A stretch of 58,427 nt of DNA from an uncultured Alphaproteobacteria bacterium. Its GTDB lineage: Bacteria > Pseudomonadota > Alphaproteobacteria > CAAHEQ01 > UBA3637. Positions 1 through 58,427 of the stretch are shown one piece after another. The stretch covers positions 1 through 58,427 of the forward strand of contig CALXXA010000002.1 in assembly GCA_944392585.1 (NCBI GenBank), written 5' to 3'. The notes beneath the pieces are model-generated. The model saw nothing but the letters and a program-made list of their open reading frames with translations, was not told where the DNA came from and searched no databases. How positions within the stretch are numbered: position 1 is the stretch's first letter; the number at the start of each line of letters is the position of its first letter. The position numbers were made by a program, and so were the translations under genes.

Positions 1-448
1 TATCTCAAGTCTTTCCTTAATTTCTTGTACACTAATGCACAAAACAACGTCGCCTGTCTCTTCTTATAACAGATCAACTACCGTCCGTGCATCTATTCCT
101 TCCTTCTATACAACTCTAACAACTTATCTGATCATTCAATTTAAAATTGAATGCCGTGGATGTTATAGAACATCTTTAAAATTGTCAACATCTTTTTTAA
201 CAATCTTAAAACTTCTTTAACCCATCGCTTTTATTGAAATTATCAGATTCGATACTGCTTGTCAATAAAAAAATTAATTTTTTATTAATTTCTATCACTT
301 AATTCTTTCTCACATAATTTATTTGTTGCAAAAAAATACCTCCCTCCTTATCTTTTTCAGAAGATAAGTCCTTTTTCCTTGACATTCTTAATTCTTTATT
401 TTAATTAAGAAAAGGAATTTAACTTTAATACTTCCTAAGGAGACAATC

Positions 449-874
449 ATGCCTAACATTATCTTACCACCAGATTACAAGCCTTCCAAAGATGAAGAAT
501 ATATGAACCCTATGCAATTAGAGTATTTTCGTCAGAAATTAATTGAATGGCGTGAAAGTTTATTAAAAGAAACTGGAATCACTATTGAAGATCTAAGAGA
601 AAGCGGATTAAATGAGCCGGATTTAAATGATAGGGCTTCTAATGAGACCGAAAAAGCTCTGGAATTAAGAACTCGTGACAGAATGCGCAAGTTAATAAAA
701 AAAATTAACCAAGCTCTCGCCAGAATTGATGACGGAACTTACGGGTACTGCGAAGAAACCGGAGATCCTATCGGAATCGATCGCTTAGAAGCTCGCCCCG
801 TAACTACCTTAACTATTGAAGCTCAGGAACGTCATGAACGTTTGGAAAAAACACACACTGACGATACTATCTAA
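449..874 (+). CDS. dksA: RNA polymerase-binding transcription factor DksA (one-Cys form)
   Basis: 141 aa. C-terminal GTYGYCEETGDPIGIDRLEARPVTTLTIEAQERHE is the DksA/TraR finger region with only the first of the four canonical Cys retained, as in many alphaproteobacteria. AAGGAG lies 6 nt upstream of the ATG. Confidence 0.9.
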   Translation: MPNIILPPDYKPSKDEEYMNPMQLEYFRQKLIEWRESLLKETGITIEDLRESGLNEPDLNDRASNETEKALELRTRDRMRKLIKKINQALARIDDGTYGYCEETGDPIGIDRLEARPVTTLTIEAQERHERLEKTHTDDTI

Positions 875-1843
875 ATGTTTCGGGCTCAATCTTCTTTTTT
901 AAACGAAACAAAGGTTGTTCTTTTAGATTCCAACGAGCAACCTTTCACTTTTGTCATCCAAAGAAATGAAGACATTAATTATAAAGACATTTATCAAGGA
1001 CGAATCTTAAAAAAAATCTTTTCTTTAAAAGCCTTTCTTGTTGACATCGGGAAAGAAAATCCTGTCTTTATGGCATCATCTCATCCCTTAAACGAAGGAG
1101 ATCCCGTTATCGTTCAAGTCATTAAAGAAGCTCGAATCGGGAAAGAAGCTCAAGTTTCTCTATTAAATACACTTCAAGAATCCGATATCGGTTTAATAAA
1201 AAAAGGGGAAATACTAACAAAAGAACAATTATCTCTCCCGGAAATCCCATGGAATGATATCTGGGACGAATCTTTAGAAAATGCCCTTGAACCTATTATC
1301 TCATTCGCTGATGGAGCTCACCTCATCATCGAACGAACTTCCGCTTTCTGGAGTTTAGATGTCGATAGCGCCTCTAGCTCTATGTCTTTCTCCGATATTA
1401 ATGAACAAGTTATCCCTCTCATTGTTCAAGAGATTATTAAACGAAATCTAAATGGAAATATCTTAATTGACTTAATCGGTCATAAAACAATAAAATCCGT
1501 AACTCCTTTATTAAATAAAATGGAAACGCTCTTCTCCTTAGATCCTGTCCCTACGCGAATCTTAGGATTATCTCGCTTAGGAAACATCGAAATACAGAGA
1601 AATCGTTATAGAAGCGCCTTAACCGATATTTTAAATTCTTTAAATTCACAAGCCTATTTCTTATTTAAAAGCATCCTAAATAATCCTTCTCCCTTTCTAA
1701 TAATAAGTGTTTCTCTTCGTCTTTATAAACATATTATGGGACCTTTAGCAGAAACATGGAAGCTTGTTCAAAATAAAAAAGGAACTAGAATTCTGTTAAA
1801 AGCAAACCCAACAGAATCTTCTTTTACTCTCATGGAAAAATAA
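875..1843 (+). CDS. short ribonuclease E/G family protein
   Basis: 322 aa. S1-like YQGRILKKIFSLKAFLVDIGKENPVFMA, then FWSLDVDSASS and NGNILIDLIG, which resemble the RNase E/G catalytic-core Asp motifs. The start abuts the dksA stop and yacG follows, a common alphaproteobacterial neighbourhood. Confidence 0.6.
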   Translation: MFRAQSSFLNETKVVLLDSNEQPFTFVIQRNEDINYKDIYQGRILKKIFSLKAFLVDIGKENPVFMASSHPLNEGDPVIVQVIKEARIGKEAQVSLLNTLQESDIGLIKKGEILTKEQLSLPEIPWNDIWDESLENALEPIISFADGAHLIIERTSAFWSLDVDSASSSMSFSDINEQVIPLIVQEIIKRNLNGNILIDLIGHKTIKSVTPLLNKMETLFSLDPVPTRILGLSRLGNIEIQRNRYRSALTDILNSLNSQAYFLFKSILNNPSPFLIISVSLRLYKHIMGPLAETWKLVQNKKGTRILLKANPTESSFTLMEK

Positions 1844-1844
1844 A

Positions 1845-2051
1845 ATGTCTGATAATAAAGAAAAAAAAATCTCCCCTTTCAAAAACCACTGTCCAATATG
1901 CGGGAAAGAACCTGTATTTCAGTTTAAACCCTTTTGTTCTAAACGGTGTGCCGACATAGATTTAAATCGCTGGCTTTCCGGAGTTTACAGAATTGAAACA
2001 AATGAAACGCCTCAAACAATTAACTCTGAAGTTGAAACCGAAGAAAAATAA
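1845..2051 (+). CDS. yacG: DNA gyrase inhibitor YacG (zinc-finger protein)
   Basis: 68 aa. CPICGKEPVFQFKPFCSKRCADIDLNRWLSG matches the YacG CxxC...CxxxC zinc ribbon plus the DLxxW motif. Confidence 0.85.
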   Translation: MSDNKEKKISPFKNHCPICGKEPVFQFKPFCSKRCADIDLNRWLSGVYRIETNETPQTINSEVETEEK

Positions 2052-2079
2052 AAGGTAAGTTAAAAACTTACCTTTTGTC
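2052..2079. terminator. bidirectional rho-independent terminator between yacG and the ankyrin gene
   Basis: aaggtaagt (2052-2060) pairs with acttacctt (2066-2074) around a 5-nt loop. A run of A precedes it and a run of T follows it, and it sits between convergent stop codons. Confidence 0.6.
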
Positions 2080-2080
2080 T

Positions 2081-3103
2081 TTAATATGTTTTACTTATTT
2101 TACTCTTTACATATGAAACATCTGATATTTTGAAATCCGGTTGAGATTTCTTTTCATTTTCACGTAAAAATTTCTTCATCTTAAAAGTATTCTTAACGCT
2201 TTTTTTATTATTTAAATGAGAATATCCTTTCTCTTTAAATAAAGAAACGATATCTCCATATCCTTCCACAAAAGCTCCTTGAACCGGAGAGAGACCTTTT
2301 TTATCTATGACATTGGTTTTAATTCCTTTTCTACTCATCAACATTTTTGTCATTTCATATCCATTCCTAGGATTTTTTGCAGCCTCATGCAGTGGAGTAC
2401 GCCCATTTTTGTCCACCGCGTTCAGGCGAAGGCCTTTTTGCGCTAGTAAATCTTTTAACATTTCTTTACGACCATACATAACCGCATAATGAACTCCGGT
2501 ACGACCTTGCGCATCAACAACATTAAGATTAATATCTTTTCTGGTAAGCAATTTATCAAAAGTTTCTTTATCTCCTAGCATAATTGAGGTATGCAACAAA
2601 GATGGCGTCCCTTTTTGACAAGCGTTAACATTCAGTTCTTTCATATCAAGAAGTTTATTAACAATATCCTTATTTTTTAAGCTCGCCGCCAATTGTATCG
2701 GTGTATAACCATTCATATCAACGGCATTGATATCAGCTCCTTTTTGAATTAAAAGATTTGTCACATCATCATATTTTTTTTCTATTGATAGATGCATAAG
2801 AGAGCGTCCATTCATATTTTTAGTATTAACATCAGCTCCGCGTTGAATTAACCGCTTAGCAAAATTTTTGTGCCCATTCTTAATAGCCCAAAAAACAACA
2901 TCTTGTCTACGAATATGCGGTGCATATACGACATTATCCACTTTTTCCATGACTTTGTCATATGCCTTACCGATGCCATCCTTGATTTTTTTAGAAAAAT
3001 TACTTGTAAAATCCTTTATTTTCCCAAAAAAACCTCTTGTTTCTTTTTGCGGGGCAGAGACTGGTCCCTCCATATGATATTTACCTATACTCATATTTTT
3101 CAT
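2081..3103 (-). CDS. ankyrin repeat protein
   Basis: 340 aa. About six consecutive roughly 33-aa ANK units (GRSLMHLSIEKKYDDVTNLLIQKGADINAVD, GYTPIQLAA..., GRTGVHYAVMYGRKEMLKDLL..., GRTPLHEAAKN...). Confidence 0.85.
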   Translation of the reverse strand: MKNMSIGKYHMEGPVSAPQKETRGFFGKIKDFTSNFSKKIKDGIGKAYDKVMEKVDNVVYAPHIRRQDVVFWAIKNGHKNFAKRLIQRGADVNTKNMNGRSLMHLSIEKKYDDVTNLLIQKGADINAVDMNGYTPIQLAASLKNKDIVNKLLDMKELNVNACQKGTPSLLHTSIMLGDKETFDKLLTRKDINLNVVDAQGRTGVHYAVMYGRKEMLKDLLAQKGLRLNAVDKNGRTPLHEAAKNPRNGYEMTKMLMSRKGIKTNVIDKKGLSPVQGAFVEGYGDIVSLFKEKGYSHLNNKKSVKNTFKMKKFLRENEKKSQPDFKISDVSYVKSKISKTY

Positions 3104-3257
3104 CCTTTTCTCTCAATATTTTAATTTATTGTTAAGGCACACCACTCACTTATTAAAGTTTATCATATGTTCTTTTTAAAGTCAACAATATGTAAAAACA
3201 TTTCGACATAGAAAAAAAACTTGCTTTTTATTCATATGCTTCATATACTGCTTTATC

Positions 3258-5246
3258 ATGACAGATTTGTTTAATAAAGTAATAAAAGACACCGGATATT
3301 CGGCTAAAGATATTGAAGTTTTGGAAGGGTTAGAGCCTGTTCGCCGTCGTCCAGGTATGTACATCGGAGGAATTGATGAACGCGCTTATCACCACTTAGC
3401 TGCCGAAATCATTGATAATTCCATGGATGAGGCCGTTTCCGGACATGCCTCCGTCATAACTGTTGATTTAACCGCCGATGGGAAAATATCAATTTCCGAT
3501 AACGGAAGAGGAATTCCCATAGATCCTCATCCGAAGTACCCGGACAAATCCGCTTTGGAAGTCATTACAACAACACTCCATTCGGGAGGAAAATTCGGAG
3601 GGAAAGCATACGCTGTTTCAGGAGGATTGCATGGCGTCGGGTTATCCGTTGTAAATGCATTATCCAGCGAAATGACCATTGAAGTCGCACGGGATAGAAA
3701 GCTATATAGACAAAGCTATTGTCGTGGAGTTCCTTTGGCCCCCGTAGAATATGTCGGAACAATAAATAACAGACGCGGAACGACCGTCACATTCATGCCA
3801 GATAAAGAAATTTTCGGAGAAACGACACGATTCAAACCCGCAACGATTTTTAGAGCCGTCAAAACAAAAGCCTTCTTATTTCGAGGCGTCGAATTACGTT
3901 TTTCTTGCGCTCCGGAACTTATCACAGACGGAGATCCAACCCCGACACAAGCTGTTTTAAAATTCCCCAACGGGATTGAAGATTATTTATCTGTTCTAAC
4001 AAAAAATACTCCTGTTATTACACCTCGCCCTTTCACTGGACGATCAGAATTGGGAGACAATAAAGGGCATGTCGAATGGGCAATCACATGGCTTCAAGAC
4101 GGCTACGATCCGTTCCTTTACTCGTATTGCAATACCATCCCGACTCCTCAAGGAGGAACTCATGAAACCGGCCTGCGTGCAGGACTAACAAAAAGCCTCC
4201 GAAGTTATGCGGAAATGGTAGGATCCAGAAAAGCCGCCGATATCACTGCAGATGATATTGTCGGTTCAGCCGGAATCATGTTGTCCTTATTCATTAAAGA
4301 TCCTCAATTCCAAGGACAAACAAAAGAAAAACTAGCCTCGCCGGAAGCAACTCGCTTAATTGAAACCGCGATCAAGGATCCTTTTGATCATTGGCTGTCC
4401 GGAGATACAAAAACAGCAAATCTCTTGTTAGAGCATATCATTGAACGTGTTGAAGAACGCAAACGTAAAAAGAAAGTGCAAGAAACTGTCAGAGCCTCCG
4501 CAACAAAACGATTACGGCTACCGGGGAAACTAGCCGATTGCTCTCATAAATCAAGTATGGGAACAGAAATCTTTATCGTAGAAGGAGATTCCGCAGGCGG
4601 CTCCGCTAAACAAGCTCGGTTTAGAGAAACTCAAGCTATCTTACCCATTCGCGGTAAAATATTAAATGTCGCCAGCGCTTCTCGTGACAAAATTTTAAAT
4701 AATCAAGAAATTAATGACATAACGGAAGCTCTTGGATGTGGAACCAAGGCAAAATATGATGAAAATGCTCTCCGATATGAAAAAGTCATTATCATGACAG
4801 ATGCCGATGTAGACGGAGCTCATATAGCTTCTTTATTAATGACGCTGTTCTATCAAGAAATGCCGGATTTAATAAAAAACGGACACGTTTATTTGGCAAT
4901 GCCTCCTCTTTACAGGCTAAAGCAAGGAGATAAATCCGTCTATGCTTTTAATGATGAAGATAAAGAAAAATTATTACAAACTGTTTTTAAAAATGCTAAA
5001 AATGTAGATATCAGTCGATTTAAAGGACTCGGAGAAATGTTGCCTTCTCAATTAAGAGAAACAACGATGAATCCTAAAACAAGAACTCTACTGCGAGTGG
5101 TCTTACCTGATGCCAAAAACGAACAAGAACAAGAAGAAGCTCTATATACGGCTCAAATCGTCAAAGATCTTATGGGAACCAACCCGGAAATGCGTTTCAG
5201 ATATATACAAGAACATGCAAAATTTATAGAAAATTTAGATATTTAA
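3258..5246 (+). CDS. parE: DNA topoisomerase IV subunit B
   Basis: 662 aa. N-terminus IEVLEGLEPVRRRPGMYIGG, GHKL ATPase motifs, Toprim EGDSAGG and the IMTDADVDGAHI motif. Both the length and the LEPVRRRPGMY signature fit ParE rather than the longer GyrB. Confidence 0.9.
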   Translation: MTDLFNKVIKDTGYSAKDIEVLEGLEPVRRRPGMYIGGIDERAYHHLAAEIIDNSMDEAVSGHASVITVDLTADGKISISDNGRGIPIDPHPKYPDKSALEVITTTLHSGGKFGGKAYAVSGGLHGVGLSVVNALSSEMTIEVARDRKLYRQSYCRGVPLAPVEYVGTINNRRGTTVTFMPDKEIFGETTRFKPATIFRAVKTKAFLFRGVELRFSCAPELITDGDPTPTQAVLKFPNGIEDYLSVLTKNTPVITPRPFTGRSELGDNKGHVEWAITWLQDGYDPFLYSYCNTIPTPQGGTHETGLRAGLTKSLRSYAEMVGSRKAADITADDIVGSAGIMLSLFIKDPQFQGQTKEKLASPEATRLIETAIKDPFDHWLSGDTKTANLLLEHIIERVEERKRKKKVQETVRASATKRLRLPGKLADCSHKSSMGTEIFIVEGDSAGGSAKQARFRETQAILPIRGKILNVASASRDKILNNQEINDITEALGCGTKAKYDENALRYEKVIIMTDADVDGAHIASLLMTLFYQEMPDLIKNGHVYLAMPPLYRLKQGDKSVYAFNDEDKEKLLQTVFKNAKNVDISRFKGLGEMLPSQLRETTMNPKTRTLLRVVLPDAKNEQEQEEALYTAQIVKDLMGTNPEMRFRYIQEHAKFIENLDI

Positions 5247-5264
5247 TTTTTATAAGGAGGCATT

Positions 5265-5810
5265 ATGGCTAGATCCATTACTATCACAGGAGCATTAGGA
5301 AGCGGGAAGTCAACAATTGCTAAAATGTTAGCTCAAAAACTCGGGTATACCCACTATTCAACAGGAGATGCTCAACGTCAAATAGCAGATTCTTATCATA
5401 TGACAACACTGGAATTAAATCAACTCGCCGATACAGAACCATCTATTGACCAACAAATAGATTCCATTTTTAATCAATTAGAAAATTCCGGCAAACTTTA
5501 TGTTATCGATTCTAGAATGGCGTGGTTCTTTATGCCCAGATCTTTTAAAGTAAAATTAACCGTGGAACCTAAAACAGCCGCTTTACGTATTTTAAATGAC
5601 ACCTCCAGGTCCGGAGAAAAAAAATACAAAACCATTGATGACGCTTTAGATGCAACAATGAATCGGCGTTCCAATGAAATTGAACGATTTAAAAAAACAT
5701 ACGGTGTAGATATAGAAGATCAAAACAACTATGACATCACTATTGATACAACAGATTTGTCTCCGGAAGAAATTTGCCGAATTATTTTAAAAGAATATAA
5801 TAATAAGTAA
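5265..5810 (+). CDS. cytidylate kinase-like family P-loop kinase
   Basis: 181 aa. Walker A ITGALGSGKSTIAKMLAQKLGY, with the small nucleoside-monophosphate-kinase-like layout. AAGGAGG RBS upstream. Confidence 0.6.
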   Translation: MARSITITGALGSGKSTIAKMLAQKLGYTHYSTGDAQRQIADSYHMTTLELNQLADTEPSIDQQIDSIFNQLENSGKLYVIDSRMAWFFMPRSFKVKLTVEPKTAALRILNDTSRSGEKKYKTIDDALDATMNRRSNEIERFKKTYGVDIEDQNNYDITIDTTDLSPEEICRIILKEYNNK

Positions 5811-6449
5811 TTACTTTAAATAAGATAAAACTTCTTTTACTTGATTTAAATCTTTACAATCAAAATCAATATGAACGTCTTTAAATTCTGATTGATCCGG
5901 AGGTTCTTTTCGAACAAAAACAGATATGGCTTGTAGATTTTTTGCTAAGCGCATATCAGATATTCCATCTCCGATTACAATCAATCGCGTGTATGATATT
6001 CTTTTTAGAACAGAAAGAGCCATTTCTTTAGATGGTTTCTCATAAAAAGTATCTTCTGCTCCGACCAAAGCTTTAAAGTAACAATTCCATCCTAATTTCT
6101 GACATTCTTCTTTTAAAATATCTCCTCTTTTATTGCTATCCACAATACTCACAAACCCCTGTTTTTCTGCCCATTTTAACAAATTTTCAGCTCCTTTAAC
6201 GGGCTTTATTATTTGAGCATTTTTTCTATAAACCTCCCAATACTTATCAGAAATTTTTCCTATTTTAATTCCAAATCTCTTAAGGAAAAAACGACGCCCT
6301 GAACTTCCTATAATATATAAGCTTTCCGAATGAGAAAGATGCGGCTTTCCATAAAAATCACATAATTCGTTTTGAGATTTATAAATAATCTCTCGTGTGT
6401 CAACTAATGTATTATCCCAATCCCATATTAAAACTGACTTGTGCATCAT
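5811..6449 (-). CDS. HAD family hydrolase
   Basis: 212 aa. Motif I DWDNTLVDT near the N-terminus and motif IV-like GDGISD near the C-terminus. Confidence 0.75.
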   Translation of the reverse strand: MMHKSVLIWDWDNTLVDTREIIYKSQNELCDFYGKPHLSHSESLYIIGSSGRRFFLKRFGIKIGKISDKYWEVYRKNAQIIKPVKGAENLLKWAEKQGFVSIVDSNKRGDILKEECQKLGWNCYFKALVGAEDTFYEKPSKEMALSVLKRISYTRLIVIGDGISDMRLAKNLQAISVFVRKEPPDQSEFKDVHIDFDCKDLNQVKEVLSYLK

Positions 6450-6818
6450 TTATTTCCTTTTCTCCTTAGATTTTTCCATTTTACATATTAAAATATAAAA
6501 AACAACTCTCTTATTAAAAAGAAATTGACTTTTCTATTTTTACGTGTATCTTCAAAAAAGAAATACTCTTATTTTTTATAAGGAATAAAAATGCAAAAAG
6601 AAACTTATGTTTATTTAAAAGATCTTATTTCTTTTTTAAAACAAAATTCTCCGGCAGAAGATAGAAATTCTAATCGAAAGAAAGAAATTATACCTATTCA
6701 CACGGTAAATAAAAATCCAATTTTCTTAAAAGTTCATTTTTTATCTCATAAGACTTCTAGTTGTCATCTAAATAAAGATTAATTCATTTTGGATTAATTT
6801 ATATACTACATATAAGGT

Positions 6819-8060
6819 TTAAATTATTTTTTTACGGGCAACAGATAATACAGGTAATTTTTCCAAAAGTTCTTCCGGCATAGGAATTCGAACGGCTTGT
6901 TTTAAATGGCCGGAGGATACTGTTTCCAGCAAAGAGCCATTACGAGTATCATAAAATTCTTGTAATCTCCAAACGATTGGTTCAAATTGGAAAGGAGATA
7001 AAAACTCTATAACATCTCCTTTTTGAATTTTATGCTTTATTTCGAAAATAAGGCTATCTTTTGTTTTATTTTGAACAAGACCTGCGTATCTCCAACTTCC
7101 GGAACTTGCCGAAATCTCATAGTTATGGCTTTCCGGTCCGGCATTACCATCCAAAAAGCCTAAGGTATAACCTCTATTTTGCAAGGTATCCAATTCTGAG
7201 AGATATATTCGAGAGTCCCATATATCAGGATTTTCGAAATAATCATCTATTGCCTTGCGATAAGCTCTTGCTGTAATTGCGACATAATACTCTGATTTAT
7301 TCCGCCCTTCGACTTTAAAAGAATCGATTCCCAGATCTAACAATTCATTTAACCTCGGCATCAAGCATAGATCTCTGGAATTCATAATATAAGTTCCTTT
7401 AGCATCTTCTTCCAGCTCGAAAAATTGTCCTGGTCTTTGTTCTTCCTCTAAATAGACTTTATATTTCCAGCGGCAAGAATGAGCACAATTTCCTTTATTT
7501 GCACTTCTTCCCGTCATAAAGTTTGATAATAAACATCTTCCGGAATAACTAACACACATCGCTCCATGTATAAACGTTTCCAATTTTACATCCGGACATA
7601 ACTTTCTAATTTCACGCATTTCCGTCAAAGAAACCTCTCGTCCTAAAACACACAACGAAGCTCCTTGTGATTGCCAATATTGAACAGTTAAAGAAGAACA
7701 AACATTTGCCTGTGTTGAAATATGACGTGGTAAATTCGGACACATTTGACCTATGTATGAGAAAACACCCGGATCAGCAACAATCACTCCGTCTGGTTTT
7801 AACAACTTTAACATTTGCACACACTCAGATAATCTCGGAAGATCTGCATTATGTGTAAATAAATTCATTGTTAAATAAACTTTTTTCCCTTTTTCATGAG
7901 CATATAAGATACCTTCTTTTAAATCCGCCATAGAAAATGTACTTTTAGCGCGTAAAGAGACACTTGGAAGGCCGCAATAGACAGCATCGGCACCGTACAT
8001 AAAAGCAGTTTTCAAACGGTCAAGAGAACCTGCTGGCAATAATAGCTCCGGTTTTTTCAT
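6819..8060 (-). CDS. peptidase U32 family protein (YegQ/TrhP-like)
   Basis: Start MKKPELLLPAGS is typical of U32 proteins, and the conserved E..RG.C..SYSGRCLLS region is present. I chose the ATG at 8060, which has GAGAGGGAG upstream and avoids overlap with polA. The longest ORF runs to 8111. Confidence 0.8.
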   Translation of the reverse strand: MKKPELLLPAGSLDRLKTAFMYGADAVYCGLPSVSLRAKSTFSMADLKEGILYAHEKGKKVYLTMNLFTHNADLPRLSECVQMLKLLKPDGVIVADPGVFSYIGQMCPNLPRHISTQANVCSSLTVQYWQSQGASLCVLGREVSLTEMREIRKLCPDVKLETFIHGAMCVSYSGRCLLSNFMTGRSANKGNCAHSCRWKYKVYLEEEQRPGQFFELEEDAKGTYIMNSRDLCLMPRLNELLDLGIDSFKVEGRNKSEYYVAITARAYRKAIDDYFENPDIWDSRIYLSELDTLQNRGYTLGFLDGNAGPESHNYEISASSGSWRYAGLVQNKTKDSLIFEIKHKIQKGDVIEFLSPFQFEPIVWRLQEFYDTRNGSLLETVSSGHLKQAVRIPMPEELLEKLPVLSVARKKII

Positions 8061-8070
8061 GCTCCCTCTC

Positions 8071-10851
8071 TTAATGTGCTTGAGTCCAATTGTGTCCTGT
8101 TCCAATTTCAACCTCTAAGGGAACAGATAATTCGGCAACATTCTCCATTAAATCTTTAATCAAAGAAGAGACTTTTTCTATTTCATCTTCCGGAATTTCA
8201 AAAATAAGCTCATCATGTACTTGTAAAATCATTTTTGCCTTAACGTTTAATGTTTTGAAAGCTTCGGATATTTTATACATTGCCATTTTTATCAAGTCTG
8301 CAGCCCCTCCTTGTATTGGAGCATTTATTGCAGCCCGGGAAGCGAAACCTCTTGTTGCCGCATTGTCAAAGCCCCCAATAAAGCATTTACGACCAAAAGG
8401 AGTTAAAACATATCCATACTCTTTAGCAAACTGAATAGTCTTATCTATGTATTTACTAATTTCCGGATATCTCATCATATAAGAATCTATATACTTTTTT
8501 GCCTCTGTTTTGCTAATCCCTAACTGACGAGATAGTCCAAAGGGGGAAATTCCATAGATAATTCCGAAATTAATTGCCTTTGCTCTGCGCCGAATTTGAG
8601 GATCCATATTCTCAATAGGAATATCAAAAACTTGTGAAGCTGTCGCCGCATGGATATCAAGCCCTTTTAAAAAAGCTTCTTTTAACCCTTTTATATTCGC
8701 CACATCTGCAATCAATCGTAGTTCTATCTGAGAATAATCCGCAGATAGGAAAACTTTCCCCTTTTCCGCAATAAATGCGGAACGAATTAACCGACCGGCT
8801 TCTGTTCTGATAGGAATATTTTGTAAGTTCGGATTATTAGACGCCAGACGTCCTGTTGAAGTAATTGTTTGAGAAAATGTCGTATGAACTCTTCCTGATT
8901 TAAGATTTATAATTTTTGTTAATGCATCCGCATACGTTGTTTTTAACTTACTATATTGACGATAATCTAACATCTTTATAGATAACTCATTCCCTTGAGA
9001 AGCTAGTGTCTCCAAAATTTTTTGGTCGGTTGACCAGTATCCCGTTTGAGCGTTTTTTTTACCCCCTTCTAACTTCATTTTTTCAAATAAAATCTCCCCT
9101 AGTTGAATAGGCGAATTAATATTAAACCTCTCCCCCGCCAGTTCATAAATTTCTTTTTCTAATTGATCTAATTTTTCAGAAAATTTTAAACTTAATTGCA
9201 TTAATGTATTTTTATCTACAAGAATACCATCTCGTTCCATTTGCGTTAAAATTGTTACCAACGGTCTGTCAATATCTTGATATACGGTTTTGACTTTTTC
9301 TTTTTCCATTTTTTCTTTAAAGAAATAGTATAGCCTCATTGTGACATCCGCATCTTCCGCAGAATACGCAACTGCTTTTTCAATTGGAACGTACTTAAAT
9401 AAAATAGCCTGTTTCCCTTTCCCACACACATCCTCATAATGTGTTGTTTCAAGATTCAAATGTGTTTTAGCTAAAACATCCATACTCAGTCCGTGAGACG
9501 GACCATATAAATCATACGCCATTACAATAGTGTCTTCAATCGGCTCCATTTGGAAATCATCCCCAAACTCCGTTTTAAATACTTGTAAATCAAATTTTAT
9601 ATGATGCCCGACTTTAATAACATTCGTATCTTTCAGAACTGGAAGCAAAATTTCTTTTATATCGTCTATGGTCACTTGTTTTATTTTTTCAGGAGTCGGC
9701 AATTTTTCGAAATTAAATAAATCGACGTTACTTAAGTTCGTTTGAGAAAGCTTCTCATGTCTCAATGGAATGTAACAAGCATATCCTTCTTTAACGCATA
9801 AAGAAATCCCCGCCATTTGAGCCTCAAAAGGATTAAGAGAATCTGTTTCCGTATCAACGGACACAATCCCTGATTTTTTAATCATATCCGCCCATTTTTG
9901 CAGAGTATTTTTATCTTGAACGGCTTCATAAATTCCATCTCCGGGATGATTTTCCTGAGGAAGTGAATCATTTTTTTGTCCGCTCATAAAACCATTTAAT
10001 CTGACTAAAAGACTTTTAAAACCATTTTCTTCTAAAAAAACACGGATATTATGCTCTTCTATTTTTTTAGAATAAAAATTATCGATGGGTTCTGGTAGAG
10101 GAACATTTTCATCCAATGTAACTAATTTTTTAGAAATAAGAGCCATTTCTTTGTCTTTTTCTATTAAATCTCTACGATGTATTTGAGGAATTTTATCTAT
10201 ATTTTCTAATAAGTTTTCAAGAGACCCGAACTCACGAATTAATTCTGCCGCCGTTTTTATTCCAATTCCTCTAACTCCGGGAACGTTATCGGAAGTATCT
10301 CCGGCAAGAGCTTGAACATCAACGACTTGAGCGGCGGAGACACCAAATTTTGCCTCTACATTTTCATTCCCCAACATTTGTTTTTTCATAGGATCATATA
10401 TAGCGACATGCGGTCTCATAAGCTGCATCAAATCTTTATCTGCGGAGACAATAACAACTTCCATTTCTTCGTCCAAAGCTTTTTTCGTGTAACTTGCGAT
10501 TAAGTCATCTGCTTCAAAGCCTTCTTTTTCAACGCCTATAACATTAAATGCTTTTACGGCTTCTCGGATAATTGGAAATTGAGAAATAAGTTCTTGAGGT
10601 GTTTTACGACGTGTTGCTTTATAATCCGGATAAATATCATTTCTAAAATTATGTCTTTGAGCATCAAAAACAACTCCCATATAATCATATTGATTTTCCT
10701 TAAAAAACTGCATCAACATGGAAGTAAAACCATATACGGCATTAATCGGCATTTGATCCTTCGGACGTGTCATCGGGGGAATAGCATAAAAAGCCCGATA
10801 AATATATCCAGATCCATCAATTAAACAGATTTTTTTCCCTAGTTTACTCAT
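8071..10851 (-). CDS. polA: DNA polymerase I
   Basis: 926 aa. It has a 5'-3' exonuclease N-terminus (LIDGSGYIYRAFYA), a 3'-5' exonuclease domain, and the polymerase motifs DYSQIELR, RRRAKAINFGIIYG and QVHDEL. Confidence 0.95.
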   Translation of the reverse strand: MSKLGKKICLIDGSGYIYRAFYAIPPMTRPKDQMPINAVYGFTSMLMQFFKENQYDYMGVVFDAQRHNFRNDIYPDYKATRRKTPQELISQFPIIREAVKAFNVIGVEKEGFEADDLIASYTKKALDEEMEVVIVSADKDLMQLMRPHVAIYDPMKKQMLGNENVEAKFGVSAAQVVDVQALAGDTSDNVPGVRGIGIKTAAELIREFGSLENLLENIDKIPQIHRRDLIEKDKEMALISKKLVTLDENVPLPEPIDNFYSKKIEEHNIRVFLEENGFKSLLVRLNGFMSGQKNDSLPQENHPGDGIYEAVQDKNTLQKWADMIKKSGIVSVDTETDSLNPFEAQMAGISLCVKEGYACYIPLRHEKLSQTNLSNVDLFNFEKLPTPEKIKQVTIDDIKEILLPVLKDTNVIKVGHHIKFDLQVFKTEFGDDFQMEPIEDTIVMAYDLYGPSHGLSMDVLAKTHLNLETTHYEDVCGKGKQAILFKYVPIEKAVAYSAEDADVTMRLYYFFKEKMEKEKVKTVYQDIDRPLVTILTQMERDGILVDKNTLMQLSLKFSEKLDQLEKEIYELAGERFNINSPIQLGEILFEKMKLEGGKKNAQTGYWSTDQKILETLASQGNELSIKMLDYRQYSKLKTTYADALTKIINLKSGRVHTTFSQTITSTGRLASNNPNLQNIPIRTEAGRLIRSAFIAEKGKVFLSADYSQIELRLIADVANIKGLKEAFLKGLDIHAATASQVFDIPIENMDPQIRRRAKAINFGIIYGISPFGLSRQLGISKTEAKKYIDSYMMRYPEISKYIDKTIQFAKEYGYVLTPFGRKCFIGGFDNAATRGFASRAAINAPIQGGAADLIKMAMYKISEAFKTLNVKAKMILQVHDELIFEIPEDEIEKVSSLIKDLMENVAELSVPLEVEIGTGHNWTQAH

Positions 10852-11309
10852 CTTGCCTTAAAAACACCTGAGTAAGCGATAGCACAATGTTCCTCACAAT
10901 AAGCCTTTCCCGGGACAGCTTCTTTCCCGCAGAAATGGAAATCAGGATCTTTAGGATCCCCTTCTGGCCAACGACAAGAGGTTGGTTTTAAATCAACGAG
11001 TTTAACTCCTTTATTTTTATCAGTTTTATTTTTTTCGACTGTTTTTACAAGTTTTAAAACTTTTTGAACACTTGCAGATTTTTCTTTCTTTATAGGCGAT
11101 TTATTTTTTTTCTTAACAGGCTGTTTTTTTTCTTTTTTACAAGAAGTTTCTCTTTTTATGGGAGACGGACGACTTTCTAGACCCAACCGATGAGCTTTCC
11201 CCACAACTGCATTTTTACTTATTCCAAGAATTCTTCCTATTTCCCCTGTTGTTAAGCCTTTTTTCCATAGCTTTTTTAGTTCTTTTATTAATTCCGGTGT
11301 CCAACTCAT
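10848..11309 (-). CDS. gcrA: cell cycle regulator GcrA
   Basis: MSWTPELIKELKKLWKKGLTTGEIGRILGISKNAVVGKAHRLGL together with the C-terminal CRWPEGDP..FHFCG....YCEEH is the GcrA signature. I chose the ATG at 11309, which has GGAG upstream. Its stop overlaps the polA start (ATGA). Confidence 0.85.
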   Translation of the reverse strand: MSWTPELIKELKKLWKKGLTTGEIGRILGISKNAVVGKAHRLGLESRPSPIKRETSCKKEKKQPVKKKNKSPIKKEKSASVQKVLKLVKTVEKNKTDKNKGVKLVDLKPTSCRWPEGDPKDPDFHFCGKEAVPGKAYCEEHCAIAYSGVFKAR

Positions 11310-11350
11310 TCGTTTTCTCCTTACTTTTCTCATAAGATACAAGAAAATTT

Positions 11351-12412
11351 TTAAAAGTCAAGAAAAAGCGGTGTCCCCAACATAAAATAGCGTGGTCTTA
11401 ACAAGACATCTAATTTTCCTCTTTGATTTTTTACCGCATCCACATCAGCAGGGTTCGTCTCAAACATCTTTATTGTCGTTTCCCATGCTTGTTGTGTCAT
11501 GGGGTCTAACTTATTAACCATCATAGGATAAGACTTTTTCTTTACAAGAATATCTTGAACAATTGTCGGCGGTGTTTTTATAAGCCTAAAAGCCTTAATC
11601 ATCCGATCGCATTTATTTGTAAACTCACTTCGTGTCATGTTGACTTGATAAAGCTCATTTTCCACAAAGACGCTATGTCCTGTTTGATACATACGCTCAA
11701 CTAAAGACGTACAAGGATTCTGCATTGCCAGAAAAATTTCTGTTCGCGGTAAAGCTAATGCTATCTGCATAATACGTTTTTCCCCTTCTTTCCCCTCCCC
11801 GAACTTTTTAAACGATTCTATAACTTTCATAATTTTTCCGACATCTTCTTTGGTCATACTCCCAACTGCTTCATCTCTCGGCTTTAAAGGATAAATATTC
11901 CTTTCTTCCAACGTCTTGAATTTAGGTTTAAAAACTTTAAAAAAGTCTTTGTTATCCAGACTCATTTCCTGAGGAATAATTTTCTTCTGAGGACTATCTT
12001 TGTCTTTATAAAAAGATAACCACATCTCCGGCATCAAATACGGATACATAAACGGGGATAAATATTCTAAGTGCTCCTGAGCAAATTCCATTACCTCGGG
12101 GGCCAATCGAGTCGGTAATTTCCCTCGCCATTCTATGACACCAGGCATGGTTCTGGTCTTATAAGAAATTCCTCGTGTTTTATGCAATGCAGGGAAAACA
12201 TACTGCCTATATTCAAAAGGCAAGGCAAAAAACTGCTCCATTAGCTTTTGCTCATTTGCTTCTGAGCTCTGCATCTGAAACATTAATGCATTGACATTAT
12301 TCTGCGAATCTTTTTGTAACAATGACGTTAAGTCCTGAAACGAATTCCGTGCCCAAGAAATATCTTGAATTTGAATAAAAAGACATATCAATGCAATATA
12401 AAAAAACCGCAT
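11351..12412 (-). CDS. hypothetical secreted protein
   Basis: 353 aa with an N-terminal signal-like segment (MRFFYIALICLFIQIQDISWA). I recognise no family. It is tightly packed in the leftward gene array. Confidence 0.5.
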   Translation of the reverse strand: MRFFYIALICLFIQIQDISWARNSFQDLTSLLQKDSQNNVNALMFQMQSSEANEQKLMEQFFALPFEYRQYVFPALHKTRGISYKTRTMPGVIEWRGKLPTRLAPEVMEFAQEHLEYLSPFMYPYLMPEMWLSFYKDKDSPQKKIIPQEMSLDNKDFFKVFKPKFKTLEERNIYPLKPRDEAVGSMTKEDVGKIMKVIESFKKFGEGKEGEKRIMQIALALPRTEIFLAMQNPCTSLVERMYQTGHSVFVENELYQVNMTRSEFTNKCDRMIKAFRLIKTPPTIVQDILVKKKSYPMMVNKLDPMTQQAWETTIKMFETNPADVDAVKNQRGKLDVLLRPRYFMLGTPLFLDF

Positions 12413-12426
12413 ACTTTATTTGTCTC

Positions 12427-13851
12427 TTACTTTTTATTTATTTGAACCGTAAAAGTTAAAATAGTTTCTCCTTGAGCTGGAATTTCTACGTCCCAATAAA
12501 CAGTATTAGAATTTTCTTTCACACTCTTGCGGCTTTCTGACAACATCCTCCAAAAATCAGGAAAATATTGCTCAAACCGAACTTGTGTCAGAGTATTCAT
12601 TGCATTACTAAACTTTACTTCAAACCCGACTTCATATACGTCTTTCCCTATTTGTTTATACGTTATCCTCTTTGCTTGAGCCGTAATATCAAATGCCTGT
12701 CCTAACATTAACCTAACTTCTTGTTGAACAGCCGTATGATTAATATTATCTTCTCCGACAAAAACTAATCTATCATTTTGATCTTTTTTATAAACTCTTA
12801 CTGTTCCCTTAGGTAGCGGAAGGCCCAATCCATCTTCTTTTTTATTTTCAAATATCAAAAAAACAAACGGTTTTTTCTCTTTGACCTCTGTCGTATATGC
12901 GACATTTATAATTCCTTTAAATCTATATTTCTTTTGGACTTTTACATTCTCGCTGTTCAATAAAGATACTTGCTTCGTTTGATTAGACATTATATCTGTT
13001 GGTCTATCTAATGTATATAAATAATAATCTCCTAATTGTTCTGTCCCCATTGATGAGCTAGCAACAGTACTATCCATTGACATCATATTTGCCGTTTTCC
13101 TCGCAAATCTTTCAACTCCAACATTTACAGTCCCAGCTACTAATTGTAATGTCGCATCCTCATAACTGACTTTCGTATCATTGGTTAACGTCACCAAGCC
13201 GTTTAAATCCATTTTATTATTTTGATCATTTAACACCGCTACATAATCTGCTTTCCAATTAATTCCTTGTGATAAATACGATATTCCTATTTTTTCTTCT
13301 GAATCTTGTTTACTCTCTAAATCCAAAATCAATGTCGGATTAGACCATAAATTTTTAGGAATTTGATTAAATAAAATACGCCCTGGATATTTTGTTTCGA
13401 TTTTATTCCCTACTTTAAGTACCGGCTCTCCATCGTTAAACGCTAAAATCTGAGCCTCCTGCATCTTCATCTCTCCGGTCGCGGGATTCGTCCACTCTAT
13501 ATCCACCGTAGAGCCAATAGCTTTTCGCATCATATTATCATGCGTTAATAAATCATAATTAAAATTCTGTTCTAATACAGCTATCCCATTTCCTGAAACA
13601 AAAACTGATTCTGGTATCATTTGATTTGAAATGTCCGAGAAAGCTATGCTATTTCTGCCTTTCTTTAGAGGCACTTTACGCTCATCTTTTATTAAGCCTA
13701 TTCCTTGATTGTAAATCGTTACCGTCAAATTATCTCGGCTCACAGATGTAACCGTCTCTATCTCTTGAGCATTTAATACAGAAATTTGTAGAGCAAACAC
13801 AGACCCCAACAATATTTTATAAATCATTTTTCCCCATTTCCTTCGATACAT
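12427..13851 (-). CDS. DUF4139-like (MuiA-type) secreted protein
   Basis: 474 aa. Signal peptide, then LTVTIYNQGIGLIKDERKVPLKKGRNSIAFSDISNQMIPESVFV, a pattern typical of DUF4140/DUF4139 proteins. An alternative start at 13827 (MIYKILL...) has a better RBS. Confidence 0.55.
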   Translation of the reverse strand: MYRRKWGKMIYKILLGSVFALQISVLNAQEIETVTSVSRDNLTVTIYNQGIGLIKDERKVPLKKGRNSIAFSDISNQMIPESVFVSGNGIAVLEQNFNYDLLTHDNMMRKAIGSTVDIEWTNPATGEMKMQEAQILAFNDGEPVLKVGNKIETKYPGRILFNQIPKNLWSNPTLILDLESKQDSEEKIGISYLSQGINWKADYVAVLNDQNNKMDLNGLVTLTNDTKVSYEDATLQLVAGTVNVGVERFARKTANMMSMDSTVASSSMGTEQLGDYYLYTLDRPTDIMSNQTKQVSLLNSENVKVQKKYRFKGIINVAYTTEVKEKKPFVFLIFENKKEDGLGLPLPKGTVRVYKKDQNDRLVFVGEDNINHTAVQQEVRLMLGQAFDITAQAKRITYKQIGKDVYEVGFEVKFSNAMNTLTQVRFEQYFPDFWRMLSESRKSVKENSNTVYWDVEIPAQGETILTFTVQINKK

Positions 13852-14296
13852 ATAAAACCATACCGTCTACTTTAGACACTGTAACCATTTCCCCTGTTCG
13901 CATGTTTTCTTCTGTTCTTACAGGCCACACACTATCTCCTATTTTAATTTGAGCTTGTCCATTTTTCACATCAGAAATCAAAGGATATTTTTTCCCTATA
14001 AATTCTTTCGTCCCTTGGTTTAAATCAGAATATTCTTCTTTTTGAGATTTTCCAAAAACTCTCCCGTAAATGAACCATCCGAGAAAAACGGAAATCATAG
14101 AAAAAACAGCAAAAATCAACAATTGAACAGAAACAGACAAGTCTGGAAGAAACATACATATTATTCCAGTTAACACAGCCCCTATTCCAATCCATATCAT
14201 AAAAATCCCGGGAATAGCAAATTCTGCCATCATCATAAGAATACCGCAGATAACCCACCCCCAATCACTCAAAAAAGATATTCCTAATTCATTCAT
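13817..14296 (-). CDS. NfeD family membrane protein
   Basis: 159 aa. Three N-terminal TM helices plus a C-terminal OB-like soluble domain. It overlaps the stop of the upstream SPFH gene by 8 nt, which is the classic SPFH-NfeD pairing. Confidence 0.75.
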   Translation of the reverse strand: MNELGISFLSDWGWVICGILMMMAEFAIPGIFMIWIGIGAVLTGIICMFLPDLSVSVQLLIFAVFSMISVFLGWFIYGRVFGKSQKEEYSDLNQGTKEFIGKKYPLISDVKNGQAQIKIGDSVWPVRTEENMRTGEMVTVSKVDGMVLYVSKEMGKNDL

Positions 14297-15245
14297 TATT
14301 TTTCAGACCTTTCTTTTCTTTATTTTTTCTGTCCTCATGGAAAACCTCTTTAGTCAACTCGGCAATCCCGGTTAAACTACTGACAAGTCCACTTGTCTCG
14401 AACGGAAGCATCAATAATTTTTGATTAGGCGACTGAACAATTTGTTGTAAGGCTTCTACATATTTTTGACCTAAAAAATAATTTAATGCTTGAATATTTC
14501 CTTTTGCGATCGCTTCCGAGACCATTTGAGTTGCTTTTGCTTCCGCTTGAGCTTCTCTTTCTCTGGCTTCCGCATCACGAAAAGCGGATTCTTTACGACC
14601 TTCTGCAGATAAAATAGCCGATTGTTTTTCTCCATCTGCTTTTAAAATAGCTGCTTGTTTAAAACCTTCTGCTTCTAATATATTTGCTCTTTTTTCTCGT
14701 TCCGCTTTCATTTGCCTCGCCATTGCATCAATTAAATCTCTTGGAGGCGAAATATCTTTAATTTCAACACGTGTAATTTTTGTCCCCCATGGAATAGTCG
14801 CTTCATCCACAACAGTTAATAAACGTTGATTAATCACATCTCTTTGACTGAGCAACTCGTCAATTTCCATTCCTCCTATGACAGTCCGAATGTTTGTCAT
14901 AACTAAATTTAACATTGCTGCATATAAATCATGAATTTGATATGCTGCCTTAGCAGATTCTTGAATCTGGAAAAAGACAACTCCATCCACACGAACCATT
15001 GCATTATCTTTAGTAATAACCTCTTGAGACGGAACATCTAAGACCTGTTCCATTTTATTCACTTTATTTCCAATTTGCTCTATAAATGGAATGAGGATAT
15101 GAAATCCGGGGCGTAATAACCTTGTAAAACGACCTAAATTCTCAACCGTGTATTCATATCCCTGAGGCACAATAACAATACATTTTGCCAATATAATAAT
15201 AACCGCTATTGCCAATACAAGTGTAAAACCTAAAAATCCTGACAT
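14289..15245 (-). CDS. SPFH/band 7 (stomatin-like) protein
   Basis: 318 aa. N-terminal TM helix, a band 7 core (QEVITKDNAMVRVDGVVFFQI...), and a C-terminal Ala/Glu-rich coiled coil. Confidence 0.9.
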   Translation of the reverse strand: MSGFLGFTLVLAIAVIIILAKCIVIVPQGYEYTVENLGRFTRLLRPGFHILIPFIEQIGNKVNKMEQVLDVPSQEVITKDNAMVRVDGVVFFQIQESAKAAYQIHDLYAAMLNLVMTNIRTVIGGMEIDELLSQRDVINQRLLTVVDEATIPWGTKITRVEIKDISPPRDLIDAMARQMKAEREKRANILEAEGFKQAAILKADGEKQSAILSAEGRKESAFRDAEAREREAQAEAKATQMVSEAIAKGNIQALNYFLGQKYVEALQQIVQSPNQKLLMLPFETSGLVSSLTGIAELTKEVFHEDRKNKEKKGLKNNE

Positions 15246-15270
15246 TTTCTTTCCTCCTTATATGGAACAT

Positions 15271-17034
15271 TTATTTATTAAAAACAGCTTTTTCTATAAA
15301 AGTCAAGGGAATAAACTCATGTTTCTCCCCCTCAAAAGAAAAGGGAGAGTGAACTATTTTCATTTGAGCATATTCAGAACGCCTAATACAGTCTAAGGCT
15401 ATTAAAACAGGAATGTTTTTTTCTAAAATCGTTCCCTGAGTTTGTTCCTTCTCATTTAATAAGGCGGTTAAATGTTGTTCTCTTTTTTCATAAGCTTCTC
15501 GAATAAACATTTGATAAGGGCTCTTATAGACAAACAACATTGTTCCAAATAAAACAGCACACACCATCAAAAATAACATCAAAACTAATGACAGTGCAGA
15601 AATGCCGGAAAACGACAGCCCTATCAAACAAAGCCCCATTAAAATCCACCCACTTCCAAGTTCTTGGATTGTTACTTTAATATATTGTTTTACATATTCT
15701 TGATAAACCAGCTTTGTTAAAACAGAATCGTTTTGAAACTGGTGTGAATCCCATACGCATAGTTCTTGTTTTGAAGAAAATAATTTCCTTAATATATATT
15801 TTTGAGCTCTTGATATAAAAATTTTTCGTTTGTTTTGACGTTTTATATAAATCACGCCGTCTGATTTTGCTATTAGCTCAATCACTCCTTTATTTACCAA
15901 AGATAAAAGTATCCCGGCAGCCGATCTGGCATCCGCCCTTTTATATAGCACATACCGCATTACTTCCGGAATATAAGATAGTTTTTTTGCCACTTTTTCC
16001 TTTATTTTTTTCTGTATAGGAATCGTCGTTTTAAAATATATTTCAATTATATAATATCCAATAATCAGACAAATTCCTAAGAAAGATACCCATATTAAAA
16101 AGCTATTATAAAAAAAGTCTACCAGACGCATTGTTATTGGCAGAGTCACCTCCGGTATTTTTTCTATTTTGAAATCAAGCCGAATATCTGTTTTCGGAGG
16201 TAATAAATGAGTCGTTTTAAATACGATTTGCCCCATACCATCTTCCGCGGTTTCCCACATTTTATCAATAGGTTGGTTATTGTCTCCGAAAAAAACCTTT
16301 TTATCAAGCACTCTCACAAACTTAGGGAGTGTCACTAAAATACCCATTCGCTCTATTGAATATGGCAAAGAATGCCCTAATAAACTTAAAAACAACTCAT
16401 CAAATTCTTCTCCGGAAATAAGGGCTTGTGGAAGAAAATACGCAATTTTAAATAAATGTAATCCTGGTTCCAGTTTCTTTAATTCCGGGAAAGTAAGAAC
16501 AACACTGTCTTCTCTCTTCCCTACATCAACAATAAAGGGCGTTGGCTGATAGTTATGTTCGACACTAACGAAAATACGTTCGATCTCATGACTCCCCACT
16601 TGCGGAATCATTACCTTATTTCCGTATCTACGAGATAATGATTGAGACTCTCCTTCTGGAGTTATAATCAACCAAATATTTTCAAATACTAAAAGCTGCC
16701 CATTCGACAATAATTGCACGTTAATGAAAAAATAAGGAATATGCTCGATATACGGAACGGAAAAAGTTTCTCCAAAAAGCGTCTGTATGGATATTTCTTG
16801 TTCTTTCTGCTCCCATTTAAGAGGAGTTGGAATAAACGTATCCTCTTTTTTTTCTTGCTCTTTCGGATGAACTGTTTCTCCTATTAAAAAAACAGGATCG
16901 TTATTAAACGGAATGATTGTTTCTCCAGATGTAGGCAGGCGATACTTTAAAGCAGATGAAAACTCTTGAGCATAGACTACGCTACTTATTAAAAATAAAC
17001 CTATAAGAAATAAAACTGTCCGTCCCCTAAACAT
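15271..17034 (-). CDS. DUF2207-like membrane protein
   Basis: 587 aa. Signal peptide, a roughly 300-aa exoplasmic domain, a TM helix, a cytoplasmic segment (MRYVLYKRADARSAAGILLSLVNKGVIEL) resembling the DUF2207 winged-helix-like region, then further TM helices. Confidence 0.5.
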   Translation of the reverse strand: MFRGRTVLFLIGLFLISSVVYAQEFSSALKYRLPTSGETIIPFNNDPVFLIGETVHPKEQEKKEDTFIPTPLKWEQKEQEISIQTLFGETFSVPYIEHIPYFFINVQLLSNGQLLVFENIWLIITPEGESQSLSRRYGNKVMIPQVGSHEIERIFVSVEHNYQPTPFIVDVGKREDSVVLTFPELKKLEPGLHLFKIAYFLPQALISGEEFDELFLSLLGHSLPYSIERMGILVTLPKFVRVLDKKVFFGDNNQPIDKMWETAEDGMGQIVFKTTHLLPPKTDIRLDFKIEKIPEVTLPITMRLVDFFYNSFLIWVSFLGICLIIGYYIIEIYFKTTIPIQKKIKEKVAKKLSYIPEVMRYVLYKRADARSAAGILLSLVNKGVIELIAKSDGVIYIKRQNKRKIFISRAQKYILRKLFSSKQELCVWDSHQFQNDSVLTKLVYQEYVKQYIKVTIQELGSGWILMGLCLIGLSFSGISALSLVLMLFLMVCAVLFGTMLFVYKSPYQMFIREAYEKREQHLTALLNEKEQTQGTILEKNIPVLIALDCIRRSEYAQMKIVHSPFSFEGEKHEFIPLTFIEKAVFNK

Positions 17035-17085
17035 TATTCCTCCTTTATCTTTACATATATAGGAAATAAAAATAGATGGAAAGAA

Positions 17086-17718
17086 TTAATTTATTTTTTC
17101 CACTGCTCGACATACCTCTTTAACAGGGCATATATAACATTTGGGATGCTTAGCCGTACAAATATATCTGCCCAGTAAGACCAACCAATGTTGAGCATCC
17201 GATTTAAATTCTTCCGGAACGACTTGTGCAAGTTTTTTTTCGACTTCCAGAGGTTTTTCCCCTGGGGCTATTTTTAGTCTGTTTGCCAAACGAAACACAT
17301 GTGTATCTACAGCAATTAACGGACGATGTTCCAGCACATTCAAAAAAACGTTTGCCGTTTTTCGTCCAACTCCGGGAAATTTTTGCAATTCAGCAACATC
17401 TCTAGGAAATTGTCCTTTGTATTTATTCAACAACATTTCTGTCATTCCCATAATATGTTTGGTTTTATTGTTATAATAATTTAAACTTTTTATATATTCA
17501 CGCAAGCCTTTTTCTCCCAAATTTAACATTTGCTGGGGAGTATAAACATTTTGAAACAAACTTTTTGTTGCTTTATTAACGCCCTTATCCGTTGATTGTG
17601 CCGATAAAATAATTGCAACCATTAAAGTATATTCATTTTTAAAATTCAACTCGCATTTAGGATGCGGATTGTTTTGACGTAATAATTCAAAAAAAACTTG
17701 TATTTCTTTTTTTGTCAT
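17086..17718 (-). CDS. nth: endonuclease III
   Basis: 210 aa. HhH-GPD motif (FPGVGRKTANVFL), catalytic-region VDTHVFR, and the 4Fe-4S cluster loop CTAKHPKCYICPVKEVC. Confidence 0.9.
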   Translation of the reverse strand: MTKKEIQVFFELLRQNNPHPKCELNFKNEYTLMVAIILSAQSTDKGVNKATKSLFQNVYTPQQMLNLGEKGLREYIKSLNYYNNKTKHIMGMTEMLLNKYKGQFPRDVAELQKFPGVGRKTANVFLNVLEHRPLIAVDTHVFRLANRLKIAPGEKPLEVEKKLAQVVPEEFKSDAQHWLVLLGRYICTAKHPKCYICPVKEVCRAVEKIN

Positions 17719-17859
17719 ATCTGCACTTTCATTAACAAAAAATTTCTTTAACTCCGCGTTTCTCTAACTTTATTCATAAAAACATCCTTTACAACAAAAA
17801 TCTTTTGTTTTTATCCAATTTCTTTTATTTTCAGATGATTAAGCCTTGTATACATATTT

Positions 17860-20325
17860 TCACAGATGACATTTTCTATTTCTTTCTTGTAAAAAAGCCG
17901 TCGCTTCTTTCTCATTTAACGGAACGCTTAAGAAAAATCCCTGGACAAAATCACATCCAAGTTTTTTTAATACGCGAAGTTGAGTTACATTTTCAATACC
18001 TTCAGCTACAACTTGAAGTCCTAAAATATGTCCCAAACTAATAATTGCTTCAACGATAGCCTTATTTTTCTGAGATGCATCGACATCTTTAATAAAAGAT
18101 TTATCTATTTTTAGCTTATTAACAGGAAGTCGCCGTAAATAATTAAAAGAAGAATATCCGGTTCCAAAATCATCAATAGCGATACAAACGCCATTATCTG
18201 ATAACGTCGTCAAAATTTCTTGAGTTTCTCGATCCTCTTTCATCAACAAAGATTCTGTTAATTCTAGTTCAAAAGATTTTGTTGTTATATGATATTTTTT
18301 TAAAACATCTTGTATACTTTTTTTAAATTCCGGATTTTCAAACTGAATAGCGGAAACGTTCACCGCCATTTTTATATTATTATATCCCATTTTATTCCAT
18401 TTTCGTAACTGCCTTGCCGCTTCTTTCAAAACAAATTCAAACAAAGGAATTATTAAACCAGTATCTTCTGCGACAGAAATAAACAAGTTTGGAGAAATCA
18501 ATCCTTTTTGAGGATGTTTCCACCTTATAAGAGCTTCCCAACCACTAACACATCCTGTTTTTAACTCTATTTGAGGCTGGAAATTTAAGAAAAACTCTTT
18601 TTTAGAAAAGGCTTTTCTCAGATCCTGCTCTAGTTCTAGCCGTTCCTCCATTTCCTTATTTAATTGAGGAGAAAAGAAAAAATAAGAATTCTGAGCTGTT
18701 TTTTTAGCTTTAAATAGAGTCATGTCAGCATAATTTATTAATTTATCCGGATCAGTCGTATCATCCGGAAATAAAGCTATCCCAACATAACTTCCTAGAA
18801 CAATTTCATTTTTATCCACTCGTATTGGTTCTTGAATCGCATGAATTATTTTCTGTGTTATTCTTCCGGCATCATCTGGTTGTTTTACATTTCTTAAAAT
18901 AACCGCAAACTCATCCCCATTAATCCGAGCTATCACATCATTAGGAGTTATACATAGTGAAATTCTATCTGCCATTATCTTTAGAATCCTATCTCCGATT
19001 ACATGGCCTAATGTATCATTAACACAAGAAAAATTAGAAACATCTATAAATAAAACCGCCACGATTTCATGAGATTCGGCAGTCTTTAACAAAATCTGTT
19101 TTAATTTTTTATGGAAAAAATGTCTGTTCGGCAACCCGGTTAGTTGATCATAGTTTGATACATACGTCATTTCTCTTTCTTCATCTTTATACACCGTCGA
19201 TTTATCATATAAAACAACATAATGCTCTATACAACCTTGCCCGTCTAAGACAGGAATAATCATTTGTTCGATTGTAAATAAAGATCCATCTTTGTTCCTT
19301 TCGACTGTTTCTCCTCTCCAAGTACATCCTGCTTTTAAAGCACGTTGCATTTCTTTATTCAAAACAGAACGGGAAAAACGTGTTTTCGTTCCAATAAGCT
19401 CGTTCAAACAATATCCAGTCAGTCTCAAAAAAGCCTCATTAACCCAAATAATATCTCCATTTCGATCTGTAATAAAAACCGCCCCCATAGCCGATGAAAC
19501 AGCTGTACTCAATAATCGCGAGAATTTCTGTTCCTCGGATATTTTCAAAATCTTTCCAAGATGACTCGTTACTTTTTCAAAATACTTTAAAATAATACTT
19601 TTAAATTGCTTATTCGGAACAAGAACATTTAAAACCCCCATTACTTTGTTCTCTGACAAAATAGGAAATGCCATCATCTTATATAACTCCCCTTTTTTGT
19701 CTTTGACATCATCAGAAACGACTTTCTGTCTCTCGCAAGCCAGAACACACGGATGTGTTATTTTTCTCGAATGCCCAAACAACGTTTTAGGAGGAGCCAA
19801 ATAAGAAGCTTCACCTGCTGAAAATAGAACTAGAACGGCTTTTTCTTTTTTTTCATATTGTCCCATCCATATTAAAGGGAATAAAAAAATTTCTTTCAAA
19901 TAGTCTAAAATAAGCTCTGAAAATTGTTCAAATTTTTCTCCTTGTAAGATTTTTTGCAAGACAGCATTTGTCATTGTCTCTATTTGTTCTTTAAAATATT
20001 TTTCTGTATTGTCCCTAACAATAAAGGAGTATGTTCCATCTTCATTTGAAGAAATCAATAAATCTATCGGGAAAAGTAAGCCACTTTTTTTTAATCCTTT
20101 TTCGCAAGAACTATTTTTAGAATCATTCAACGCTTTTAAAACAATTCTCTTTCTTTTATTAAACCTCCCGCATAAAAAAGGCAAAATATCTTGAATCTTA
20201 TGTCCTATCAATTCCTTACACGTATATTCAAACAAGTCTGCCGCTTTAGAATTGATTTTTAAAATAACAGCCGATTTATCTATGACAATGACGGGCTCAG
20301 AAATATCATTTACTTTTCGTAACAA
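17860..20325 (-). CDS. PAS/GAF-like sensor protein with degenerate GGDEF and intact EAL domains
   Basis: 821 aa. The GGDEF position reads NGDEF (ARINGDEFAVIL). The EAL domain has EALIRW, ELELTES, DDFGTGYSS and EGIE motifs. Confidence 0.85.
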   Translation of the reverse strand: MLRKVNDISEPVIVIDKSAVILKINSKAADLFEYTCKELIGHKIQDILPFLCGRFNKRKRIVLKALNDSKNSSCEKGLKKSGLLFPIDLLISSNEDGTYSFIVRDNTEKYFKEQIETMTNAVLQKILQGEKFEQFSELILDYLKEIFLFPLIWMGQYEKKEKAVLVLFSAGEASYLAPPKTLFGHSRKITHPCVLACERQKVVSDDVKDKKGELYKMMAFPILSENKVMGVLNVLVPNKQFKSIILKYFEKVTSHLGKILKISEEQKFSRLLSTAVSSAMGAVFITDRNGDIIWVNEAFLRLTGYCLNELIGTKTRFSRSVLNKEMQRALKAGCTWRGETVERNKDGSLFTIEQMIIPVLDGQGCIEHYVVLYDKSTVYKDEEREMTYVSNYDQLTGLPNRHFFHKKLKQILLKTAESHEIVAVLFIDVSNFSCVNDTLGHVIGDRILKIMADRISLCITPNDVIARINGDEFAVILRNVKQPDDAGRITQKIIHAIQEPIRVDKNEIVLGSYVGIALFPDDTTDPDKLINYADMTLFKAKKTAQNSYFFFSPQLNKEMEERLELEQDLRKAFSKKEFFLNFQPQIELKTGCVSGWEALIRWKHPQKGLISPNLFISVAEDTGLIIPLFEFVLKEAARQLRKWNKMGYNNIKMAVNVSAIQFENPEFKKSIQDVLKKYHITTKSFELELTESLLMKEDRETQEILTTLSDNGVCIAIDDFGTGYSSFNYLRRLPVNKLKIDKSFIKDVDASQKNKAIVEAIISLGHILGLQVVAEGIENVTQLRVLKKLGCDFVQGFFLSVPLNEKEATAFLQERNRKCHL

Positions 20326-20449
20326 ACAACTCCTCCTTAATTATAAAGTTTATAATAAGAAAGTTTTTCTATTTTAAGCGACTTTTATAACAATAGTGTA
20401 ACAAATTTTTTGATATATGAAATAAATATTTAACATTATATATAAAAAA

Positions 20450-22273
20450 TTATTTTGATTGAAACAAGAGATGTTTGTTTGTATTAATCGGAGGTAGTCC
20501 TTTTTCAATTTTTTCATCAATTTTTGATTTTAAAAAGTCATTATTAGACTGTTTTAAGCTCCGCGCGTGAGACCACTGAAATCGAGCTTCTCTAAAACGC
20601 CCCAAACGCCAATAGAGATCTCCCAAATGATCATTAATGATAGCGTTTCCTGCTTCTTTTTCCACAGCTTTTTCCATAATCGGCAAAGCGCTCTGATAAT
20701 CTCCGATCATATAATAAGCCCATCCAAGACTATCTAAAATATTTCCGTCATCAGGCAGTTGTTTAACTGCATCTTGAATCATTTTGATAGCTTGAGATAG
20801 ATTCTTATTTCGTTCGATCCAGACATATCCTAGGTAGTTAAGATAAATAGGATTTTGAGGATTTAAAGAGACCGCTTTTTGTAATAACTCATCAGTTTTA
20901 TCCAACTGATTTAAGCGTTCGTAACAAACGCCCATATTAAAGTATAAAATAGCTACCTGAGGATCTTCTTTAAGTTTAAAGGTCTGTAAAGAAAGTTCAT
21001 AAGAATCTAAAGCCTTTTGATATTGCTGCATATCTCTAAATAAATCTCCCTGCGTCATGTAATAAATAGGAATATTAGGAAATTCATCAATCAAACGCGT
21101 CAATTCTTTTTGAGCATCTTCAAAACGTCCCATTTTATGTAAACTTAAAATCAACCTTAGTTGCATAGATCGATATAAGTCTTTATCCCTTGGAACAGAT
21201 AAGTAAACTTCGTTAGCCATTTCTTGTTGCCCCATAGCTTCTAACACTTCAGCTAAGAATAACTTATGAATGGAAGAATCGGGAGTAAGATATAACGCTA
21301 ATTGAATTAAATAAAGAGTGACCTCATAATTATCCACCTGACTGATCAAACTTCCTATATCAAAGAAAACCATGGAAACGCCATCGTCCGCGCTTAAAGC
21401 ACGGTATTTCTCCTGAGGATTAGTCATCATATCTTTAGAAACAAAACTTACATTCTGCATTTCCTCATAAGTTTTAAGGAAATCTGAATGAGAAGATAAT
21501 TGATTTGTACGTTTAAAAAAACTATAAATAACCAACATACTTTGCAAAGAAGGTGTTTTTTCTAAATGAAGGAGCTGTTCAAAAGCCTTTGTTGCTTTAG
21601 CATTTTCTCCGAAATAGTCTAGTATCAGACCTTTATGGAGAAAGTAATAGATTTCAAAACCTTGAATTTTCGAAAGAGGTTCCAAAGCTGTTAAAGCTCT
21701 TTTTTTATTATTTTCACCCACATAAGTCCATGCTTCAAGCAACGGGAGTAAAGAGATTTGAAAAAACTCATTTTTCTTATCACTTACCTTTTGAGCAAGT
21801 AAATTTCTGGCCTCTTTATACTTTTTTTGTTTAATTAAATCCGAAAATAAAACGAGCCTCGGTAAAATATCTTCATGATTTTGTTCACAAGCCGTTATAA
21901 CATACGGGACGGCCTCTTGAACATGCCCTGACAAAACATACATTAGATAAGTATTCGTAATCAAATCGGAACTTTCCGGATCATTTTTTAACGCTTTTGC
22001 GTAAAAATCAGCTGATTGATTAAAATCATTTTGTGTCTTTGCAACCAAAGCCGCCAAGAAAGATCCGAAATCTGCGGTACTTGGAACTTCTCTATATTTT
22101 CTATTACCTATTGCATTATAAAAAGCTTGATCCATTTCGCTCATTGTGTTTCCAGTTTCAGGTGAAAGCGTCTCCTTTTTTTCATGCGGAACAGAAAAAT
22201 AAACACATGCTGATAAGATCACACTTATCAGCACAAACAAACAAACAGTTCTTTTTTTCATTTCATAAAACAC
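20450..22273 (-). CDS. TPR repeat lipoprotein
   Basis: 607 aa. Lipobox-like VILSAC near the N-terminus, and many TPR-like units in the C-terminal half (e.g. AILYFNMGVCYERLNQLDKTDELLQKAVSLNPQN). Confidence 0.75.
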   Translation of the reverse strand: MFYEMKKRTVCLFVLISVILSACVYFSVPHEKKETLSPETGNTMSEMDQAFYNAIGNRKYREVPSTADFGSFLAALVAKTQNDFNQSADFYAKALKNDPESSDLITNTYLMYVLSGHVQEAVPYVITACEQNHEDILPRLVLFSDLIKQKKYKEARNLLAQKVSDKKNEFFQISLLPLLEAWTYVGENNKKRALTALEPLSKIQGFEIYYFLHKGLILDYFGENAKATKAFEQLLHLEKTPSLQSMLVIYSFFKRTNQLSSHSDFLKTYEEMQNVSFVSKDMMTNPQEKYRALSADDGVSMVFFDIGSLISQVDNYEVTLYLIQLALYLTPDSSIHKLFLAEVLEAMGQQEMANEVYLSVPRDKDLYRSMQLRLILSLHKMGRFEDAQKELTRLIDEFPNIPIYYMTQGDLFRDMQQYQKALDSYELSLQTFKLKEDPQVAILYFNMGVCYERLNQLDKTDELLQKAVSLNPQNPIYLNYLGYVWIERNKNLSQAIKMIQDAVKQLPDDGNILDSLGWAYYMIGDYQSALPIMEKAVEKEAGNAIINDHLGDLYWRLGRFREARFQWSHARSLKQSNNDFLKSKIDEKIEKGLPPINTNKHLLFQSK

Positions 22274-22368
22274 TTTTTATATTTTAGACTCGTCATTTTC
22301 CTGAAAACAGTGTATAGTATAGTAAAAAATAAATAGAAATACAGCCTTTTTTAATTAAACCGACAAAA

Positions 22369-23151
22369 ATGAACTTAAAAAAAGAAATTTTAGAATGGTA
22401 CGTAACGGCCGGAGTAACCGAAACAATAGGAGAATATCCTCTTAATCGTTTGACACCGCCTAAAGAAAAAGTTCTTTTACCCCCCCCTTTACCCGAACAA
22501 GGTTCCTCTCGAAAAACAAATTTAGAATCTGACAATTTTTTGCAAGATGCCATTGAGCTGGCGAAATCAGCTCAAACTCTAGAAGAGCTCCATCGAATAC
22601 TTATGAATTTTAATGGATGTACATTAAAAAAGACGGCTAAAAATACTGTCTTCGGAGAAGGGCCTCAAAACGCTCCCGTCATGTTTGTCGGAGAGGCTCC
22701 GGGAGCCGATGAAGATCGTTTGGGAAGACCTTTTGTCGGAGTCAGCGGTCAATTATTAGATAAAATCATGGCCTCCGTCGGATTAGATCGTAAGAAAAAT
22801 GCTTATATTTCAAACATTATCCCATGGAGACCCCCTGGAAATCGTAGTCCTTCCGATTCTGAAATTTCTTTATGTATGCCCTTCATTGAACGACATATTG
22901 AGTTGTTATGTCCTAAAATTCTTGTCTTAGTCGGAGGCGTTTCAATGAATGCTCTACTCAGACAAAATTCCGGAATTATGAAAGTACGTGGAAATTGGAC
23001 ATCTTATCAAACATCCCGAATGAAGCATCCTATCCCTGCTATTGCTATTTTCCATACCGCTTTTCTTCTAAGGAATCCCATCCAGAAACGCTTGATTTGG
23101 AAAGATATCTTAACCATTCGTCAAAAAATGGAAGAGCTTGGTATCGTATAA
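22369..23151 (+). CDS. uracil-DNA glycosylase, family 4
   Basis: 260 aa. Motif GEAPGADEDRLGRPFVGVSGQLL and the C-terminal HTAFLLRNP motif, with the N-terminal extension common in alphaproteobacteria. Confidence 0.85.
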   Translation: MNLKKEILEWYVTAGVTETIGEYPLNRLTPPKEKVLLPPPLPEQGSSRKTNLESDNFLQDAIELAKSAQTLEELHRILMNFNGCTLKKTAKNTVFGEGPQNAPVMFVGEAPGADEDRLGRPFVGVSGQLLDKIMASVGLDRKKNAYISNIIPWRPPGNRSPSDSEISLCMPFIERHIELLCPKILVLVGGVSMNALLRQNSGIMKVRGNWTSYQTSRMKHPIPAIAIFHTAFLLRNPIQKRLIWKDILTIRQKMEELGIV

Positions 23152-23265
23152 TATCTCCCGATTCCATATAAATTAGACCAGCCATAAGAAGCTCTTAAAA
23201 AATTCCCATTGAAAAAAAAAGAAACTTTCGTTATCTTTAAATAAAAAAGATGAAAGAAATATGTT

Positions 23266-23454
23266 ATGAAAACTTTTAAAACAGCATTAGAATCTTTAGA
23301 TTTATCTCTTCAAAAACTGGAAGATGCTGTCGTGCTTGTCAAAAACAAACGTATTGAAGACTCTGAAAAAATAACTTCTTTACATGAAGTCATCGTAAAT
23401 ACCTATACTCAAATAGATCATGCCCTTTCTCACCTGAAAAACGGAGACGGCTAA
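23266..23454 (+). CDS. small coiled-coil protein (DUF4164/ZauP-like ZapA partner)
   Basis: 62 aa, predicted coiled coil. Its stop overlaps the zapA start (TAATG). The position matches the alphaproteobacterial ZauP-ZapA gene pair. Confidence 0.5.
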   Translation: MKTFKTALESLDLSLQKLEDAVVLVKNKRIEDSEKITSLHEVIVNTYTQIDHALSHLKNGDG

Positions 23455-23768
23455 TGGCAGTCGTGACTTTCAAAATAGCCGGACGCCCTTATAAAATCGC
23501 TTGCGCCGACGGACAAGAAAATCATATTTTAGAATTAGCTCGTTTTTTAGACTCTAAAGCAAACACTTTAATATCCAATATTGGATTTATTCCTGAAGGG
23601 CAACTCCTCGCCATGGTCAGCATTTTAATTTCCGAAGAACTGATTAACGAGAGAAAAAAAACAGAAATTCCTCCATTCGATTCGGAAAAGGAAAATCAAC
23701 TCACCCAGCACATCAATAATTTGGCTATTCGTATTTCTGAGCTCGCAGATATTTTAAAAAAGATCTAA
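23454..23768 (+). CDS. zapA: cell division protein ZapA
   Basis: 104 aa. N-terminus VTFKIAGRPYKIACADGQENHILELARFLDSK fits the ZapA fold signature. Confidence 0.75.
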   Translation: MAVVTFKIAGRPYKIACADGQENHILELARFLDSKANTLISNIGFIPEGQLLAMVSILISEELINERKKTEIPPFDSEKENQLTQHINNLAIRISELADILKKI

Positions 23769-23904
23769 TTAAAATCATTCTTTTCAAAACTTAAGAATCA
23801 TGAAAATTTAAAATTCTCTTAAATAATCTCCTATAAATACCTTATGGAATAAGATAGTCTTACTCAGAGAATCAATAATTTTCCTTTATGTTTTTTAACT
23901 CGTT

Positions 23905-25185
23905 TTATGATTTTTTCACTCTTTTCGTCTTTTTTAAAACAGCATTTTCTTTTTCTTCCAACCAAAAGAAACATTTACCTTGAACAACAGAGCTGGCAAC
24001 ACACGCTCCCACAAATAAAACACTTCCGACAAAGAGCCATAAATACATAGGGAAAACCTCAATAATGATTTGTCCGACGACGCCCCATACTTGTCCTAGG
24101 AAAAACATAACGCCCACTATAATCAACAATGGCTTAAACTGTCTTTTTATTAAACTCGATATTTCACCAAAGCGGAGAAAGGAACGAATTTGCCATGTTT
24201 TTAAAAAATAGTAAACAGCGGCTTGATTATAAAGGAGAAGAGTTAAAAACGCCCCTACAAAAGCACATATTCCCAGAAACACCTGCGCAAAAATAACAAC
24301 CGGTTTAATAAATGGGATAAAATACAACACGGATAAAAGAACAATCGGCAATGCAAATAAAACAAATATTCCTACATAAACCATCATGCTTATAATAAAA
24401 ACGCCAATATATTTAAAGACTAACATTAAAATTGTCTTAAAGTCAGCCATCTGATTAGGAAGCCATGACTTCCCATTTTTAAAATCCATTACTCCTGATG
24501 AAAATTTCATTGTTTTTTGAACAAGCAACCATTGATATCCTTGAAAAAAAACAAAACCCACTAAAGCCGAAAAAACCAACCATCCCCAATTCCAAGAACT
24601 TTCTCCATAATCTCGGAAGCTTTGAACAATCAAACTTACATTTGTTCCCTCTTTAGGATAATACAATGAAAAATAAAGGAAAAACACATCTAATAGATGA
24701 CTTATCAAAATAGCAATCGGACGAATTGCAATAATCGGAACTAAAATCCACCAAGAAAGAAAAATCTTTAAAAAGCTTTTTAAATCAACGTCTATTCCAT
24801 TTTTTCTTTTTTTATTTAAAGGTTTATTTAATATATTAGGTTTCCCAAAACGATTTTCCTTTTTAGATCCTTTCTGAATAAAGAAAACAAGTAAGACGAT
24901 AAATCCGATCAAAGGAAGCAAAAAGATTAAAATCCACCACGCAGATCTATCTGTATCATGCAAGCGCCTGGCTGAAAGCGCCAAGAACGGCAAAAAAACA
25001 GCTATTGAATAAATACTTAACAACACCGGAAGATAAACAATAGACGCCAAAAAACTAACGAAACTCGTGACAAAGAAATTCATCAAAACAAAAAGCCAAA
25101 ACTCCGATCGTGCGGCACGCCCGGTAAAGGTAACATAATTTCTTAAGACATTCACATAATTTTGAGTAATACTTTGTTTTATCAT
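23905..25185 (-). CDS. DUF805 domain membrane protein with long polytopic C-terminal extension
   Basis: 426 aa. The N-terminal roughly 115 aa carry the DUF805 pattern (GRAARSEFWLF...ARRLHDTDRSAWW). They are followed by about 300 aa holding some 6-8 further hydrophobic helices. Confidence 0.7.
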   Translation of the reverse strand: MIKQSITQNYVNVLRNYVTFTGRAARSEFWLFVLMNFFVTSFVSFLASIVYLPVLLSIYSIAVFLPFLALSARRLHDTDRSAWWILIFLLPLIGFIVLLVFFIQKGSKKENRFGKPNILNKPLNKKRKNGIDVDLKSFLKIFLSWWILVPIIAIRPIAILISHLLDVFFLYFSLYYPKEGTNVSLIVQSFRDYGESSWNWGWLVFSALVGFVFFQGYQWLLVQKTMKFSSGVMDFKNGKSWLPNQMADFKTILMLVFKYIGVFIISMMVYVGIFVLFALPIVLLSVLYFIPFIKPVVIFAQVFLGICAFVGAFLTLLLYNQAAVYYFLKTWQIRSFLRFGEISSLIKRQFKPLLIIVGVMFFLGQVWGVVGQIIIEVFPMYLWLFVGSVLFVGACVASSVVQGKCFFWLEEKENAVLKKTKRVKKS

Positions 25186-25247
25186 TTTTCATCCATTAAA
25201 GGTTTAAGTGTATCTAGTCCTTATAACATAATCAAAAATATTTGCAA

Positions 25248-25282
25248 GAAAAATAAAAACCCTCCTTTCTGAGGAGGGTTTT
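25248..25282 (-). terminator. rho-independent terminator of groESL
   Basis: aaaccctcct / aggagggttt stem (25256-25282) with a 5-nt loop, followed on the minus strand by a T-rich run. It lies 16 nt downstream of the groEL stop. Confidence 0.75.
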
Positions 25283-25297
25283 ATCAGATTTGTTTTT

Positions 25298-27245
<1,948 letters not shown>

Positions 27246-27307
27246 TTTCTTTCCTTTCTTTTATAATTAATCAACTTGTTTACCTTATAGCTAAAGGTAG
27301 TAGTTAT

Positions 27308-27336
27308 CAAATAGTATGATTTTATCTTTTCGTCAA
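27308..27336 (-). promoter_or_regulatory. candidate groESL promoter
   Basis: On the minus strand, TTGACG (27331-27336), a 17-nt spacer, then TATTTG (27308-27313), about 60 nt upstream of the groES ATG. No CIRCE inverted repeat is visible. Confidence 0.3.
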
Positions 27337-27440
27337 GAGAAGCCTTCAAAAAAAAACAAAATATTTTTAAAAAGCCCTGGATTTTTTTATTTTTCTTATT
27401 TACCATAGTCCATTATCTTATTTTTAGGGAGAATTTATTT

Positions 27441-28358
27441 ATGTTAGAAAATATTGAATTTATTATTCCTTGCGCCGGGAAAAGCACCAGAAATTATCCT
27501 CAGTCAAAAGGAATTGCTCATAAGTCGTTGTTACCTTTCGGTTCCATTAGGCTCATTGATCATGTTCTCAAACAAATTTTCGAGGCCGGAGGACGTTATA
27601 TTACAATCGTTTGTTCTAATCAAGAAACAGTAGATAATTTCAAAGACGCTTTAGCTCCCTGTCCTGACATAGAAGCAAAGCTTCGAGAAAAAGGACGTAT
27701 TGGAATCGCTGATGCTCTTAAATCGACCGAAATTCCTCAAGATGCTCGCATTCAATATGTCATACAGAAAAAACCTCTCGGAACATCTCATGTTCTAGGA
27801 CTGGCTCACAAACTTTCTAAAGACAAACATGCCTGTATGATTTTCCCTGATGATATTTATATCGATAAAGATCCTACAAACAGCCATTTAAAAAAAATGA
27901 TTGATACTTTTTTAATTGATGAAAAACAAATCCTGCTAACGGGTATTTGGCAAGAGGATGTTCGTAATAATGCTATCATTGACAATGGTCGTTTAATTGA
28001 AAAGCCTTTAAATCCGACAAATAATATCGGCGGCTTTTCTCCGATGATGATACCGAAACCTATTTTAGACTATATGGAAAGTAAAGTCGAAGGATTGGAA
28101 AACGGAACATTCAAACCATTTCTTGTCAGCAACGAATGGGTTTATACGGATGGAATTAATCGTTTCCTGGATATGCAAGAAGGTTTGTCTTCTTATGAAC
28201 TTCGTATGTTTTTAAAAGACGAAGACGACTTGTTTATGGACACAGGAGCATTGCCGTTATATGAGCATGCCCTATTGCATTCGTTGCTCTTTGTATCCGT
28301 TTATAAAGAAAAAAACATGAAGTATATTAAAGATATATTAGGGAAAGATCTTTCTTAA
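27441..28358 (+). CDS. sugar-phosphate nucleotidyltransferase (GalU/GlgC-like fold)
   Basis: 305 aa. N-terminal IIPCAGKSTRNYPQSKGIAHKSLLPF matches the NTP-transferase G-x-G-T-R loop region. Confidence 0.7.
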   Translation: MLENIEFIIPCAGKSTRNYPQSKGIAHKSLLPFGSIRLIDHVLKQIFEAGGRYITIVCSNQETVDNFKDALAPCPDIEAKLREKGRIGIADALKSTEIPQDARIQYVIQKKPLGTSHVLGLAHKLSKDKHACMIFPDDIYIDKDPTNSHLKKMIDTFLIDEKQILLTGIWQEDVRNNAIIDNGRLIEKPLNPTNNIGGFSPMMIPKPILDYMESKVEGLENGTFKPFLVSNEWVYTDGINRFLDMQEGLSSYELRMFLKDEDDLFMDTGALPLYEHALLHSLLFVSVYKEKNMKYIKDILGKDLS

Positions 28359-28464
28359 CAACTAAAAAAAGAAAACACCTTTTAAATCTTTTTTTATGTT
28401 CTTGGAGTAAAATTCGAAAGATGTTAATCAAAAGAGTAAAATCTTTTGCTTTCAAAAAGATTAT

Positions 28465-29370
28465 TTAATAACCTTTTAATCTTTCTTCAAAAGATCCTGG
28501 TAAAAAATCGATCAAAGGACGTTCTATAAATGTAAAGGCTCCGTATTGAGCATTTTGTTTTGCACGATATGCTGCACGAGCGGAAGCTATTAAAACATTT
28601 GCCGTCATCATAGGATTTATACCCTCAACAGAATATGCCTGCCGAATATTACGAGTCAACCGCTCCAATTCTCCGCCATGATTCATAGTATCAAAAAGAC
28701 TAATGTCTTCAACGGCGGTAACACTTGTATCATCATGGACAAAATAAGGATCTTGACAAATTTGATTTTTAATTTTCTCGAAATCTGCTCCCGGCATAAG
28801 CTCGATATAAACCTTCCGTTTATGACATCCTGCTCCATTTGGTAAAGTTAACGACACGGCGTTTTTCACTCCGTCAATAGCTTTAACGGCAGCGGTATGT
28901 CCCATACTGCGTCCGCCTTTAGTTCCGCCAAACGTCGTTGTTGTCTGTCCGTCTGGAGAAATTAAACGCAAAATAGTTCGAATAGCAGAATCTGTTCCGG
29001 GATCCCACCCTGCTCCGAAAATAGATACTGTTTTATATTGAATAGCTAATGGATGTAAGTCTTTTTTTACTGCTTGTATATGATCATGAACATCAAAACT
29101 ATCAACGGTTGGGATTCCTTTTGAAATTATTTCTTTAACTTTCCCTGGAGCCTCTCTACTGGGAACGGAAACGACAGCAACATCTATGTCTTTTAGGGCA
29201 TCAATATCTGTTACAACACAAACACCCTTTAACTCATCTTTGTCTTTATCGACGGATTGAAGACGTCTAACAACGCCCGACAGTTCTACATCTGGAGCGT
29301 TCTCAACAGCTTGTTTACAAAAACGACCTACATTACCCCATCCAATGATTGCAATTTTTATTTTTCTCAT
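28465..29370 (-). CDS. ddh: meso-diaminopimelate D-dehydrogenase
   Basis: 301 aa. IKIAIIGWGNVGR Rossmann start, GAGWDPG, HKRKVYIEL, MNHGG and GAFTFIE all parallel motifs I recall from the Corynebacterium Ddh sequence. Confidence 0.8.
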   Translation of the reverse strand: MRKIKIAIIGWGNVGRFCKQAVENAPDVELSGVVRRLQSVDKDKDELKGVCVVTDIDALKDIDVAVVSVPSREAPGKVKEIISKGIPTVDSFDVHDHIQAVKKDLHPLAIQYKTVSIFGAGWDPGTDSAIRTILRLISPDGQTTTTFGGTKGGRSMGHTAAVKAIDGVKNAVSLTLPNGAGCHKRKVYIELMPGADFEKIKNQICQDPYFVHDDTSVTAVEDISLFDTMNHGGELERLTRNIRQAYSVEGINPMMTANVLIASARAAYRAKQNAQYGAFTFIERPLIDFLPGSFEERLKGY

Positions 29371-29373
29371 AAT

Positions 29374-30831
29374 TTACCTTTTTGTCGATTGATATAAGCT
29401 TAAATAAGCTCTTGCAGAACGTCCCCATGAAAAATCTTGATTCATTGCTTCTTTAATCATACCATCTATATGTTCCGGACGATCATAGTATGTTGAGTTT
29501 GCCCAACCGATTGTATTATATAAAGCTGAAGCCGAAATATCATAGAATTTAAATCCAGTCCCTGTCCCGTTTACCTCATTATAATTTTGAACAGTATCCG
29601 CCAAACCTCCGGTTGATCTTACTATAGGCAACGTCCCATATAATTGACTATACATTTGTTTCAACCCACATGGTTCATAAATAGAAGGAATAAGCGTAAA
29701 ATCACTTCCCGCATCTATTAAATGTTCTGTTGCCCCATGAAATCTACTGACGCTAATCTGCCCAGGATAATAATTAGGCAAATTCCCTAAATAGGCCTCT
29801 GCCCACAACTCTCCATCGCCCATAACTATGAATTGCGCCTGCATATTTTTTAAAACACCTTCTATACACTCGGTAAACATACGAATGCCTTTTTGTTCAG
29901 ACAACCGAACAACCATTGAAAATAAAGGCATATTATTATGAGAAAGACCAAATTTATCTCTCAGTACTTTTTTATTTTCCTGCTTCCCTTGCTTATATGT
30001 CTTAATGTTATATGGATACGCTATATGAGGATCTTGTGCAGGATCCCACAAATCCACATCGATTCCATTTAGTATTCCCGACAAATCACTTTGACGTTCT
30101 TTCAACAACCAATCTAAACCCGCTCCTCCCATTGGCGTTAAAATCTCTCTCGCATAATTCGGGCTGACTGTTGTTATTTTATCTGCGAATCGAATTCCGC
30201 CTTTTAACAAATTAACACGACCATAATTTTCGAAAGCCTCCATATTAAAATCCGCCCAATCTATTTTAGCATATGGAATAACCTCCGCATCATAAATCCC
30301 TTGATAAGGAAGATTATGTATTGTCAAAACACTTTTAGTCCCTTCAAAAAAAGAATCATGATCTTTTTTCAAATAGTATGGAATCAATGAGGTTTGCCAA
30401 TCATGCACATGGACAATGTCCGGCTTATAATTCATATCCTTTGCTAATTGTAACGCGGCTCTGCAAAAAAAAGCATACCGAAATGCGTTATCACGATATT
30501 CTTCGTGTGAATTTTTATCATCATAAACACCATATCTATCAAAGTATTTATGAAACTCAATAAAATATGCATCATAATGGCAGGGCGTTTCCGCATAATA
30601 CACACTATAAAACTCTTCACAATTACCCATCTTGACACAAGAACCGTCATACATCTTTGTCAAGTGATACTTTTCTCTGTTTATTAATGAATAAAGGGGC
30701 AAAATCAACTTAACTTGAGCCCCTTCTTTTTTCAAATACTTCGGTAACGCGGCAACAACATCTCCCAAACCGCCGGTTTTAATAAAAGGTGAAGCCTCGC
30801 TCCCTACAAAAAGTATCTTCATTTTTTTCAT
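29374..30831 (-). CDS. glgA: glycogen synthase (GT5)
   Basis: 485 aa. MKILFVGSEASPFIKTGGLGDVVAALPK, HDWQT, and the C-terminal PSIYEPCGLKQMY and TGGLADTV motifs. Confidence 0.9.
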   Translation of the reverse strand: MKKMKILFVGSEASPFIKTGGLGDVVAALPKYLKKEGAQVKLILPLYSLINREKYHLTKMYDGSCVKMGNCEEFYSVYYAETPCHYDAYFIEFHKYFDRYGVYDDKNSHEEYRDNAFRYAFFCRAALQLAKDMNYKPDIVHVHDWQTSLIPYYLKKDHDSFFEGTKSVLTIHNLPYQGIYDAEVIPYAKIDWADFNMEAFENYGRVNLLKGGIRFADKITTVSPNYAREILTPMGGAGLDWLLKERQSDLSGILNGIDVDLWDPAQDPHIAYPYNIKTYKQGKQENKKVLRDKFGLSHNNMPLFSMVVRLSEQKGIRMFTECIEGVLKNMQAQFIVMGDGELWAEAYLGNLPNYYPGQISVSRFHGATEHLIDAGSDFTLIPSIYEPCGLKQMYSQLYGTLPIVRSTGGLADTVQNYNEVNGTGTGFKFYDISASALYNTIGWANSTYYDRPEHIDGMIKEAMNQDFSWGRSARAYLSLYQSTKR

Positions 30832-30959
30832 CTTTCTCCCCTTGTCAACATTATTTTACTTATAACCGACTTTTTTTTTAAGAACAAGTATAAAAATTAA
30901 TATCTTCTTTATTTTTTTGCTTGTATGTAAAAATATTCTTTGTTATACTCCGCCCCTTT

Positions 30960-32006
30960 TTATGTACTTTGTTTTTCTTCCGAACTGATTTCCTCCTCAT
31001 CAAGCAGATCCTGTATAGAAAGACCTTCCGATTCACCTTTTAATCCTTGAAATTGATTCCTCAAAAAATCTTCTAAATCAGAATCTTTTAAAACAAAACC
31101 GTTTTCTTTCTCTTGCTCTTCTTTAAGAGTATCCGCATTTAATAACTCTCCTCCTATAATTAACAAAACAGGACAAACAAATGCCCCCTCTTCCTTCATT
31201 CTCAAAACATGTGCCGCCTTACATAGCTGGTGAAAAGGTGATATAATTTGATCTTCCGCAGAATACCATTTTGGCAGTTCACTTTTTTTAAAAGAAGTAT
31301 CTTCTACAATCCATTCCGTTCCCGGTTTATCAAAAAAATCAAAAAGAAATGCTTTTGTATCCGTTGCTAAAACAATCGGAACAATATAACCCTCTAAAGC
31401 AACATTTTTAAAGACCTCTACCCCATATTGCTGTGCTTCTTTCTCTAAATAATTCATCCTTTCTTGGATACTTGTCTGATCGGAAGAATCCTTCTCTTTC
31501 TGATCCGATGATTTATCTTTAAAAGACTGTACAGGAGACACCGGAACAAAAGATCCACGCCCTGTCATAGGCATCGCTCTTGGTCGGAGCATTTTTCTCT
31601 CAGAAATGAGGGGACTTTTATCTCCCTTTTGCTCTGATTTCCTTTTTATCCTCCATTTAATCCGGCACAATTTATACCAACCCCACGCACAAATAGGAAA
31701 AAATAAAAAGAAACAACTTAATATTGAAAAATCATACAAACTGTTAATTGTCCAATTTTCAAACATAAACGCTTTATATAATTTTATCCAATCCTCAAAA
31801 GGATTGTATAGAACCCATCCTTGCTGTCCTACATGGATAAAAAAAAGATTAAAAGGTGTAACACCATATAACTTACAAACAAAACCGCCGACCAAAATAG
31901 TATAAATAATAAACCATACAATCCCTATGGCCAGTCTTGATATAACTCTCATAAGCACATCCCTCCCATTTTTTTTTAATATATCAGGCGGCTTTAAAGA
32001 GTACAA
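30960..32006 (-). CDS. hypothetical membrane protein
   Basis: 348 aa. About three N-terminal TM helices, a Ser/Asp/Lys-rich linker and an acidic C-terminus. No family recognised. Confidence 0.5.
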   Translation of the reverse strand: MYSLKPPDILKKNGRDVLMRVISRLAIGIVWFIIYTILVGGFVCKLYGVTPFNLFFIHVGQQGWVLYNPFEDWIKLYKAFMFENWTINSLYDFSILSCFFLFFPICAWGWYKLCRIKWRIKRKSEQKGDKSPLISERKMLRPRAMPMTGRGSFVPVSPVQSFKDKSSDQKEKDSSDQTSIQERMNYLEKEAQQYGVEVFKNVALEGYIVPIVLATDTKAFLFDFFDKPGTEWIVEDTSFKKSELPKWYSAEDQIISPFHQLCKAAHVLRMKEEGAFVCPVLLIIGGELLNADTLKEEQEKENGFVLKDSDLEDFLRNQFQGLKGESEGLSIQDLLDEEEISSEEKQST

Positions 32007-32012
32007 GTTCTT

Positions 32013-33791
32013 TTATAAAGAGTTCCCTCTCTCTTTCAATTCCTTGTTTACTTGTTTGTTTTCCTTGTTCGATGTTTTTTCTGTATTTTGCTTCATATTT
32101 TCTAACACTAATGTAACTGAAGTCAATTTTTCCTTTGTTTTTTCAAGCTCCTTAATAACTTTTGCCAAAGTTCTCTTTTCATTTTTCATTGTAAGAACAT
32201 TTCCTTTTTTATTCAAATCATCACAAGCGTCCTTCAAACTGCTTTTTTTCCTTGTAACCTTTGTACCTGTAGTAGATTTTCTACCTCTCTTCTTCTCTGT
32301 CTCAGGAATAACCGAAACCTCTTCTGTCATCTTCTGACTTGCCTCAGGACTTGCCATTCCTTCATTTTTTTTCATACTTGAAATATTCTCATTCTTTATT
32401 TCTTGATTTTTATTTGTTTCATAAAAAGCTTCCATATCTTTTTGAGTAAGATCATACGTCTTTGAAAAAGCTCCTTTAGGCATGTTAAATACCCCGGGAA
32501 TAGTTTGTGTAGACATATTACCCCTCGGCACAGCAGGAGTAGTTTTTAAAGAAGCGCTATTAGAAAGACTTGGCGCTTTGGGAGTAGACCAAAGAGGAAC
32601 GTTATTAGAAGGATCCGGTGCCTTGGGAGCAGACTCTGAAGAAGCGTTAGTAGCAACATTTGGAGCCATAGAGGTATATTCTAAAGGAACATTAAATAAT
32701 GTTGCCATCTGCCTATAACTATCCTGCATCTGAGTTACAGCAGGTTGAGAATTCTGACTAGTATAAGTGGCCAAGAGGCTATCAATCGCCGTAGGAATTT
32801 CAACAGAAGCTTTTTCTTTACCTTTTGTCATTCCAAAAAAATTCTTTCCTGTTTTCAAATTATCCCACGCATTTTTAAAATCATTTGTAATAGAGTGATG
32901 GAGTTTATTTTCTAGACTTTCTAATTCTTTTATTCCAAGTCTCAACCCATAAATTCCTTTTTGAGCCGGAGCATACATAATTATTTGGTCTGTTTTTGTA
33001 AATCCGCCTATTAAACCTTTTCTTTCGCGAACAGTCGGCATCCGTTCATAAATCACTGCGAAATTTTTTACTAATAACCGTTCTTTAAATAAGTTAATAT
33101 CCGATTCAGAATATTTCCCTTTTGGATCTTTTTGAATTCCTGATAACAAATCCGGATGCATATACATTAAATATCTTATTCTAAAAACTTCTGCATCTGC
33201 TTGAGAGTAAACTCCATTAGCATTTGGAAACAAATCTTTAAATAATTCTGGATTTGTCTGACGTAAACTATTTTCTTTATCTGCTATTCTTTTGGAAAGA
33301 ATTACCTCTTGCTGTCCCGTGTAACGTCCGTTATCAGAGGTTAATCCTTGATAAACATCTTCATTGTATCGTGCGATTAAACCTTGGGGACTATACAAAA
33401 AATCTCCTTGTATAGCTTGTAAAACATCCGACTCTGACAGCCCTTTTAACTTCCGCATGGAAGCGTTCCATAAAGCCGCTTTTTGATCTATATATTTAAT
33501 TTTTTCTTTTTTCTCTTCAAGGTACAAATCTGTCGTATATGCCGCATATGCAATGGGGAAAACCAAACATGCCATTAACAAAACATCCATTGCTTTATCT
33601 GGAGTTCCTTGTTCTAAAATATTTTTTATGATTTCTGCCCAAGAAGCCTCTGGATAATTTTCAGATTTCATTTTATCTTTATCGATTTTAGAAACGTATC
33701 CTTTCAACAAGTTTTCTTTTTCAATTTTCGGAGCACTCGGTAAAATACTGGCCGGAATTGAATTATTTGGGGTAACTTTTGTGTCTGGCAT
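32013..33791 (-). CDS. hypothetical protein with low-complexity and Lys-rich C-terminal half
   Basis: 592 aa. One hydrophobic helix near aa 70-90, a Ser/Pro/Ala-rich middle and a Lys/Glu-rich coiled-coil-like tail. No family recognised. Confidence 0.5.
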   Translation of the reverse strand: MPDTKVTPNNSIPASILPSAPKIEKENLLKGYVSKIDKDKMKSENYPEASWAEIIKNILEQGTPDKAMDVLLMACLVFPIAYAAYTTDLYLEEKKEKIKYIDQKAALWNASMRKLKGLSESDVLQAIQGDFLYSPQGLIARYNEDVYQGLTSDNGRYTGQQEVILSKRIADKENSLRQTNPELFKDLFPNANGVYSQADAEVFRIRYLMYMHPDLLSGIQKDPKGKYSESDINLFKERLLVKNFAVIYERMPTVRERKGLIGGFTKTDQIIMYAPAQKGIYGLRLGIKELESLENKLHHSITNDFKNAWDNLKTGKNFFGMTKGKEKASVEIPTAIDSLLATYTSQNSQPAVTQMQDSYRQMATLFNVPLEYTSMAPNVATNASSESAPKAPDPSNNVPLWSTPKAPSLSNSASLKTTPAVPRGNMSTQTIPGVFNMPKGAFSKTYDLTQKDMEAFYETNKNQEIKNENISSMKKNEGMASPEASQKMTEEVSVIPETEKKRGRKSTTGTKVTRKKSSLKDACDDLNKKGNVLTMKNEKRTLAKVIKELEKTKEKLTSVTLVLENMKQNTEKTSNKENKQVNKELKERGNSL

Positions 33792-33882
33792 GTTGAGCTC
33801 TCCTAATGTTTAATGTTTTTATATATCAATAAATTAATTTTATCATAAAAAAGATATTTTGTCTATTTCTTTTTGCCCCTTC

Positions 33883-34533
33883 TTATGCTTTTAGATTTTT
33901 TAAAAATTTTGCCAATTTTTCATTCTGTTTTTTTGCCTCTGCCGGAGATAAAATATTTTTTCCCTGGGAATCTGTCGTTATAATCGGAGAAAAATACGCT
34001 GGATTTGTAACTAAAACACTCCACGCCTCTTGCGGATTTTCATCAGCCATATTTAAGTAATTAGAAAGAAGCTTTTGAGCATTCACTGGAAATTTTTCTT
34101 TTTCAATTGCCGCAGCGAAAGAAAGAATAATTTCTTTTCTCTCCTCTGAATAAGAGTTAATTTTATTTTTAAAAGAGAGAAGTTGTTGTTCCAGTTTTTG
34201 CTTTTCTTCTTGAAAGGCTGAAATATCTTTATTGTGAATCGCTTGTACATATTCTATAAGCAATTTTCTCCAAAAATCGTCTTTTTGGTAATGTTTTTCA
34301 ATAGCTGCAATCATAGACGTCGTAGATATTTCTTTGACTTGAATTCCCAATAAGTACCCGATAATTTCCTTTGTATTGAAATCTATTTGAGGCATTAAAA
34401 CTTTTTCTGTTTCTTCCGTCACCTGTGTCGGATCTACTTTAAATGCAGGAGCTCCCTTTAAGACATCCTTATAACGCCATAATTGTGAATAAATCTCTAA
34501 GATTTGATTATTATAAATAGATTGTTCTGACAT
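33883..34533 (-). CDS. hypothetical protein
   Basis: 216 aa, helical/coiled-coil character. It is divergently transcribed from the VirB6-like array. No family recognised. Confidence 0.5.
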   Translation of the reverse strand: MSEQSIYNNQILEIYSQLWRYKDVLKGAPAFKVDPTQVTEETEKVLMPQIDFNTKEIIGYLLGIQVKEISTTSMIAAIEKHYQKDDFWRKLLIEYVQAIHNKDISAFQEEKQKLEQQLLSFKNKINSYSEERKEIILSFAAAIEKEKFPVNAQKLLSNYLNMADENPQEAWSVLVTNPAYFSPIITTDSQGKNILSPAEAKKQNEKLAKFLKNLKA

Positions 34534-34564
34534 TTTTCCCTCTTTAATAAAAAAACTACAAAAT

Positions 34565-34597
34565 ATTATAGACGAATGTTATTTTTAAGTCTATAAT
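34565..34597 (+). promoter_or_regulatory. candidate promoter with overlapping 9-bp inverted-repeat operator upstream of the VirB6-like array
   Basis: attatagac (34565-34573), 15 nt, then gtctataat (34589-34597), a perfect inverted repeat. The right arm contains TATAAT (34592-34597). TAGACG (34569-34574) sits 17 nt upstream as a -35 candidate. The ATG is at 34631. Confidence 0.4.
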
Positions 34598-34630
34598 TAA
34601 TGCAAAAATATTTTTAATTAAACGAGGCTG

Positions 34631-36334
34631 ATGATGAAGAAATTTTCTTATCCCGTTATTGCTTTTTTTATTGCTCTGCTGATTTTCCCGTCTATTGCAT
34701 TAGCCTTTGAACCTCTCTCCGCGGTACTTTTTACTCTAACAGGGGGTGCTGCCGTAACTCTTTTCGGAGCTATTTTAGTCGTTTATATCAATACAGGAGG
34801 ATCCGGATGTTGGTTTTGTCCGATATTTACCTCTGCCTTTGATACGATTAATGAAATTGCAACGACTCTTTTCCAAAGGTTAAGTATATCTTTTATGCCT
34901 TTCCTTGCGATAGGAGGTGCTCTTTGGATTCTTTTTATTGTCCTACGCTACGTCACAACTTTAAATGTACCTAACACCGGAGCTTTAATTCAATCGCTTT
35001 TTAACGTTCTCTGGAGAGTGGCCGTTGCAAGCATCATTCTAACGACTCCATTCACACTGAGAAGTGCTTCCATATTCGATTATACAATTAATCCTGTTAT
35101 TTCCTTTACCGGAGGTTTATCTTCCGAAATATTAAACGCTGCTGGATTAGGTAACGGATATGTTATAGAACGTAATAAAAATGATGAAGAGAAAAAACAC
35201 GAATTATGTGTACCATCTTCTGTTTCGGATCCTCGTTTTTTCCAAAACACCTTTGGAAATTACTTTAAAAGAAAAGCCTTAAACCAAGATGCTTATGACA
35301 GCATGTTATGTATGCTGAGAAAAATGAGCCTGGAACTTATTTTTGGAATTGGAATGGGATCAACTTTTATAATATCTGCTTTTACAACTAATTCTTCTCT
35401 TTTCTTTATTCCGGATTCTTCTTTGCTCATCTCCGGATTTGTCATATTTTTTAGCTACTTTGCTATGTTCATAATGTTCCCTTTTAAACTTATTGATATT
35501 TTAATTCGATTGGGCTTTGTTATTTCTTTAACCCCATTATTTGTTCTGTTCTGGACATTCCCTATCACTCGAGAATATGTTAAGAGAGGATGGGATATGT
35601 TTATTTCCTCAATGTTTACTCTTATCGCTTTATCTATTTTAATGGTTATTGCCATTCGGCTACTTTCTCAACCGGTGGCGGGAGGGAACATTCAAACAGT
35701 CGTAAAACTTTTAGCAGAAGGGAACGTATCAGAAGCAGGAGCAATCCTTTCAATTAGGGGAACAAGTCTTTTCATTATATTTATAGCAGCTTTCCTGTCT
35801 ATCAGAATTATAAGCATGGCTCCAGCCTTCGGCGCCTTGTTTGGAGGGGCAAGCATAAATAATACGCTTGGTAATGCATTATGGGAAACGACGTCTGGAA
35901 CAATTAAGACAATTTATAAAAACAGAAATATTGGGAGAAATCTCTATTCCTCTTTAAAATTAAGGAAAGGCGGAAACATTAACTCTGCTCCCAATCTAGA
36001 CTCAAAATCATCGAGAAGATTCCCAAGAAGACCCTCAGGAGGATTTGGTCCCGCAGGAACAAGAAATTTAGATACGCCACCGAGTACTCCGCCAACCAAA
36101 CCGTCTAACCTTTCTGAGACGACGCCCCCGAGTGTTTCGCCGACTGTAGGATCGACCATATCACTTACCCCGCCGCCTAGTATCTCTCCTAGTGTTTCTC
36201 CGAGTCTTTATAGTTCGAGAAATGCGGCAAGATCGAGAAAGAACGGGAGACTCCATGAAATGCGCCGCAACAATCTCTCTTCGGCTTCTTTAAGTCATAA
36301 CTTATCCTCTAGAAATAAAAGAAAGAAAAAATAA
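34631..36334 (+). CDS. VirB6/TrbL-like polytopic membrane protein, paralogue A, with Pro/Ser/Thr-rich basic tail
   Basis: 567 aa. FTSAFDTINEIATTLFQRL...GGALWILFIVLRY and LIRLGFVISLTPLFVLFWTFPITREYVKRGW parallel the Agrobacterium VirB6 N-terminal helix/LWI region and the GPLILVGYIFDRTRDIAAKW region as I recall them. CWFC motif at aa 60-63. Confidence 0.6.
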   Translation: MMKKFSYPVIAFFIALLIFPSIALAFEPLSAVLFTLTGGAAVTLFGAILVVYINTGGSGCWFCPIFTSAFDTINEIATTLFQRLSISFMPFLAIGGALWILFIVLRYVTTLNVPNTGALIQSLFNVLWRVAVASIILTTPFTLRSASIFDYTINPVISFTGGLSSEILNAAGLGNGYVIERNKNDEEKKHELCVPSSVSDPRFFQNTFGNYFKRKALNQDAYDSMLCMLRKMSLELIFGIGMGSTFIISAFTTNSSLFFIPDSSLLISGFVIFFSYFAMFIMFPFKLIDILIRLGFVISLTPLFVLFWTFPITREYVKRGWDMFISSMFTLIALSILMVIAIRLLSQPVAGGNIQTVVKLLAEGNVSEAGAILSIRGTSLFIIFIAAFLSIRIISMAPAFGALFGGASINNTLGNALWETTSGTIKTIYKNRNIGRNLYSSLKLRKGGNINSAPNLDSKSSRRFPRRPSGGFGPAGTRNLDTPPSTPPTKPSNLSETTPPSVSPTVGSTISLTPPPSISPSVSPSLYSSRNAARSRKNGRLHEMRRNNLSSASLSHNLSSRNKRKKK

Positions 36335-36345
36335 ACAGAACAACC

Positions 36346-37602
36346 ATGAAAAGCATATTAAACTATATTTTAAATAAAAAAATATTTTATGCCTTTCTTA
36401 TCTTGGTTGGGTGTGTTTTATTATCTGCCTGCGAATTCAAAGATTCCTATAACGCCGAAAAAGTTGCCGATGAAATGAGATCTATTCGCGGATGTTGGTC
36501 TTGTCAGGCATTTAGAACAGTTTACGACGCTGTCGGATCGGTTGCAAAAAGTGCCTACGAAAATATGCGCGTAATTGCTTTAAATCTTTTGGCAATATTT
36601 CTTGCTCTTTGGCTGCTTTTTAAAACTCTTTCTTTTATTACAATTATGAATATTCCGAATTATTCCAAATATTGGGTTGATGTTGCCAGGCGTATCATGC
36701 GTGCCGTTTTTGCCGGAGCCATTTTAATTAACACTCCTGTCATGATAAAATTTATAAACTTTATTGTTGAGCCTGTTTTCTTATTATTTATTTATCTTTC
36801 CATGCAAATAGTAAATGCAAATGATAACGCTTTTGCAGTTGGAGCTCTCATGGATGTCGGCTCTCAATTTCAAACAGACACTCCCTTCCCCGCGGGCGTA
36901 GGGAATCAACTTGAAAATTTGATTTATCGAATTCAGGTTGCTTTGGATATCGGTCGTTCTTTAGGTTTACGTATGATTATTCTCTCTGATTTCTCTGGTA
37001 TTTTTATTGGATTTTTTATTTTGATTATGTTCATTTCCTTATCAATCTTTTTCCCCTATTATTTTATAGATTCTCTTATACGGTTAGGATTTGTCATTAT
37101 TTTGTTTCCTCTTTTTGTTGTCGCCTGGGTATTCCCTAAAACAGTTATCATGTCTTTACTCGCCTGGAAAATTTTCTTTGCAGGTCTTGTCCAAATATTA
37201 ATCGGCTGTATATTTGCGGCTCTTTCTGTTTCTATTATTGAAGCTTATTCTCAATTACGCGGATATAATTTACTTCTAAATCCTATTTATCAAGATGCCA
37301 GCACAGAAACCATTCGTGAAATGACCCGAATGTCTGTATCATCTATATCTTTCCTGGTTCTATGTTTTTATATCAGTTTTCTTGCTATGAGAACTCAAAA
37401 GATAGCCGGATTTTTAACAGATTTACCAGCCACTTCTGTTCTGATTGGGATGATGGAAAAAGTAAAAAGTATCATGAAAGCCCTCCTTTATGCGGCCATT
37501 GCTACTGTTGCCACCTATTTTAGAATTCTTCCCATCGCAGCTGTTATGAAAAAGAAGGCATGGAAAGAGGCAAAAAACGCTATTATAAAAAATAACGGAT
37601 GA
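36346..37602 (+). CDS. VirB6/TrbL-like polytopic membrane protein, paralogue B (lipobox at N-terminus)
   Basis: 418 aa. Lipobox LLSAC, CWSC at aa 50-53, and LALWLLFKTLSF plus LIRLGFVIILFPLFVVAWVFPKT, all collinear with paralogues A and C. Confidence 0.6.
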   Translation: MKSILNYILNKKIFYAFLILVGCVLLSACEFKDSYNAEKVADEMRSIRGCWSCQAFRTVYDAVGSVAKSAYENMRVIALNLLAIFLALWLLFKTLSFITIMNIPNYSKYWVDVARRIMRAVFAGAILINTPVMIKFINFIVEPVFLLFIYLSMQIVNANDNAFAVGALMDVGSQFQTDTPFPAGVGNQLENLIYRIQVALDIGRSLGLRMIILSDFSGIFIGFFILIMFISLSIFFPYYFIDSLIRLGFVIILFPLFVVAWVFPKTVIMSLLAWKIFFAGLVQILIGCIFAALSVSIIEAYSQLRGYNLLLNPIYQDASTETIREMTRMSVSSISFLVLCFYISFLAMRTQKIAGFLTDLPATSVLIGMMEKVKSIMKALLYAAIATVATYFRILPIAAVMKKKAWKEAKNAIIKNNG

Positions 37603-37609
37603 GGGAAAA

Positions 37610-40435
37610 ATGATAAAGAAAACATTCTATCTTCTCATTCTTTTCCTTCTGGTTTTTTTAGCGGCTCATATTAACACTCAGTATTTTCCTTACATTGGAA
37701 TTACCGCTGTTTTTATCATTATCCTGTGCCTTGGATATGCCATTCATAAAACAAAATTATTTTATTATTCTAAAAAAGTTATTGTGTTCTTATTATTTTC
37801 TCTTTCCTTTTTTTACTTAACCTCGGCGTCTCCTGTTCTTGCACAAACATCAGAAACAACTCAGTCTGGGGGAACATTTTTTAAAAGTTTATTTTCTCAA
37901 GATGCAAAGCCATCTTTGGAAGAACAAATTCAAAAAGTTGGAAACGAGTTCCATAAAATATGGCGAATTTTGCCTGAAACCAGGACAGAAGAACAACAAA
38001 AAAAATATGATCAACTCAAGAAGCAATTAGAAAATCTTCTAAAGAAAAAAGCGAAAGAAGATAAAAAAGAAAAAGCAAAAACTCAATGTAAAACACCGCA
38101 TGAACTCTTGAGAGAAGTACAAAACGATTGTTGGTCTTGTGATTTAACTTATATAATTATTGAAGCTATAGATGGCGTCGCCACTTCCTTTTTTAATAAG
38201 GTTCAAGAAAATAACTACGCTTTAATCATCCTGGGTCTTGGATTTGCTTTTTGGTTATTATTCAATATCTTAAAATTTTTCACCTCTTGGCTTTTGACAG
38301 ACTTAGGAGAAGTATGGACAACGATATTTCGAAAACTTATACTCGTTATTTTCGCGGCGGCTCTTCTTATTTCTCCAATACGTCAAGTTTTTGATTGGAT
38401 ATTAACCCCCTTCTTTTCTTTTTCCGCTGCTATCAGTATGGAAATAGCAAACATCTCCACATTTGGGAATAACGTTTCTAAAATTGATGAATCGCTTTCA
38501 AAAACTTTAGAAGTTAACCCTATTGAATGTTCTTACTGCACAGCCATGAAAAAATCAGACGCAGCAGTTCCCTCTCCTAAAAACATAGAGAACGTTGATG
38601 TTCTAAACGCCCCTTCCATTCAAGACAGAGTTTTTTCATCTCAAATAAAAAACTCTATGTTATGTATCGTATGCTCGTTATATCGAACTATCTCGCCTCC
38701 TATTATTATCGGACAATCATTACTATGTTACTCCACTACCGAAGGAGCCTATTCTTTCCCTCCGAAATGGATTATCGGAGTTCCTGTCAGATTACAAATT
38801 CCCAACATGCTGATGTATACAGCGGGAATTGTCATTATTATCGTATTTATTCTTATAACCATTTTATTTCCACTTTTTTTAGTTGATGCCTTCTTTAGAA
38901 TAGGGTATGTTGCGACATTAATGCCCTTTTTGATTGTTGCATACGTTTTTGAATCAACTCGTATATATGCCAAAAATTCATTTAGAATAGTTCTACACGC
39001 TTTAAGCACCTTTTTATTTGTATCGATTATGTTTACTCTGTTGGTTCAAGTATTCTATACATCTTTAAGTTCCGACACACAAGCCATTACAAACGCGCTG
39101 GCCAGCAATGATATAAAAAGCTTATTTAACATATTTGTCCTTAATTCAGGATTTTTCCCTCTTTTAATGTGTATTTTTATTGGTTTTTTAGCCGTAAAAA
39201 TGATGTTTTTAATGGACGAGATAAGTAGTGAGTTAACAGCTATTAACCTGGAGAGCACTGGTGGAATTGGAGCCCTTATATCCGCTATAGATGTTATTAA
39301 ATCCCCAATGCCCGTAGTCAGTGAAATTTATGATGAAACCTGGGGATATGTCGGTTCGAAACGTGTCCCTCTTAACGCTCCGGAACTTCCCAAATATCAC
39401 AGTGCGGAAGCAAAATCTCGCCTTATTCGTTTAAAATCATATCAGAAATTTAACAAATATGCGGACAGCGTTGTTTCCTTCGGAGCCTCTCCGGCTCTTT
39501 CTGTTGAAGAAGAAATTCAAGCCACCGGAAATGTTTTTTCTAATAAAATTTACAATTTTAGAAGATCTATCATTCACAAAATTAATGAAATCGGTAAAAA
39601 TTCCACTGAAGGATTAAAAAGAACTGGGACAGAAATTAATTCTTTATTATCTAATATCTTTGGTCTGAACAATGTTTCTAAGACACCTTATTCCCAAAAC
39701 AAAGATCAAAAAACAAACAAAAAAGTTCAAAATATCTTCAAGCATCAAGGCTCCTCGAATATATTAAATAAAATACTAAACCTTTTTGCTCTCGGTAGTA
39801 ATGTTATCATCCTCCCTTTAATCGTACTAACCAAAACAGTCCAATTTGCTTCTTTACTTTCCGTTAAAGCCTTATTTGGAGTAATTTCCTTTGTGACACG
39901 CAAAGGAACTTATGTAACGCAAAAGACAGCTTCAGCGGCTATATCACTTCCCGGAAGATTAACTGCTTTAGGCCTCCAAAAAGCCGGTAAGTTAATTGCT
40001 CAAAACAAATACTTCACCAAAACAGCCGGAGCTACAAATAGTCTTGTTCTTGGAGCCATCGCCGGGACTGTTTTGGGAATTGCTCATTTCGCCTCCGGAC
40101 TAGGCAGTCTTGTTCCGGGATCCTCTCGTTCCAAAAAAGGTTTTTCTTTGGAAGGGAGAGATTTATCTTCTAAAGAAAATGAACTTCGAGTCGCTCGAAT
40201 TAAATTACAAGATTTGCATGATAAACGCCGCTCTATAGAAGTCAAACGTTATCTCTTGCTCGGTAAAGGGGTCTTATCTGAGAAAGACACTGCGGAATTA
40301 GCGTCAATAGAATCCGATTGGTCTCAAATGCTGAGCGAAATTACTTATTTTGAATCTATTGTAGCTTCTTTAGAATCAGAAGTATCCCACTTAAAAGAAA
40401 ATATTAGAAAACATCACAACGAACAGAAATCTTGA
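37610..40435 (+). CDS. VirB6/TrbL-like polytopic membrane protein, paralogue C, with long N- and C-terminal extensions
   Basis: 941 aa. CWSC at aa 174-177, FAFWLLFNILKF, and FFRIGYVATLMPFLIVAYVFESTRIYAKNSF (compare the VirB6 YIFDRTRDIAAKW region). A C-terminal extension of about 400 aa ends in a coiled coil, an architecture like the enlarged VirB6 paralogues of Rickettsiales. Confidence 0.6.
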   Translation: MIKKTFYLLILFLLVFLAAHINTQYFPYIGITAVFIIILCLGYAIHKTKLFYYSKKVIVFLLFSLSFFYLTSASPVLAQTSETTQSGGTFFKSLFSQDAKPSLEEQIQKVGNEFHKIWRILPETRTEEQQKKYDQLKKQLENLLKKKAKEDKKEKAKTQCKTPHELLREVQNDCWSCDLTYIIIEAIDGVATSFFNKVQENNYALIILGLGFAFWLLFNILKFFTSWLLTDLGEVWTTIFRKLILVIFAAALLISPIRQVFDWILTPFFSFSAAISMEIANISTFGNNVSKIDESLSKTLEVNPIECSYCTAMKKSDAAVPSPKNIENVDVLNAPSIQDRVFSSQIKNSMLCIVCSLYRTISPPIIIGQSLLCYSTTEGAYSFPPKWIIGVPVRLQIPNMLMYTAGIVIIIVFILITILFPLFLVDAFFRIGYVATLMPFLIVAYVFESTRIYAKNSFRIVLHALSTFLFVSIMFTLLVQVFYTSLSSDTQAITNALASNDIKSLFNIFVLNSGFFPLLMCIFIGFLAVKMMFLMDEISSELTAINLESTGGIGALISAIDVIKSPMPVVSEIYDETWGYVGSKRVPLNAPELPKYHSAEAKSRLIRLKSYQKFNKYADSVVSFGASPALSVEEEIQATGNVFSNKIYNFRRSIIHKINEIGKNSTEGLKRTGTEINSLLSNIFGLNNVSKTPYSQNKDQKTNKKVQNIFKHQGSSNILNKILNLFALGSNVIILPLIVLTKTVQFASLLSVKALFGVISFVTRKGTYVTQKTASAAISLPGRLTALGLQKAGKLIAQNKYFTKTAGATNSLVLGAIAGTVLGIAHFASGLGSLVPGSSRSKKGFSLEGRDLSSKENELRVARIKLQDLHDKRRSIEVKRYLLLGKGVLSEKDTAELASIESDWSQMLSEITYFESIVASLESEVSHLKENIRKHHNEQKS

Positions 40436-40464
40436 AAATTACATTTTCAATTAACTCTAACGTT

Positions 40465-40491
40465 CTTTAAAAGAGCTTTCTCCTTTTAAAG
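40465..40491 (+). terminator. weak AT-rich hairpin after the VirB6-like array
   Basis: ctttaaaag (40465-40473) pairs with cttttaaag (40483-40491) around a 9-nt loop, 30 nt after the stop of paralogue C. The stem is AT-rich and the T-run is poor. Confidence 0.3.
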
Positions 40492-40591
40492 AAATAACTT
40501 TTTCAAAAAAAAATTCATTTTTTTTATTTTTTGTCTATTTTCTCATGAAAAAATCTGCTATAAAGAAATACGATAAAAAGGAGGTAAATCT

Positions 40592-41563
40592 ATGGAAGAA
40601 ATTATTTTCCCTAATCAAATTCGTATGATTCGCCGAACACGCGGTAAAACGATGAAAGAAATTGCCAGCATTTTGAATGTTAGTTTATCTGCCATCAGCA
40701 AAATAGAAAAAGGATATCGACGTATTGATGATAAACAATTGACACAAATAGCTCAATTTCTAGCATGTCCCAAAGAAAGTATTTTTGTTGTGGAACAAAC
40801 CTCTCAACCGGAAGTCTTACAGGCTTGGCAAAGGGAACAAAACCGGCGGAAACAAATTAATGAAAAAAGTGGTTTAAAGACATTAGGTGCCGGATTAAGG
40901 TACATTCGCGGAGAAAAGATGCTTACATTATATGATGTTTCTAAGAAAGCTGGAATGACTCTTTCCGTATATCATAGAATAGAGATCGGACAACGTGAGG
41001 TTACAGAGGAACAATTAAATAATATTGCTCATGCTTTAGGTTATACTCTAGAAACACTCCAGATAAGAATTTATGAGTTGGACATGGCCGGCTCTTTACA
41101 GGAATTTAAAAAAATAGGGAAATCCGGAATTTTCCACCCTAAAGGAGGATATAATGATCTACCCGTTACTTCTCTCGCTATGCATTTCTATCAACGAATC
41201 CCCGTTATAGGAATATGTGAAACAAACGGAACTGTTATCATTCCAGATCAAACATCTCTCCCACAAATAGAACCTAGTTTCATAAATAAAGAATCTCTTT
41301 ATGGTATTCAAATTAATTCAACCTGTCTTGGCTTCTCATTCCCACAACATCGAACCACTCTTATTGCCGATAAAAGCCAACGCCCATCAGATGGAGATAT
41401 AGCTCTATTTCATAAGGGAACACAATCTATTGCGGTTGGAATATGTAAAAAAGAAAATAATTCAGACATCTTTTTTATTCAGAAGAATCCAGATCGCAAA
41501 ATAAAATTATCCAGATCGGAATTGGAAAAATTAGATAAAGTAACTTATATTCAAATTACGTAG
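40592..41563 (+). CDS. XRE-family regulator with two HTH domains and a C-terminal S24/LexA-like domain lacking an obvious catalytic Ser
   Basis: 323 aa. HTH 1 is IRMIRRTRGKTMKEIASILNVSLSAISKIEKGYR. HTH 2 is LRYIRGEKMLTLYDVSKKAGMTLSVYHRIEIGQR. The C-terminal roughly 130 aa begin IPVIGICETNG and end with a beta-rich region like CI/LexA C-domains, but I see no GDSM-type Ser motif. AAGGAGG RBS. Confidence 0.75.
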   Translation: MEEIIFPNQIRMIRRTRGKTMKEIASILNVSLSAISKIEKGYRRIDDKQLTQIAQFLACPKESIFVVEQTSQPEVLQAWQREQNRRKQINEKSGLKTLGAGLRYIRGEKMLTLYDVSKKAGMTLSVYHRIEIGQREVTEEQLNNIAHALGYTLETLQIRIYELDMAGSLQEFKKIGKSGIFHPKGGYNDLPVTSLAMHFYQRIPVIGICETNGTVIIPDQTSLPQIEPSFINKESLYGIQINSTCLGFSFPQHRTTLIADKSQRPSDGDIALFHKGTQSIAVGICKKENNSDIFFIQKNPDRKIKLSRSELEKLDKVTYIQIT

Positions 41564-41586
41564 CTATAATGGACAAAGGGTAAATA

Positions 41587-42384
41587 ATGGCTGATATTAA
41601 AACATGGAAAAAAGATTTCCTCGCTGAGCGTAAGAAAAAAGAAGAAGCTCCTTCTTCCATTGCTCAACGTTTTATCAATATCTACCGCCAGCTCCCAATC
41701 CTAGGAGAAGAAGCTGTTAAAAAATATAATGACTTATTAATATCACAAACAACCGCAGAAGTTTTAATCGCTCTAACAAACTTACCAGGCGGGGAAGAAA
41801 TCAGAGAGTATATCAATTTTTTAAAACATAAGAATTTAGAAGAAAGAGAAGAACTGGAATCGAGTCAAAAAGCAAACTTATCTCTCCCCAAAGCAGAAGA
41901 ATTATCTCCTTTGTGGGAAACATTGGGAATAAATTCCGTTTCTCATGTAAATGCACAAACGGCCGTCAATGATGTTGTTCAAACTGTTATTTCGATAGGG
42001 AAAAAAGATATTGAAAACCTAAAAAAACAAATTCTTCCTTTTATTCATCGACAAAATGAAGACGTTTCCAACATCTTAAAGTATATCATCGTTGATTCTG
42101 ATATAGAAAAAATGCAACAGACTCTAACCCAGGCTATAAAGAAAATATCTTCCCTTCAAGAAAATAATGAACGCATTTTGAATTCTTTATTTGAACAAGC
42201 GGAAGTTAATCGTCTTTTTTCTCAAGAAGATATAATTTCCTCAAAGGAGAAACAAGAAAATAATATAAATACGCCTAAAAAATCTTCTCCGTCAAAAGCT
42301 GTTTTTACAGCGACAACAAAAAATAAACGGCTTCATCCATTACCAAAATATTCCGTTGATTTAATAGAGGAGGAAGACAGCTGA
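41587..42384 (+). CDS. hypothetical coiled-coil protein
   Basis: 265 aa, Glu/Lys-rich helical, starting 23 nt after the regulator gene. No family recognised. Confidence 0.5.
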   Translation: MADIKTWKKDFLAERKKKEEAPSSIAQRFINIYRQLPILGEEAVKKYNDLLISQTTAEVLIALTNLPGGEEIREYINFLKHKNLEEREELESSQKANLSLPKAEELSPLWETLGINSVSHVNAQTAVNDVVQTVISIGKKDIENLKKQILPFIHRQNEDVSNILKYIIVDSDIEKMQQTLTQAIKKISSLQENNERILNSLFEQAEVNRLFSQEDIISSKEKQENNINTPKKSSPSKAVFTATTKNKRLHPLPKYSVDLIEEEDS

Positions 42385-42445
42385 TTTTAAGCAATCATTA
42401 ACCTTCTTATTTTATATATAAATATAGTTTTTATGTGAGGAAAAA

Positions 42446-43951
42446 ATGCCAACCCAGGAACAACTAAAACCACTAATAGAAGCTTTAACAGCATACAAAC
42501 AAGATCAACAAACGTTACAACCTGTCGTAGATACGGCTTTGACTATTTATGGGCAAGATTGGACAACTGCTTTAGCAAACGATCTAGAAAATTTACAAAA
42601 CGTTGACACGACAACCTTAACATTTTTAAAAGAAAAAGCAAATCATGCTATTTATTACTATGGAGCCCTGACTGCTTGGGAAGAGGCTCATCATTACTTA
42701 AATTCAACAAATCCTATTGATCCAAACTTATTAAAAGAACGCTTGCCTATTTTAGAATATTGGTTATCTTTATTCGGAGATGAAGGAAACAAGGTAAATG
42801 GAAAATTAAAGCAACTTTTTGTTAATATTTCTCCTGTACAACCGGGGGAAACTTCTTCACTGTCTTCCGAAACATTGAAGGGGGATTCGGATATCTCTGC
42901 AGACAATCAAGAGACTTCCTCTATTCAACAACTACATAATGACCGATCCGAAGTAGAACCGGTTGCGGAAATGACATCTTCTTTTGAAACCTCTGACAGT
43001 TCTTCCCCCGCCGTGAAATTAGAGGAGAAAGAATCCTTACCCCAAAGCTCCCTTTCGGAGGAGTCCGCTCCTTTTTATCCAGCAAATATTTCCGAAGATA
43101 CTCGTTTAAGTGAAGAAGATATACTAGAAGCAACCGCTTATTCTTCACAACCTGAATTGGGAAATATAGAAAATCAAGAAGAAAATACAAGTTTTCCAGT
43201 CCAAGAAGAACCGGATTCGGAATATCCGCTAGAAGAACAAAATACTTCTTTTAACGAAACAGAACCTTTAGAAGATGAGTTGATAGAAACGTCTGAACAG
43301 CCGACAGTTTCTGTTCCAGAAATCGTTCAGGAAGATCTAAATGTGGTTCCATCGCAAGAGATATCCGAAAAAGGAGATTCTTCAAAGAATTGGGAAATAA
43401 ATAATTATTTAAAAGAAAAAGAACTATATGAACAAGTTGTCGCATGGGTTACGGCGAAATGTATTCGCATGGGAAATATTGAATTAACAGCCTATCCACA
43501 TTATGGTTTTATTGTCGATTTAATGCAATCTTTAAAAGAGAATATCCAAAATTTATTAAGCAACCCACTACTTACCGAGATTATAGAAACACAGTTAAAA
43601 GAAGGTCGTAAAGGATTAGAAGGTTTTTTAAAAGTTCTTGAAACGGAATTAGCACACTTACCCGAGATAGAGAGTCAACCTTCGGATGCGATTATAGAAG
43701 GAATAGATGCGCGCTCTATTCTAGGGCAAATAGACACCAGCAATAAAAAAGAATATTTAGGTCCGGCTCCAGATGGATTTGAGTTGATTGAGGATCCTTA
43801 TGAGAAAAAAGAAGATATCGCCAAAGAAGATCTCTTAAAAGCATATGAAAAAGCCGAAGAAGATACGGGAGATTCAATAAACCATTTAAATATTCTGGAA
43901 GAAGAAACTTCACAATCTCAAGAAACCCAAACAACACCACGGAAAGGATAA
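42446..43951 (+). CDS. hypothetical highly acidic protein
   Basis: 501 aa. The central roughly 200 aa are extremely Glu/Ser/Pro-rich and look disordered, flanked by helical N- and C-terminal domains. No signal peptide seen. Confidence 0.5.
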   Translation: MPTQEQLKPLIEALTAYKQDQQTLQPVVDTALTIYGQDWTTALANDLENLQNVDTTTLTFLKEKANHAIYYYGALTAWEEAHHYLNSTNPIDPNLLKERLPILEYWLSLFGDEGNKVNGKLKQLFVNISPVQPGETSSLSSETLKGDSDISADNQETSSIQQLHNDRSEVEPVAEMTSSFETSDSSSPAVKLEEKESLPQSSLSEESAPFYPANISEDTRLSEEDILEATAYSSQPELGNIENQEENTSFPVQEEPDSEYPLEEQNTSFNETEPLEDELIETSEQPTVSVPEIVQEDLNVVPSQEISEKGDSSKNWEINNYLKEKELYEQVVAWVTAKCIRMGNIELTAYPHYGFIVDLMQSLKENIQNLLSNPLLTEIIETQLKEGRKGLEGFLKVLETELAHLPEIESQPSDAIIEGIDARSILGQIDTSNKKEYLGPAPDGFELIEDPYEKKEDIAKEDLLKAYEKAEEDTGDSINHLNILEEETSQSQETQTTPRKG

Positions 43952-43956
43952 ACAGA

Positions 43957-45450
43957 ATGCATATGAGATATATTTTAATGACTTGCATTTTAGCTTCTAC
44001 AAGTCTCGCTTTATTAGCGTGTCAACATCGAACAGCATCTTTACCTTATATGACAAAGGCTTCTTATATATCCTCTCCGGATTTTTCGAAGTCTGAAACA
44101 GGATTTTTATCGTCTCCGAGTTTAGAAAAACAAAACCCACTTCAAACTTCATCATCTTTTTATACTCCGCAAAGAAATTCTTCATACAAAGGAGTAAATA
44201 ATGCGGGAATAGTTCCTGTTATTAAGGGGAAAGAAGATTCGATCCATCCGCAAGGAGAGAATAATTATTATAGCTCACGACAGACTCGGTCGGCAGAGTT
44301 AACGCCTCAGGATATAAGAACGTCGCCACAAAAGCAGCTGCCTTGCACTCAATCGAAAGTTCCCCCTATGTTGCAAGGACAAACTTCAACGGACATGGTT
44401 AATATAGAAACGCCAATGCGCTGTCGTGTTCCGGAGCCGACATCTCGCATTATTTCAGATATTCCTTTAACACAGGGAGATTTTGAACTGACTCGAGTAG
44501 AAGAAAATGATGCTCTGCCACGTTATGAAGTCAATGGATATACCTTTGATAATCAACCTTTAGATATGGCGATTCAAGTTCTTGTATCCGAAGCAGATAT
44601 AAATGTCTATTCAGATGATGGCTTATTTCCCGATATGTCGGCACAAGATATCAGAGGAGAATTATCAGCTGTTATAGAAGAACTGACAGATTCGGCAGAT
44701 GCCTATGCTCATTATGACGCGAGTAAAAAAAGGTTGTATTTGTCTCACTGGGCTCGGTTTAGATTAAAAGTCCCCGGAGGATATATAGGAATGTATGCAG
44801 TTTTAGACGCCTTAAGAGGAGCTAATATTACGAACGTACAACCTGATTGGGGACAAAATGAACTTTATTTCCGTGTGACGAAATCACAAGAAGCCATTAT
44901 TCGCCGTTTAATTTCTTATTTGAAAGAAGATCCTCGTCTTTTAATGCTTGACATAAACGTTTATAAAGTTTACCCCAAAGGGGGTGCAAATATCTCATGG
45001 AGAAACGTTATTCAAAGCTTCGGAGATTATAAAGTGAATATGTCCATAAACGGTCTGCAAGGACGAATGATTATAACCGATCATCAAGAAGAGCAAAATT
45101 CATTTTTAAATAATCTAAAAGCATACGCTCAAGTTGATTTAGTTTCAAAAGGCGTCGCTGTTATGCCTAACGGATGGAAAGTTCGTTTTGACATAGGTCA
45201 GTGTTCATTTACAAACACTCCAGAAAAAGATTTATCTCTGCTATTACAGAGCAAAATACAAAGCACAGACCGCATAGAATCGAACATTGCGTTAGATACA
45301 GTGAATGGAGAAGTAACATCTTTTTACTCATTTTACAGTATAGATGATGATTTAAATATTGTCGGTATCCCCGGCACAGTTTTCAATCAAAGCACCGTCA
45401 TAGAGTATTTCATTACGATGAAACCTCGGATTATGCGTCTTATAAAATAA
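43957..45450 (+). CDS. outer-membrane lipoprotein with secretin-like N0 and C-terminal domains (type IVb PilN/BfpB/TcpC-style)
   Basis: 497 aa. Lipobox SLALLAC and a disordered Ser/Pro/Gln linker. FDNQPLDMAIQVLVSEADINVYSDD...LSAVIEELTDSADAYAHYDASKKRLYL resembles a secretin N0/NolW-like domain. LMLDINVYKVYPKGGANISW ... FLNNLKAYAQVDLVSKGVAVMPNGWKVRFDIGQ ... NIVGIPGTVFNQSTVIEYFITMKPRIM follows the order of the secretin-domain consensus. Recognition is by eye only. Confidence 0.5.
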   Translation: MHMRYILMTCILASTSLALLACQHRTASLPYMTKASYISSPDFSKSETGFLSSPSLEKQNPLQTSSSFYTPQRNSSYKGVNNAGIVPVIKGKEDSIHPQGENNYYSSRQTRSAELTPQDIRTSPQKQLPCTQSKVPPMLQGQTSTDMVNIETPMRCRVPEPTSRIISDIPLTQGDFELTRVEENDALPRYEVNGYTFDNQPLDMAIQVLVSEADINVYSDDGLFPDMSAQDIRGELSAVIEELTDSADAYAHYDASKKRLYLSHWARFRLKVPGGYIGMYAVLDALRGANITNVQPDWGQNELYFRVTKSQEAIIRRLISYLKEDPRLLMLDINVYKVYPKGGANISWRNVIQSFGDYKVNMSINGLQGRMIITDHQEEQNSFLNNLKAYAQVDLVSKGVAVMPNGWKVRFDIGQCSFTNTPEKDLSLLLQSKIQSTDRIESNIALDTVNGEVTSFYSFYSIDDDLNIVGIPGTVFNQSTVIEYFITMKPRIMRLIK

Positions 45451-45466
45451 AATAAAAGGGAAAGAA

Positions 45467-46138
45467 ATGACTATAGAAAAGAAACCTATATTAAAAGCAC
45501 CGATGCCTCCTTCTGGAATAAAGTCTCCGGCGGAAGCGAAGATATCCGCCTATACTCCAAGCATGAAAACAAATTCATTACCGAATGAAGTTGCATCAGG
45601 GAATCCGGGACAAAATACATCTATGCCACAACCTTCGTATGGATTAAGGGGAGAAGATTCTTCTGGGAATAAGCCGGAGAATTTTTCAAAGAATCAATTG
45701 ACGGAGGAACAACCCTCTGTATCGCCCGGTTCTGGTCTATATGATAATAATTTTGCGGCTCAATTTAATTTACCGCCCTCTATATTGACGACCAAAGCGA
45801 TGAGTTTTATTCTTGCGGGAGTATTCTTTTTTGGGATTATATTTGGAGCGAATGTTTTCGGAACCAGTACAACGACACATGGTCTACAAGGAGTTATTTT
45901 GAATCCTGGAGTTCCAGAAGGAAGGAAGCGCTGTGGGATAGCCGAAAAGACAGAAGGATGTGTTTTATTTATGATGAATGCATCACAACGGGACAGAGAA
46001 GTTCGTTCATTTTATGAACAAGCAGCGGCGATAACGAATGTTCCGGCGTATACCATAGAAATGGGAAATATCACATATGCGTCAACAATTATTCGTCCTG
46101 GCTATTTTGCACAAATAAATATTCCTCCGATACGGTAA
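45467..46138 (+). CDS. bitopic membrane protein (disordered N-terminus, one TM helix, about 90-aa C-terminal domain)
   Basis: 223 aa. Single TM helix MSFILAGVFFFGIIFGANVF. It starts 16 nt after the secretin-like gene and is the last gene of that operon. Confidence 0.45.
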   Translation: MTIEKKPILKAPMPPSGIKSPAEAKISAYTPSMKTNSLPNEVASGNPGQNTSMPQPSYGLRGEDSSGNKPENFSKNQLTEEQPSVSPGSGLYDNNFAAQFNLPPSILTTKAMSFILAGVFFFGIIFGANVFGTSTTTHGLQGVILNPGVPEGRKRCGIAEKTEGCVLFMMNASQRDREVRSFYEQAAAITNVPAYTIEMGNITYASTIIRPGYFAQINIPPIR

Positions 46139-46160
46139 CGCATTATATTTTAAGATAAAA

Positions 46161-46196
46161 AAAAATATAATCTCTTTAAAAAGAGATTATATTTTT
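46161..46196. terminator. bidirectional terminator between convergent operons
   Basis: aaaaatataatctc (46161-46174) pairs with gagattatattttt (46183-46196) around an 8-nt loop. An A-run flanks one side and a T-run the other. Confidence 0.65.
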
Positions 46197-46227
46197 ATGG
46201 ATATAGGCTTCAAATTATTAACTTTTA

Positions 46228-46983
46228 TTACTCACTGGTAAATTTGCGACAAAATGCCTTACCTTCTGAAACAATCTTGAAACGCTGCGGATAACATACC
46301 TCGGCGGTTACACCATTACCGCCTGCCATTTCAAATAAGCGTAAACCTTCACACTTCAATAAAGATTCTTTTCTTTTTGACCAATCACACTCTTTTTTCG
46401 CAACATCCGTGTTCCCCAAATTCTTTTCACACGAAGAACTTTCCTGCCCATCGATCTTCTTCTTCTCATAGTAAGAAGGCCTCTCGGCCTCATGAGCACA
46501 CCTACAAAAAGGCAAGTTATATCTCGTTACATTTTGTCCACTTCCTTCACAATCCCAACCATCCTCATTATATCCTTTTATATTAAAACACGTCTCATTC
46601 TCCATAGAAAAATCCGGGGTAGCCGTAAATTTTATCTCTAAATAACCTGTTCCAAGCGGATCGGCCGTTACAATCCCTCCATTATTTATATCGTCAAAGG
46701 GGAACGCAAGCAAATTGTCCCTATTACCTTTCGCCCATTCTTCCACATCATGTTTATAAATCTTATGGATTAAATCTGGAGTTATCTCATCTGCCGTTAA
46801 CAATTTTGCACCAAAAGAATTACACCATGATGCTCTGTTTTTCGCATCTAAACTTATTGTGCTTACATAATAGATATAACCATCTATTTCTGCTGTTTTA
46901 TATGCAAGTACACCATTATTATCTGCAAGTACACCATTATTATAAGAAAAGAACAAAAGTATCAGTAAAAATATTTTTCGCAT
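46228..46983 (-). CDS. secreted Cys-containing protein with lectin-like W-C-x3-G motif
   Basis: 251 aa. Signal peptide MRKIFLLILLFFSY and 10 Cys. IDGYIYYVSTISLDAKNRASWCNSFGAKLLTADE resembles IGGYVEEGKYIRSDIMLNWWSAGAWCLANGKKWASIGD in the C-terminus of the 709-aa pilin-like protein. GGGAGG RBS lies 18 nt after the stop of the 955-aa gene, so the two are probably co-transcribed. Confidence 0.55.
   Translation of the reverse strand: MRKIFLLILLFFSYNNGVLADNNGVLAYKTAEIDGYIYYVSTISLDAKNRASWCNSFGAKLLTADEITPDLIHKIYKHDVEEWAKGNRDNLLAFPFDDINNGGIVTADPLGTGYLEIKFTATPDFSMENETCFNIKGYNEDGWDCEGSGQNVTRYNLPFCRCAHEAERPSYYEKKKIDGQESSSCEKNLGNTDVAKKECDWSKRKESLLKCEGLRLFEMAGGNGVTAEVCYPQRFKIVSEGKAFCRKFTSE
46903..46944 (-). 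repeat. 21-bp tandem duplication in the 5' coding region of the 251-aa gene
   Basis: (a/c)tgcaagtacaccattattat occurs twice in tandem (46903-46923 and 46924-46944). It encodes NNGVLAD-NNGVLAY directly after the signal-peptide hydrophobic core. Confidence 0.9.
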
Positions 46984-47001
46984 ATTTTGCCTCCCACGGC
47001 T

Positions 47002-49869
47002 TTAATAATTATTAGTTTGATTCACACATTTCCCCACAAACTTCATTTGCTTGCCTTCATTTTTCATGATAAATCCCTTTGCCAAAGATGCTATACTACA
47101 TACTTGCCCTTCATTACACTTGGTGTCGGAATCATCTCCTAAAGTTACCTTTGATTCACCATCCTCCTTATCCGTACCAATGGTAAGGTTTTTTAAATTA
47201 TCCTCATTCTCATTCACATCTGCCCACTTTCCTATATAAAGAAGTCCGCTAGAATTTTTAGTCGGGGAATCTTCCCCAAAATACGCTGCAAGAGTCTTGA
47301 CAAGATAACAAAATTTTAGGGGTTTGCTTTTCGCTGCTAGTTGAGCTTTTGCTTTTTCTTCTCCACTCGCCCTTATCGAGAAAGAATTACTCGGGCTTCC
47401 CCATCGTACACATTGTTGTGGGAATGGGTCTTTGAAGTATGTATTAGTCGAGCAATAACATCCTACACCCGGACATTCACTAAAAAAGAACTCTCGATAA
47501 CACTCACCAGCTGCATCAAGACTACATTCTTTTTCTGCTGGATAATACCAGGGTACATTCGTTTCCTTCCCACAAGCTACTCCGATATTGTTTTCATGGT
47601 ACCCTTCTCTATACTGTAAACACGCTGGATAATAACCGCTCTTCTGTGTATTATACACATCGTCGTACGTAGTCTTCTTTAGGTTACTAATTCCGCCATT
47701 AATGGCAGATATACAATAACCCAAATCCGTCGGTATAGTCACGGTTAAAGTACAATCATAATCTCCGGAAGCCTCTTCTAAACAAACTTGACTTTCATCA
47801 TCCCAATAATATCCTGATTTCGTACAACAGCTATCTGTGTTATAATATATCATTTCTTCAGAACAACATTTATTTTCACCAGGTATCCATGTTCCTCCTG
47901 CCTCTATACACCCGTCTTGAGTAGTTATTGACGTACACCCCTCTTTTTCCGACCATTTTCCCCCGGTTTTAGAACAACACGCATTTGTATTCGTCTCAAT
48001 TAATGACGGGGTACAACATTGATTTGACGCACCAATCCAAATTCCTCCCAAAGCAGAACAATCCTCTTCATTATCAGGAATATCAGTATCCAAATCAAAA
48101 CTACATCTCTGATCTAGATTAGGTTTGTCACAACATATAGTCTCTTCTTCTCCAGTATCTGTATCTTGAACAACTTTAGTTATTGTACAACACTCCCCAT
48201 CAACAACACCTGTCGCAGTAGAAGGACAACATGTTCCATTAATAACATTTTTCCTGTCAGCAGGGCAACAAACAATGTCACTATCAACGATTACAGGCTC
48301 TGTATCTTTTTCACAGCACTTAAAATTTTCTTCATTAATAAACGCCCAATTTCTACCCGCCGCCTCACAACATTCTTCTTTCTTCTCAATAGTACTTTCT
48401 TCCGAAAGAGTCTCATAATCTTTCGGACAACAATAGTTGTTCACAGCTTGATTCAGGTTTTGATTCAGGTTACAGCACATATTGTCTTTGCTTGTAAAAA
48501 CATACTCAGAACTGTTGATACAACACATTCCATTAGCATCGTCTGTTTTAACCATTGTCACCTTATCAACCCATACGCCTTTCTCATGCCCATCATAAGC
48601 GTTTTCACAACAAACCTGTGTATTTATGTTGCTCGGATCACAACATTGTTCACCCACCCAATGATAACCATTCGCTTCACAACACATTCCATTAGCATCG
48701 TCTGTTTTAACCATTGTCACCTTATTAACCCAATGATGCTTATTCGCTTCACAACATGCCTTTGAATCCGTTTTCCAAGTTTTATTATCATTTGTACAAC
48801 ACTCTCCATTTTTAATAAACTCACTATGGCAACAAAAAACTTGATTTCCTGATCCTGAAGGCTGATCGCCTTTATTACAACAAATCCCCTCATCATTAAA
48901 CCATTCATACAACCCTATACAACACATTCCATTAGCACCGTCTGTTTTAACCCCATCCTCATCGACCCAATGATAATTATTCGCTTCACAACATGCCTTA
49001 GTATCTGTGTCGTCCTTAGCACAACATGTCCCCTCAGCCCATACGCCTCCGTTTGCTTTACAACATGCCTTAGTATCTGTGTCGGCCTTAGCACAACATA
49101 TTCCATTAGCATCGTCTGTTTCAACCCCATTCTCATCAACCCAAGAACCTGCCTCATCATGCCCATTATAGGTGTTTTCACAACAAACCTGTGTAGTTAT
49201 GTTGTTCGGATAACAACATTGTTCACCCACAGCATAGCTACCCTCCGGACACTCAGAAGGAGGATCAATAGGATCAATAGGAACAATAGGATCAGGATTC
49301 GGTGTCGTAGGATCCGGGAAAAGATCCGAAACCGATGTATCATACGCAAAAACAAATGTATTCCTCTTTCCTTCCGAACACTCTGTAACTGTAAGAGATC
49401 CCGTACACTCTGAAATCCCTTTATCCCCTTGACATAAAAAAACTTCTCTTTTTATCGGAAATTCTTCTCTAACCATCTCTTGCAACCTCTTGCAAGCTCG
49501 ACCGGGAACTTCCTTAACTATAACATAAAATCTATTCCCTTTCCCCTTCTCATGCGCATAGTTAAAACCTCCTTGGTTCTCTTTGAAACCAACCAAATTA
49601 TACTTTTCCCCTGTCTCATAATTCTTCAAAGCCGGATTACTAAACGATTCCACGGCTCTTAAATCCACTTGCTTATATATCTGATTCGCTTGGTGCTTGG
49701 ACATCGCATATGCATATGCAACCAAAAAAAGAATACTCAATATCGCTACAACAGCTAAAACACCTAATATCTCTATAATGCTCCGCCCTTTTTCCGACTT
49801 GACAAAATGTCTCTTAAAATATGATAAATGACGATTCTGTTCCAATTTTTCCTTCAAATGTCTAAGCAT
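47002..49869 (-). CDS. giant Cys-Cys-repeat protein with type IV prepilin-like N-terminus (paralogue 1)
   Basis: 955 aa. A 28-aa basic leader ends in Gly, then RSIIE (Glu at +5) and a roughly 22-aa hydrophobic helix (ILGVLAVVAILSILFLVAYAYA), which is a class III/prepilin signal. There follow a small pilin-like domain, the Pro-rich linker PDPTTPNPDPIVPIDPIDPP, about 490 aa holding 27 CC dipeptides, and a unique roughly 265-aa C-terminal domain. AGGAGG RBS. Confidence 0.7.
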   Translation of the reverse strand: MLRHLKEKLEQNRHLSYFKRHFVKSEKGRSIIEILGVLAVVAILSILFLVAYAYAMSKHQANQIYKQVDLRAVESFSNPALKNYETGEKYNLVGFKENQGGFNYAHEKGKGNRFYVIVKEVPGRACKRLQEMVREEFPIKREVFLCQGDKGISECTGSLTVTECSEGKRNTFVFAYDTSVSDLFPDPTTPNPDPIVPIDPIDPPSECPEGSYAVGEQCCYPNNITTQVCCENTYNGHDEAGSWVDENGVETDDANGICCAKADTDTKACCKANGGVWAEGTCCAKDDTDTKACCEANNYHWVDEDGVKTDGANGMCCIGLYEWFNDEGICCNKGDQPSGSGNQVFCCHSEFIKNGECCTNDNKTWKTDSKACCEANKHHWVNKVTMVKTDDANGMCCEANGYHWVGEQCCDPSNINTQVCCENAYDGHEKGVWVDKVTMVKTDDANGMCCINSSEYVFTSKDNMCCNLNQNLNQAVNNYCCPKDYETLSEESTIEKKEECCEAAGRNWAFINEENFKCCEKDTEPVIVDSDIVCCPADRKNVINGTCCPSTATGVVDGECCTITKVVQDTDTGEEETICCDKPNLDQRCSFDLDTDIPDNEEDCSALGGIWIGASNQCCTPSLIETNTNACCSKTGGKWSEKEGCTSITTQDGCIEAGGTWIPGENKCCSEEMIYYNTDSCCTKSGYYWDDESQVCLEEASGDYDCTLTVTIPTDLGYCISAINGGISNLKKTTYDDVYNTQKSGYYPACLQYREGYHENNIGVACGKETNVPWYYPAEKECSLDAAGECYREFFFSECPGVGCYCSTNTYFKDPFPQQCVRWGSPSNSFSIRASGEEKAKAQLAAKSKPLKFCYLVKTLAAYFGEDSPTKNSSGLLYIGKWADVNENEDNLKNLTIGTDKEDGESKVTLGDDSDTKCNEGQVCSIASLAKGFIMKNEGKQMKFVGKCVNQTNNY
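48125..48838 (-). repeat. segment shared with the second pilin-like gene (copy in paralogue 1)
   Basis: 48125-48565 aligns by eye to 55618-56067 with about ten substitutions, one 3-nt indel and one 6-nt indel. 48725-48838 continues the match to 56068-56180. Paralogue 1 carries one extra unit of about 159 nt in between. Confidence 0.85.
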
Positions 49870-49980
49870 TCAAGCCTCCTATATTTACACCTATTGTACA
49901 ACATACACCATATTTCCATCCAGATGTCAAGCAATTTTAAAAAAAAATTCACTTTTACAATTCACAATAAACTATGAATT

Positions 49981-50022
49981 TAAAAAGAAAGAGAAGGTTT
50001 TAAAGACCTTCTCTTTTTTTTC
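49981..50022. terminator. rho-independent terminator downstream of tuf (copy 1)
   Basis: aaagagaaggt (49988-49998) pairs with accttctcttt (50006-50016) around a 7-nt loop. T-runs lie on both strands. It is 31 nt past the tuf stop. Confidence 0.8.
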
Positions 50023-50097
50023 TAAGTTATCTTGAAATAATTTTAGGTTACTTCAATATCTTGGAGACAACTCCAGCACCAACCGTGTGACCCCCTT
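49981..50097 (-). repeat. direct repeat copy 1: tuf 3' end plus terminator
   Basis: Identical base for base to 58311-58427 (offset 8330 nt). The match runs to the window edge, so its full length is unknown. Confidence 0.95.
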
Positions 50098-51238
50098 CCC
50101 TGATCGCAAACCTTAGTCCTTCATCCATCGCTACAGGAACTATCAACTTCACCGTCATCTTCACATTGTCTCCGGGCATCACCATCTCTACTCCCTCAGG
50201 CAACTCTATCGTCCCCGTCACATCCGTCGTCCGAAAGTAAAATTGAGGCCGGTAATTACTGAAAAATGGCGTATGACGTCCTCCTTCCTCTTTCGTCAAT
50301 ATATAACATTCCGCCGTAAACTCCGTATGCGGCGTTATCGTCCCAGGTGCCGCCAATACTTGGCCCCTCTCGACTTCTTCCCTCTTCGTGCCTCTCAATA
50401 ATACTCCAACATTGTCCCCGGCTTCCCCTTGGTCCAATAACTTCCGGAACATCTCTATCCCTGTACACGTCGTCTTCTGCGTCGGCCTTAAACCTACTAT
50501 CTCTACTTCATCTCCAACCTTTATTACTCCTCTCTCTATACGTCCCGTCACTACCGTCCCTCGTCCCGATATGCTAAAAACATCTTCTATCGGCATCAAA
50601 TACGGCTTGTCCTTCGGACGATCCGGTTGCGGAATATATCTATCAACCTCTTCCATCAACTTCACTATCGTATCATGCCCTATCTCCGGACGCGTCCCTT
50701 CCAATGCACATAACGCTGAACCTTTCACTATCGGTATCTCATCCCCAGGAAATTGATATGAACTCAATAAATCCCTAACTTCCATCTCTACCAATTCCAA
50801 TAACTCTGGATCATCTACCTGATCAACCTTGTTCATATATACTACCAACGCAGGAACTCCTACCTGCCTCGCTAACAATATATGCTCCCGCGTCTGCGGC
50901 ATCGGACCATCCGCCGCACTCACTACCAATATCGCTCCATCCATCTGCGCCGCACCAGTTATCATGTTCTTTACATAATCCGCGTGACCAGGACAGTCTA
51001 CATGCGCATAATGCCTATTCTTCGTCTCATACTCTACATGCGACGTGCTTATCGTTATCCCTCGCGCCCTCTCCTCTGGCGCCTTATCTATGTTCGCATA
51101 ATCTACAAACGAGGCTCCTCCCTGCTCCGACAATACTTTCGTTATCGCTGCCGTCAACGTCGTCTTCCCATGATCAACATGTCCTATCGTCCCTATGTTG
51201 CAATGGGGTTTAATCCTCTCAAACTTTTCTTTTGCCAT
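50048..51238 (-). CDS. tuf: elongation factor Tu
   Basis: 396 aa. Canonical EF-Tu ([25 protein letters not shown]). Confidence 0.97.
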
Positions 51239-51299
51239 CTCTCTATCTTCCTTCTCAAAAAAATGCTGCTCCTCTTAAAAGAAGAGCAGCTTATTTTAA

Positions 51300-53378
51300 T
51301 TAACCATTCATTTTTGCTTTAATTTCATCAGCAACTGCTTGTGGTACTTCAGCATAATGATCAAAGACCATAGTGTACTGTGCACGACCTTGGCTCATTG
51401 AACGCAAAGTACTGACATATCCAAACATGTTTGATAATGGAACTGTCGCATCTATTACTCGTGCATTTCCTCGCTGATCCATCCCGGAAACTTGACCTCG
51501 CCGACTATTTAAGTCTCCAATAATGTCTCCCATATAGTCTTCCGGTGTCACAACTTCAACTTTCATAACAGGCTCCAATAAAACCGGCCTGGCTTTCGCA
51601 ATTCCCTCACGGAAAGCTGCTCTTGCCGCGATTTCGAAAGCCATTGTTGACGAGTCAACATCATGATATGCCCCATCATATAAAGTCGCTTTAAAGTCTG
51701 TACACGGGAAACCTGCTAATACACCAGTTTCTTTCGCTTGTATCAATCCTTTTTCCACGCCGGGGATGTATTCTTTCGGAACATTTCCACCGACGACTTT
51801 ATTTTCAAATTGATACCCGGATCCTGCCGGAAGAGGTTCAAATAAAATTTTTACACGAGCAAATTGCCCGGCTCCTCCAGATTGTTTCTTATGCGTATAA
51901 TCACAATCATAGTTCTGTGTAATAGTCTCACGATACGCCACTTGAGGAGCTCCGACAATCGCATCTACACCAAATTCACGTTTCATACGATCAACAATAA
52001 TTTCCAGGTGTAATTCTCCCATTCCTTTAATAATGGTTTGCCCTGTTTCCGTATTCGACGTAACTCGAAAAGATGGATCTTCTGCCGCTAATCGACTTAG
52101 AGCATTCCCCATTTTTTCAATATCTCCTTTTGTCTTCGGTTCAACGGCGATTTCAATCACAGGCTCCGGAAATTCCATTTTTTCCAAAATAACTGGATGC
52201 GTTGGACTACATAAAGTTTCTCCTGTCGTCGTCATTTTTAAACCACATAAAGCGACAATATCTCCCGCACGAGCTTCTTTAATATCTTCACGATGGTTAG
52301 CATGCATTAATAACATGCGACCAACACGTTCTTTTTCGCCTTTAACAGAGTTTAAGACATAAGAACCACTTTCTAACACACCTCTATAAACACGCATAAA
52401 AGTCACAGAACCAACAAAAGGATCTGTCATAATCTTAAAGGCCAAGCCGGCAAAAGGAGCATCATCTTTAGATGCAACTTCAACATCTGAACCATCTTTT
52501 TCTGAAATTGCATGAGCCGGTGGAATATCTATCGGCGAAGGTAAATAATCTACAACTGCATCCAATAAAGGTTGAATCCCTTTGTTTTTAAAAGCCGTAC
52601 CACAAAAAACAGGAACAAATTTTTGTTCAATAGTTCCTTTTCGGATACACTTTTTCAAAGTCTCCATATCGGGTTCATTCCCTTCCAAATAGCTTTCCAT
52701 AGCAGCATCATCCATTTCAACTGCCATTTCAACTAATTCATTATAATACCGCTCTGCTTGTTCTTTAAGCTCAGCAGGAATCTCTTTTTCTTCAAAAGAA
52801 GCTCCTAAATCTTCGGAATGCCAAATAATCGCTTTTTTCTTTAAAACATCAACAATCCCGACAAAATCTGCTTCTGCTCCGATTGGTAAAGCCATCACCA
52901 TCGGTTTGGCTCCCAACCGCTCTTTAATCATATCTACGCAACGGAAAAAGTTTGCTCCGGTACGGTCCATTTTATTAGCAAAACAAATACGCGGAACACG
53001 ATATTTATCCGCTTGTCTCCAAACGGTTTCAGATTGAGGTTGAACTCCGGACACACCGTCAAAAACAGCAATGGCTCCATCAAGAACGCGTAAACACCGT
53101 TCAACTTCTACGGTAAAATCCACATGTCCCGGCGTATCAATAACATTAATACGATGCCCTTTCCAAAAAGCCGTCGTAGCTGCAGAAGTAATTGTAATTC
53201 CACGTTCCTGCTCTTGTTCCATCCAATCCATAGTAGCCGCACCATCATGGACTTCACCAATCTTATGAGACTTTCCCGTATAATACAAGATACGTTCTGT
53301 TGTTGTTGTTTTACCAGCATCAATATGAGCCATAATCCCAATATTTCTATATAATTCAATTGGAGTTGTTCGTGCCAT
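51300..53378 (-). CDS. fusA: elongation factor G
   Basis: 692 aa. Canonical EF-G ([28 protein letters not shown]). Confidence 0.97.
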
Positions 53379-53396
53379 AACCTAAAATCCCCCTAT

Positions 53397-53867
53397 TTAC
53401 CACTTATAATGAGAGAACGCTTTATTCGCTTCGGCCATTTTATGAACATCTTCGCGTTTACGAATAGCATTTCCCCTATTATTAAAAGCATCCATTAATT
53501 CGCCAAATAATTTTTCTTCCATTGTTTTCTCGGAACGTTTTCTGGCTGCCTCTATAATCCACCGAATAGCCAAAGCTTGTCTGCGATCCGGACGAACTTC
53601 AACAGGCACCTGATAAGTTGCCCCGCCCACTCTGCGAGATTTGACTTCAACCACAGGCTTAACATTTTCCAATGCATTATGGAAAATTTCCAATCCATTT
53701 TGCTTTGATTTTTCTTCTAACCTGGCGATAGCGCCATAAACGATGCGTTCAGCTGTACATTTTTGGCCTCGCATCATAACACTATTCATAAACTTAGCGA
53801 CAACTTTATCTCCGAATTTAGCATCCGGATTAATTTCGCGTTTTTCTGCTGCGTGTCTACGTGACAT
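53397..53867 (-). CDS. rpsG: 30S ribosomal protein S7
   Basis: 156 aa. [12 protein letters not shown]...[11 protein letters not shown] is the canonical S7 sequence. Confidence 0.97.
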
Positions 53868-53879
53868 TTTTTACTCCTT

Positions 53880-54251
53880 CTATTTAGGCCGTTTCGCTCC
53901 GTACAAGGATCTGGCTTGCTTACGATTAGCAACCCCTTGAGTATCCAACGTACCGCGAATAATATGATAACGAACACCGGGCAAGTCCTTGACACGTCCG
54001 CCACGAATCAGGACGACGCTATGTTCTTGAAGGTTATGACCTTCCCCCGGGATATAACTGGTAACTTCAAAGCCATTTGTCAAACGAACACGTGCGACTT
54101 TACGCAAAGCGGAGTTTGGTTTCTTTGGCGTTGTAGTATACACACGCGTGCAAACGCCTCTCTTTTGAGGACAAGCCTGCAACGCCGGAACTTTATTTCT
54201 TTTAACAGAAGCTTTTCTAGGCTTTCTGGTTAACTGATTAATAGTAGGCAT
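53880..54251 (-). CDS. rpsL: 30S ribosomal protein S12
   Basis: 123 aa. [12 protein letters not shown]...[16 protein letters not shown] is the canonical S12 sequence. Confidence 0.97.
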
Positions 54252-54420
54252 ATTATTTCCCTATAAATAAAAATTAAAAAAATCTTTGAACGACCTCTTT
54301 CAGGCAATTCAAAGCACCTATCCCGACTCACTGCTCAGATAAATCCGACTGGCCGGGGACTTTCTATCAAAGCCGTTAGCAAAGTCTTCATTACTTGCCC
54401 AACTTCGGAAAGCTGAGTGT

Positions 54421-54449
54421 ATGTAAACATAGTTTTCATCTTATGTCAA
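54421..54449 (-). promoter_or_regulatory. candidate str operon promoter
   Basis: On the minus strand, TTGACA (54444-54449), a 17-nt spacer, then TTACAT (54421-54426). This would give a leader of about 170 nt before rpsL. Confidence 0.3.
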
Positions 54450-54607
54450 GATATTTTTATAGCTCTATTGTCTTTTTATAAAATCTTCCTCTTCCCCAAA
54501 AGCTTTTTTATATCATAATCAACATGGATATTTTTACACCTTTATCTTTAAAAAAAACACCCTGTAAACACATAAAGCCTCATTATTTCGTTAAACACAT
54601 CATGTTT

Positions 54608-54629
54608 AAGGGGTGCCTAAGCACCCCTT
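54608..54629 (-). terminator. GC-rich hairpin directly after the 709-aa gene
   Basis: aaggggtgc (54608-54616) pairs with gcacccctt (54621-54629) around a 4-nt loop, 3 nt past the stop codon. It is an unusually GC-rich stem for this genome. The U-tract on the minus strand is poor. Confidence 0.55.
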
Positions 54630-54632
54630 CCT

Positions 54633-56762
54633 CTATTTTACACAAATCGCGCGACCTCCTGAACTTCTAGATCCTAAAAAAGTCTCCGAATCACTTATTA
54701 TTTCTATTATTTTCCCGTTTTCTTCTATATATCCGCCTCCTTGTACTTGATATGCAACACCCTCCATTGAAGCAGTTGACGTCCATCCACTTATCTGAGC
54801 AGAAAATTCAGAACATTTTGAGTCTGCTATTTTTTTACATGCATCATCTTCAGTCAAACCCTCCCCTGTAGTTAAGCGCGTATAACATCCCAGATCCGTT
54901 ACAGATCCTCCCGCCCAATTCGGGCAAAGATCATCTCCGATGGATGCCCACTTTTTCCCGTTAGCAAGACACCAAGCTCCGGCACTCCACCAGTTCAACA
55001 TTATATCAGAGCGAATATACTTACCTTCTTCAACATAACCTCCTATCTGCTGACACGTACCATACAATGCTTTTGGGGTATCCGTTGTTAGCTTTTTTTT
55101 ACGATTTCTATCTTCATATTGTGCATTACAAAATGTATTTGGCGGGCAAGGAACCTGATAGCTTAACGCAAGTACGTTATTATGACTTGCTTTAGAACAA
55201 ACCGGAGCAGCAGAACTATTTACTTCCCCACCTTCACACCCTGTACTAAAGAACGGACCATTATCATATCCGTAGCTTGGACGACAATTAGTATTAAGTG
55301 CCGAGCAATCCTCTCCTGCACATTGCGGATCCATTGATGATACCCAACATATAGTTTCTTTTGTATTTAACTTACCAATAATACGACAGCTTGTTTCTGC
55401 AGTACATTTATCTTCTTCTTTTTCTCCGTTCCATGTATAGCCTGCCGCCTCACAACACATTTGAGTGTTCCGTATTCGGGTAAGAGTACAACAATATGGT
55501 GTTTCATTTTCCTTTTGAATCCATTCTCCATCTTCGGAAATACATGTTTCTTCATCTGTGGGAACAGGATCTTCTAAATCATTTTCTCCTTCATCTGTAC
55601 ACCGAGGATCCAAGGGATTGTCACAACATATAGTCACTTCTTCTCCAGTATCTGTATCTTGAACAACTTTAGTTATTGTACAACACTCCCCATCAACAAC
55701 ACCTGTCGCGGTAAAAGGACAACATGTTCCATTAATAACCTTTTTCCTGTCAGCAGGGCAACAAACAATGTCACTATCAACGATTACAGGCTCTGTATCT
55801 TTTTCACAGCACTTAAAATTTTCTTCATTAATAAACGCCCAATTTCTACCCGCCGCTTCACAACATGCTATTTTCTTCTCAATAGTACTTTCTTCCGAAA
55901 GAGTCTCATAATTTTTCGGACAACAATAAAAGTTGTTCACAGCTTGATTCAGGTTTTGATTCAGGTTACAGCACATACTGTCTTTGCTTGTAAAAACATA
56001 CTCAGAACTGTTGATACAACACATTCCATTAGCATCGTCTGTTTCTGTTTCAACCATTGTCTCCTTATTAACCCAATGATGATATTTCGCTTCACAACAC
56101 GTCTTTGAATCCGTTTTCCAAGTTTCATTATCATTTGTGCAACACTCTTCATTTTCAATAAACTCATTATGGCAACAAAAGCTCCCAAACATTTTGCCGT
56201 TAGGACAAGGATCAGGTTCTGGATCAGGGTCTGGAATATTTAAAGTCCCCCGAACACCTATGTCATACGCAAACACAAATGTATTGTTTTCTCCTTCTTC
56301 ACACTCGGAAACGGCTCCCATACATTCAGTGGCGTTCAAGTCTCCCTGACATAAGAAAACTTCTCTTTCTATCGGGAAATCTTCTAGGACCATTTTTTGT
56401 AACATTTTACATACTCTCACAGGAACCTTCTTAACAATCACATAAAATTTCTTATTAAACCCTTTCTCTTGTGAATAGGAAATATTACTCAGCTCCTTTT
56501 CAAATCCGATCAAATTATATTTTGCCCCAGGCTCATAATTCATCAAAGCCGGATTACTAAACGATTCCACTGCTCTTAAATCTACTTGCTTATATATCTG
56601 ATTCGCTTTATGCTTGGAAATCGCATATGTATATCCTGTAATAGCGGCTATGCTCAATATACCAATAATCGCTAAAACAGCTAATACCTCAAGCATACTT
56701 CGTCCAGTATCCGCTTTAGTCTTGTATGTTTTAACATAATTTTCTTTTAGATTCTTGAGCAT
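54633..56762 (-). CDS. giant Cys-Cys-repeat protein with type IV prepilin-like N-terminus (paralogue 2), lectin-motif C-terminus
   Basis: 709 aa. A 20-aa leader ends in Gly, then RSMLE (Glu at +5) and the hydrophobic helix VLAVLAIIGILSIAAITGYTYA. The same pilin-like domain as paralogue 1 follows (ANQIYKQVDLRAVESFSNPAL, FYVIVK, REVFLCQGD, NTFVFAYD), then the linker PDPDPEPDP and 14 CC dipeptides. The roughly 330-aa C-terminal region is unrelated to paralogue 1 and contains NWWSAGAWCLANGKKWASIGD. Confidence 0.7.
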   Translation of the reverse strand: MLKNLKENYVKTYKTKADTGRSMLEVLAVLAIIGILSIAAITGYTYAISKHKANQIYKQVDLRAVESFSNPALMNYEPGAKYNLIGFEKELSNISYSQEKGFNKKFYVIVKKVPVRVCKMLQKMVLEDFPIEREVFLCQGDLNATECMGAVSECEEGENNTFVFAYDIGVRGTLNIPDPDPEPDPCPNGKMFGSFCCHNEFIENEECCTNDNETWKTDSKTCCEAKYHHWVNKETMVETETDDANGMCCINSSEYVFTSKDSMCCNLNQNLNQAVNNFYCCPKNYETLSEESTIEKKIACCEAAGRNWAFINEENFKCCEKDTEPVIVDSDIVCCPADRKKVINGTCCPFTATGVVDGECCTITKVVQDTDTGEEVTICCDNPLDPRCTDEGENDLEDPVPTDEETCISEDGEWIQKENETPYCCTLTRIRNTQMCCEAAGYTWNGEKEEDKCTAETSCRIIGKLNTKETICWVSSMDPQCAGEDCSALNTNCRPSYGYDNGPFFSTGCEGGEVNSSAAPVCSKASHNNVLALSYQVPCPPNTFCNAQYEDRNRKKKLTTDTPKALYGTCQQIGGYVEEGKYIRSDIMLNWWSAGAWCLANGKKWASIGDDLCPNWAGGSVTDLGCYTRLTTGEGLTEDDACKKIADSKCSEFSAQISGWTSTASMEGVAYQVQGGGYIEENGKIIEIISDSETFLGSRSSGGRAICVK
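55618..56180 (-). repeat. segment shared with the first pilin-like gene (copy in paralogue 2)
   Basis: Aligns to 48125-48838 (see that feature). It encodes MCCINSSEYVFTSKD.MCCNLNQNLNQAVNN..CCP..YETLSEESTIEKK..CCEAAGRNWAFINEENFKCCEKDTEPVIVDSDIVCCPADRK.VINGTCCP.TATGVVDGECCTITKVVQDTDTGEE.TICCD. Confidence 0.85.
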
Positions 56763-56890
56763 TGTGGCCTCCTATGTTTTACACTTTTACAAGGATATAC
56801 ATATTTTAAAAATTAAATCAATACAAATTGTATATTTTCATAATAATTCTTAACTTTATTATCAAAAATTAATGAATACGCCTTAAATAT

Positions 56891-58201
56891 CTACCTGTCA
56901 AATTGCCTTTCCTTTAATCTCTTCCTCAAGGCAACCGAAAGTTTCTCTGGAGCATTTTTCCCTATTCGCTCTTTCCCAAACAAGGATCTCCGTAAAGAAT
57001 GATCTACATATTTCCCTCTTTCATCCGCACTCATTAAACGAATTTCTTTCGCTTTTTTAGAACGTATGCGAGATATTTCTTGCGCTCTCATAGTTTCTTC
57101 ATTTTTTTCAGTCAAAATTCGTTCCGTTTCAGTATATCTTAATACCTCTGCCCACTTTTGAGCCGAACGATTATATCTATCTTTGACCAGTATGTCCGAT
57201 TCATTATCCACCAACAACTGCACCATGTCAGAATCCCCTCTTTTAACAGCTTCAATTAATCCTGTGCTGTTATCATTATTAAAATCATTTATATTTGCTT
57301 TTTCTTCAATAAGTCTTTGGACCATATTTTTATTCCCTGTCCTACACGCTTTTATAAATAACGTTTCTCCCTTCTTGTCTTTTATATAAATATTTGAATT
57401 TCTTTCTAATAAGATACGAAATAAACTTTCATGTCCTCTCTCTACAGCATACATCAAAGACGTATATCCTTCTTTATCTGTCGCATTCACATCCGCCCCT
57501 TTATTAATCAATAAAAGAGCAATATCCTTATGCCCGTATTTAATTGCTTCCATCAAAGAAGTGGTTCCATCTTTATCCTTTTTATTAATATTCTCTTTTC
57601 TTTCCAACAACAATTCAACAATCTTAAAATAACCTTTTTGAGAAGCTCTCATCAAAGATCCTCTTTTATTGATATCTTCACACTTGACATCCGCTCCCTT
57701 CTCAAGAAGCATCTGGACAATTTTTAAATTACCGGTTTCTACCGATTTCATTAACACCGTACGATTATTTTGATCTTTAGCATTTACATCAGCTCCTTTT
57801 TCTAAAAGTATCTGAATGGTTTCTTCAAAGCCTCCTTTAATAGCTTCCATTAAAGCCGTAATTCCATACTTGCTTCTATTGTTAATATCAGCCCCTTTTC
57901 CAATTAATACTTGTAATATATTTGTACGACCTGCTCCCGCAGCTTTCATCAATATCGTATCTCCATATTTATCTCTCGTATTAATATCTGCCCTTTTTTC
58001 TATTAATTCATTGACTTTCTCCAAAGAAACTTTTCTCCAATCAAGTGAAAGTAATTCTTTTGTCGCCTCTTCACGACACTTATTATTCCTTGGCATCATC
58101 AAATAGGCTTTTTTAAGAATCTCATCCGAAGCACCCGCATATTGAAGTTTTTCCAAATCTTTTTCCGTATACACATGTTCTAAGTCAAATTTTTGTAACA
58201 T
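56891..58201 (-). CDS. ankyrin repeat protein
   Basis: 436 aa. About nine tandem ANK units (GDTILMKAAGAGRTNILQVLIGKGADINNRS, GITALMEAIKGGFEETIQILLEKGADVNAKD, and so on), followed by a basic helical tail. Confidence 0.9.
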   Translation of the reverse strand: MLQKFDLEHVYTEKDLEKLQYAGASDEILKKAYLMMPRNNKCREEATKELLSLDWRKVSLEKVNELIEKRADINTRDKYGDTILMKAAGAGRTNILQVLIGKGADINNRSKYGITALMEAIKGGFEETIQILLEKGADVNAKDQNNRTVLMKSVETGNLKIVQMLLEKGADVKCEDINKRGSLMRASQKGYFKIVELLLERKENINKKDKDGTTSLMEAIKYGHKDIALLLINKGADVNATDKEGYTSLMYAVERGHESLFRILLERNSNIYIKDKKGETLFIKACRTGNKNMVQRLIEEKANINDFNNDNSTGLIEAVKRGDSDMVQLLVDNESDILVKDRYNRSAQKWAEVLRYTETERILTEKNEETMRAQEISRIRSKKAKEIRLMSADERGKYVDHSLRRSLFGKERIGKNAPEKLSVALRKRLKERQFDR

Positions 58202-58241
58202 ATCAAAACTCCTTTATTTACATTTTTGAGTTAATATATGT

Positions 58242-58269
58242 ATAATACAGATTTGTATATTTTTGTCAA
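58242..58269 (-). promoter_or_regulatory. candidate promoter of the ankyrin / pilin-like paralogue 2 unit
   Basis: On the minus strand, TTGACA (58264-58269), a 16-nt spacer, then TATTAT (58242-58247), about 40 nt upstream of the ATG at 58201. A homologous TTGACA (49925-49930) lies upstream of paralogue 1. Confidence 0.4.
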
Positions 58270-58310
58270 TTTTTTTATAGAATAATTTAACAATTCAATG
58301 ACTTTTTTAA

Positions 58311-58352
58311 TAAAAAGAAAGAGAAGGTTTTAAAGACCTTCTCTTTTTTTTC
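58311..58352. terminator. rho-independent terminator downstream of tuf (copy 2)
   Basis: Identical sequence to the terminator at 49981-50022. Confidence 0.8.
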
Positions 58353-58377
58353 TAAGTTATCTTGAAATAATTTTAGG

Positions 58378-58427
58378 TTACTTCAATATCTTGGAGACAA
58401 CTCCAGCACCAACCGTGTGACCCCCTT
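58378..58427 (-). CDS. tuf: elongation factor Tu, second copy (3' end only; gene continues beyond the window)
   Basis: The last 16 codons plus the stop are identical to 50048-50097 (...[14 protein letters not shown]). Confidence 0.85.
   Translation of the reverse strand, partial: GGHTVGAGVVSKILK

Follow-up and report, generated by a model that had tools for sequence, protein, structure and literature searches.

VirB6-like paralogues with a CWxC motif in a conserved gene cluster with a secretin-fold lipoprotein from an uncultured alphaproteobacterium

Three membrane-protein genes, A, B, and C, adjoin on the + strand in the genome of an uncultured bird-gut alphaproteobacterium and encode distant VirB6 relatives which were uncatalogued until now. 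The stretch of DNA analyzed (58,427 nucleotides, hereafter the window) holds them within a conserved cluster in which an outer-membrane secretin, but not a secretion ATPase, is encoded, and the array may therefore belong to an undescribed envelope machine. The most likely reading, for which we see about an even chance, is that A, B, and C build a VirB6-like platform in the inner membrane, to which the secretin is coupled. Conserved synteny is the sole basis on which we infer the physical coupling.

Organization of the array and paralogy

The three ORFs of 567, 418, and 941 aa described by the initial sequence-only reading were all present on the + strand, with a spacing of 8–12 nt. Paralogue A (567 aa; 34631..36334, +) has a signal-like N-terminus followed by a Gly-rich hydrophobic segment, the CWFC motif (aa 60–63), a VirB6-like polytopic core that ends near aa 440, and a basic, Pro/Ser-rich tail at the C-terminus. 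Paralogue B (418 aa; 36346..37602, +), the structure of which was modelled, is a lipoprotein-type VirB6-like protein with barely more than the core. Paralogue C (941 aa; 37610..40435, +) begins with a 2-TM hairpin, a signal-like segment, and a coiled stretch of some 95 aa in the periplasm, preceding its CWSC motif. These are followed by the VirB6-like core, whose periplasmic loop carries the two extra CxxC motifs, and by a 370-aa C-terminal extension containing further hydrophobic segments and a coiled coil.

Pairwise BLASTP comparison gave E 1e-23 for A and B (25% identity over 391 columns), E 8e-21 for A and C (22% identity over 340 columns), and E 7e-12 plus 1e-07 in two blocks for B and C. 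Since the similarity is far above chance and the sequences are strongly diverged, the paralogy is real and, judged by pairwise identities of 22–26%, ancient; this divergence rules out a recent duplication. Both collinear blocks proposed earlier were recovered in the alignment of A, B, and C: ALW(I/L)LF / AFWLLF after the first helix and (L/F)(I/F)R(L/I)G(F/Y)V..L.P(L/F)..V..(W/Y)(T/V)F(P/E).T.

CWxC motif and topology

The CxxC motifs noticed in the sequence-only reading lie at exactly the nucleotides it gave. CWFC of A (34808..34819, +) and CWSC of C (38129..38140, +) were retrieved by motif search, the former falling in an invariant column of the alignment; CWSC of B occupies 36493..36504 (+). 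Two more CxxC motifs in C and a lipobox in B were also present as described. CSYC (aa 307; 38528..38539, +) lies in a loop between core helices and appears as CSYC or CPYC in C-type orthologues, and CIVC (aa 352; 38663..38674, +) appears as CIIC or CIVC. The lipobox LLSAC of B (Cys29; 36418..36432, +), found in the sequence, was retained in 30 of 36 B-type relatives.

The N-terminal CxxC (C50, C53) was invariant in 82 of 82 aligned relatives, W51 was conserved in at least 90%, and none of the nine canonical VirB6 proteins compared had such a motif in the N-terminus, which upholds CWxC as a family signature. Three divergent copies in one locus (L014) are devoid of any CxxC. A duplication artefact was rejected as the source of the motif, since CxxC was kept in every aligned relative.

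Only one signal-like hydrophobic segment preceded CWxC in 73 of the 82 sequences, and the B-type proteins are lipoproteins. CWSC of B is periplasmic because there is no hydrophobic segment between the lipobox Cys29 and the motif. In the AF2 model of B, the motif caps the N-terminal end of helix 51–99 and stands at its start, with a pLDDT of about 80. CWxC, which is specific to the subfamily, caps the first core helix at its N-terminal end and faces the periplasm.

Remote homology to VirB6

Assignment of A, B, and C to VirB6 is a matter of remote homology, supported by sequence profiles and by a predicted structure. Direct hmmscan with PF04610 (TrbL/VirB6), the check that the sequence-only reading had suggested, returned no match to A, B, or C even at E ≤ 10. 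When PDB sequences were searched with profiles, VirB6 was not matched significantly by a 3-sequence profile (E 4.6) and not at all by profiles of 19 or 68 sequences. The remote relationship itself held. PF04610 was matched by 26 of 68 relatives, and one of them, P0072, exceeded the Pfam gathering score (29.8 bits; cut-off 25.9). The alignment of the family profile with nine canonical VirB6 proteins by hhalign had a probability of 90.2% and E 1.6e-6 over 143 columns. In the profile-profile alignment, the segment of B at aa 212–365 (36979..37440, +), including FPYYFIDSLIRLGFVIILFPLFVVAWVFPKT, corresponded to residues 133–275 of TrwI/VirB6 and covered the (G)P(L/I)F...W..P.T segment; the resemblance was thus located in the very helix to which the earlier reading had pointed.

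The eight best Foldseek matches of the AF2 model of B were all R388 TrwI/VirB6 chains (E 7.9e-4 to 0.12, probability 1.0, TM-score on target 0.52–0.61), and TrwI was the best and only consistent structural match; the next, unrelated match had E 0.5 and probability 0.1. The model reached only moderate confidence, with a pLDDT of 68.5 and borderline Foldseek E-values (~1e-3). The VirB6 fold is common to A, B, and C, as is the C-terminal core motif P-L-F ... W..P.T.

We regard it as very improbable that this likeness is convergent, i.e., that a generic polytopic helical bundle was matched and A, B, and C belong to an unrelated family, for instance a redox or transport family with a catalytic CxxC. 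In DsbB and VKOR, a CxxC stands where a membrane helix begins on the periplasmic side, and the position of CWxC would fit such a case together with the lack of a direct Pfam match and the borderline match of a moderate-confidence model. However, three independent methods agree on VirB6 and on one sequence segment, the best eight structural matches include no redox enzyme, and no quinone-binding or thioredoxin-like partner was identified.

R388 TrwI/VirB6 (PDB 7O3V, 8RT9), like other canonical PF04610 proteins, is likewise a polytopic inner-membrane helical protein, and a periplasmic N-terminus and a C-terminal tail predicted to be cytoplasmic are common to both groups. Unlike canonical VirB6, A, B, and C add the invariant periplasmic CWxC, have Sec or lipoprotein signal peptides, are 1.2–2.7 times longer, and belong to a type of protein that comes as 3–5 distinct tandem paralogues. 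Every canonical virB6 retrieved was flanked by virB5/eex/virB8, whereas A, B, and C have no such neighbours.

Family and paralogue types

The family includes 1,888 clusters (50% identity) at E ≤ 1e-3 and 658 at E ≤ 1e-30. Its arrays contain 3–5 distinct tandem paralogues, and the relatives range from 400 to over 1100 aa, with extensions that vary strongly in length and composition. The order A-B-C was kept across species along with type-specific features, namely CWFC and a tail in A, a lipoprotein of ~418 aa in B, and ~900 aa, an N-terminal hairpin, and three CxxC in C. In the reading we favour, A, B, and C each represent one of three types that diverged long ago within one large, uncurated subfamily of the TrbL/VirB6 superfamily.

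Conserved gene cluster

The array is enclosed in a conserved chromosomal cluster of ~15 kb (30960–46138), which is vertically inherited. The sequence-only reading took the flanks for orphan genes; they have no Pfam matches, yet orthologues with matching order were found in at least six further loci, and L001, L005, L006, L007, L009, L010, and the distant L026 have the gene order of the cluster. A double-HTH regulator, a secretin-fold lipoprotein, and a bitopic membrane protein are constant members of the cluster. Three genes are located on the − strand. The soluble helical protein g216 (33883..34533), transcribed divergently from the array and without a PDB sequence match, adjoins the array in nine loci including L026. 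The fast-evolving g592 (32013..33791; 40% identity to the L001 orthologue) was kept in closer relatives only. The membrane protein g348 (30960..32006), whose TM helices are N-terminal and whose soluble C-terminal domain is conserved, was found in seven loci.

Downstream on the + strand lies the gene for HTH323 (40592..41563), a regulator in which two HTH_3 domains are joined to a C-terminal domain. No other cluster gene is as well conserved (79% identity to L001), and it was found 3' of the array in every locus extending that far. It is followed by two acidic conserved proteins, g265 (41587..42384), with no known domain, and g501 (42446..43951), in part of low complexity. Cluster proteins were 40–79% identical to their L001 orthologues vs. 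94% for the adjacent glgA, which fits envelope or host-exposed proteins.

The next gene encodes a secretin-fold outer-membrane lipoprotein, lipo497 (43957..45450, +), with the lipobox LLACQ and a disordered linker of ~125 aa, after which N0-like and ring domains lead into a secretin barrel. It matched no Pfam family, the Secretin family included; its AF2 model had pLDDT >90 over residues 160–497, and the best 24 Foldseek matches were all secretins (E down to 7e-10). We take its C-terminal '...IGIPG...ITxKPR' to be reminiscent of a secretin C-terminus. It shares the N0/ring domains and the secretin barrel with BfpB of type IVb pili (PDB 9U5S), PilQ, GspD, InvG, and pIV, and a lipoprotein signal with BfpB. 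The gene for g223 (45467..46138, +) always followed the secretin gene. In this bitopic membrane protein, a cytoplasmic N-terminus rich in Pro and a single TM helix precede a periplasmic domain of ~95 aa that holds two invariant Cys; g223 had no PDB sequence match. Arrays in the more distant L013, L014, L023, and L025 had no adjoining secretin within the sequence examined.

Relation to secretion systems

Neither the window nor the related loci examined contained an ATPase or another recognizable T4SS gene, no T4SS Pfam family occurred within 10 kb in any examined locus, and no cluster protein had a Walker A motif. The observation that the array has no virB3/virB4 neighbour applies here and in ~12 related loci. 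Membership in a T4SS, as first proposed, is unproven, since the flanks are a conserved cluster with a secretin-fold lipoprotein. To our knowledge, all secretin and VirB6 systems use a dedicated ATPase, and the lack of one in the cluster speaks against a secretin-coupled platform. Unlike secretin systems, the cluster has no pilin, GspE/PilB-type ATPase, or GspF/PilC platform gene, and the inner-membrane partners of lipo497 appear to be VirB6-like instead. A secretin is not listed among the components of the canonical T4SSs reviewed in PMC12624023.

The array could still be the VirB6 set of a dispersed, Rickettsiales-like (rvh-type) T4SS with VirB4, VirB11, VirD4, and the VirB7–B10 core encoded elsewhere in the genome, the proximity of the secretin then reflecting a separate system or co-regulation; we consider this unlikely. 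In its favour, A, B, and C are VirB6 homologues, ankyrin-repeat proteins occur in the alphaproteobacterial host, and the genome portion examined is 58 kb only. Tandem arrays of 3–5 enlarged paralogues, extended at both termini, are the hallmark of Rickettsiales RvhB6a-e (674–1154 aa; PMC2653234). Our arrays resemble them in this, and in both groups the VirB6-domain paralogues are alphaproteobacterial, old, and individually conserved. However, RvhB6a-e are annotated via the VirB6/TrbL domain in a recognizable rvh T4SS and are treated alongside virB3-virB4 (PMC2653234). The subfamily of A, B, and C stands well apart from canonical VirB6, with no direct PF04610 match for the three proteins. Here and in ~12 loci the upstream neighbour is a divergent gene, and the array clusters with the double-HTH regulator and with a secretin, the latter synteny being kept over deep divergence.

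We hold it to be rather improbable that the three proteins form no transport machine and serve as membrane anchors exapted from the VirB6 fold, each presenting a variable N- or C-terminal extension (surface, periplasmic, or cytoplasmic) or acting in envelope maintenance among loosely related neighbours. Such a role would agree with the great differences between the extensions, with evolution faster than that of housekeeping neighbours, and with the lack of an ATPase in the cluster, but the conserved part is the membrane core with its invariant residues, not the extensions. Moreover, the three types in fixed order and the downstream secretin/g223 pair are strictly kept, which argues for a multi-subunit assembly.

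Proposed envelope machine

The VirB6 pentamer is the inner-membrane platform at the base of the T4SS stalk (PMC12624023). By analogy, in a secretin-coupled platform the three paralogues would assemble as a hetero-oligomeric inner-membrane platform or channel. The cysteines of CWxC may pair in a disulfide, within one chain or between protomers, which would cap or lock the periplasmic end of helix 1, and the further Cys pairs that A and C have in their periplasmic loops could play the same role. The platform would be joined across the periplasm to the secretin, possibly through g223, to give an envelope-spanning conduit. Among the cargo candidates are the fast-evolving acidic proteins g592, g501, and g265; another is the small 2-TM hairpin in polymerized form. 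The divergent intergenic region between g216 and A (97 nt; 34534..34630) contains overlapping promoter-like hexamers on both strands (34565–34597), which are consensus matches only, and HTH323 may regulate expression from this region.

Tandem paralogues A, B, and C

Three ORFs on the + strand, A (34631–36334, 567 aa), B (36346–37602, 418 aa), and C (37610–40435, 941 aa), are arranged in tandem with gaps of 11 nt between A and B and 7 nt between B and C. The sequence-only reading had described these ORFs as VirB6/TrbL-like paralogues sharing a CWxC motif, and its description of the primary sequences was accurate. The ORFs are present with the sizes it reported, CWFC, CWSC, and CWSC occur at exactly the nucleotides it named, C carries two extra CxxC motifs (CSYC and CIVC), B has a lipobox (LLSAC), and both collinear conserved blocks were recovered in the A/B/C alignment. 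Paralogy was supported by BLASTP (A–B, E = 1e-23; A–C, E = 8e-21; B–C, E = 7e-12 and 1e-07). Since pairwise identity among the three proteins is only 22–26%, they are true paralogues and not recent duplicates. An origin of the shared CWxC in a recent duplication, named beforehand as the outcome that would speak against its significance, was rejected on the basis of this identity and of the orthologous A, B, and C types kept across loci.

When each family member was assigned to whichever of A, B, and C it matched best, three old types were resolved. A-like proteins (median 654 aa) mostly have CWFC. B-like proteins (median 418 aa) have CWSC or CWPC, with a lipobox in 30 of 36. C-like proteins are the longest (median 888 aa), and 10 of 18 contain at least three CxxC motifs. 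The order A-B-C is retained in seven related loci (L001 and L005–L010). The window has three tandem copies (418–941 aa), and 3–5 copies were found across L002, L009, L010, L014, and L026, with 4–5 in the more distant L002, L009, L014, and L026. At L014 (221–11959), five or six tandem VirB6-like paralogues of 452–942 aa could be distinguished, three of them without any CxxC.

In L011, L012, L014, and L026, a separate gene directly 5′ of the last paralogue encodes a hairpin of two transmembrane (TM) segments (61–92 aa); the hairpin genes at L011 566–751, L014 9742–10020, and L026 9770–9991 specify a basic C-terminal tail. In the window, C itself begins with such a hairpin (37610–37840), fused to it before the signal-like segment. 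The hairpin may be a partner resembling VirB2 or VirB3.

Remote homology to TrbL/VirB6 proteins

None of the three proteins matched PF04610 (TrbL/VirB6) in a hmmscan against Pfam-A, even at E ≤ 10, and no T4SS or TrbL/VirB6 model was matched in the NCBIfam scan. The sequence-only reading had treated lack of PF04610 similarity as evidence against its assignment; remote homology was therefore tested in three further ways.

First, B was modeled with AlphaFold2 from a 19-sequence family alignment. The model was all-helical, with moderate confidence (mean pLDDT 68.5, pTM 0.59). In a Foldseek search against PDB, chains of TrwI, the VirB6 of plasmid R388, from the T4SS stalk occupied ranks 1–8 and 11 (E from 7.9e-4 to 0.65, probability 0.96–1.0, TM-score on target 0.52–0.61 over ~315 columns). 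The best unrelated match had E = 0.5 and a probability of 0.1, and no other family reached an E-value below 0.5.

Second, relatives of A, B, and C were collected and scanned singly. A word-indexed search gave only 12–15 close relatives, and an exhaustive profile search of 1.84 billion representatives revealed that the family is large: 1,888 clusters passed E ≤ 1e-3, and 658 of these also passed E ≤ 1e-30. PF04610 was matched at E ≤ 0.01 by 26 of 68 relatives (best E = 6.3e-7), always over the same part of the profile (positions ~66–191 of 215), and one relative, P0072, scored 29.8 bits, over the gathering score of 25.9.

Third, the family profile was aligned by hhalign with a canonical VirB6 profile of nine sequences, comprising R388 TrwI and eight plasmid VirB6/TrbL proteins whose genes each adjoin virB5/eex and virB8. 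The probability was 90.2% (E = 1.6e-6, 143 columns), pairing B residues 212–365 with TrwI 133–275; the comparison was informative only with the nine-sequence profile and was weak against TrwI alone (probability 7%). The aligned core reads FP..(L/F)ID..(I/F)R(L/I)G(F/Y)V..L.P(L/F).(V/I)..W(V/T)FP.T on the family side versus ...LAGLGPLFILALIWQPTHRFF in TrwI, and is the very region singled out earlier as VirB6-like. Sequence-profile searches of PDB yielded nothing significant, whether 3, 19, or 68 sequences made up the profile; TrwI appeared only at E = 4.6.

A, B, and C are thus very probably remote members of the TrbL/VirB6 superfamily, in a subfamily that lies beyond the reach of current curated models. 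The proposed VirB6/TrbL identity holds at the level of structure, relatives, and profile–profile comparison; a direct PF04610 match of A, B, or C was not obtained. Agrobacterium tumefaciens VirB6 has a TM/cytoplasmic core with a conserved Trp reported to be essential (PMC2653234). In B, W261 of the segment A/L-W-V-F-P-x-T is invariant or nearly so family-wide (Tyr in C) and aligns by hhalign within two residues of the Trp of LIWQPT in TrwI, which makes it a candidate counterpart of the essential Trp.

The CWxC motif

Across 82 aligned family members, the two cysteines of CWxC were invariant and the Trp was at least 90% conserved, with CWFCP(I/V)F as the commonest form. None of the nine canonical VirB6 proteins has an N-terminal CxxC, and TrwI contains a single Cys in all. 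Only one hydrophobic segment, resembling a signal peptide, precedes the motif in 73 of the 82 members, and in the B-type proteins, which are lipoproteins, no hydrophobic stretch separates the lipidated Cys from the motif; CWxC is therefore placed on the extracytoplasmic side. Exceptions are paralogue A and five other members, which have a further hydrophobic segment, rich in Gly, ahead of CWxC. Judged by these predicted segments, CWxC is a putative periplasmic signature specific to the subfamily. CxxC is wholly absent from three very divergent L014 copies, so the motif does not extend to all of the most divergent family members.

In the model of B, the motif caps the N-terminus of a 49-residue helix (residues 51–99, pLDDT ~80) that runs into the first TM span. 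Disulfide and redox motifs have this geometry of a periplasmic CxxC at the N-terminus of a helix, and the CWxC cysteines are predicted, by analogy, to form a structural or inter-protomer disulfide. A heme-c site (CxxCH) was rejected, since P, Q, or D, and never His, follows the motif. The earlier remark that a CWxC signature is not known to have been described for VirB6 proteins agrees with the literature searched, in which none is described; in the 2009 paper on the Rickettsiales rvh system, the sole mention of cysteine found concerns VirB9/VirB7, not VirB6 (PMC2653234).

Gene cluster around the array

The array belongs to a cluster (30960–46138) in which g348, g592, and g216 on the − strand are followed by A, B, C, HTH323, g265, g501, lipo497, and g223 on the + strand. 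The flanking genes had been called orphans; they indeed lack Pfam matches, yet the full order is conserved in six related loci (L001, L005, L006, L007, L009, and L010), and L026 (on a 318-kb contig), a far more distant locus, keeps the core order of g216, array, HTH, g265, g501, lipo497, and g223. The array retains its three types in a fixed order and in synteny with the regulator and the secretin-fold lipoprotein. Cluster proteins share 40–79% identity between the window and L001, compared with 94% for the adjacent glgA and 77% for a DAP-dehydrogenase-like gene, and the cluster evolves much faster than these housekeeping neighbors (28465–30831).

HTH323 (40592–41563, +) encodes a regulator that combines a pair of HTH_3 domains with a C-terminal domain. 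It is the best conserved cluster gene (79% identity to L001) and lies directly 3′ of the array even in L012 and L026. Its weak NCBIfam similarities, including Wmk and TrbA, are matches at the level of the HTH only. The 97-nt divergent g216/A intergenic region contains overlapping promoter-like hexamer pairs on both strands (34565–34597; TAGACG-17-TATAAT on the + strand and TAGACT-17-TATAAT on the − strand). The g216 profile had no match among PDB sequences. In the g348 protein (30960–32006, −), TM helices at the N-terminus are followed by a conserved soluble domain at the C-terminus; inspected by eye, this pattern recalls a NERD or nuclease-like fold, which no profile match backs. Directly past the cluster, a Cys-rich secreted protein of 251 aa is encoded (46228–46983, −), followed by a 955-aa protein (47002–49869, −) with a sub-threshold Galaxin-like repeat match; for parts of this larger protein, L001 and L005 have a relative close to the cluster.

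No cluster protein contains a Walker A motif. No T4SS Pfam family occurred anywhere in the 58-kb window or at a distance of up to 10 kb in ~12 related loci, and neither virB4, virB5, nor virB8–B11 was seen beside the array in the same set; in the loci examined, the cluster has no ATPase or other T4SS gene. The main rival explanation is a dispersed rvh-like T4SS, with the partners of the array encoded elsewhere in the genome. The gene scan spanned just 58 kb of this genome plus segments of 20 kb from its relatives, a range compatible with such dispersal; the conserved order inside the cluster combines the array with a secretin-fold gene. We consider this rival less probable than the preferred reading given below.

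A mobile or conjugative origin was rejected because there is no integrase or relaxase, the GC content equals that of the flanks, and the site beside glgA is shared by five species-level relatives. A phage origin was rejected as well, as no PHROG was matched except by the HTH regulator.

Secretin-fold lipoprotein and its neighbor

The product of lipo497 (43957–45450, +) consists of a lipoprotein signal, a disordered linker of ~125 residues, and a C-terminal part of 340 residues. In the AlphaFold2 model, residues 160–497 had pLDDT above 90. The best 24 Foldseek matches were all secretins (E from 7e-10 to 7e-5), among them PilQ of Vibrio cholerae and Pseudomonas aeruginosa, BfpB, InvG, ExeD/EpsD/GspD/XcpQ/PulD, and phage pIV. 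Global TM-scores against these secretins were low, which we read as reflecting the domain packing of the monomer model; the match therefore rests on the consistency of the hits and their E-values. Sequence comparison gave no Pfam Secretin-family match, only a spurious sub-threshold one to MAGI_u1, and nothing in a PDB sequence-profile search. The gene is found 3′ of the VirB6-like array in every locus extending far enough. Based on the model, lipo497 is a secretin-fold lipoprotein.

Always directly 3′ of lipo497 is g223, encoding a bitopic membrane protein, in which two invariant Cys lie within a small periplasmic domain. Its profile found no homologue among PDB sequences. Gene position suggests that g223 is a candidate connector from the inner membrane to the secretin.

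Comparison with type IV secretion systems

Of the core components of type IV secretion, VirB6 is the one least understood. A role as a pilin-recruitment platform and substrate funnel was recently proposed for it (PMC12624023). The canonical T4SS has an outer-membrane core of VirB7, VirB9, and VirB10 and no secretin (PMC12624023), whereas the cluster in the window encodes the secretin-fold lipo497. The likeness to Rickettsiales RvhB6 noted earlier extends to a tandem array of several enlarged VirB6-domain paralogues. In the rvh T4SS virB3–virB4 are adjacent; here, as the sequence-only reading had recognized, virB3 and virB4 are missing beside the array, and the upstream gene is the divergent g216 in all loci. 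A VirB6–secretin gene cluster is not described in the literature searched.

Our preferred reading is tentative. The array may be the inner-membrane part of an undescribed apparatus. By analogy with the VirB6 pentamer, which lies at the base of a VirB5-capped stalk, A, B, and C would form a hetero-oligomeric inner-membrane platform, which would work with the secretin as an envelope-spanning device; no VirB5-like gene was identified. The whole cluster may encode an apparatus of this kind, a hybrid that joins parts of the T4SS type to parts of the T2SS/T4P type, with an A/B/C platform locked by periplasmic CWxC disulfides, a secretin, and no cluster-encoded ATPase.

The VirB6-like subfamily is large and uncurated, with no fewer than 1,888 clusters at an identity of 50%, and the current models of Pfam and NCBIfam overlook the proteins described here altogether. 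The hallmarks of the subfamily are an invariant, predicted periplasmic CxxC, tandem arrays of distinct types, which we read as functionally distinct, conserved synteny with a secretin-fold protein, and no ATPase or other T4SS gene in the loci examined. If these arrays work without a T4SS, VirB6-fold proteins also operate beyond the canonical T4SSs, and there may be a type of inner-membrane partner of secretins that has gone unrecognised. Should the arrays instead be part of a dispersed T4SS, the CWxC subfamily would be a new marker for divergent T4SSs in uncultured gut bacteria.

Genomic setting and distribution

The window is part of an alphaproteobacterial chromosome, with GcrA, the str operon, groEL, glgA, polA, and ~35% GC. 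Two ankyrin-repeat proteins of 340 and 436 aa (2081–3103 and 56891–58201, both −) within 58 kb of a bird-gut bacterium hint at interaction with eukaryotic cells. A genome-collection search with a narrower family query returned five loci in MAGs of uncultured Alphaproteobacteria. Among the MAGs with the cluster is GCA_964322955.1. The locus was detected in chicken and bird gut metagenomes; no RNA-seq runs containing it were found. The cluster has a wide distribution among uncultured Alphaproteobacteria of the gut, and many other uncultured bacteria carry arrays of this VirB6-like subfamily.

Two independent cluster-bearing MAG bins, L002 (JGI 3300042659) and L008 (CAZXTR010000036.1), are labelled Lactobacillales, the others Alphaproteobacteria. 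These two bins are probably misclassified because the proteins show Gram-negative features (lipoproteins, and a secretin in related loci). In a distant anaerobe (L013, 1–506), a single family member of the CFFC type passes the Pfam TrbL threshold and lies beside [FeFe]-hydrogenase genes; the ORF before it ends like the C-terminus of an outer-membrane beta-barrel (...AKFAF).

Follow-up and report, generated by a model that had tools for sequence, protein, structure and literature searches.

What kind of machine is encoded where two operons converge, one carrying a secretin-like lipoprotein and the other a giant pilin-like protein, with no pilus motor beside them? A sequence-only reading of this stretch of DNA (58,427 nucleotides, here called the window) had proposed a surface-display system, possibly a reduced or novel one. 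Our analysis partly supports the interpretation of the locus as a surface-display system; rather than a wholly new machine, it looks like a pilus-type system of known kind in an unusual form. The interval consists of two separable units, most likely feeding one pathway. Unit 1 (40592-46138, forward strand) is an autonomous, clade-conserved operon, and unit 2 (46228-49869, reverse strand) is a fast-evolving operon for a giant, modular pilin of type IVb-like character together with a lectin-like protein exported by Sec. The host is an uncultured gut alphaproteobacterium; its host-associated alphaproteobacterial origin, already suspected, was supported by GcrA being encoded in the window (Pfam scan) and by the relatives being gut, rumen or rectum MAGs.

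Layout of the locus

An ORF check of the window recovered all seven previously described ORFs, their positions and the 18-nt gap between the two leftward genes being unchanged (Table 1). The seven are genuine genes rather than chance ORFs. Six of them have homologues elsewhere; the 251-aa protein has a shared motif only. The bidirectional terminator proposed between the operons was likewise recovered as a perfect 16-bp stem with an A-run on one flank and a T-run on the other, folding at -18.7 kcal/mol (z -4.35) with 0 of 200 shuffles being as stable. The promoter region of the pilin operon lies downstream of the tuf terminator (49988-50016, terminator scan) and holds a TTGACA-like box and, at 49875-49880, a perfect AGGAGG ribosome-binding site 5 nt before the ATG. 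No operator motif common to both operon promoters was found.

Table 1. Features of the locus and its surroundings in window coordinates.
Feature	Position	Strand	Remarks
Three tandem VirB6/TrbL-like polytopic paralogues	34631-40435	+	567, 418, 941 aa; directly upstream of the five-gene block
Regulator	40592-41563	+	First gene of block; two Cro/C1-type HTH domains
Soluble 265-aa protein	41587-42384	+	Second gene of block
Very acidic soluble 501-aa protein	42446-43951	+	
Secretin, highly diverged and compact	43957-45450	+	497 aa; lipoprotein
Bitopic 223-aa protein	45467-46138	+	Fifth gene of block
Bidirectional intrinsic terminator	46161-46196	.	Common to both converging operons
Secreted Cys-rich 251-aa protein	46228-46983	-	Start lies 18 nt beyond the stop codon of the 955-aa pilin gene
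Giant modular type IVb-like pilin (predicted)	47002-49869	-	955 aa
Promoter region and RBS of pilin operon	49870-49945	-	Sequence read
Paralogous modular pilin (predicted)	54633-56762	-	709 aa; G|RSMLE; 5 kb from locus

A diverged secretin and its partner genes

The 497-aa protein carries a signal peptide and a lipobox (LALLAC) and is a secretin by fold and by profile, too diverged for standard profiles. The original secretin call failed against Pfam and NCBIfam, and PDB sequences gave no match, but it passed a fold search, a transitive profile search and hhalign. The AlphaFold model, built with a 36-sequence alignment, reached pLDDT >90 over most of residues 165-497, with residues 18-151 being predicted as disordered. 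N0/N1-type ring-building domains occupy ~165-340, and a shortened secretin domain follows at ~340-497. All 23 Foldseek matches at E<=0.001 were secretins, including PilQ (1.2e-9), BfpB (6.4e-9), InvG, GspD, XcpQ, and pIV; the top structural match was the competence-pilus PilQ of V. cholerae, and BfpB, a type IVb lipoprotein secretin, showed the highest query-normalized TM-score among these matches. A transitive search with the family profile found PF00263 in nine out of ten reached proteins tested, and hhalign of the family against a canonical PF00263 secretin gave a probability of 96.9% (E 1.7e-10, 331 columns). Among its distant relatives by sequence is a fusion of a secretin with TcpQ. The protein is predicted to form an outer-membrane channel.

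Its partners in the block are less easily placed. The double-HTH regulator anticipated at the head of the operon matches HTH_3 in two stretches (Pfam E 6e-22), and its C-terminal domain of ~150 aa is without family match. It represents the best-conserved block member, with 39-78% identity over 31 species (tblastn) and at least 46% where the gene is complete. The 265-aa protein, in which no hydrophobic segment was found, combines a conserved N-terminal domain of ~100 aa with an acidic C-terminal tail (EEEDS). Pfam scans of 29 homologues returned no recurring family, and in distant relatives the homologue measures 390-880 aa while keeping its position in the block. The 501-aa protein is as acidic as described (pI 4.2; 100 Asp+Glu vs 35 Lys+Arg), invariant alignment columns delimiting conserved domains at ~1-125 and ~310-486 with a variable acidic linker between them; its family profile found no match in PDB or Pfam. 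For the 223-aa protein, the bitopic assignment agrees with a single hydrophobic segment at residues 106-134, giving a predicted topology of a Pro/Gln-rich cytoplasmic N-terminus, this transmembrane segment, and a periplasmic domain of ~85 aa. C156 and C165 are invariant in an alignment of 31 homologues, and searches against PDB and Pfam, including TcpQ, yielded no match. Because its gene always lies immediately 3' of the secretin gene, the 223-aa protein is a candidate secretin partner joining the inner membrane to the channel; its periplasmic domain is the probable docking point that holds the secretin to the inner membrane.

A giant modular pilin and its secreted neighbor

Both the prepilin-like start and the CC-repeats noted earlier in the 955-aa protein stood up to scrutiny. 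The N-terminus consists of a 27-aa leader with Gly-1, the motif G|RSIIE with Arg+1 and Glu+5, and a hydrophobic alpha1 helix. The globular pilin domain that follows spans ~150 aa and is joined by a Pro-rich linker to di-Cys (galaxin-like) repeats extending over ~450 aa; the C-terminal ~300 aa form a Cys-rich domain. The protein has 78 Cys and 27 Cys-Cys pairs in total. Galaxin_repeat scored 27.5 bits, below the Pfam cutoff of 28. The AlphaFold model (pLDDT 85.6) shows a helix at 31-77 and then a beta-sheet, i.e., a "lollipop" layout; Foldseek with the pilin-domain model returned no significant pilin match (best E 0.024). The family profile matched 714 proteins, some annotated as Bundlin/PilS. 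Profiles scored within the family are PilS, Bundlin, TcpA, and N_methyl; the last of these matches 31 of 40 members, and the 955-aa protein itself escapes it. Within the class III motif, G, R, S, and E are nearly invariant across the family. The leaders comprise 20-27 aa, a length typical for type IVb pilins; Arg+1 is atypical among prepilin peptidase substrates. The 955-aa protein reads as a putative adhesin-like, type IVb-like pilin, a call that holds under deep searches only. An ENA variant of it measures 1035 aa, and many small pilins exist in the same family.

A paralogous modular pilin in the window, missed by the earlier reading, has the same pilin domain and shares with the 955-aa gene an internal segment of 461 nt at 95% identity. 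The two differ at the C-terminus, where the paralogue bears the lectin-like motif NWWSAGAWCLANG; the C-terminal modules of the paralogous pilins vary and recombine.

The 251-aa protein has a signal-like N-terminus and 10 Cys, and found no match in Pfam, NCBIfam, or PDB. It holds a short module, ASWCNSFGAKLLTADE, which is also found C-terminally in family pilins (BLASTP E 0.005 against the C-terminal module of the pilin P0053, in a small database). In the relative L011, a 119-aa secreted protein with this module, there as NWWSAANWCKANG, occupies the equivalent position. The motif resembles that of C-type lectins, but profile searches lent this no support.

Genomic neighborhood and alternative functions

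Synteny analysis by tblastn showed that the gene order of the five-gene block is kept in 31 gut/rumen alphaproteobacterial species. The pilin operon adjoins it in three genomes only (the window, L011, and L002), which contradicts the proposal of nine genes forming one co-occurring unit. In these three, the modular pilin converges on the secretin block, and in L011 it comes with a lectin-like secreted neighbor as in the window; other genes of the pilin family are scattered singly. Alternatively, the block might serve another type-4-filament function, as a T2SS-like exporter or a competence pseudopilus of small pilins, with the modular-pilin operon as a chance or hitch-hiking neighbor. The top structural match to a competence-pilus PilQ, the absence of the pilin operon beside the block in most species, the paralogous pilin lacking a secretin link, and the many small pilins of the family would agree with this. 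We nevertheless consider it improbable in view of the immediate convergent adjacency in three species whose secretins are 54-64% identical; moreover, no ComEA, ComEC, or GspC-M was seen in the loci (precomputed Pfam for some contigs; ORF inspection).

A type IV secretion setting, also overlooked before, became apparent on both sides of the block. In the window, the upstream VirB6-like trio is tied together by shared motifs, and TrbL PF04610 matches 11 of 42 members of this family (best E 2.3e-6). Three to five such paralogues precede the block in 13 of the 23 species with upstream sequence, including lineages with a secretin only ~37% identical to that of the window. Downstream, VirB11-VirB10-VirB9 converge on the block with no gene between in five species, which places the secretin block sandwiched in a secretion-system island; VirB10 in relatives is giant (2262-2409 aa). 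The window itself contains the VirB6-like part only of these genes. Overall, the secretin block correlates with VirB6 genes at least as well as with pilin genes, and VirB11 is the only T2SSE-family ATPase found nearby. The block might accordingly be an accessory or outer-membrane module of a VirB-type T4SS, the pilin-like proteins being unrelated, membrane-anchored or separately exported adhesins. This appears unlikely to us: to our knowledge no type IV secretion system employs a secretin, the outer-membrane complex already being formed by VirB7/9/10; in 10 species the block stands alone, surrounded for 5-10 kb by housekeeping genes and lacking any VirB gene over that distance; and in both structure and sequence, its secretin comes closest to those of pili, T2SS, and T3SS.

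The missing motor

The reported lack of PilB, PilC, and PilD genes was reproduced, as no T2SSE, T2SSF, or Peptidase_A24 domain was detected by Pfam in window ORFs of at least 100 aa other than EF-Tu, EF-G, S12, and short ORFs overlapping longer ones. Across the 31 species, VirB11 is the only T2SSE ATPase to occur less than 10 kb from the block; in ~817 kb of related loci, neither motor nor platform genes turned up near the secretin block or any pilin gene, and no assembly genes adjoin family pilin genes in ~9 further independent contexts. A single A24 peptidase was found in these 817 kb, in L002, where it separates the block from VirB11. A display system, reduced or novel, that dispenses with its own PilB/PilC motor and perhaps relies on VirB11 and VirB6, or has the secretin only as a passive portal, would match this absence, the unusually short secretin, and the invariant Arg+1 suggesting atypical processing, but it is unlikely, and a less likely branch than a motor encoded elsewhere: the absence spans just 10 kb either side of each locus rather than whole genomes, one relative possesses an A24 peptidase, distant assembly genes are unsurprising because the pilin genes are scattered, and we know of no type-4 filament assembling without its ATPase and platform.

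Proposed pathway and comparison with known systems

We favor, with roughly even confidence, that the locus encodes components of a pathway for a type IVb-like filament and adhesin, with its motor elsewhere, in a T4SS neighborhood, much as for the IncI1 R64 thin pilus. Against this reading stands that the window encodes neither an ATPase of PilB/GspE type nor a PilC/GspF platform nor a peptidase. The lack of T2SSE ATPases other than VirB11 near the block, the single A24 peptidase in the related loci, Arg+1, pilin adjacency in only three genomes, the VirB6 correlation, the missing common operator, the best pilin E-value in Foldseek, and pilin genes never lying beside assembly genes were also counted against it. 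According to the favored pathway, pilins of the multi-copy family insert in the inner membrane via their class III signal; they would then be cleaved after Gly-1 by an A24 prepilin peptidase and polymerized into a type-4 filament by an ATPase and a platform whose genes lie in another part of the genome. The filament would exit via the secretin, and its modular pilins would serve adhesion by exposing their Cys-rich and lectin-like modules on its tip or surface, with the 251-aa secreted protein as a possible pilus-associated partner comparable with CofJ and TcpF. That these pilins couple physically to the secretin of the block is an inference, as are the roles of the 223-aa and 251-aa proteins. 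From the place of the unit among VirB-type genes, the filament may help to hold target cells for the T4SS, as does the R64 thin pilus.

As type IVb comparators served EPEC Bfp (BfpB/BfpG, bundlin), V. cholerae Tcp (TcpC/TcpQ, TcpA), and the Pil systems of IncI1 R64 and S. Typhi (PilN secretin, PilS pilin, PilV adhesin). Common to these and our locus are the lipoprotein secretin, its model matching BfpB, the secretin relative fused to TcpQ, long pilin leaders in a family scoring Bundlin, PilS, and TcpA, and a small partner gene directly 3' of the gene for the secretin. The thin-pilus genes of R64 adjoin type IV secretion genes, and the C-termini of the PilV adhesin are variable, resembling the recombining pilin modules here. 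Unlike in type IVb systems, neither the operon nor its surroundings hold ATPase, platform, and peptidase genes, pilin genes lie scattered outside it, PF00263 misses the secretin, whose secretin domain is shortened, the 265-, 501-, and 223-aa proteins lack detectable similarity to Bfp, Tcp, and Pil proteins, and the +1 residue is an invariant Arg. ETEC CofJ and V. cholerae TcpF are, like the 251-aa protein, small Sec-signal proteins encoded with a large minor-pilin-like gene, a pairing kept in L011; the likeness is one of gene arrangement alone, with no sequence similarity.

The VirB6 arrays presumably resemble the Rickettsiales-type (rvh) VirB/D4 T4SS with its multiplied VirB6: tandem arrays of three to five enlarged VirB6/TrbL-like genes, the VirB9-VirB10-VirB11 order in relatives, and a host-associated alphaproteobacterium encoding ankyrin-repeat proteins are shared features. 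The secretin operon between the VirB6 array and VirB9-11 and the giant VirB10, both in relatives, and the restriction of the window to the VirB6-like part differ from rvh.

Modular pilins are an established class of adhesins, exemplified by S. sanguinis PilB (vWA) and PilC (lectin) and by ETEC CofB, in which lectin-type modules recur and a location at the filament tip is expected (Raynaud et al. 2021, PMC8179133). The pilins described here share the N-terminal pilin module with grafted C-terminal binding modules. They differ by di-Cys galaxin-like repeats and uncharacterized Cys-rich domains, modules absent from domain databases, and by Arg+1 and, in the 955-aa protein, the escape from N_methyl. 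With 955-1035 aa, the giant pilin exceeds the 860-residue pilin from Falkowbacteria, which the same survey (PMC8179133) cites as its most extreme multi-domain example.

Gene layout and the convergence of two operons

The window is a low-GC (~35%) chromosomal stretch that also encodes GcrA, DNA polymerase I, GroEL and the rpsL-rpsG-fusA-tuf operon, and every open reading frame named in the sequence-only reading was recovered at its position. Genes of the secretin operon are tightly spaced, with gaps of 23, 61, 5 and 16 nt, and the 955-aa and 251-aa genes of the opposing pilin operon lie 18 nt apart. The two operons meet at a hairpin whose 16-bp stem is perfect and bordered by runs of A and T (z-score -4.35; none of 200 shuffles folds as well). 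The 955-aa gene is served by a separate AGGAGG site and promoter-like box, both situated downstream of the tuf terminator. A search for an operator shared by the upstream regions of both operons and of the 709-aa pilin paralogue returned only AT-rich k-mers and gave no evidence of co-regulation; one 11-mer is common to the upstream regions of both pilin genes. Scanning the window for Rfam families and tRNA genes returned nothing.

The gap between the VirB6-like array and the regulator gene contains an inverted repeat (TCTTTAAAAG...CTTTTAAAGA) with a T-rich stretch behind it; this element could separate the transcription units of the array and the secretin operon. Three more orphan genes diverge from the VirB6-like array; the 216-aa gene among them holds the same position in five loci from related genomes (L006, L011, L032, L037 and L039; L numbers denote such loci throughout), and it may therefore belong to the same neighborhood. 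The two ankyrin-repeat proteins encoded in the window are consistent with a host-associated lifestyle.

Positions of the features discussed, in the window and in loci of related genomes
Feature	Sequence	Position	Strand	Product (aa)
Ankyrin-repeat protein	window	2081-3103	-	
Three orphan genes	window	30960-34533	-	348, 592, 216
VirB6-like array	window	34631-40435	+	567, 418, 941
Inverted repeat	window	40457-40490		
Secretin operon (double-HTH regulator, 265-aa, 501-aa acidic, secretin, 223-aa bitopic)	window	40592-46138	+	secretin 497
Secreted protein of the pilin operon	window	46228-46983	-	251
21-nt tandem duplication	window	46903-46943		
Modular pilin of the pilin operon	window	47002-49869	-	955
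rpsL-rpsG-fusA-tuf operon	window	50048-54251		
Modular pilin paralogue	window	54633-56762	-	709
Ankyrin-repeat protein	window	56891-58201	-	
Variant of the 955-aa gene	L001	13046-16153		1035
Giant VirB10	L002	20812 onward		
Giant VirB10	L006	13050-19850	-	
Family pilin adjoining tuf	L010	11321-11447		
Small family pilin and EGF-like protein	L047	10001-10840		121, 147

A diverged secretin family

The 497-aa product carries a signal peptide and a lipobox and had been read as a secretin-like lipoprotein. Direct searches did not bear this assignment out: the protein has no Pfam or NCBIfam match (E<=0.1) and no PDB-sequence match, none of its 40 clear homologues carries a precomputed Pfam domain, and a 36-sequence profile of the family retrieved no secretin from PDB sequences. 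The assignment was nevertheless upheld by deep profile search, profile-profile alignment and structural comparison. Searching 1.84 billion proteins with the family profile retrieved 146 proteins, 61 of which represent the family proper, followed by a weaker tail in which nine out of ten sampled proteins contain PF00263 above cutoff, one such protein being a TcpQ fusion. Alignment of the family with one canonical secretin from this tail by hhalign (96.9% probability, E 1.7e-10, 331 columns) paired query residues 159-495 with residues 58-472, covering the N-domains and the whole secretin domain, with the query side being the shorter.

The structural evidence, here as for the pilin described below, consists of predicted models. 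The AlphaFold model based on the 36-sequence alignment reached pLDDT >90 for most of residues 165-497, with residues 18-151 disordered, and shows the ring-building N0/N1 domains followed by the secretin beta-domain. All 23 Foldseek matches in the PDB at E<=0.001 are secretins, including V. cholerae PilQ (1.2e-9) and BfpB (6.4e-9) as well as InvG, ExeD, XcpQ, GspD, PulD and pIV; N0-N1-N2 fragments (XcpQ, GspD) and chains comprising the secretin domain only (InvG 6pee, pIV 7ofh) were matched separately. The TM-scores are low (0.11-0.29), which we attribute to setting a single modelled monomer against protomers cut out of ring assemblies. As judged by profile and predicted model, the 497-aa protein is a true secretin, very diverged and compact. 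Profiles of the 223-, 501- and 265-aa families matched nothing in PDB or Pfam, and a specific comparison of the 223-aa protein with a TcpQ-bearing secretin was negative.

Conservation of the secretin operon and its type IV secretion neighborhood

When one genome per species was scanned, a single secretin sequence retrieved no locus, whereas the alignment-based query returned 31, all of them on MAG contigs. All but two are labelled uncultured Alphaproteobacteria, and the sources, where recorded, are gut, rumen or rectum (human, rabbit, yak, sheep, buffalo and roe deer). The two exceptions, L014 (CAZXTR010000003.1, “Lactobacillales bacterium”) and L023 (CAVDQP010000017.1, “Holdemanella biformis”), are probably mis-binned contigs, i.e., bin contamination in public MAGs.

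The order regulator, 265-aa, 501-aa, secretin and 223-aa gene is kept wherever the contig allows, at secretin identities down to 33%. Upstream, 13 out of the 23 loci with enough sequence encode three to five paralogues of the 567/418/941-aa membrane proteins and the other 10 encode none, such counts varying with the extent of each contig. In the window, these proteins are VirB6/TrbL-like polytopic membrane paralogues in tandem. The sole recurrent Pfam family among them is TrbL (PF04610), present in 11 of 42 family members with a best E of 2.3e-6; the three window copies themselves do not reach E 0.1 for it. They have in common a conserved C-W/F-x-C motif that precedes their first transmembrane segment, as well as the motif FPxxLIDxLIRLGFV; the 418-aa copy has a lipobox, and L024 carries five copies.

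VirB9, VirB10 and VirB11 are absent from the window. On the downstream side of the block in five other species (L006/L013, L012, L015, L016 and L017), VirB11-VirB10-VirB9 genes converge directly on the 223-aa gene; in L002 a distance of 8 kb, which includes a Peptidase_A24 gene, separates them from the block. Among NCBIfam matches, VirB11 TIGR02788 is the best (E 7e-39, below cutoff). Several relatives (L002, L006, L012 and L015-L017) encode a giant VirB10 of 2262-2409 aa, in which ~1900 aa of Gly/Val-rich repeats precede the TrbI domain. The secretin operon is anciently, not universally, tied to VirB6 arrays, and in the most distant relatives it stands alone among housekeeping genes.

A modular pilin converging directly on the block was seen only in the window, in L011 (with a secreted lectin-like neighbor) and in L002, and in L025 a 995-aa pilin is located 6 kb from the block. 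The nine genes once taken as a single surface-display locus do not hold together as a unit; they comprise a conserved secretin operon and a variable pilin operon drawn from a dispersed family.

A pilin family with a nearly invariant arginine

The 955-aa protein starts with a 27-residue charged leader, followed by G/RSIIE and a hydrophobic helix (the slash separates residues -1 and +1). It reads ...KSEKG/RSIIEILGVLAVVAILSILFL, and the 709-aa paralogue reads ...ADTG/RSMLEVLAVLAIIGILS. A class III signal is evident from the charged leader, Gly-1, Glu+5 and a hydrophobic alpha1N of ~20 residues. Across 40 family members, G-1 (G28), R+1, S+2 (S30) and E+5 (E33) are nearly invariant. The near-invariance of Arg+1 (>=90%) is unusual, the N-methylated +1 residue commonly being Phe in type IVa and Met, Leu or Val in type IVb pilins.

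The sequence-only reading had described this protein as prepilin-like, which the motif and the family profile support; the fold comparison gave no significant match. When the 955-aa N-terminus was the sole query of a word-index homology search, all matches came from the same organism. Using a three-sequence profile of the two window paralogues and the L002 homologue, 714 proteins were retrieved, among them many with precomputed Bundlin (PF05307) or PilS (PF08805) domains and some named PilE or GspH. Within the 40 aligned members, N_methyl (PF07963/TIGR02532) was found in 31, PilS in seven, Bundlin in four and TcpA in one; the window's 955-aa N-terminus itself has no N_methyl, PilS or Bundlin match even at E<=1. 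The AlphaFold model of the pilin domain (pLDDT 85.6) predicts a 47-residue helix (31-77), then four strands and a short helix. Its best Foldseek match in the PDB (E 0.024) is not significant, and CofB appears only at E ~1.

Behind the pilin module follow a Pro-rich linker, a stretch of ~450 aa that contains 27 Cys-Cys pairs, and finally a C-terminal domain, Cys-rich and without any match. Residues 310-411 gave a Galaxin_repeat (PF24748) score of 27.5 bits, the cutoff being 28.0 (E 3.3e-6); together with HTH domains, this sub-threshold repeat was all that direct Pfam, NCBIfam and PDB-sequence searches returned for the seven proteins of the two operons. Based on this architecture of pilin module, linker, Cys repeats and C-terminal domain, the 955-aa protein is placed among the modular pilins, a class that is both diverse and established (PMC8179133).

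The second protein of the pilin operon, 251 aa long with 10 Cys, starts with a signal-like sequence, and searches of Pfam, NCBIfam and PDB sequences returned no match for it. Its residues 33-70 resemble the C-terminal module of one family pilin (P0053). A clearer form of the module, NWWSA..WC.ANG, occurs in the 709-aa paralogue and in a 119-aa secreted protein of L011 that occupies the same position as the window's 251-aa protein. The short motif W-x-S-A-x-x-W-C-x-A-x-G is the only link between the 251-aa protein and the pilin C-termini. Since it recurs in pilins and in the L011 protein, the proposed lectin-like motif represents a real shared module of putative lectin character; neither the 251-aa protein nor the pilin C-termini matched a lectin domain in Pfam, NCBIfam or PDB sequences. 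A perfect 21-nt tandem duplication in the N-terminal region of the 251-aa protein gives NNGVLAD-NNGVLAY.

A proposed filament pathway and its rivals

The most economical reading is that both operons supply parts of one type IVb-like filament pathway. An A24 peptidase would process the pilins, an ATPase and a platform protein encoded elsewhere would polymerize them, the pilins would pass through the secretin of the block, and the Cys-rich and lectin-like modules would be displayed by the giant members. What the comparisons directly show is the synteny pattern and the identity of the regulator, the secretin, the VirB6-like genes and the pilin family; that these pilins use this secretin, and which roles the 223-, 251-, 265- and 501-aa proteins might play, we infer.

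The type IV secretion genes next to these pilus-type parts are reminiscent of IncI1 R64, whose thin pilus, of type IVb and equipped with variable PilV adhesins, assists the secretion system of the plasmid. That the secretin operon repeatedly lies with VirB6 arrays on one side and VirB9-11 on the other prompts the question whether a pilus-type channel cooperates with a chromosomal type IV secretion system, comparable to the IncI thin pilus.

A first rival attaches the secretin to a type IV secretion system instead.

A second rival, a motor-less or hybrid system, touches on the absence of motor genes, which was confirmed for the window: no T2SSE, T2SSF or Peptidase_A24 was present in the scanned open reading frames of >=100 aa. 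In the related loci, 817 kb in total, all T2SSE-family ATPases were VirB11 orthologues, the only A24 peptidase was the one in L002, and no cluster united pilin, secretin, ATPase, platform and peptidase as in the Bfp, Tcp, Cof or R64 Pil systems. In its explicit form, the secretin, the bitopic protein and two soluble proteins would, without a PilB/PilC motor, be joined to the VirB6 paralogues/VirB11 in a hybrid that extrudes or displays Arg+1 pilins via the secretin, which we regard as improbable.

A third rival would give the secretin an unrelated use of the type II secretion or competence type. A filamentous-prophage origin, evoked by the pIV-like secretin and the Cro/C1 regulator, was rejected because the block keeps one chromosomal order throughout the 31 species; on inspection, its neighbors included nothing that looked phage-like.

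Each component, whether secretin, type IVb-like pilin or modular pilin, is of a known kind. New are a secretin family that current profiles do not cover and that comes with four uncharacterized partner genes as a fixed set, an Arg+1 pilin family including modular members of 955-1035 aa, and a chromosomal setting in which VirB6 arrays lie on one side and VirB9-11 on the other. Literature on the clade yielded nothing relevant. Pfam and NCBIfam fail to detect this secretin family, which is conserved in no fewer than 31 uncultured alphaproteobacterial species of gut and rumen, and current annotation therefore misses secretin-dependent systems of this clade.

Variation and scatter of the pilin genes

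Besides its unusual, nearly invariant Arg+1, the clade's large pilin family comprises modular pilins that rank among the largest seen and whose Cys-rich and lectin-like modules recombine; they are plausible determinants of host or cell adhesion in a poorly known member of the animal gut microbiota. The pilin-domain DNA of the two window paralogues is ~73% identical, compared with 95% for a 461-nt internal repeat segment, which in turn is 97.6% identical in an ENA variant. This mosaic structure suggests gene conversion between the paralogues, i.e., adhesin variation. The variant of the 955-aa gene in ENA ERZ28613582 (scaffold_5740) contains one extra 80-aa repeat block and several residues as in the 709-aa paralogue. 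The length difference reflects either repeat-number polymorphism or assembly collapse, and repeat and mosaic differences between assemblies may generally include assembly artefacts.

Approximately nine further pilin-gene contexts were inspected, in which the gene occurs singly, as a tandem pair or in a small cluster among housekeeping genes, with no assembly genes adjacent. In L047, a small family pilin is directly followed by an EGF-like Cys-rich protein, a pair that may represent a “split” version of the modular pilin architecture. The rpsL-rpsG-fusA-tuf operon of the window has modular pilin genes on both flanks, and a family pilin adjoins tuf also in the unrelated MAG GCA_022766425.1 (L010).

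Follow-up and report, generated by a model that had tools for sequence, protein, structure and literature searches.

The window, by which we mean the whole stretch of 58,427 nucleotides that was analysed, comes from an uncultured gut alphaproteobacterium and carries on its plus strand an open reading frame for a divergent lipoprotein secretin of 497 amino acids (positions 43957-45450, whole gene including the stop codon). After a gap of 16 bp follows the open reading frame of a bitopic inner-membrane protein of 223 amino acids (45467-46138, plus strand). These are the last two genes of a conserved module, which starts with an XRE-type regulator (40592-41563, plus strand) and continues with two predicted cytoplasmic proteins, one of 265 amino acids (41587-42384, plus strand) and an acidic one of 501 amino acids (42446-43951, plus strand). 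Three tandem genes for polytopic VirB6/TrbL-like paralogs of 567, 418 and 941 amino acids (34631-40435, plus strand) precede the module. Beyond it, on the minus strand, lie genes for two cysteine-rich proteins, one of 251 amino acids with a predicted signal peptide (46228-46983) and one of 955 amino acids with a type IV pilin-like N-terminus (47002-49869). Operon limits were drawn only from the same-strand gaps of 5-156 bp, because the scan for promoters and terminators did not exceed the counts obtained with shuffled sequence. No Rfam match was found in the window.

The N-terminus of the secretin reads MHMRYILMTCILASTSLALLAC/Q, that is, a signal peptide with the lipobox LALLA-C22 (residues 1-22; 43957-44022, plus strand, like all segments of this gene given below) with Gln at position +2 of the lipoprotein. 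Most, though not all, members of the family have a cysteine where the signal peptide ends. The subsequent linker (residues 23-147; 44023-44397) is poorly conserved, differs in length and sequence among homologs and belongs to a region of predicted disorder that spans residues 18-151 (pLDDT < 50). Judged by its place in the protein, it may be equivalent to the 'LG' bridge of BfpB as described in PMC12531336. It leads into a conserved segment before the N0 domain (residues 148-190; 44398-44526), in which E151, P153, R155 and C156 are invariant columns of the family alignment; the corresponding motif N-I-E-T-P-x-R-C is kept in 63 of the 73 members of the wider family examined. The N0 domain itself (residues 191-263; 44527-44745), with the stretch FDNQPLDMAIQVLVSEADINVY, was modelled by AlphaFold2 as a confident beta-alpha-beta-beta-alpha-beta-beta fold (pLDDT > 90) and aligns with the N-terminal domain of canonical relatives. 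In Foldseek, this region resembles the N0 domain of PilQ (4ar0), the N-domain crystal structures of GspD and XcpQ, and chain 7mud_Ad of the Dot/Icm system. A ring-building domain of the N3 type comes next (residues 266-324; 44752-44928), with beta-alpha-beta-beta-alpha topology in the model and colinear with the relatives and with N3 of pIV. The secretin beta-barrel domain (residues 327-497; 44935-45447), delimited by AlphaFold2, Foldseek and hhalign, has a lip region of canonical length (about 50 residues in the segment-length census) and stops at the last outer-barrel strand. There is no S domain, so no separate pilotin would be needed. Both open reading frames were found at exactly the coordinates given in the original prediction, its lipobox and disordered linker were confirmed, and the stretch it had called N0-like adopts an N0 fold in the model.

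The assignment of this protein to the secretin superfamily, as a true but highly divergent member, is well supported, even though the search with PF00263, PF03958 and TIGR02520, the profiles that the original prediction had proposed as a check, was negative. Neither Pfam model matched the window secretin, the Secretin domain was detected in 0 of 36 family members, and the lone Secretin_N match, in one of these 36, had an E-value of 0.11. The NCBIfam secretin models including TIGR02520 and the PHROGs did not match the window protein either, and sequence and profile searches against the PDB returned low-complexity or coiled-coil noise only. Since the Pfam and NCBIfam models miss the protein, its homology is visible only through a family profile or through structure. 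Structurally, the AlphaFold2 model is confident across residues 170-497 (pLDDT > 90), and its 23 best Foldseek matches in the PDB are all secretins, among them PilQ (E = 1.2e-9), BfpB (6.4e-9), InvG, GspD and pIV, with E-values of up to 5e-5 and including the barrel-only entries 6pee, 5tcq and 7ofh. Against solved secretins, the model has low TM-scores (0.12-0.23), as a monomer is unable to take the ring conformation. As for the sequence, we found 40 close homologs, and an exhaustive search with the family profile found 146 proteins; 38 of the 46 tail matches of this profile carry PF00263. When the family alignment was compared with these PF00263-bearing canonical relatives in hhalign, the match had a probability of 99.95 and E = 6e-38 over 339 columns; it covered residues 155-496 and was colinear from N0 to the C-terminal strand. 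The end of the window protein, ...LNIVGIPGTVFNQSTVIEYFITMKPRIM, aligns with the end of the Pfam-positive secretins, ...ILLGGI...SELVLAIKPKIIR, column for column, as the C-terminal motif read from the sequence had suggested. In addition, phmmer with a single PF00263 protein also found members of the family. Two independent lines, fold and sequence bridging, therefore support the idea of a divergent lipidated secretin overlooked by profile annotation. The expectation that automated annotation would call it hypothetical proved right as well, as no homolog has a name or a Pfam domain. Neither of the two open reading frames is a chance one, since the secretin has homologs and profile matches and the bitopic gene recurs in essentially every complete locus.

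The nearest canonical relatives are lipoprotein secretins whose best scores, below threshold, are those with the models for MshL, GspD and PilN (type IVb). The closest of them is encoded on a conjugative element, in an R64-like cluster for a type IVb pilus that has a secretin-ATPase-platform arrangement, TraG and SLT. Direct comparison of the family with BfpB in hhalign gave a weak match (E = 0.003, probability 10%).

To our knowledge, every characterised secretin is closed by two gate loops, Gate 1 and Gate 2. The secretins of this family appear to lack both, as judged from alignments and from the model. Because hhalign gave no match when the family was compared directly with pIV, the gate landmarks of pIV (PMC8563730) were transferred through an intermediate alignment of the canonical relatives. 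With the chained alignment to pIV G267/G297 and the length census, Gate 1 was located as a stump at residues 414-425 (GQCSFTNTPEKD; 45196-45231), in which the first hinge glycine is kept, the second is replaced and about 19 residues are gone. The loop is 11 residues long in the window secretin and in 38 of 38 family members and 9-11 residues long in 30 of 30 distant representatives, as against about 30 residues in canonical relatives and pIV. The family has kept the first hinge glycine as well as the secretin motifs at the C-terminus. At the site of Gate 2 (residues 447-453; 45295-45315), hhalign placed a deletion of 20 columns that maps to pIV D321-N335, leaving 6 residues instead of 15. The AlphaFold2 model agrees with the deletion, showing there a tight turn in a hairpin of the inner-barrel strands 439-448 and 451-461. 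Both reductions are uniform over 68 family members in the segment census. The loss of the gate loops is an addition to the first reading of the locus.

The Gate 1 stump also holds an invariant cysteine, C416. Together with C156 of the segment before N0, it is present in 62 of 73 family members, and most of the mature proteins have exactly two cysteines; the pair probably forms a disulfide by which the N-terminal segment is held at the inner barrel. At the barrel interface, E185 and R337 of pIV correspond in the alignment to R/K337 and E452, an apparent swap of charges.

The 223-aa protein has a Pro/Gln-rich N-terminus without a signal peptide, a single hydrophobic helix at residues ~106-130 and a conserved C-terminal domain of about 85 residues with the invariant cysteines C156 and C165. 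These features fit an N-in/C-out topology, in which the N-terminus would be cytoplasmic and the C-terminal domain periplasmic. Its gene stands directly after the secretin gene in essentially every complete locus, distant lineages included, and its start codon often overlaps the secretin stop codon. No match to the protein was found in Pfam, NCBIfam, the PHROGs or the PDB (the latter gave noise only), and its structure model is poor (pLDDT 46). Of the likeness to BfpC and TcpR that had been proposed for it, the gene position and the bitopic topology stand, but the sequence gives no detectable similarity to BfpC (hhalign of the family alignment, E = 0.53 over 14 columns). We also considered VirB8 as an identity for this protein and rejected it, as the periplasmic domain is too small for the VirB8 fold.

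The five-gene core is the only part common to all loci, including those of a high-GC lineage; across many host species, it spans 33-100% identity and has housekeeping genes at its flanks. The regulator has two HTH_3 domains (Pfam, E = 6e-22) and a C-terminal domain, and matches PHROG repressor families. The 501-aa protein has neither a signal peptide nor a transmembrane helix; conserved N- and C-terminal domains are joined by a variable linker, and its gene is always directly upstream of the secretin gene and often translationally coupled. It had no match in Pfam, NCBIfam, PHROG and PDB. For the 265-aa protein, Pfam, NCBIfam and PHROG gave no informative match and the PDB search noise only. 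We know of no counterpart to these two conserved cytoplasmic proteins among known secretin systems. In about 40 loci, neither a pilus ATPase nor a platform gene was found within 10 kb, and no T2SSF gene was found in the window or in any locus examined. The only T2SSE matches were 329-aa VirB11-like genes adjoining VirB10/VirB9, and the only prepilin peptidase seen lies 7 kb away in one locus (L002). No N0-like periplasmic partner is encoded at the locus, the upstream proteins having no signal peptides.

The polytopic paralogs upstream of the module share the motifs CWxC and FPxxLxDxxxRxGFV, contain 9-12 hydrophobic segments each and match one another in blastp with E = 1e-23 to 1e-12. We tentatively class them as VirB6/TrbL-like by this paralogy and by the TrbL matches of their relatives: TrbL (PF04610) is the sole recurrent Pfam match among the VirB6-like proteins (9 of 30 members, best E = 2.3e-6), with a faint match in locus L037 and none in the three window copies. 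A homolog search with the 418-aa paralog returned 17 unnamed proteins, none of them with Pfam domains, and comparison of the VirB6-like set with the PDB gave noise only. Three to four such paralogs directly precede the module in 15 of 25 informative loci, in the same direction and down to ~37% secretin identity. VirB11-VirB10-VirB9 genes adjoin it in 7 loci, with a giant VirB10 (TrbI domain in L002) and a CagX/VirB9 protein. In 10 loci for which the upstream DNA extends over 8 kb or more, no type IV secretion system (T4SS) gene lies near the core, and short contigs from distant lineages contain the core only. Ankyrin-repeat proteins are also encoded in the window. A literature search found nothing relevant on RF32 with a T4SS, on a secretin with VirB6 or on gate-less secretins.

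The 955-aa protein downstream of the module begins with KG/RSIIEILGVLAVVAILS, with Glu at position +5, and is a candidate substrate. Pilin-like genes adjoin the module in only three loci, in divergent genomes; two are found in the window, and in L002 and L018 genes similar to that of the 955-aa protein follow the module at a distance of 1-6 kb. The gene for the 251-aa protein follows the giant pilin-like gene after a gap of 18 bp, and its product had no match in Pfam, NCBIfam and PHROG.

Taken as a whole, these observations are best explained by a true but highly divergent and apparently gate-less secretin with the bitopic protein as its proposed partner, which may serve as an outer-membrane port for a pilin-like fibre at the side of a T4SS. 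To this explanation in its entirety we give a probability of about 0.72. The secretin would be exported by Sec, lipidated at Cys22 and tethered to the outer membrane through its long flexible linker. It would then most likely multimerise into a ring of stacked periplasmic N0 and N3 domains below a double-walled outer-membrane beta-barrel. GspC/GspB and BfpC/TcpR are inner-membrane partners of secretins; the co-transcribed 223-aa protein may play this part here, its periplasmic domain, which presumably contains a disulfide, touching the N0 ring. In our working model, the secretin descends from the secretin of a type IVb pilus on a conjugative element and now stands beside a vir/Cag-like T4SS, as a permanently occupied port for a fibre that does not retract, or an adhesin, made of the giant pilin-like proteins. 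Permanent occupation would make a gate dispensable.

The alternative that survives best, unlikely as we consider it, is that the gate-less ring was recruited by the T4SS itself. It would then be an outer-membrane part of the neighbouring vir/Cag-like system, co-expressed with the VirB6-like paralogs, whose genes share its operon, and its channel would need no gate because it is always filled by T4SS components. Its association with T4SS genes is the strongest by synteny (15 of 25 loci for VirB6-like genes, 7 for VirB11/10/9). The order of VirB6-like protein, N0 lipoprotein and bitopic protein echoes virB6-virB7-virB8, and the Foldseek match to the Dot/Icm chain, together with the N0 domains known from T4SS lipoproteins (PMC12531336), makes an analogy with the N0 lipoproteins VirB7 and DotD that decorate T4SS outer-membrane complexes. 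The ankyrin-repeat proteins of the window, moreover, suggest an active effector-translocating T4SS. Nevertheless, no T4SS genes lie near the core in the 10 loci and the short contigs mentioned above, the T4SSs in question have VirB9 and VirB10 of their own for the outer-membrane channel, as is usual, and the bitopic periplasmic domain is too short for a VirB8. The literature search turned up no T4SS with a secretin barrel. Such a co-option, if true, would be the first, and it would mean that secretins can serve as permanently open or occupied ports, closed without gate loops of their own, for example by a disulfide-tethered N-terminal segment or by the bitopic partner.

Somewhat less probable still is a self-contained device apart from pili and T4SSs, that is, a regulated pore for another cargo or for uptake, with the N-terminal segment or the bitopic protein as the plug and possibly the two acidic upstream proteins as cargo. 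The conservation of the core alone in all loci, the constant position and frequent translational coupling of the 501-aa gene and the lack of any universally linked gene of a known machinery are in line with it. However, secretins take periplasmic or machine-fed cargo and the upstream proteins have no signal peptides, the module encodes no energy source, and there is no precedent for such a device. The idea that the secretin is a pIV-like exit pore of an integrated filamentous prophage, with the XRE/cI-like gene as the repressor, draws on the structural match to pIV (7ofh, E = 4e-5) and on the repressor-like HTH gene (PHROG) at the start of the module; it is effectively refuted by the missing phage genes (no Zot/pI ATPase, coat, replication or integrase gene, and PHROG matches for the HTH protein only), by the housekeeping flanks and 33-100% identity across many host species, and by nearest relatives that are pilus-type and not phage secretins. 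Finally, the likeness to secretins might be convergent or artefactual, stemming from a beta-rich AlphaFold model, and the lack of direct Pfam, NCBIfam and PDB sequence matches and the low TM-scores might speak for this; the idea is refuted by the bridging to PF00263 proteins at E = 6e-38, the phmmer match, the hinge glycine and the C-terminal motifs.

This widespread family, in which both loops are deleted while the barrel, N0 and N3 are retained and a new cysteine pair is conserved, is a natural experiment on gating and poses the question of how cells tolerate or plug an ungated pore. As Pfam and NCBIfam do not see it, its members stand as hypothetical proteins in dozens of metagenome-assembled genomes of gut Alphaproteobacteria from humans and livestock. 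The VirB6 paralogs, VirB9-11, giant cysteine-rich pilin-like proteins and ankyrin-repeat proteins in its genetic company point to an apparatus for host interaction, as yet uncharacterised, in a gut lineage that is uncultured and little known. With an alignment of the family, the module could be annotated and its occurrence in genomes surveyed.

Among known systems, the secretins of type IVb pili (BfpB, TcpC, and PilN of R64 and PAPI-1, TIGR02520) are likewise lipidated, with a long linker before N0. BfpB, the second-best structural match, has the plan LG-N0-N3-secretin without an S domain (PMC12531336), and the window protein shares it, also lacking N1 and N2. The central gate of BfpB is closed (PMC12531336), whereas in the window secretin Gate 1 and Gate 2 are deleted and a family-specific cysteine pair is found. 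Type IVb operons also encode a BfpG/TcpQ-like partner, an ATPase, a platform protein, pilins and a peptidase, none of which is present in the window operon. The link to type IVb pili made in the original prediction therefore holds for lipidation, domain plan and nearest relatives, but not for the operon, which is not bfp/tcp-like and has VirB neighbours instead. GspC/GspB of type II secretion systems and BfpC/TcpR of type IVb pili resemble the 223-aa protein in being bitopic (N-in/C-out) and encoded beside the secretin, and its small periplasmic domain could likewise reach the N0 ring; it differs in the mere ~85 residues of this domain, in its conserved cysteine pair and in showing no detectable sequence similarity to BfpC. 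VirB7 of Xanthomonas and DotD of Legionella are, like the window secretin, N0-domain lipoproteins encoded among T4SS genes, but they consist of N0 only, while the window protein adds N3 and a complete barrel domain. We know of no described T4SS component with this combination. The presence of N0 domains in T4SS lipoproteins as such is established (PMC12531336). Finally, pIV of f1/M13 has the same minimal N0-N3-secretin architecture at a similar size, and its barrel strands, first Gate 1 hinge glycine and C-terminal strand align with the family through the intermediate profile. In pIV, however, a Gate 1 of 30 residues lies between two hinge glycines and is accompanied by a Gate 2 loop, and deletion of 10 Gate 2 residues makes the protein leaky and non-functional (PMC8563730). 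In the window secretin, the E185-R337 salt bridge of pIV appears charge-swapped, and both gate loops appear to be absent by nature.

The two ORFs of the original prediction were confirmed: the 497-aa secretin is encoded at 43957-45450 (+) and the 223-aa bitopic protein at 45467-46138 (+), with a gap of 16 bp between them. The N-terminus of the secretin, MHMRYILMTCILASTSLALLAC|Q, reads as a signal peptide with a lipobox at its end. Disorder is predicted in the AlphaFold model for residues 18-151, and this N-terminal stretch differs in length and sequence among homologs in the family alignment. Searches with the protein or its family profile gave no match in Pfam (Secretin, Secretin_N), in NCBIfam including the PilN family, or among PDB sequences; the profile test suggested in the original prediction was thus negative. 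The AlphaFold model, built on 36 homologs, had a pLDDT above 90 for residues 170-497, and all of the top 23 PDB structures matched by Foldseek were secretins (23/23). They included V. cholerae PilQ (1.2e-9) and the type IVb pilus protein BfpB (6.4e-9), as well as InvG, ExeD, XcpQ, GspD and the f1/M13 phage secretin pIV. Barrel-only entries were among the matches, and N0-domain structures among the lower-ranked ones. The TM-scores were low, because a single subunit cannot take the extended conformation of the ring. An exhaustive profile search with the alignment of the family retrieved 146 proteins, and PF00263 was present in 38 of 46 proteins sampled among the weaker hits (mostly E 1e-14 to 1e-3). 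Profile-profile alignment of the family with the PF00263-rich set gave a probability of 99.95 and E = 6e-38 over 339 columns and was colinear from N0 through the last strand; the motifs of the original prediction (the N0 stretch and ...IVGIPG...EYFITMKPRIM) sit on homologous columns. The predicted secretin identity is therefore established by two independent lines, structure and sequence, and a non-secretin reading is rejected on the profile-profile alignment and the PF00263 proteins. We conclude that the 497-aa protein belongs to a new, deeply divergent secretin family.

The protein consists of a lipid anchor, a long linker, N0 (191-263), N3 (266-324) and the secretin domain (327-497), and lacks the S domain. 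BfpB has the same domain plan (PMC12531336), and we regard the BfpB-like plan of the family as secure. All 40 close homologs (40/40) are unnamed and without Pfam domains. The 31 genomic loci come from gut MAGs (human, yak, sheep, deer, buffalo and rabbit) of uncultured Alphaproteobacteria, except two apparently mis-binned contigs; more distant members occur in other lineages, among them a high-GC organism. The nearest canonical secretins are lipoproteins, with MshL, GspD and PilN (type IVb) as best models, all below threshold. One of them belongs to an R64-like thin-pilus cluster of a conjugative element, in which secretin, ATPase and platform genes occur together with those for TraG and a lytic transglycosylase. 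GGDEF/EAL genes are present just upstream of the secretin in this R64-like relative, and the window also encodes a cyclic-di-GMP protein (GAF-PAS-GGDEF-EAL, 17860-20325, -).

The window is chromosomal DNA from a low-GC (about 35%) organism, with genes for GcrA, EF-Tu/EF-G, ParE/GyrB, PolA and GroEL; the gene for the cell-cycle regulator GcrA (10848-11342, -) supports the alphaproteobacterial assignment. Among several ankyrin-repeat proteins encoded here are those at 2081-3103 (-) and 56891-58201 (-) (Pfam Ank_2, E = 2e-52 and 1e-79). Such proteins are typical of the effectors with which intracellular or host-associated bacteria that have type IV secretion systems (T4SSs) target eukaryotes.

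The secretin gene always lies within a five-gene core in the order XRE-type regulator (with two HTH domains), ~265-aa protein, ~500-aa acidic protein, secretin and bitopic protein. The ~265-aa and ~500-aa proteins have no signal peptide and no database match. Even in distant lineages the triad of 501-like, secretin and 223-like genes is retained with overlapping genes, and the gene neighbours of the family securely form a fixed set. In some genomes, homologs of the 265-aa protein have grown to 600-880 aa by repetitive, low-complexity inserts (L015 2457-5096; L016 1080-3245; L018 6036-8519; L019 5896-7716; L021 6556-8400), and the acidic linker of the 501-aa protein is likewise highly variable in length.

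The N-terminus of the 223-aa protein is Pro/Gln-rich and lacks a signal peptide; a single hydrophobic helix (residues ~106-130) and a conserved C-terminal domain of ~85 aa with two invariant cysteines follow. The protein is co-conserved with the secretin, and its topology suits an inner-membrane partner. Its likeness to BfpC/TcpR had been proposed, and its gene position bears this out, but homology to BfpC does not (hhalign E = 0.53); since profile searches gave no match either and the structure model is unreliable, the resemblance is positional only.

The hhalign alignment of the family with canonical secretins contains deletions of 19 and 20 columns within the barrel domain, where we located Gate 1 and Gate 2, the loops that close characterised secretin channels. 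In pIV, Gate 1 lies between the hinge glycines G267 and G297, Gate 2 comprises about D321-N335, and E185 and R337 form a salt bridge; 90% of leaky mutations are in the gate region, and deletion of 10 residues of Gate 2 results in leaky, non-functional channels (PMC8563730). The pIV numbering was checked on the M13 gene IV product, and the gates were mapped through the canonical relatives, which were aligned with pIV (E = 9.5e-10) on one side and with the family on the other. The first Gate 1 hinge corresponds to G414, which is invariant in the family; the glycine of the second hinge has given way to another residue (D425 in the window protein). The family lacks 19 of about 30 residues in Gate 1, and the second deletion removes Gate 2 almost wholly. 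When all were aligned jointly, Gate 1 had 11 residues in 38/38 close members and 9-11 in 30/30 distant representatives, and about 30 (29-37) in Pfam-positive relatives and pIV; Gate 2 has 6 residues in the family versus 15. The AlphaFold strands are consistent with gate loss (short turns at 413-425; a tight hairpin of strands 439-448 and 451-461), and the extracellular lip region is of normal length. Aligned with the salt-bridge residues E185 and R337 of pIV are R/K337 (R in 35/38) and E452 (38/38) of the family, an apparent charge swap, judged from the alignment, that argues for a preserved inner/outer barrel interface. Two cysteines are conserved in the family, C156 of the conserved pre-N0 stretch E-x-P-x-R-C and C416 of the Gate 1 stump. 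They are usually the only two of the mature protein, which suggests a disulfide that would tie the N-terminal segment to the inner barrel. The missing gate loops and the family-specific cysteine pair are secure. A distant 391-aa member (L042, 4958-6133) is without N0 (family-profile positions 165-253) but retains N3, the gate-less barrel and the E-x-P-x-R-C segment that precedes N0; a 501-like and a 223-like gene still lie on either side of its gene. No Pfam or NCBIfam model and, in the literature library searched, no paper was found for a gate-less secretin or for a secretin in a T4SS locus.

Two further genes of the window, at 47002-49869 (-) and 54633-56762 (-), code for large Cys-rich proteins whose N-termini are type IV pilin-like (G|RS-x-x-E, then a hydrophobic helix). 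One of these genes is 0.9 kb from the module, and similar ones lie 1-6 kb downstream in two other loci (L002 12970-14520, -; L018 16901-19930, -); counted as stop-to-stop ORFs, the proteins have 517-1,010 aa. Their N-termini resemble type IV prepilin signals, e.g. KG|RSIIEILGVLAVVAILS, with Glu at +5, an unusual Arg at +1 and a long leader, and a conserved ...Y.YAMSKH.AN stretch follows. The 'CC' repeats gave a weak Galaxin-like Pfam match; no N_methyl Pfam match and no annotation were found. The gene at 46228-46983 (-), 18 bp downstream of the pilin-like gene at 47002-49869 and probably co-transcribed with it, encodes another Cys-rich protein (251 aa). This protein has a predicted signal peptide, an NNGVLA motif that is duplicated in its N-terminal part, and no homolog in related loci.

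Upstream of the module, at 34631-40435 (+), three genes encode paralogous polytopic proteins of 567, 418 and 941 aa. TrbL/VirB6 is their only recurrent Pfam match (9/30 members, best E = 2.3e-6); a faint TrbL match was also seen in L037. VirB6-like paralogs lie directly upstream of the module in 15 of the 25 loci with enough DNA to judge, and in 7 loci convergent genes for VirB11, a protein of 2,262-2,455 aa and CagX/VirB9 come after the module. Ten loci of another clade carry no T4SS gene near the module. Neither the window nor the 10 kb around the module in about 40 loci encodes a pilus ATPase, platform protein or peptidase, apart from an A24 peptidase 7 kb away in L002. The main rival explanation is that the secretin ring would itself be part of the T4SS. 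A stand-alone pore is also possible. A prophage reading was rejected. Most likely, the family secretin would descend from the type IVb pilus secretin of a conjugative element and would form a lipid-anchored ring, with the bitopic protein contacting its N0 base. We infer that this ring would act as an always occupied port for giant pilin-like proteins assembled into a non-retractile fibre or adhesin, and would work beside a vir/Cag-like T4SS, just as thin pili work next to conjugative T4SSs.

Three adjacent genes at 30960-34533 (-), which encode 348, 592 and 216 aa and diverge from the VirB6-like operon, gave no family matches; the 216-aa gene is syntenic in five loci (L004, L006, L025, L030, L032) and may therefore be a component of the same system. 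In all three VirB6-like paralogs a CWxC motif follows the first hydrophobic segment, and the 418-aa copy has a lipobox-like LLSAC. The long C-terminal extension of the 941-aa copy, of coiled-coil character, is reminiscent of the expanded RvhB6 proteins of Rickettsiales. The giant proteins between VirB11 and CagX/VirB9 (L036 13050-19838, -; L037 13076-20443, -; L002 20812-21761, -, the last with a TrbI/VirB10 domain) recall H. pylori CagY, a sign that gut Alphaproteobacteria may have an enlarged, Cag-like T4SS core.

Follow-up and report, generated by a model that had tools for sequence, protein, structure and literature searches.

A type IVb-like pilin module joined to a galaxin-like di-cysteine repeat region in a protein of an uncultured alphaproteobacterium

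We analyzed a window of 58,427 nt from an uncultured gut Alphaproteobacteria bacterium (contig CALXXA010000002.1 of assembly GCA_944392585.1), in which an open reading frame on the reverse strand, starting with ATG, encodes a protein of 955 aa. We regard this as a real gene, since its frame is conserved in six metagenomic homologues. Its parts and the neighboring features concerned are the following.

49875..49880 (-), Shine-Dalgarno sequence AGGAGG, 5 nt 5' of the ATG, read from the sequence
47002..49869 (-), the whole gene, from its open reading frame and translation
49786..49869 (-), leader peptide, aa 1-28, basic (pI 10.3), ending ...SEKG, predicted to lie in the cytoplasm and to be cut off after Gly28
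49324..49785 (-), pilin module, aa 29-182: R+1-S-I-I-E+5, a hydrophobic α1N helix, and a small α/β head with four Cys
49252..49323 (-), Pro-rich acidic linker, aa 183-206, LFPDPTTPNPDPIVPIDPIDPPSE, with 37.5% Pro and pLDDT <50 in the full-length model
47782..49251 (-), galaxin-like di-cysteine repeat region, aa 207-696, with 27 CC, 12.2% Cys, and pI 4.2
47005..47781 (-), C-terminal domain, aa 697-955, with 14 Cys and no recognizable family
46228..46983 (-), downstream Cys-rich ORF of 251 aa with a Sec-type signal peptide, 18 nt past the target stop codon
54633..56762 (-), paralog of 709 aa with the same pilin module (G↓RSMLEVLAVLAIIGILS; the arrow marks the predicted cleavage site), 14 CC, and a different C-terminal domain

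The target gene has tuf on one side and unrelated genes on the other. The upstream tuf gene has its intrinsic terminator at 50016-49988; in the gap 49870-49988, promoter calling gave no canonical sigma-70 promoter. The downstream ORF, from which the target gene is separated by no called terminator, is probably co-transcribed with it; this gene order is kept in a relative (L002), whose ORF matches the 251-aa one with an E value of 3.5e-143. Family searches with the 251-aa protein gave no match, and a comparison with both pilin-module paralogs showed it to be unrelated to either. A gene cluster at 30960-46138, considered as a possible cryptic pilus machine, gave no family match whatsoever, and no longer contig reaching past either end of the window was found.

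The leader of the target (MLRHLKEKLEQNRHLSYFKRHFVKSEKG) is followed by R-S-I-I-E, which places Glu at +5, and by a hydrophobic stretch (ILGVLAVVAILSILFLVAYAYA). Class III signals open with a hydrophilic leader whose last residue is Gly or Ala; 20-25 residues, mainly hydrophobic, come next, and position 5 is often Glu (PMC10191384). The target shows this pattern in its 28-aa leader, Gly28, Glu+5, and 22 hydrophobic residues. Gly-1 is invariant in both family alignments (A2 and A4); moreover, throughout the family, Gly-1 and Glu+5 as well as the motif G↓RSM(V/I)EMLGVLAIIGVLS vary little or not at all. We infer that a prepilin peptidase cleaves after Gly28. The preliminary description had recognized a class III signal here, and the basic leader ending in Gly, Glu+5, the hydrophobic helix, and the type IVb affinities described below bear it out. 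The check that it proposed with prepilin models, namely TIGR02532 and Pfam N_methyl (PF07963), turned out negative for the target itself, with the whole protein as well as with its N-terminal 80 aa alone, which gave only weak matches to the PpdD, ComGE, and GspH models (E 0.02-0.14). The 709-aa paralog scored 15.0 with TIGR02532 (cutoff 16.3) and 17.0 with N_methyl (cutoff 21.2), and the relative P0006 passes TIGR02532 (22.7 versus 16.3; N_methyl score, 19.3). To our knowledge, Arg at +1 has not been seen in characterized pilins.

Judged by sequence and by a confident "lollipop" model, the N-terminal ∼180 aa of the target is a type IVb-like pilin module. The AF2 model of this module (pLDDT 86.5, pTM 0.76) comprises a 49-residue N-terminal helix and a four-stranded sheet. 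Across the family, Cys126 of the head is invariant and Cys164 nearly so, making them a conserved pair. A family profile that includes the target gave 18 matches in the PDB, all but one of them type IV pilins, with TcpA (8uhf) as the best (E 4.5e-4) and with an alignment spanning the helix and the first Cys strand. Further, distant members found with the N-terminal profile carry the Pfam domains Bundlin (PF05307) and PilS (PF08805), and the heads of clade-mates with a G↓RSMxEML signal, compared after removal of the helix, match BfpA (1zwt) with an E value of 2.5e-16 and PilS with 4.7e-8, as well as CofA and TcpA. The leader of BfpA ends in ...YEKG, followed by LSLIE, so that both this leader and that of the target (...SEKG↓RSIIE) end in (E/Q)-x-G. 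The type IVb-like traits noted earlier, a 28-aa leader and a non-Phe residue at +1 (here Arg), hold up alongside the sequence relationship to the BfpA/PilS/TcpA group, and the PDB profile matches together with the AF2 model support the small pilin-like domain predicted after the helix.

The head of the target is smaller than those of BfpA and PilS (∼100 residues after α1), is followed by 770 more residues, and is not detectably bundlin-like; a head-only hhalign comparison of the target subfamily with the bundlin-like subfamily reached a probability of only 10%, and we do not claim that it is a bundlin domain. A Foldseek search of the PDB with the confident N-domain model gave no significant match (best E 0.05), CofB (5ypz) being ranked 44th with an E value of 1.5, and a search of viral structures with the same model gave nothing significant. 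Because most solved pilins are truncated and helix-dominated, we count the Foldseek result neither against the pilin fold nor as support for it.

Beyond the linker, the protein is marked by its cysteines. It contains 78 Cys and 27 CC dipeptides, the latter all at aa 218-682, as compared with a mean of 6.2 and a maximum of 16 dipeptides in 2000 shuffles of the protein, and this confirms the 27 CC dipeptides over ∼490 aa counted in the preliminary description. Their spacing, measured from start to start, is 11-39 residues, slightly wider than the 8-25 given there; short (11-13) and long (13-39) spacings alternate over much of the region, with a recurring unit of CC-x9-CC-(E/K)-(A/N)-N-x3-W-(V/A)...G-x-CC, and internal DNA repeats within it are 85-98% identical. 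Scanned alone, the region matches the Pfam model for Galaxin-like repeats (PF24748) in two stretches with 32.9 bits (E 7e-8; cutoff 28), whereas the whole protein scores 27.5 bits, below the gathering threshold of 28. Precomputed PF24748 matches are present on the homologues P0001 and P0004, and the model has no match in the CC-rich family members P0065, P0066, P0113, and P0170. A described family, which the preliminary description had named as a finding that would speak against its view of the repeats, therefore exists, but the match to it is marginal.

Galaxins are extracellular, acidic proteins with ∼12-13% Cys and tandem units of ∼30 aa that carry two di-Cys motifs (PMC2726143). The target region resembles the coral, mollusc, and squid galaxins in its alternating CC spacings, its Cys content, and its low pI, and the protein carries an export signal. 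The galaxins, however, serve as matrix or immune proteins of animals, bear a Sec signal, and lack a pilin module, and they share little among themselves beyond the Cys pattern; both common descent and convergence are possible. We know of no solved structure of, or mechanism for, galaxin repeats, so the PF24748 match names the module and does not explain it. AF2 modeled the stalk as short β-hairpins and short helices with pLDDT values of 60-82, a moderate confidence that does not suffice to show the regular disulfide-laddered solenoid considered earlier, and the full-length model was poor (pLDDT 53), which made a Foldseek search with it uninformative.

The C-terminal domain gave no match in Pfam, NCBIfam, or PDB sequence searches. 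Its pLDDT in the full-length AF2 model is <50, and it is conserved only in P0001-P0004 (56-100% identity). It is presumed to be the distal (binding) module.

The pilin module defines an unnamed family of 5133 clusters with a nearly invariant Arg at +1, found essentially only in uncultured gut Alphaproteobacteria. Its genes occur in many copies per genome (at least 15 in the sampled parts of one MAG) and are fused to variable Cys-rich passengers, including VWA, as in P0066 (1251 aa, 37 CC), where a VWA domain follows the CC region. The target is not unique: it is one of thousands in this family, and about 10% of the sampled members contain at least five CC dipeptides. The number of Cys is even in 88 of 98 complete family members in related loci (p 1e-16) and in 111 of 141 representatives, which suggests that the stalk is fully disulfide bonded outside the cytoplasm. 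Literature searches on the motif, on the family, and on RF32 pili found nothing relevant.

Inside the CC region, a 461-nt tract is 95% identical between the target and the 709-aa paralog, as against only 73% for their pilin modules. This paralog, overlooked in the preliminary description, shares the architecture of the target. The C-terminal domain of that paralog gave no Pfam or PDB sequence match; it contains a motif (WWSAGAWCLANGKKWASI) that we take to be C-type-lectin-like, as a lead backed by no tool. P0001 equals the target except for one 79-aa in-frame repeat insertion, P0002 has a pilin module 100% identical to that of the target with a C-terminal domain of only 56% identity, and P0003 is a chimera of the two paralogs in the window. 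At the sequence level, variation is concentrated in the passenger, through repeat insertion and module swapping between strains.

Pilus machinery was sought by phmmer with E. coli GspC/D/E/F/G/L/M/O and by motif scans over related loci. Neither the 58-kb window nor ∼1.3 Mb of loci from ∼34 related MAGs, by our estimate about 2% of those genomes, yielded a prepilin peptidase, a platform protein, or a secretin. The preliminary description had recommended looking for a prepilin peptidase in the rest of the genome; in the sampled DNA, only a lone PilT/DotB-like T2SSE ATPase, conserved in the clade, came to light. In long contigs, this ATPase gene keeps its synteny with rimP-nusA-infB and has no partner genes beside it. 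Family genes, the bundlin-like ones included, are dispersed among housekeeping genes outside any pilus operon, and the five other family loci examined likewise hold orphan genes. The genes of known type IVb systems are clustered, and the target does not lie with biogenesis genes. Gene clustering is not fully discriminatory for type IV filament systems (PMC10191384).

On balance, we read the target as probably a modular pilin of the type IVb kind that serves as an adhesin. If the protein follows the known course of type IV pilins, Sec would insert it into the inner membrane by its basic leader of 28 aa and its hydrophobic helix, with the leader in the cytoplasm, and the predicted cut by a prepilin peptidase after Gly28 would leave a mature N-terminus with Arg+1 and Glu+5. 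By family profiles and a confident model, the first ∼150 mature residues form the pilin "lollipop" of a long α1 helix and a disulfide-bonded head, which acts as the carrier. The Pro-rich linker would join this carrier to the acidic, 490-residue galaxin-like di-cysteine stack, a putatively stiff and protease-resistant stalk, ending in the 260-residue Cys-containing domain as the most likely ligand-binding part. As the comparison with CofB, TcpB, and Streptococcus sanguinis PilB suggests, so bulky a subunit would occupy the tip of a type IV filament or a short pseudopilus as an adhesin, and the apparent reshuffling of stalk and distal domain between strains and paralogs would fit a variable surface-adhesin repertoire. 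As the ∼1.3 Mb of sampled clade DNA yielded no peptidase, platform, or secretin, we only infer filament assembly, and the same applies to cleavage and surface exposure.

Several observations favor this reading: (i) the class III signal is conserved and P0006 passes TIGR02532, which argues for a modular pilin; (ii) the Bundlin, PilS, and BfpA matches of clade-mates, with TcpA as the best PDB match, argue for the type IVb kind; (iii) the AF2 helix-and-sheet model and the conserved head Cys pair argue for the pilin fold; and (iv) P0066 carries VWA, a module of the adhesive pilin PilB (PMC8179133), which argues for an adhesin. Against it stand (i) the lack of pilus machinery in the sampled DNA and the scattered genes, unlike the clustered type IVb systems; (ii) the failure of the target with TIGR02532 and N_methyl, together with the unusual Arg+1; (iii) the null Foldseek result for the head and the low hhalign probability with bundlin-like heads; and (iv) dozens of copies per genome, far above the usual set of minor pilins.

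Modular pilins are an established class, with >1200 proteins in 264 architectures (PMC8179133). The order of parts in the target (pilin module, linker, galaxin-like repeats, C-terminal domain) is that of a modular pilin and agrees with the overall design proposed in the preliminary description. As a pilin with a grafted module, the target has precedents, but its galaxin-like module was not found among the described architectures (PMC8179133). The class is defined there by IPR012902 plus a known InterPro domain, whereas the target fails the N-methyl models, and its 955 aa exceed the extreme of 860 aa quoted for the class (PMC8179133). CofB (ETEC CFA/III) and TcpB (Vibrio cholerae) are thought to be pilus-tip binding subunits (PMC8179133). 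Like the target, they have an N-terminal type IVb pilin module, a flexible linker, and extra domains, β-rich in their case; their cognate major pilins are CofA, matched by the bundlin-like clade-mate heads, and TcpA, matched by the target family profile. In contrast to the scattered multicopy genes, Arg+1, and CC ladder of the target, they are encoded in compact pilus operons, one per system, and their extra domains are not Cys-rich repeats. S. sanguinis PilB (pilin and vWA) and PilC (pilin and lectin) resemble the target as small pilin carriers with a grafted module, PilB sharing its vWA with P0066; unlike the target, they are type IVa, come from a monoderm, and are encoded in a pil locus. 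In the Sulfolobus bindosome, a class III signal sorts many large extracytoplasmic sugar-binding proteins, and not filament subunits alone. That system, however, is archaeal, uses the peptidase PibD, and has no pilin head conserved across its cargos, whereas the whole pilin module is conserved in the target family. NCBIfam includes the bindosome assembly ATPase BasE.

A rather less likely explanation is that the pilin-like N-terminus tethers the protein to the inner membrane without ever entering a filament, the stalk and distal domain working in the periplasm or envelope, and that the clade kept the pilin module for sorting or anchoring after losing, or never having, a dedicated pilus. The sampled sequence, with its genes outside pilus operons and neither peptidase, platform, nor secretin, agrees with this, as do the copy number in the one MAG, unlike a minor-pilin set, and the large size of many passengers (up to 1251 aa), awkward for a secretin. 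A plain anchor, however, does not need invariant Gly-1, Arg+1, Ser+2, and Glu+5 or a conserved pilin head with its conserved disulfide; Glu+5 is used for subunit docking in filaments (PMC10191384), and bundlin-type major-pilin homologues with the same signal in the clade argue for real filaments.

An ordinary Sec (type I) signal peptide, cut by signal peptidase I after A-Y-A (aa 53-55) to release a soluble Cys-rich protein to the periplasm or medium, is an improbable reading of the N-terminus. Where the hydrophobic stretch ends, AYAYA↓MSK does resemble an AxA site, and the target lies below threshold on the prepilin models; yet AYA is not conserved in the family (consensus GYxYAM), the stretch is preceded by a 28-aa leader and at 22 residues is long for an h-region, its conservation motif by motif over thousands of proteins is unlike that of Sec h-regions, and the AF2 helix runs unbroken into the head. 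A repeat gene that was mis-assembled or is decaying, with a long ORF that yields no functional protein, is very improbable: although assemblers can collapse or expand internal DNA repeats as similar as those in this metagenome-type source, and exactly one repeat block of 79 aa sets P0001 apart, the frame is open over 2.9 kb behind a strong ribosome-binding site, full-length homologues with the same module order occur in independent assemblies, the number of Cys is even, and the alignment shows the CC positions to be conserved.

Returning to the modular adhesin pilin, we tentatively entertain a wider possibility, in which the type IVb pilin module with its invariant Arg+1 would be a general display cassette, encoded by dozens of scattered genes per genome and presenting shuffled disulfide-rich passengers as a variable adhesin repertoire on a filament or on unrecognized machinery. 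The passengers, among them galaxin-like CC ladders, EGF-like arrays, and VWA, would be shuffled by recombination, and the peptidase may be a specialized A24 enzyme or something new.

In summary, our sequence analyses place the target in a very large unnamed family and suggest that the fusion of a galaxin-like CC stalk to a type IVb-like pilin module is new within the known class of modular pilins. Modular pilins illustrate how simple filaments gain many functions, and only a handful have been studied, from cultured pathogens. Through the target, an unnamed family comes into view that comprises at least several thousand sequence clusters in uncultured gut Alphaproteobacteria, and in which one conserved pilin carrier, whose processing site has an unusual Arg, is joined to a great variety of Cys-rich passengers reshuffled between strains. 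If displayed on filaments, this family probably constitutes the main repertoire with which these bacteria bind to the host or to particles in the rumen and hindgut; if their genomes hold no pilus machinery, the pilin module would have been put to a different use, likewise something new. The bacterial galaxin-like repeat also offers a tractable system for the structure of a repeat so far known only from animal biomineralization and immunity proteins.

The 955-aa protein is encoded by a minus-strand ORF (47002-49869) located after the intrinsic terminator of tuf (50016-49988), with a strong ribosome-binding site, AGGAGG, 5 nt ahead of its ATG; a consensus scan called no canonical sigma-70 promoter between that terminator and the gene. 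The host, an alphaproteobacterium, has a low GC content (about 35%), and the window also carries GcrA, Pol I, GroEL, and the str operon. Sequence analysis of the translation recovered every region that the preliminary description had laid out:

N-terminus: basic 28-aa leader with Gly at its end
Directly after the leader Gly: RSIIE, with Glu at +5
Hydrophobic stretch: 22 residues
Small domain: to about aa 182
aa 183-206: linker, 37.5% Pro
aa 207-696: Cys-Cys (CC) region, acidic, 12.2% Cys, pI 4.2
aa 697-955: distinct C-terminal region

The C-terminal domain had no sequence match in Pfam, NCBIfam, or PDB, and its AlphaFold model was unusable; its putative role is suggested by its position. A Cys-rich ORF of 251 aa, with a signal peptide of the Sec type (46228-46983, minus strand), begins 18 nt past the target's stop and is probably co-transcribed with it. 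This ORF had no family matches, and its orthologue comes after a chimeric pilin-like gene in L002, a locus from a related strain.

To place the N-terminal module, 1.84 billion representative proteins were searched exhaustively with a profile of the first ~190 residues, which matched 5133 clusters at E <= 1e-3, of which 884 reached E <= 1e-10, with matches mostly covering positions ~15-170, which comprise the helix and the head. Among the 144 best new matches (median length, 395 aa; median Cys, 5.9%), 143 carry G↓RSM(V/I)EMLGVLAIIGVLS-like motifs (the arrow marks the predicted cleavage site), 140 have Arg as the residue following Gly, and 15 contain at least five CC dipeptides, with 37 in each of the family proteins P0066 and P0170. 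Gly-1, Glu+5, and Cys126 of the head are invariant in the family alignments, and Cys164 is nearly so. The prepilin model TIGR02532 (cutoff 16.3) is passed by a relative, P0006, at 22.7 and is narrowly missed by the 709-aa paralog in the window at 15.0, but the target itself gave only weak matches to curated pilin and pseudopilin models.

A word-indexed search with the same profile retrieved more distant members with precomputed Pfam Bundlin (PF05307) and PilS (PF08805) annotations, both of which denote type IVb major pilins. With the helix removed, the alignment of these distant members matched the BfpA structure (E 2.5e-16) and PilS (4.7e-8), as well as CofA and TcpA; the clade thus also produces genuine type IVb-type pilins beginning with this same G↓RSM signal. 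These bundlin/PilS-like pilins are short (about 210-240 aa) and are encoded by orphan genes amid housekeeping genes, which is unusual, as type IVb pilins are normally operon-encoded. They lie in the following loci from related MAGs:

L003, 10001-10657: bundlin/PilS-like orphan pilin
L096, 10001-10660: bundlin/PilS-like orphan pilin
L096, 17393-18112: bundlin/PilS-like orphan pilin
L097, 10001-10639: bundlin/PilS-like orphan pilin

A profile that includes the target matched TcpA (8uhf) best among solved structures (E 4.5e-4), over the helix and the strand bearing the conserved Cys, and 17 of its 18 listed structure matches are type IV pilins. AlphaFold2 modeling of target residues 22-187 from 22 aligned sequences (pLDDT 86.5, pTM 0.76) produced the pilin lollipop, namely a helix of 49 residues at the N-terminus and, after it, a sheet of four strands with short helices; Foldseek found no significant match to this model in PDB. 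A head-only profile-profile comparison of the target and bundlin-like subfamilies gave a probability of only 10%, over 28 columns around F-x-I-x-V-x-x-V...C-x-x-L; we read the target head as a divergent small variant and not as a bundlin domain. At the family level, the module is homologous to type IV (IVb) pilins, and we conclude that the target begins with a type IVb-like class III signal followed by a pilin module, as the preliminary description had proposed from its prepilin-like features and type IVb traits.

The target contains 78 Cys residues, 54 of which make up 27 CC dipeptides (aa 218-682); 2000 shuffled versions contained a mean of 6.2 CC dipeptides and never more than 16. The recurring unit of the CC region reads CC-x9-CC-(E/K)-(A/N)-N-x3-W-(V/A)...G-x-CC. 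Pfam Galaxin_repeat (PF24748) scored 27.5 bits against the whole target (cutoff 28) and 32.9 bits (E 7e-8, two stretches) against the CC region by itself, and two homologous proteins, P0001 and P0004, carry a precomputed PF24748 annotation. Galaxins are described as extracellular proteins of tandem ~30-aa units with two di-Cys motifs, a pI of about 4.5, and 12-13% Cys (PMC2726143), and all of these features are present in the target CC region. Other CC-rich family members that were scanned showed no match to the galaxin model, and the likeness of the target's repeats to those of animal galaxins could reflect either descent or convergence. AlphaFold modeled the full-length target poorly as a whole (pLDDT 53), with aa 210-580 shown at moderate confidence (pLDDT 60-82) as a chain of short β-hairpins and short helices. 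This model is compatible with an extended, disulfide-stapled stalk, as suggested earlier, although it is not proof of one.

The cysteine content of the family points to folding outside the cytoplasm: an even number of Cys residues occurs in 88 of 98 complete family members (p 1e-16) and in 111 of 141 representatives, an excess that is expected if essentially all Cys are disulfide-paired. A motif scan with one genome per species (GTDB) gave at least 600 matching stretches, 538 of them confirmed. The best 80 loci bear the titles of 78 uncultured Alphaproteobacteria MAGs, one 'uncultured proteobacterium', and one Gastranaerophilales, with isolate names pointing to the gut of yak, sheep, goat, buffalo, and roe deer, to rabbit, and to Hadza human samples. 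They hold 114 family genes, spread over 34 assemblies, and as many as 15 come from what was sampled of one MAG; 39 of the 98 complete genes encode at least 500 mature residues. The sole non-proteobacterial title belongs to L056 (CANQML010000063.1), assigned by binning to Candidatus Gastranaerophilales, relatives of cyanobacteria that do not photosynthesise; its two family genes could reflect mis-binning or horizontal transfer.

Variation among close relatives is mosaic. The paralog (54633-56762, minus strand; 709 aa), which emerged from a six-frame motif scan, carries ...TG↓RSMLEVLAVLAIIGILS at its N-terminus, along with 14 CC dipeptides and a C-terminal domain unlike the target's; target and paralog flank rpsL-rpsG-fusA-tuf on either side. 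The paralog's C-terminal domain, which has no Pfam or PDB match, contains WWSAGAWCLANGKKWASI, which we take to be reminiscent of a C-type lectin signature. Searching the full-length target against 5.8 billion proteins recovered just six relatives, each of them in an ENA metagenome assembly. P0001 matches the target residue for residue wherever the two align, the one difference being a 79-aa repeat block, in frame; in P0002, the pilin module is 100% identical, the CC region is rearranged, and the C-terminal domain retains only 56% identity; in P0003, a 709-type pilin module is fused to a 955-type C-terminal domain, its gene lying after tuf and an ankyrin gene; P0005 is of the 709 type; and P0006 combines an N-module as in the target with a Cys-rich passenger of quite another kind. 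In their DNA, target and paralog share 461 nt at 95% identity within the CC region, versus only 73% in the pilin module, and repeats 35-74 nt long, 85-98% identical to one another, occur inside the target CC region. These mosaics, identities, and repeats together indicate a stable carrier module whose stalk and distal domain are swapped and resized.

Directly upstream of the paralog lies a gene whose 436-aa product consists almost wholly of ankyrin repeats (56891-58201, minus strand), and the pair of ankyrin and pilin-like genes is retained in three further contigs (L002, 2847-4157; L087; L088), even where the surroundings are otherwise rearranged. The window has the ankyrin gene and one paralog ahead of rpsL, with the other paralog behind tuf; in L002, tuf is followed by the ankyrin gene and the single chimeric pilin-like gene. 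The str operon region is rearranged around these genes between the two.

The machinery is the weak point of a filament reading. Motif scans and phmmer searches with E. coli GspC/D/E/F/G/L/M/O, covering the window and the related loci (about 1.33 Mb, an estimated 2% or so of those genomes), found no A24 peptidase, T2SSF platform, or secretin, which shows only that no machinery is encoded alongside the pilin-like genes, not that the genomes lack it. The family genes examined, bundlin-like ones included, stand singly amid housekeeping genes. The same sequence contained one T2SSE-family ATPase (Pfam T2SSE, 99 bits; motifs GPTGMGKT, GEIRT, and SGHLVLSTIH), whose best NCBIfam resemblances, PilT/PilU, ComGA, and DotB, all fall far under the cutoffs. 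It is a lone gene beside rimP-nusA-infB, conserved across the clade, often with a long acidic N-terminal extension, and is sometimes named 'TadA' by NCBI:

L041, 16434-18317: PilT/DotB-like T2SSE ATPase
L092, 10001-11728: PilT/DotB-like T2SSE ATPase
L094, 10001-11233: PilT/DotB-like T2SSE ATPase

In L092, a 239-aa polytopic membrane protein overlaps the ATPase stop codon, a partner that is not conserved. The same locus encodes (1-1007) a ~1980-aa protein with a YadA-type anchor (trimeric autotransporter), which confirms that the envelope is diderm and adds another kind of large adhesin to the clade. Adjoining the target, a block of about 11 genes without family matches (30960-46138, both strands) may be an unrecognised envelope or secretion system. 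Three of its genes, arranged in tandem, encode paralogous polytopic membrane proteins of 567, 418, and 941 aa that have CW(F/S)C and LIRLGFV-like motifs in common; further products are an acidic protein of 501 aa, a lipoprotein of 497 aa, and a bitopic protein of 223 aa. Parts of the block are syntenic in L015 and L002, and its 348-aa ORF weakly matches one in L006, a locus with a VirD4-like gene. Mid-block (40592-41563, plus strand) is the gene for a protein with two Cro/C1-type HTH domains and a weak match to the Wolbachia WO male-killing Wmk model (38 bits; cutoff 300).

The main rival explanation is that the pilin module merely anchors the target in the inner membrane. Against a plain anchor stands the conservation of the complete head and of Glu+5, a residue used in subunit docking (PMC10191384). 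A Sec type I signal, cut at AYA, is unlikely, given that thousands of proteins conserve the hydrophobic stretch motif by motif.

Pilins carrying grafted modules already form a known class, and the target is a new variant within it. Literature searches yielded nothing on the family or its motif, and the sole source name seen is the generic 'GspH family protein'. No description appears to exist of a pilin bearing a galaxin-like CC stalk, of an Arg+1 that is nearly invariant, or of so large a family, expanded to many copies scattered through each genome and confined to uncultured gut Alphaproteobacteria. In P0066, the CC region is followed by a VWA domain, an adhesive module also found in the modular pilin PilB of Streptococcus sanguinis (PMC8179133). 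Under the filament reading, the target would be inserted by Sec with its leader in the cytoplasm and cleaved after Gly28; the subunit would then join a type IV filament or pseudopilus, probably at the tip by analogy with CofB, TcpB, and PilB, where its distal domain would be adhesive.
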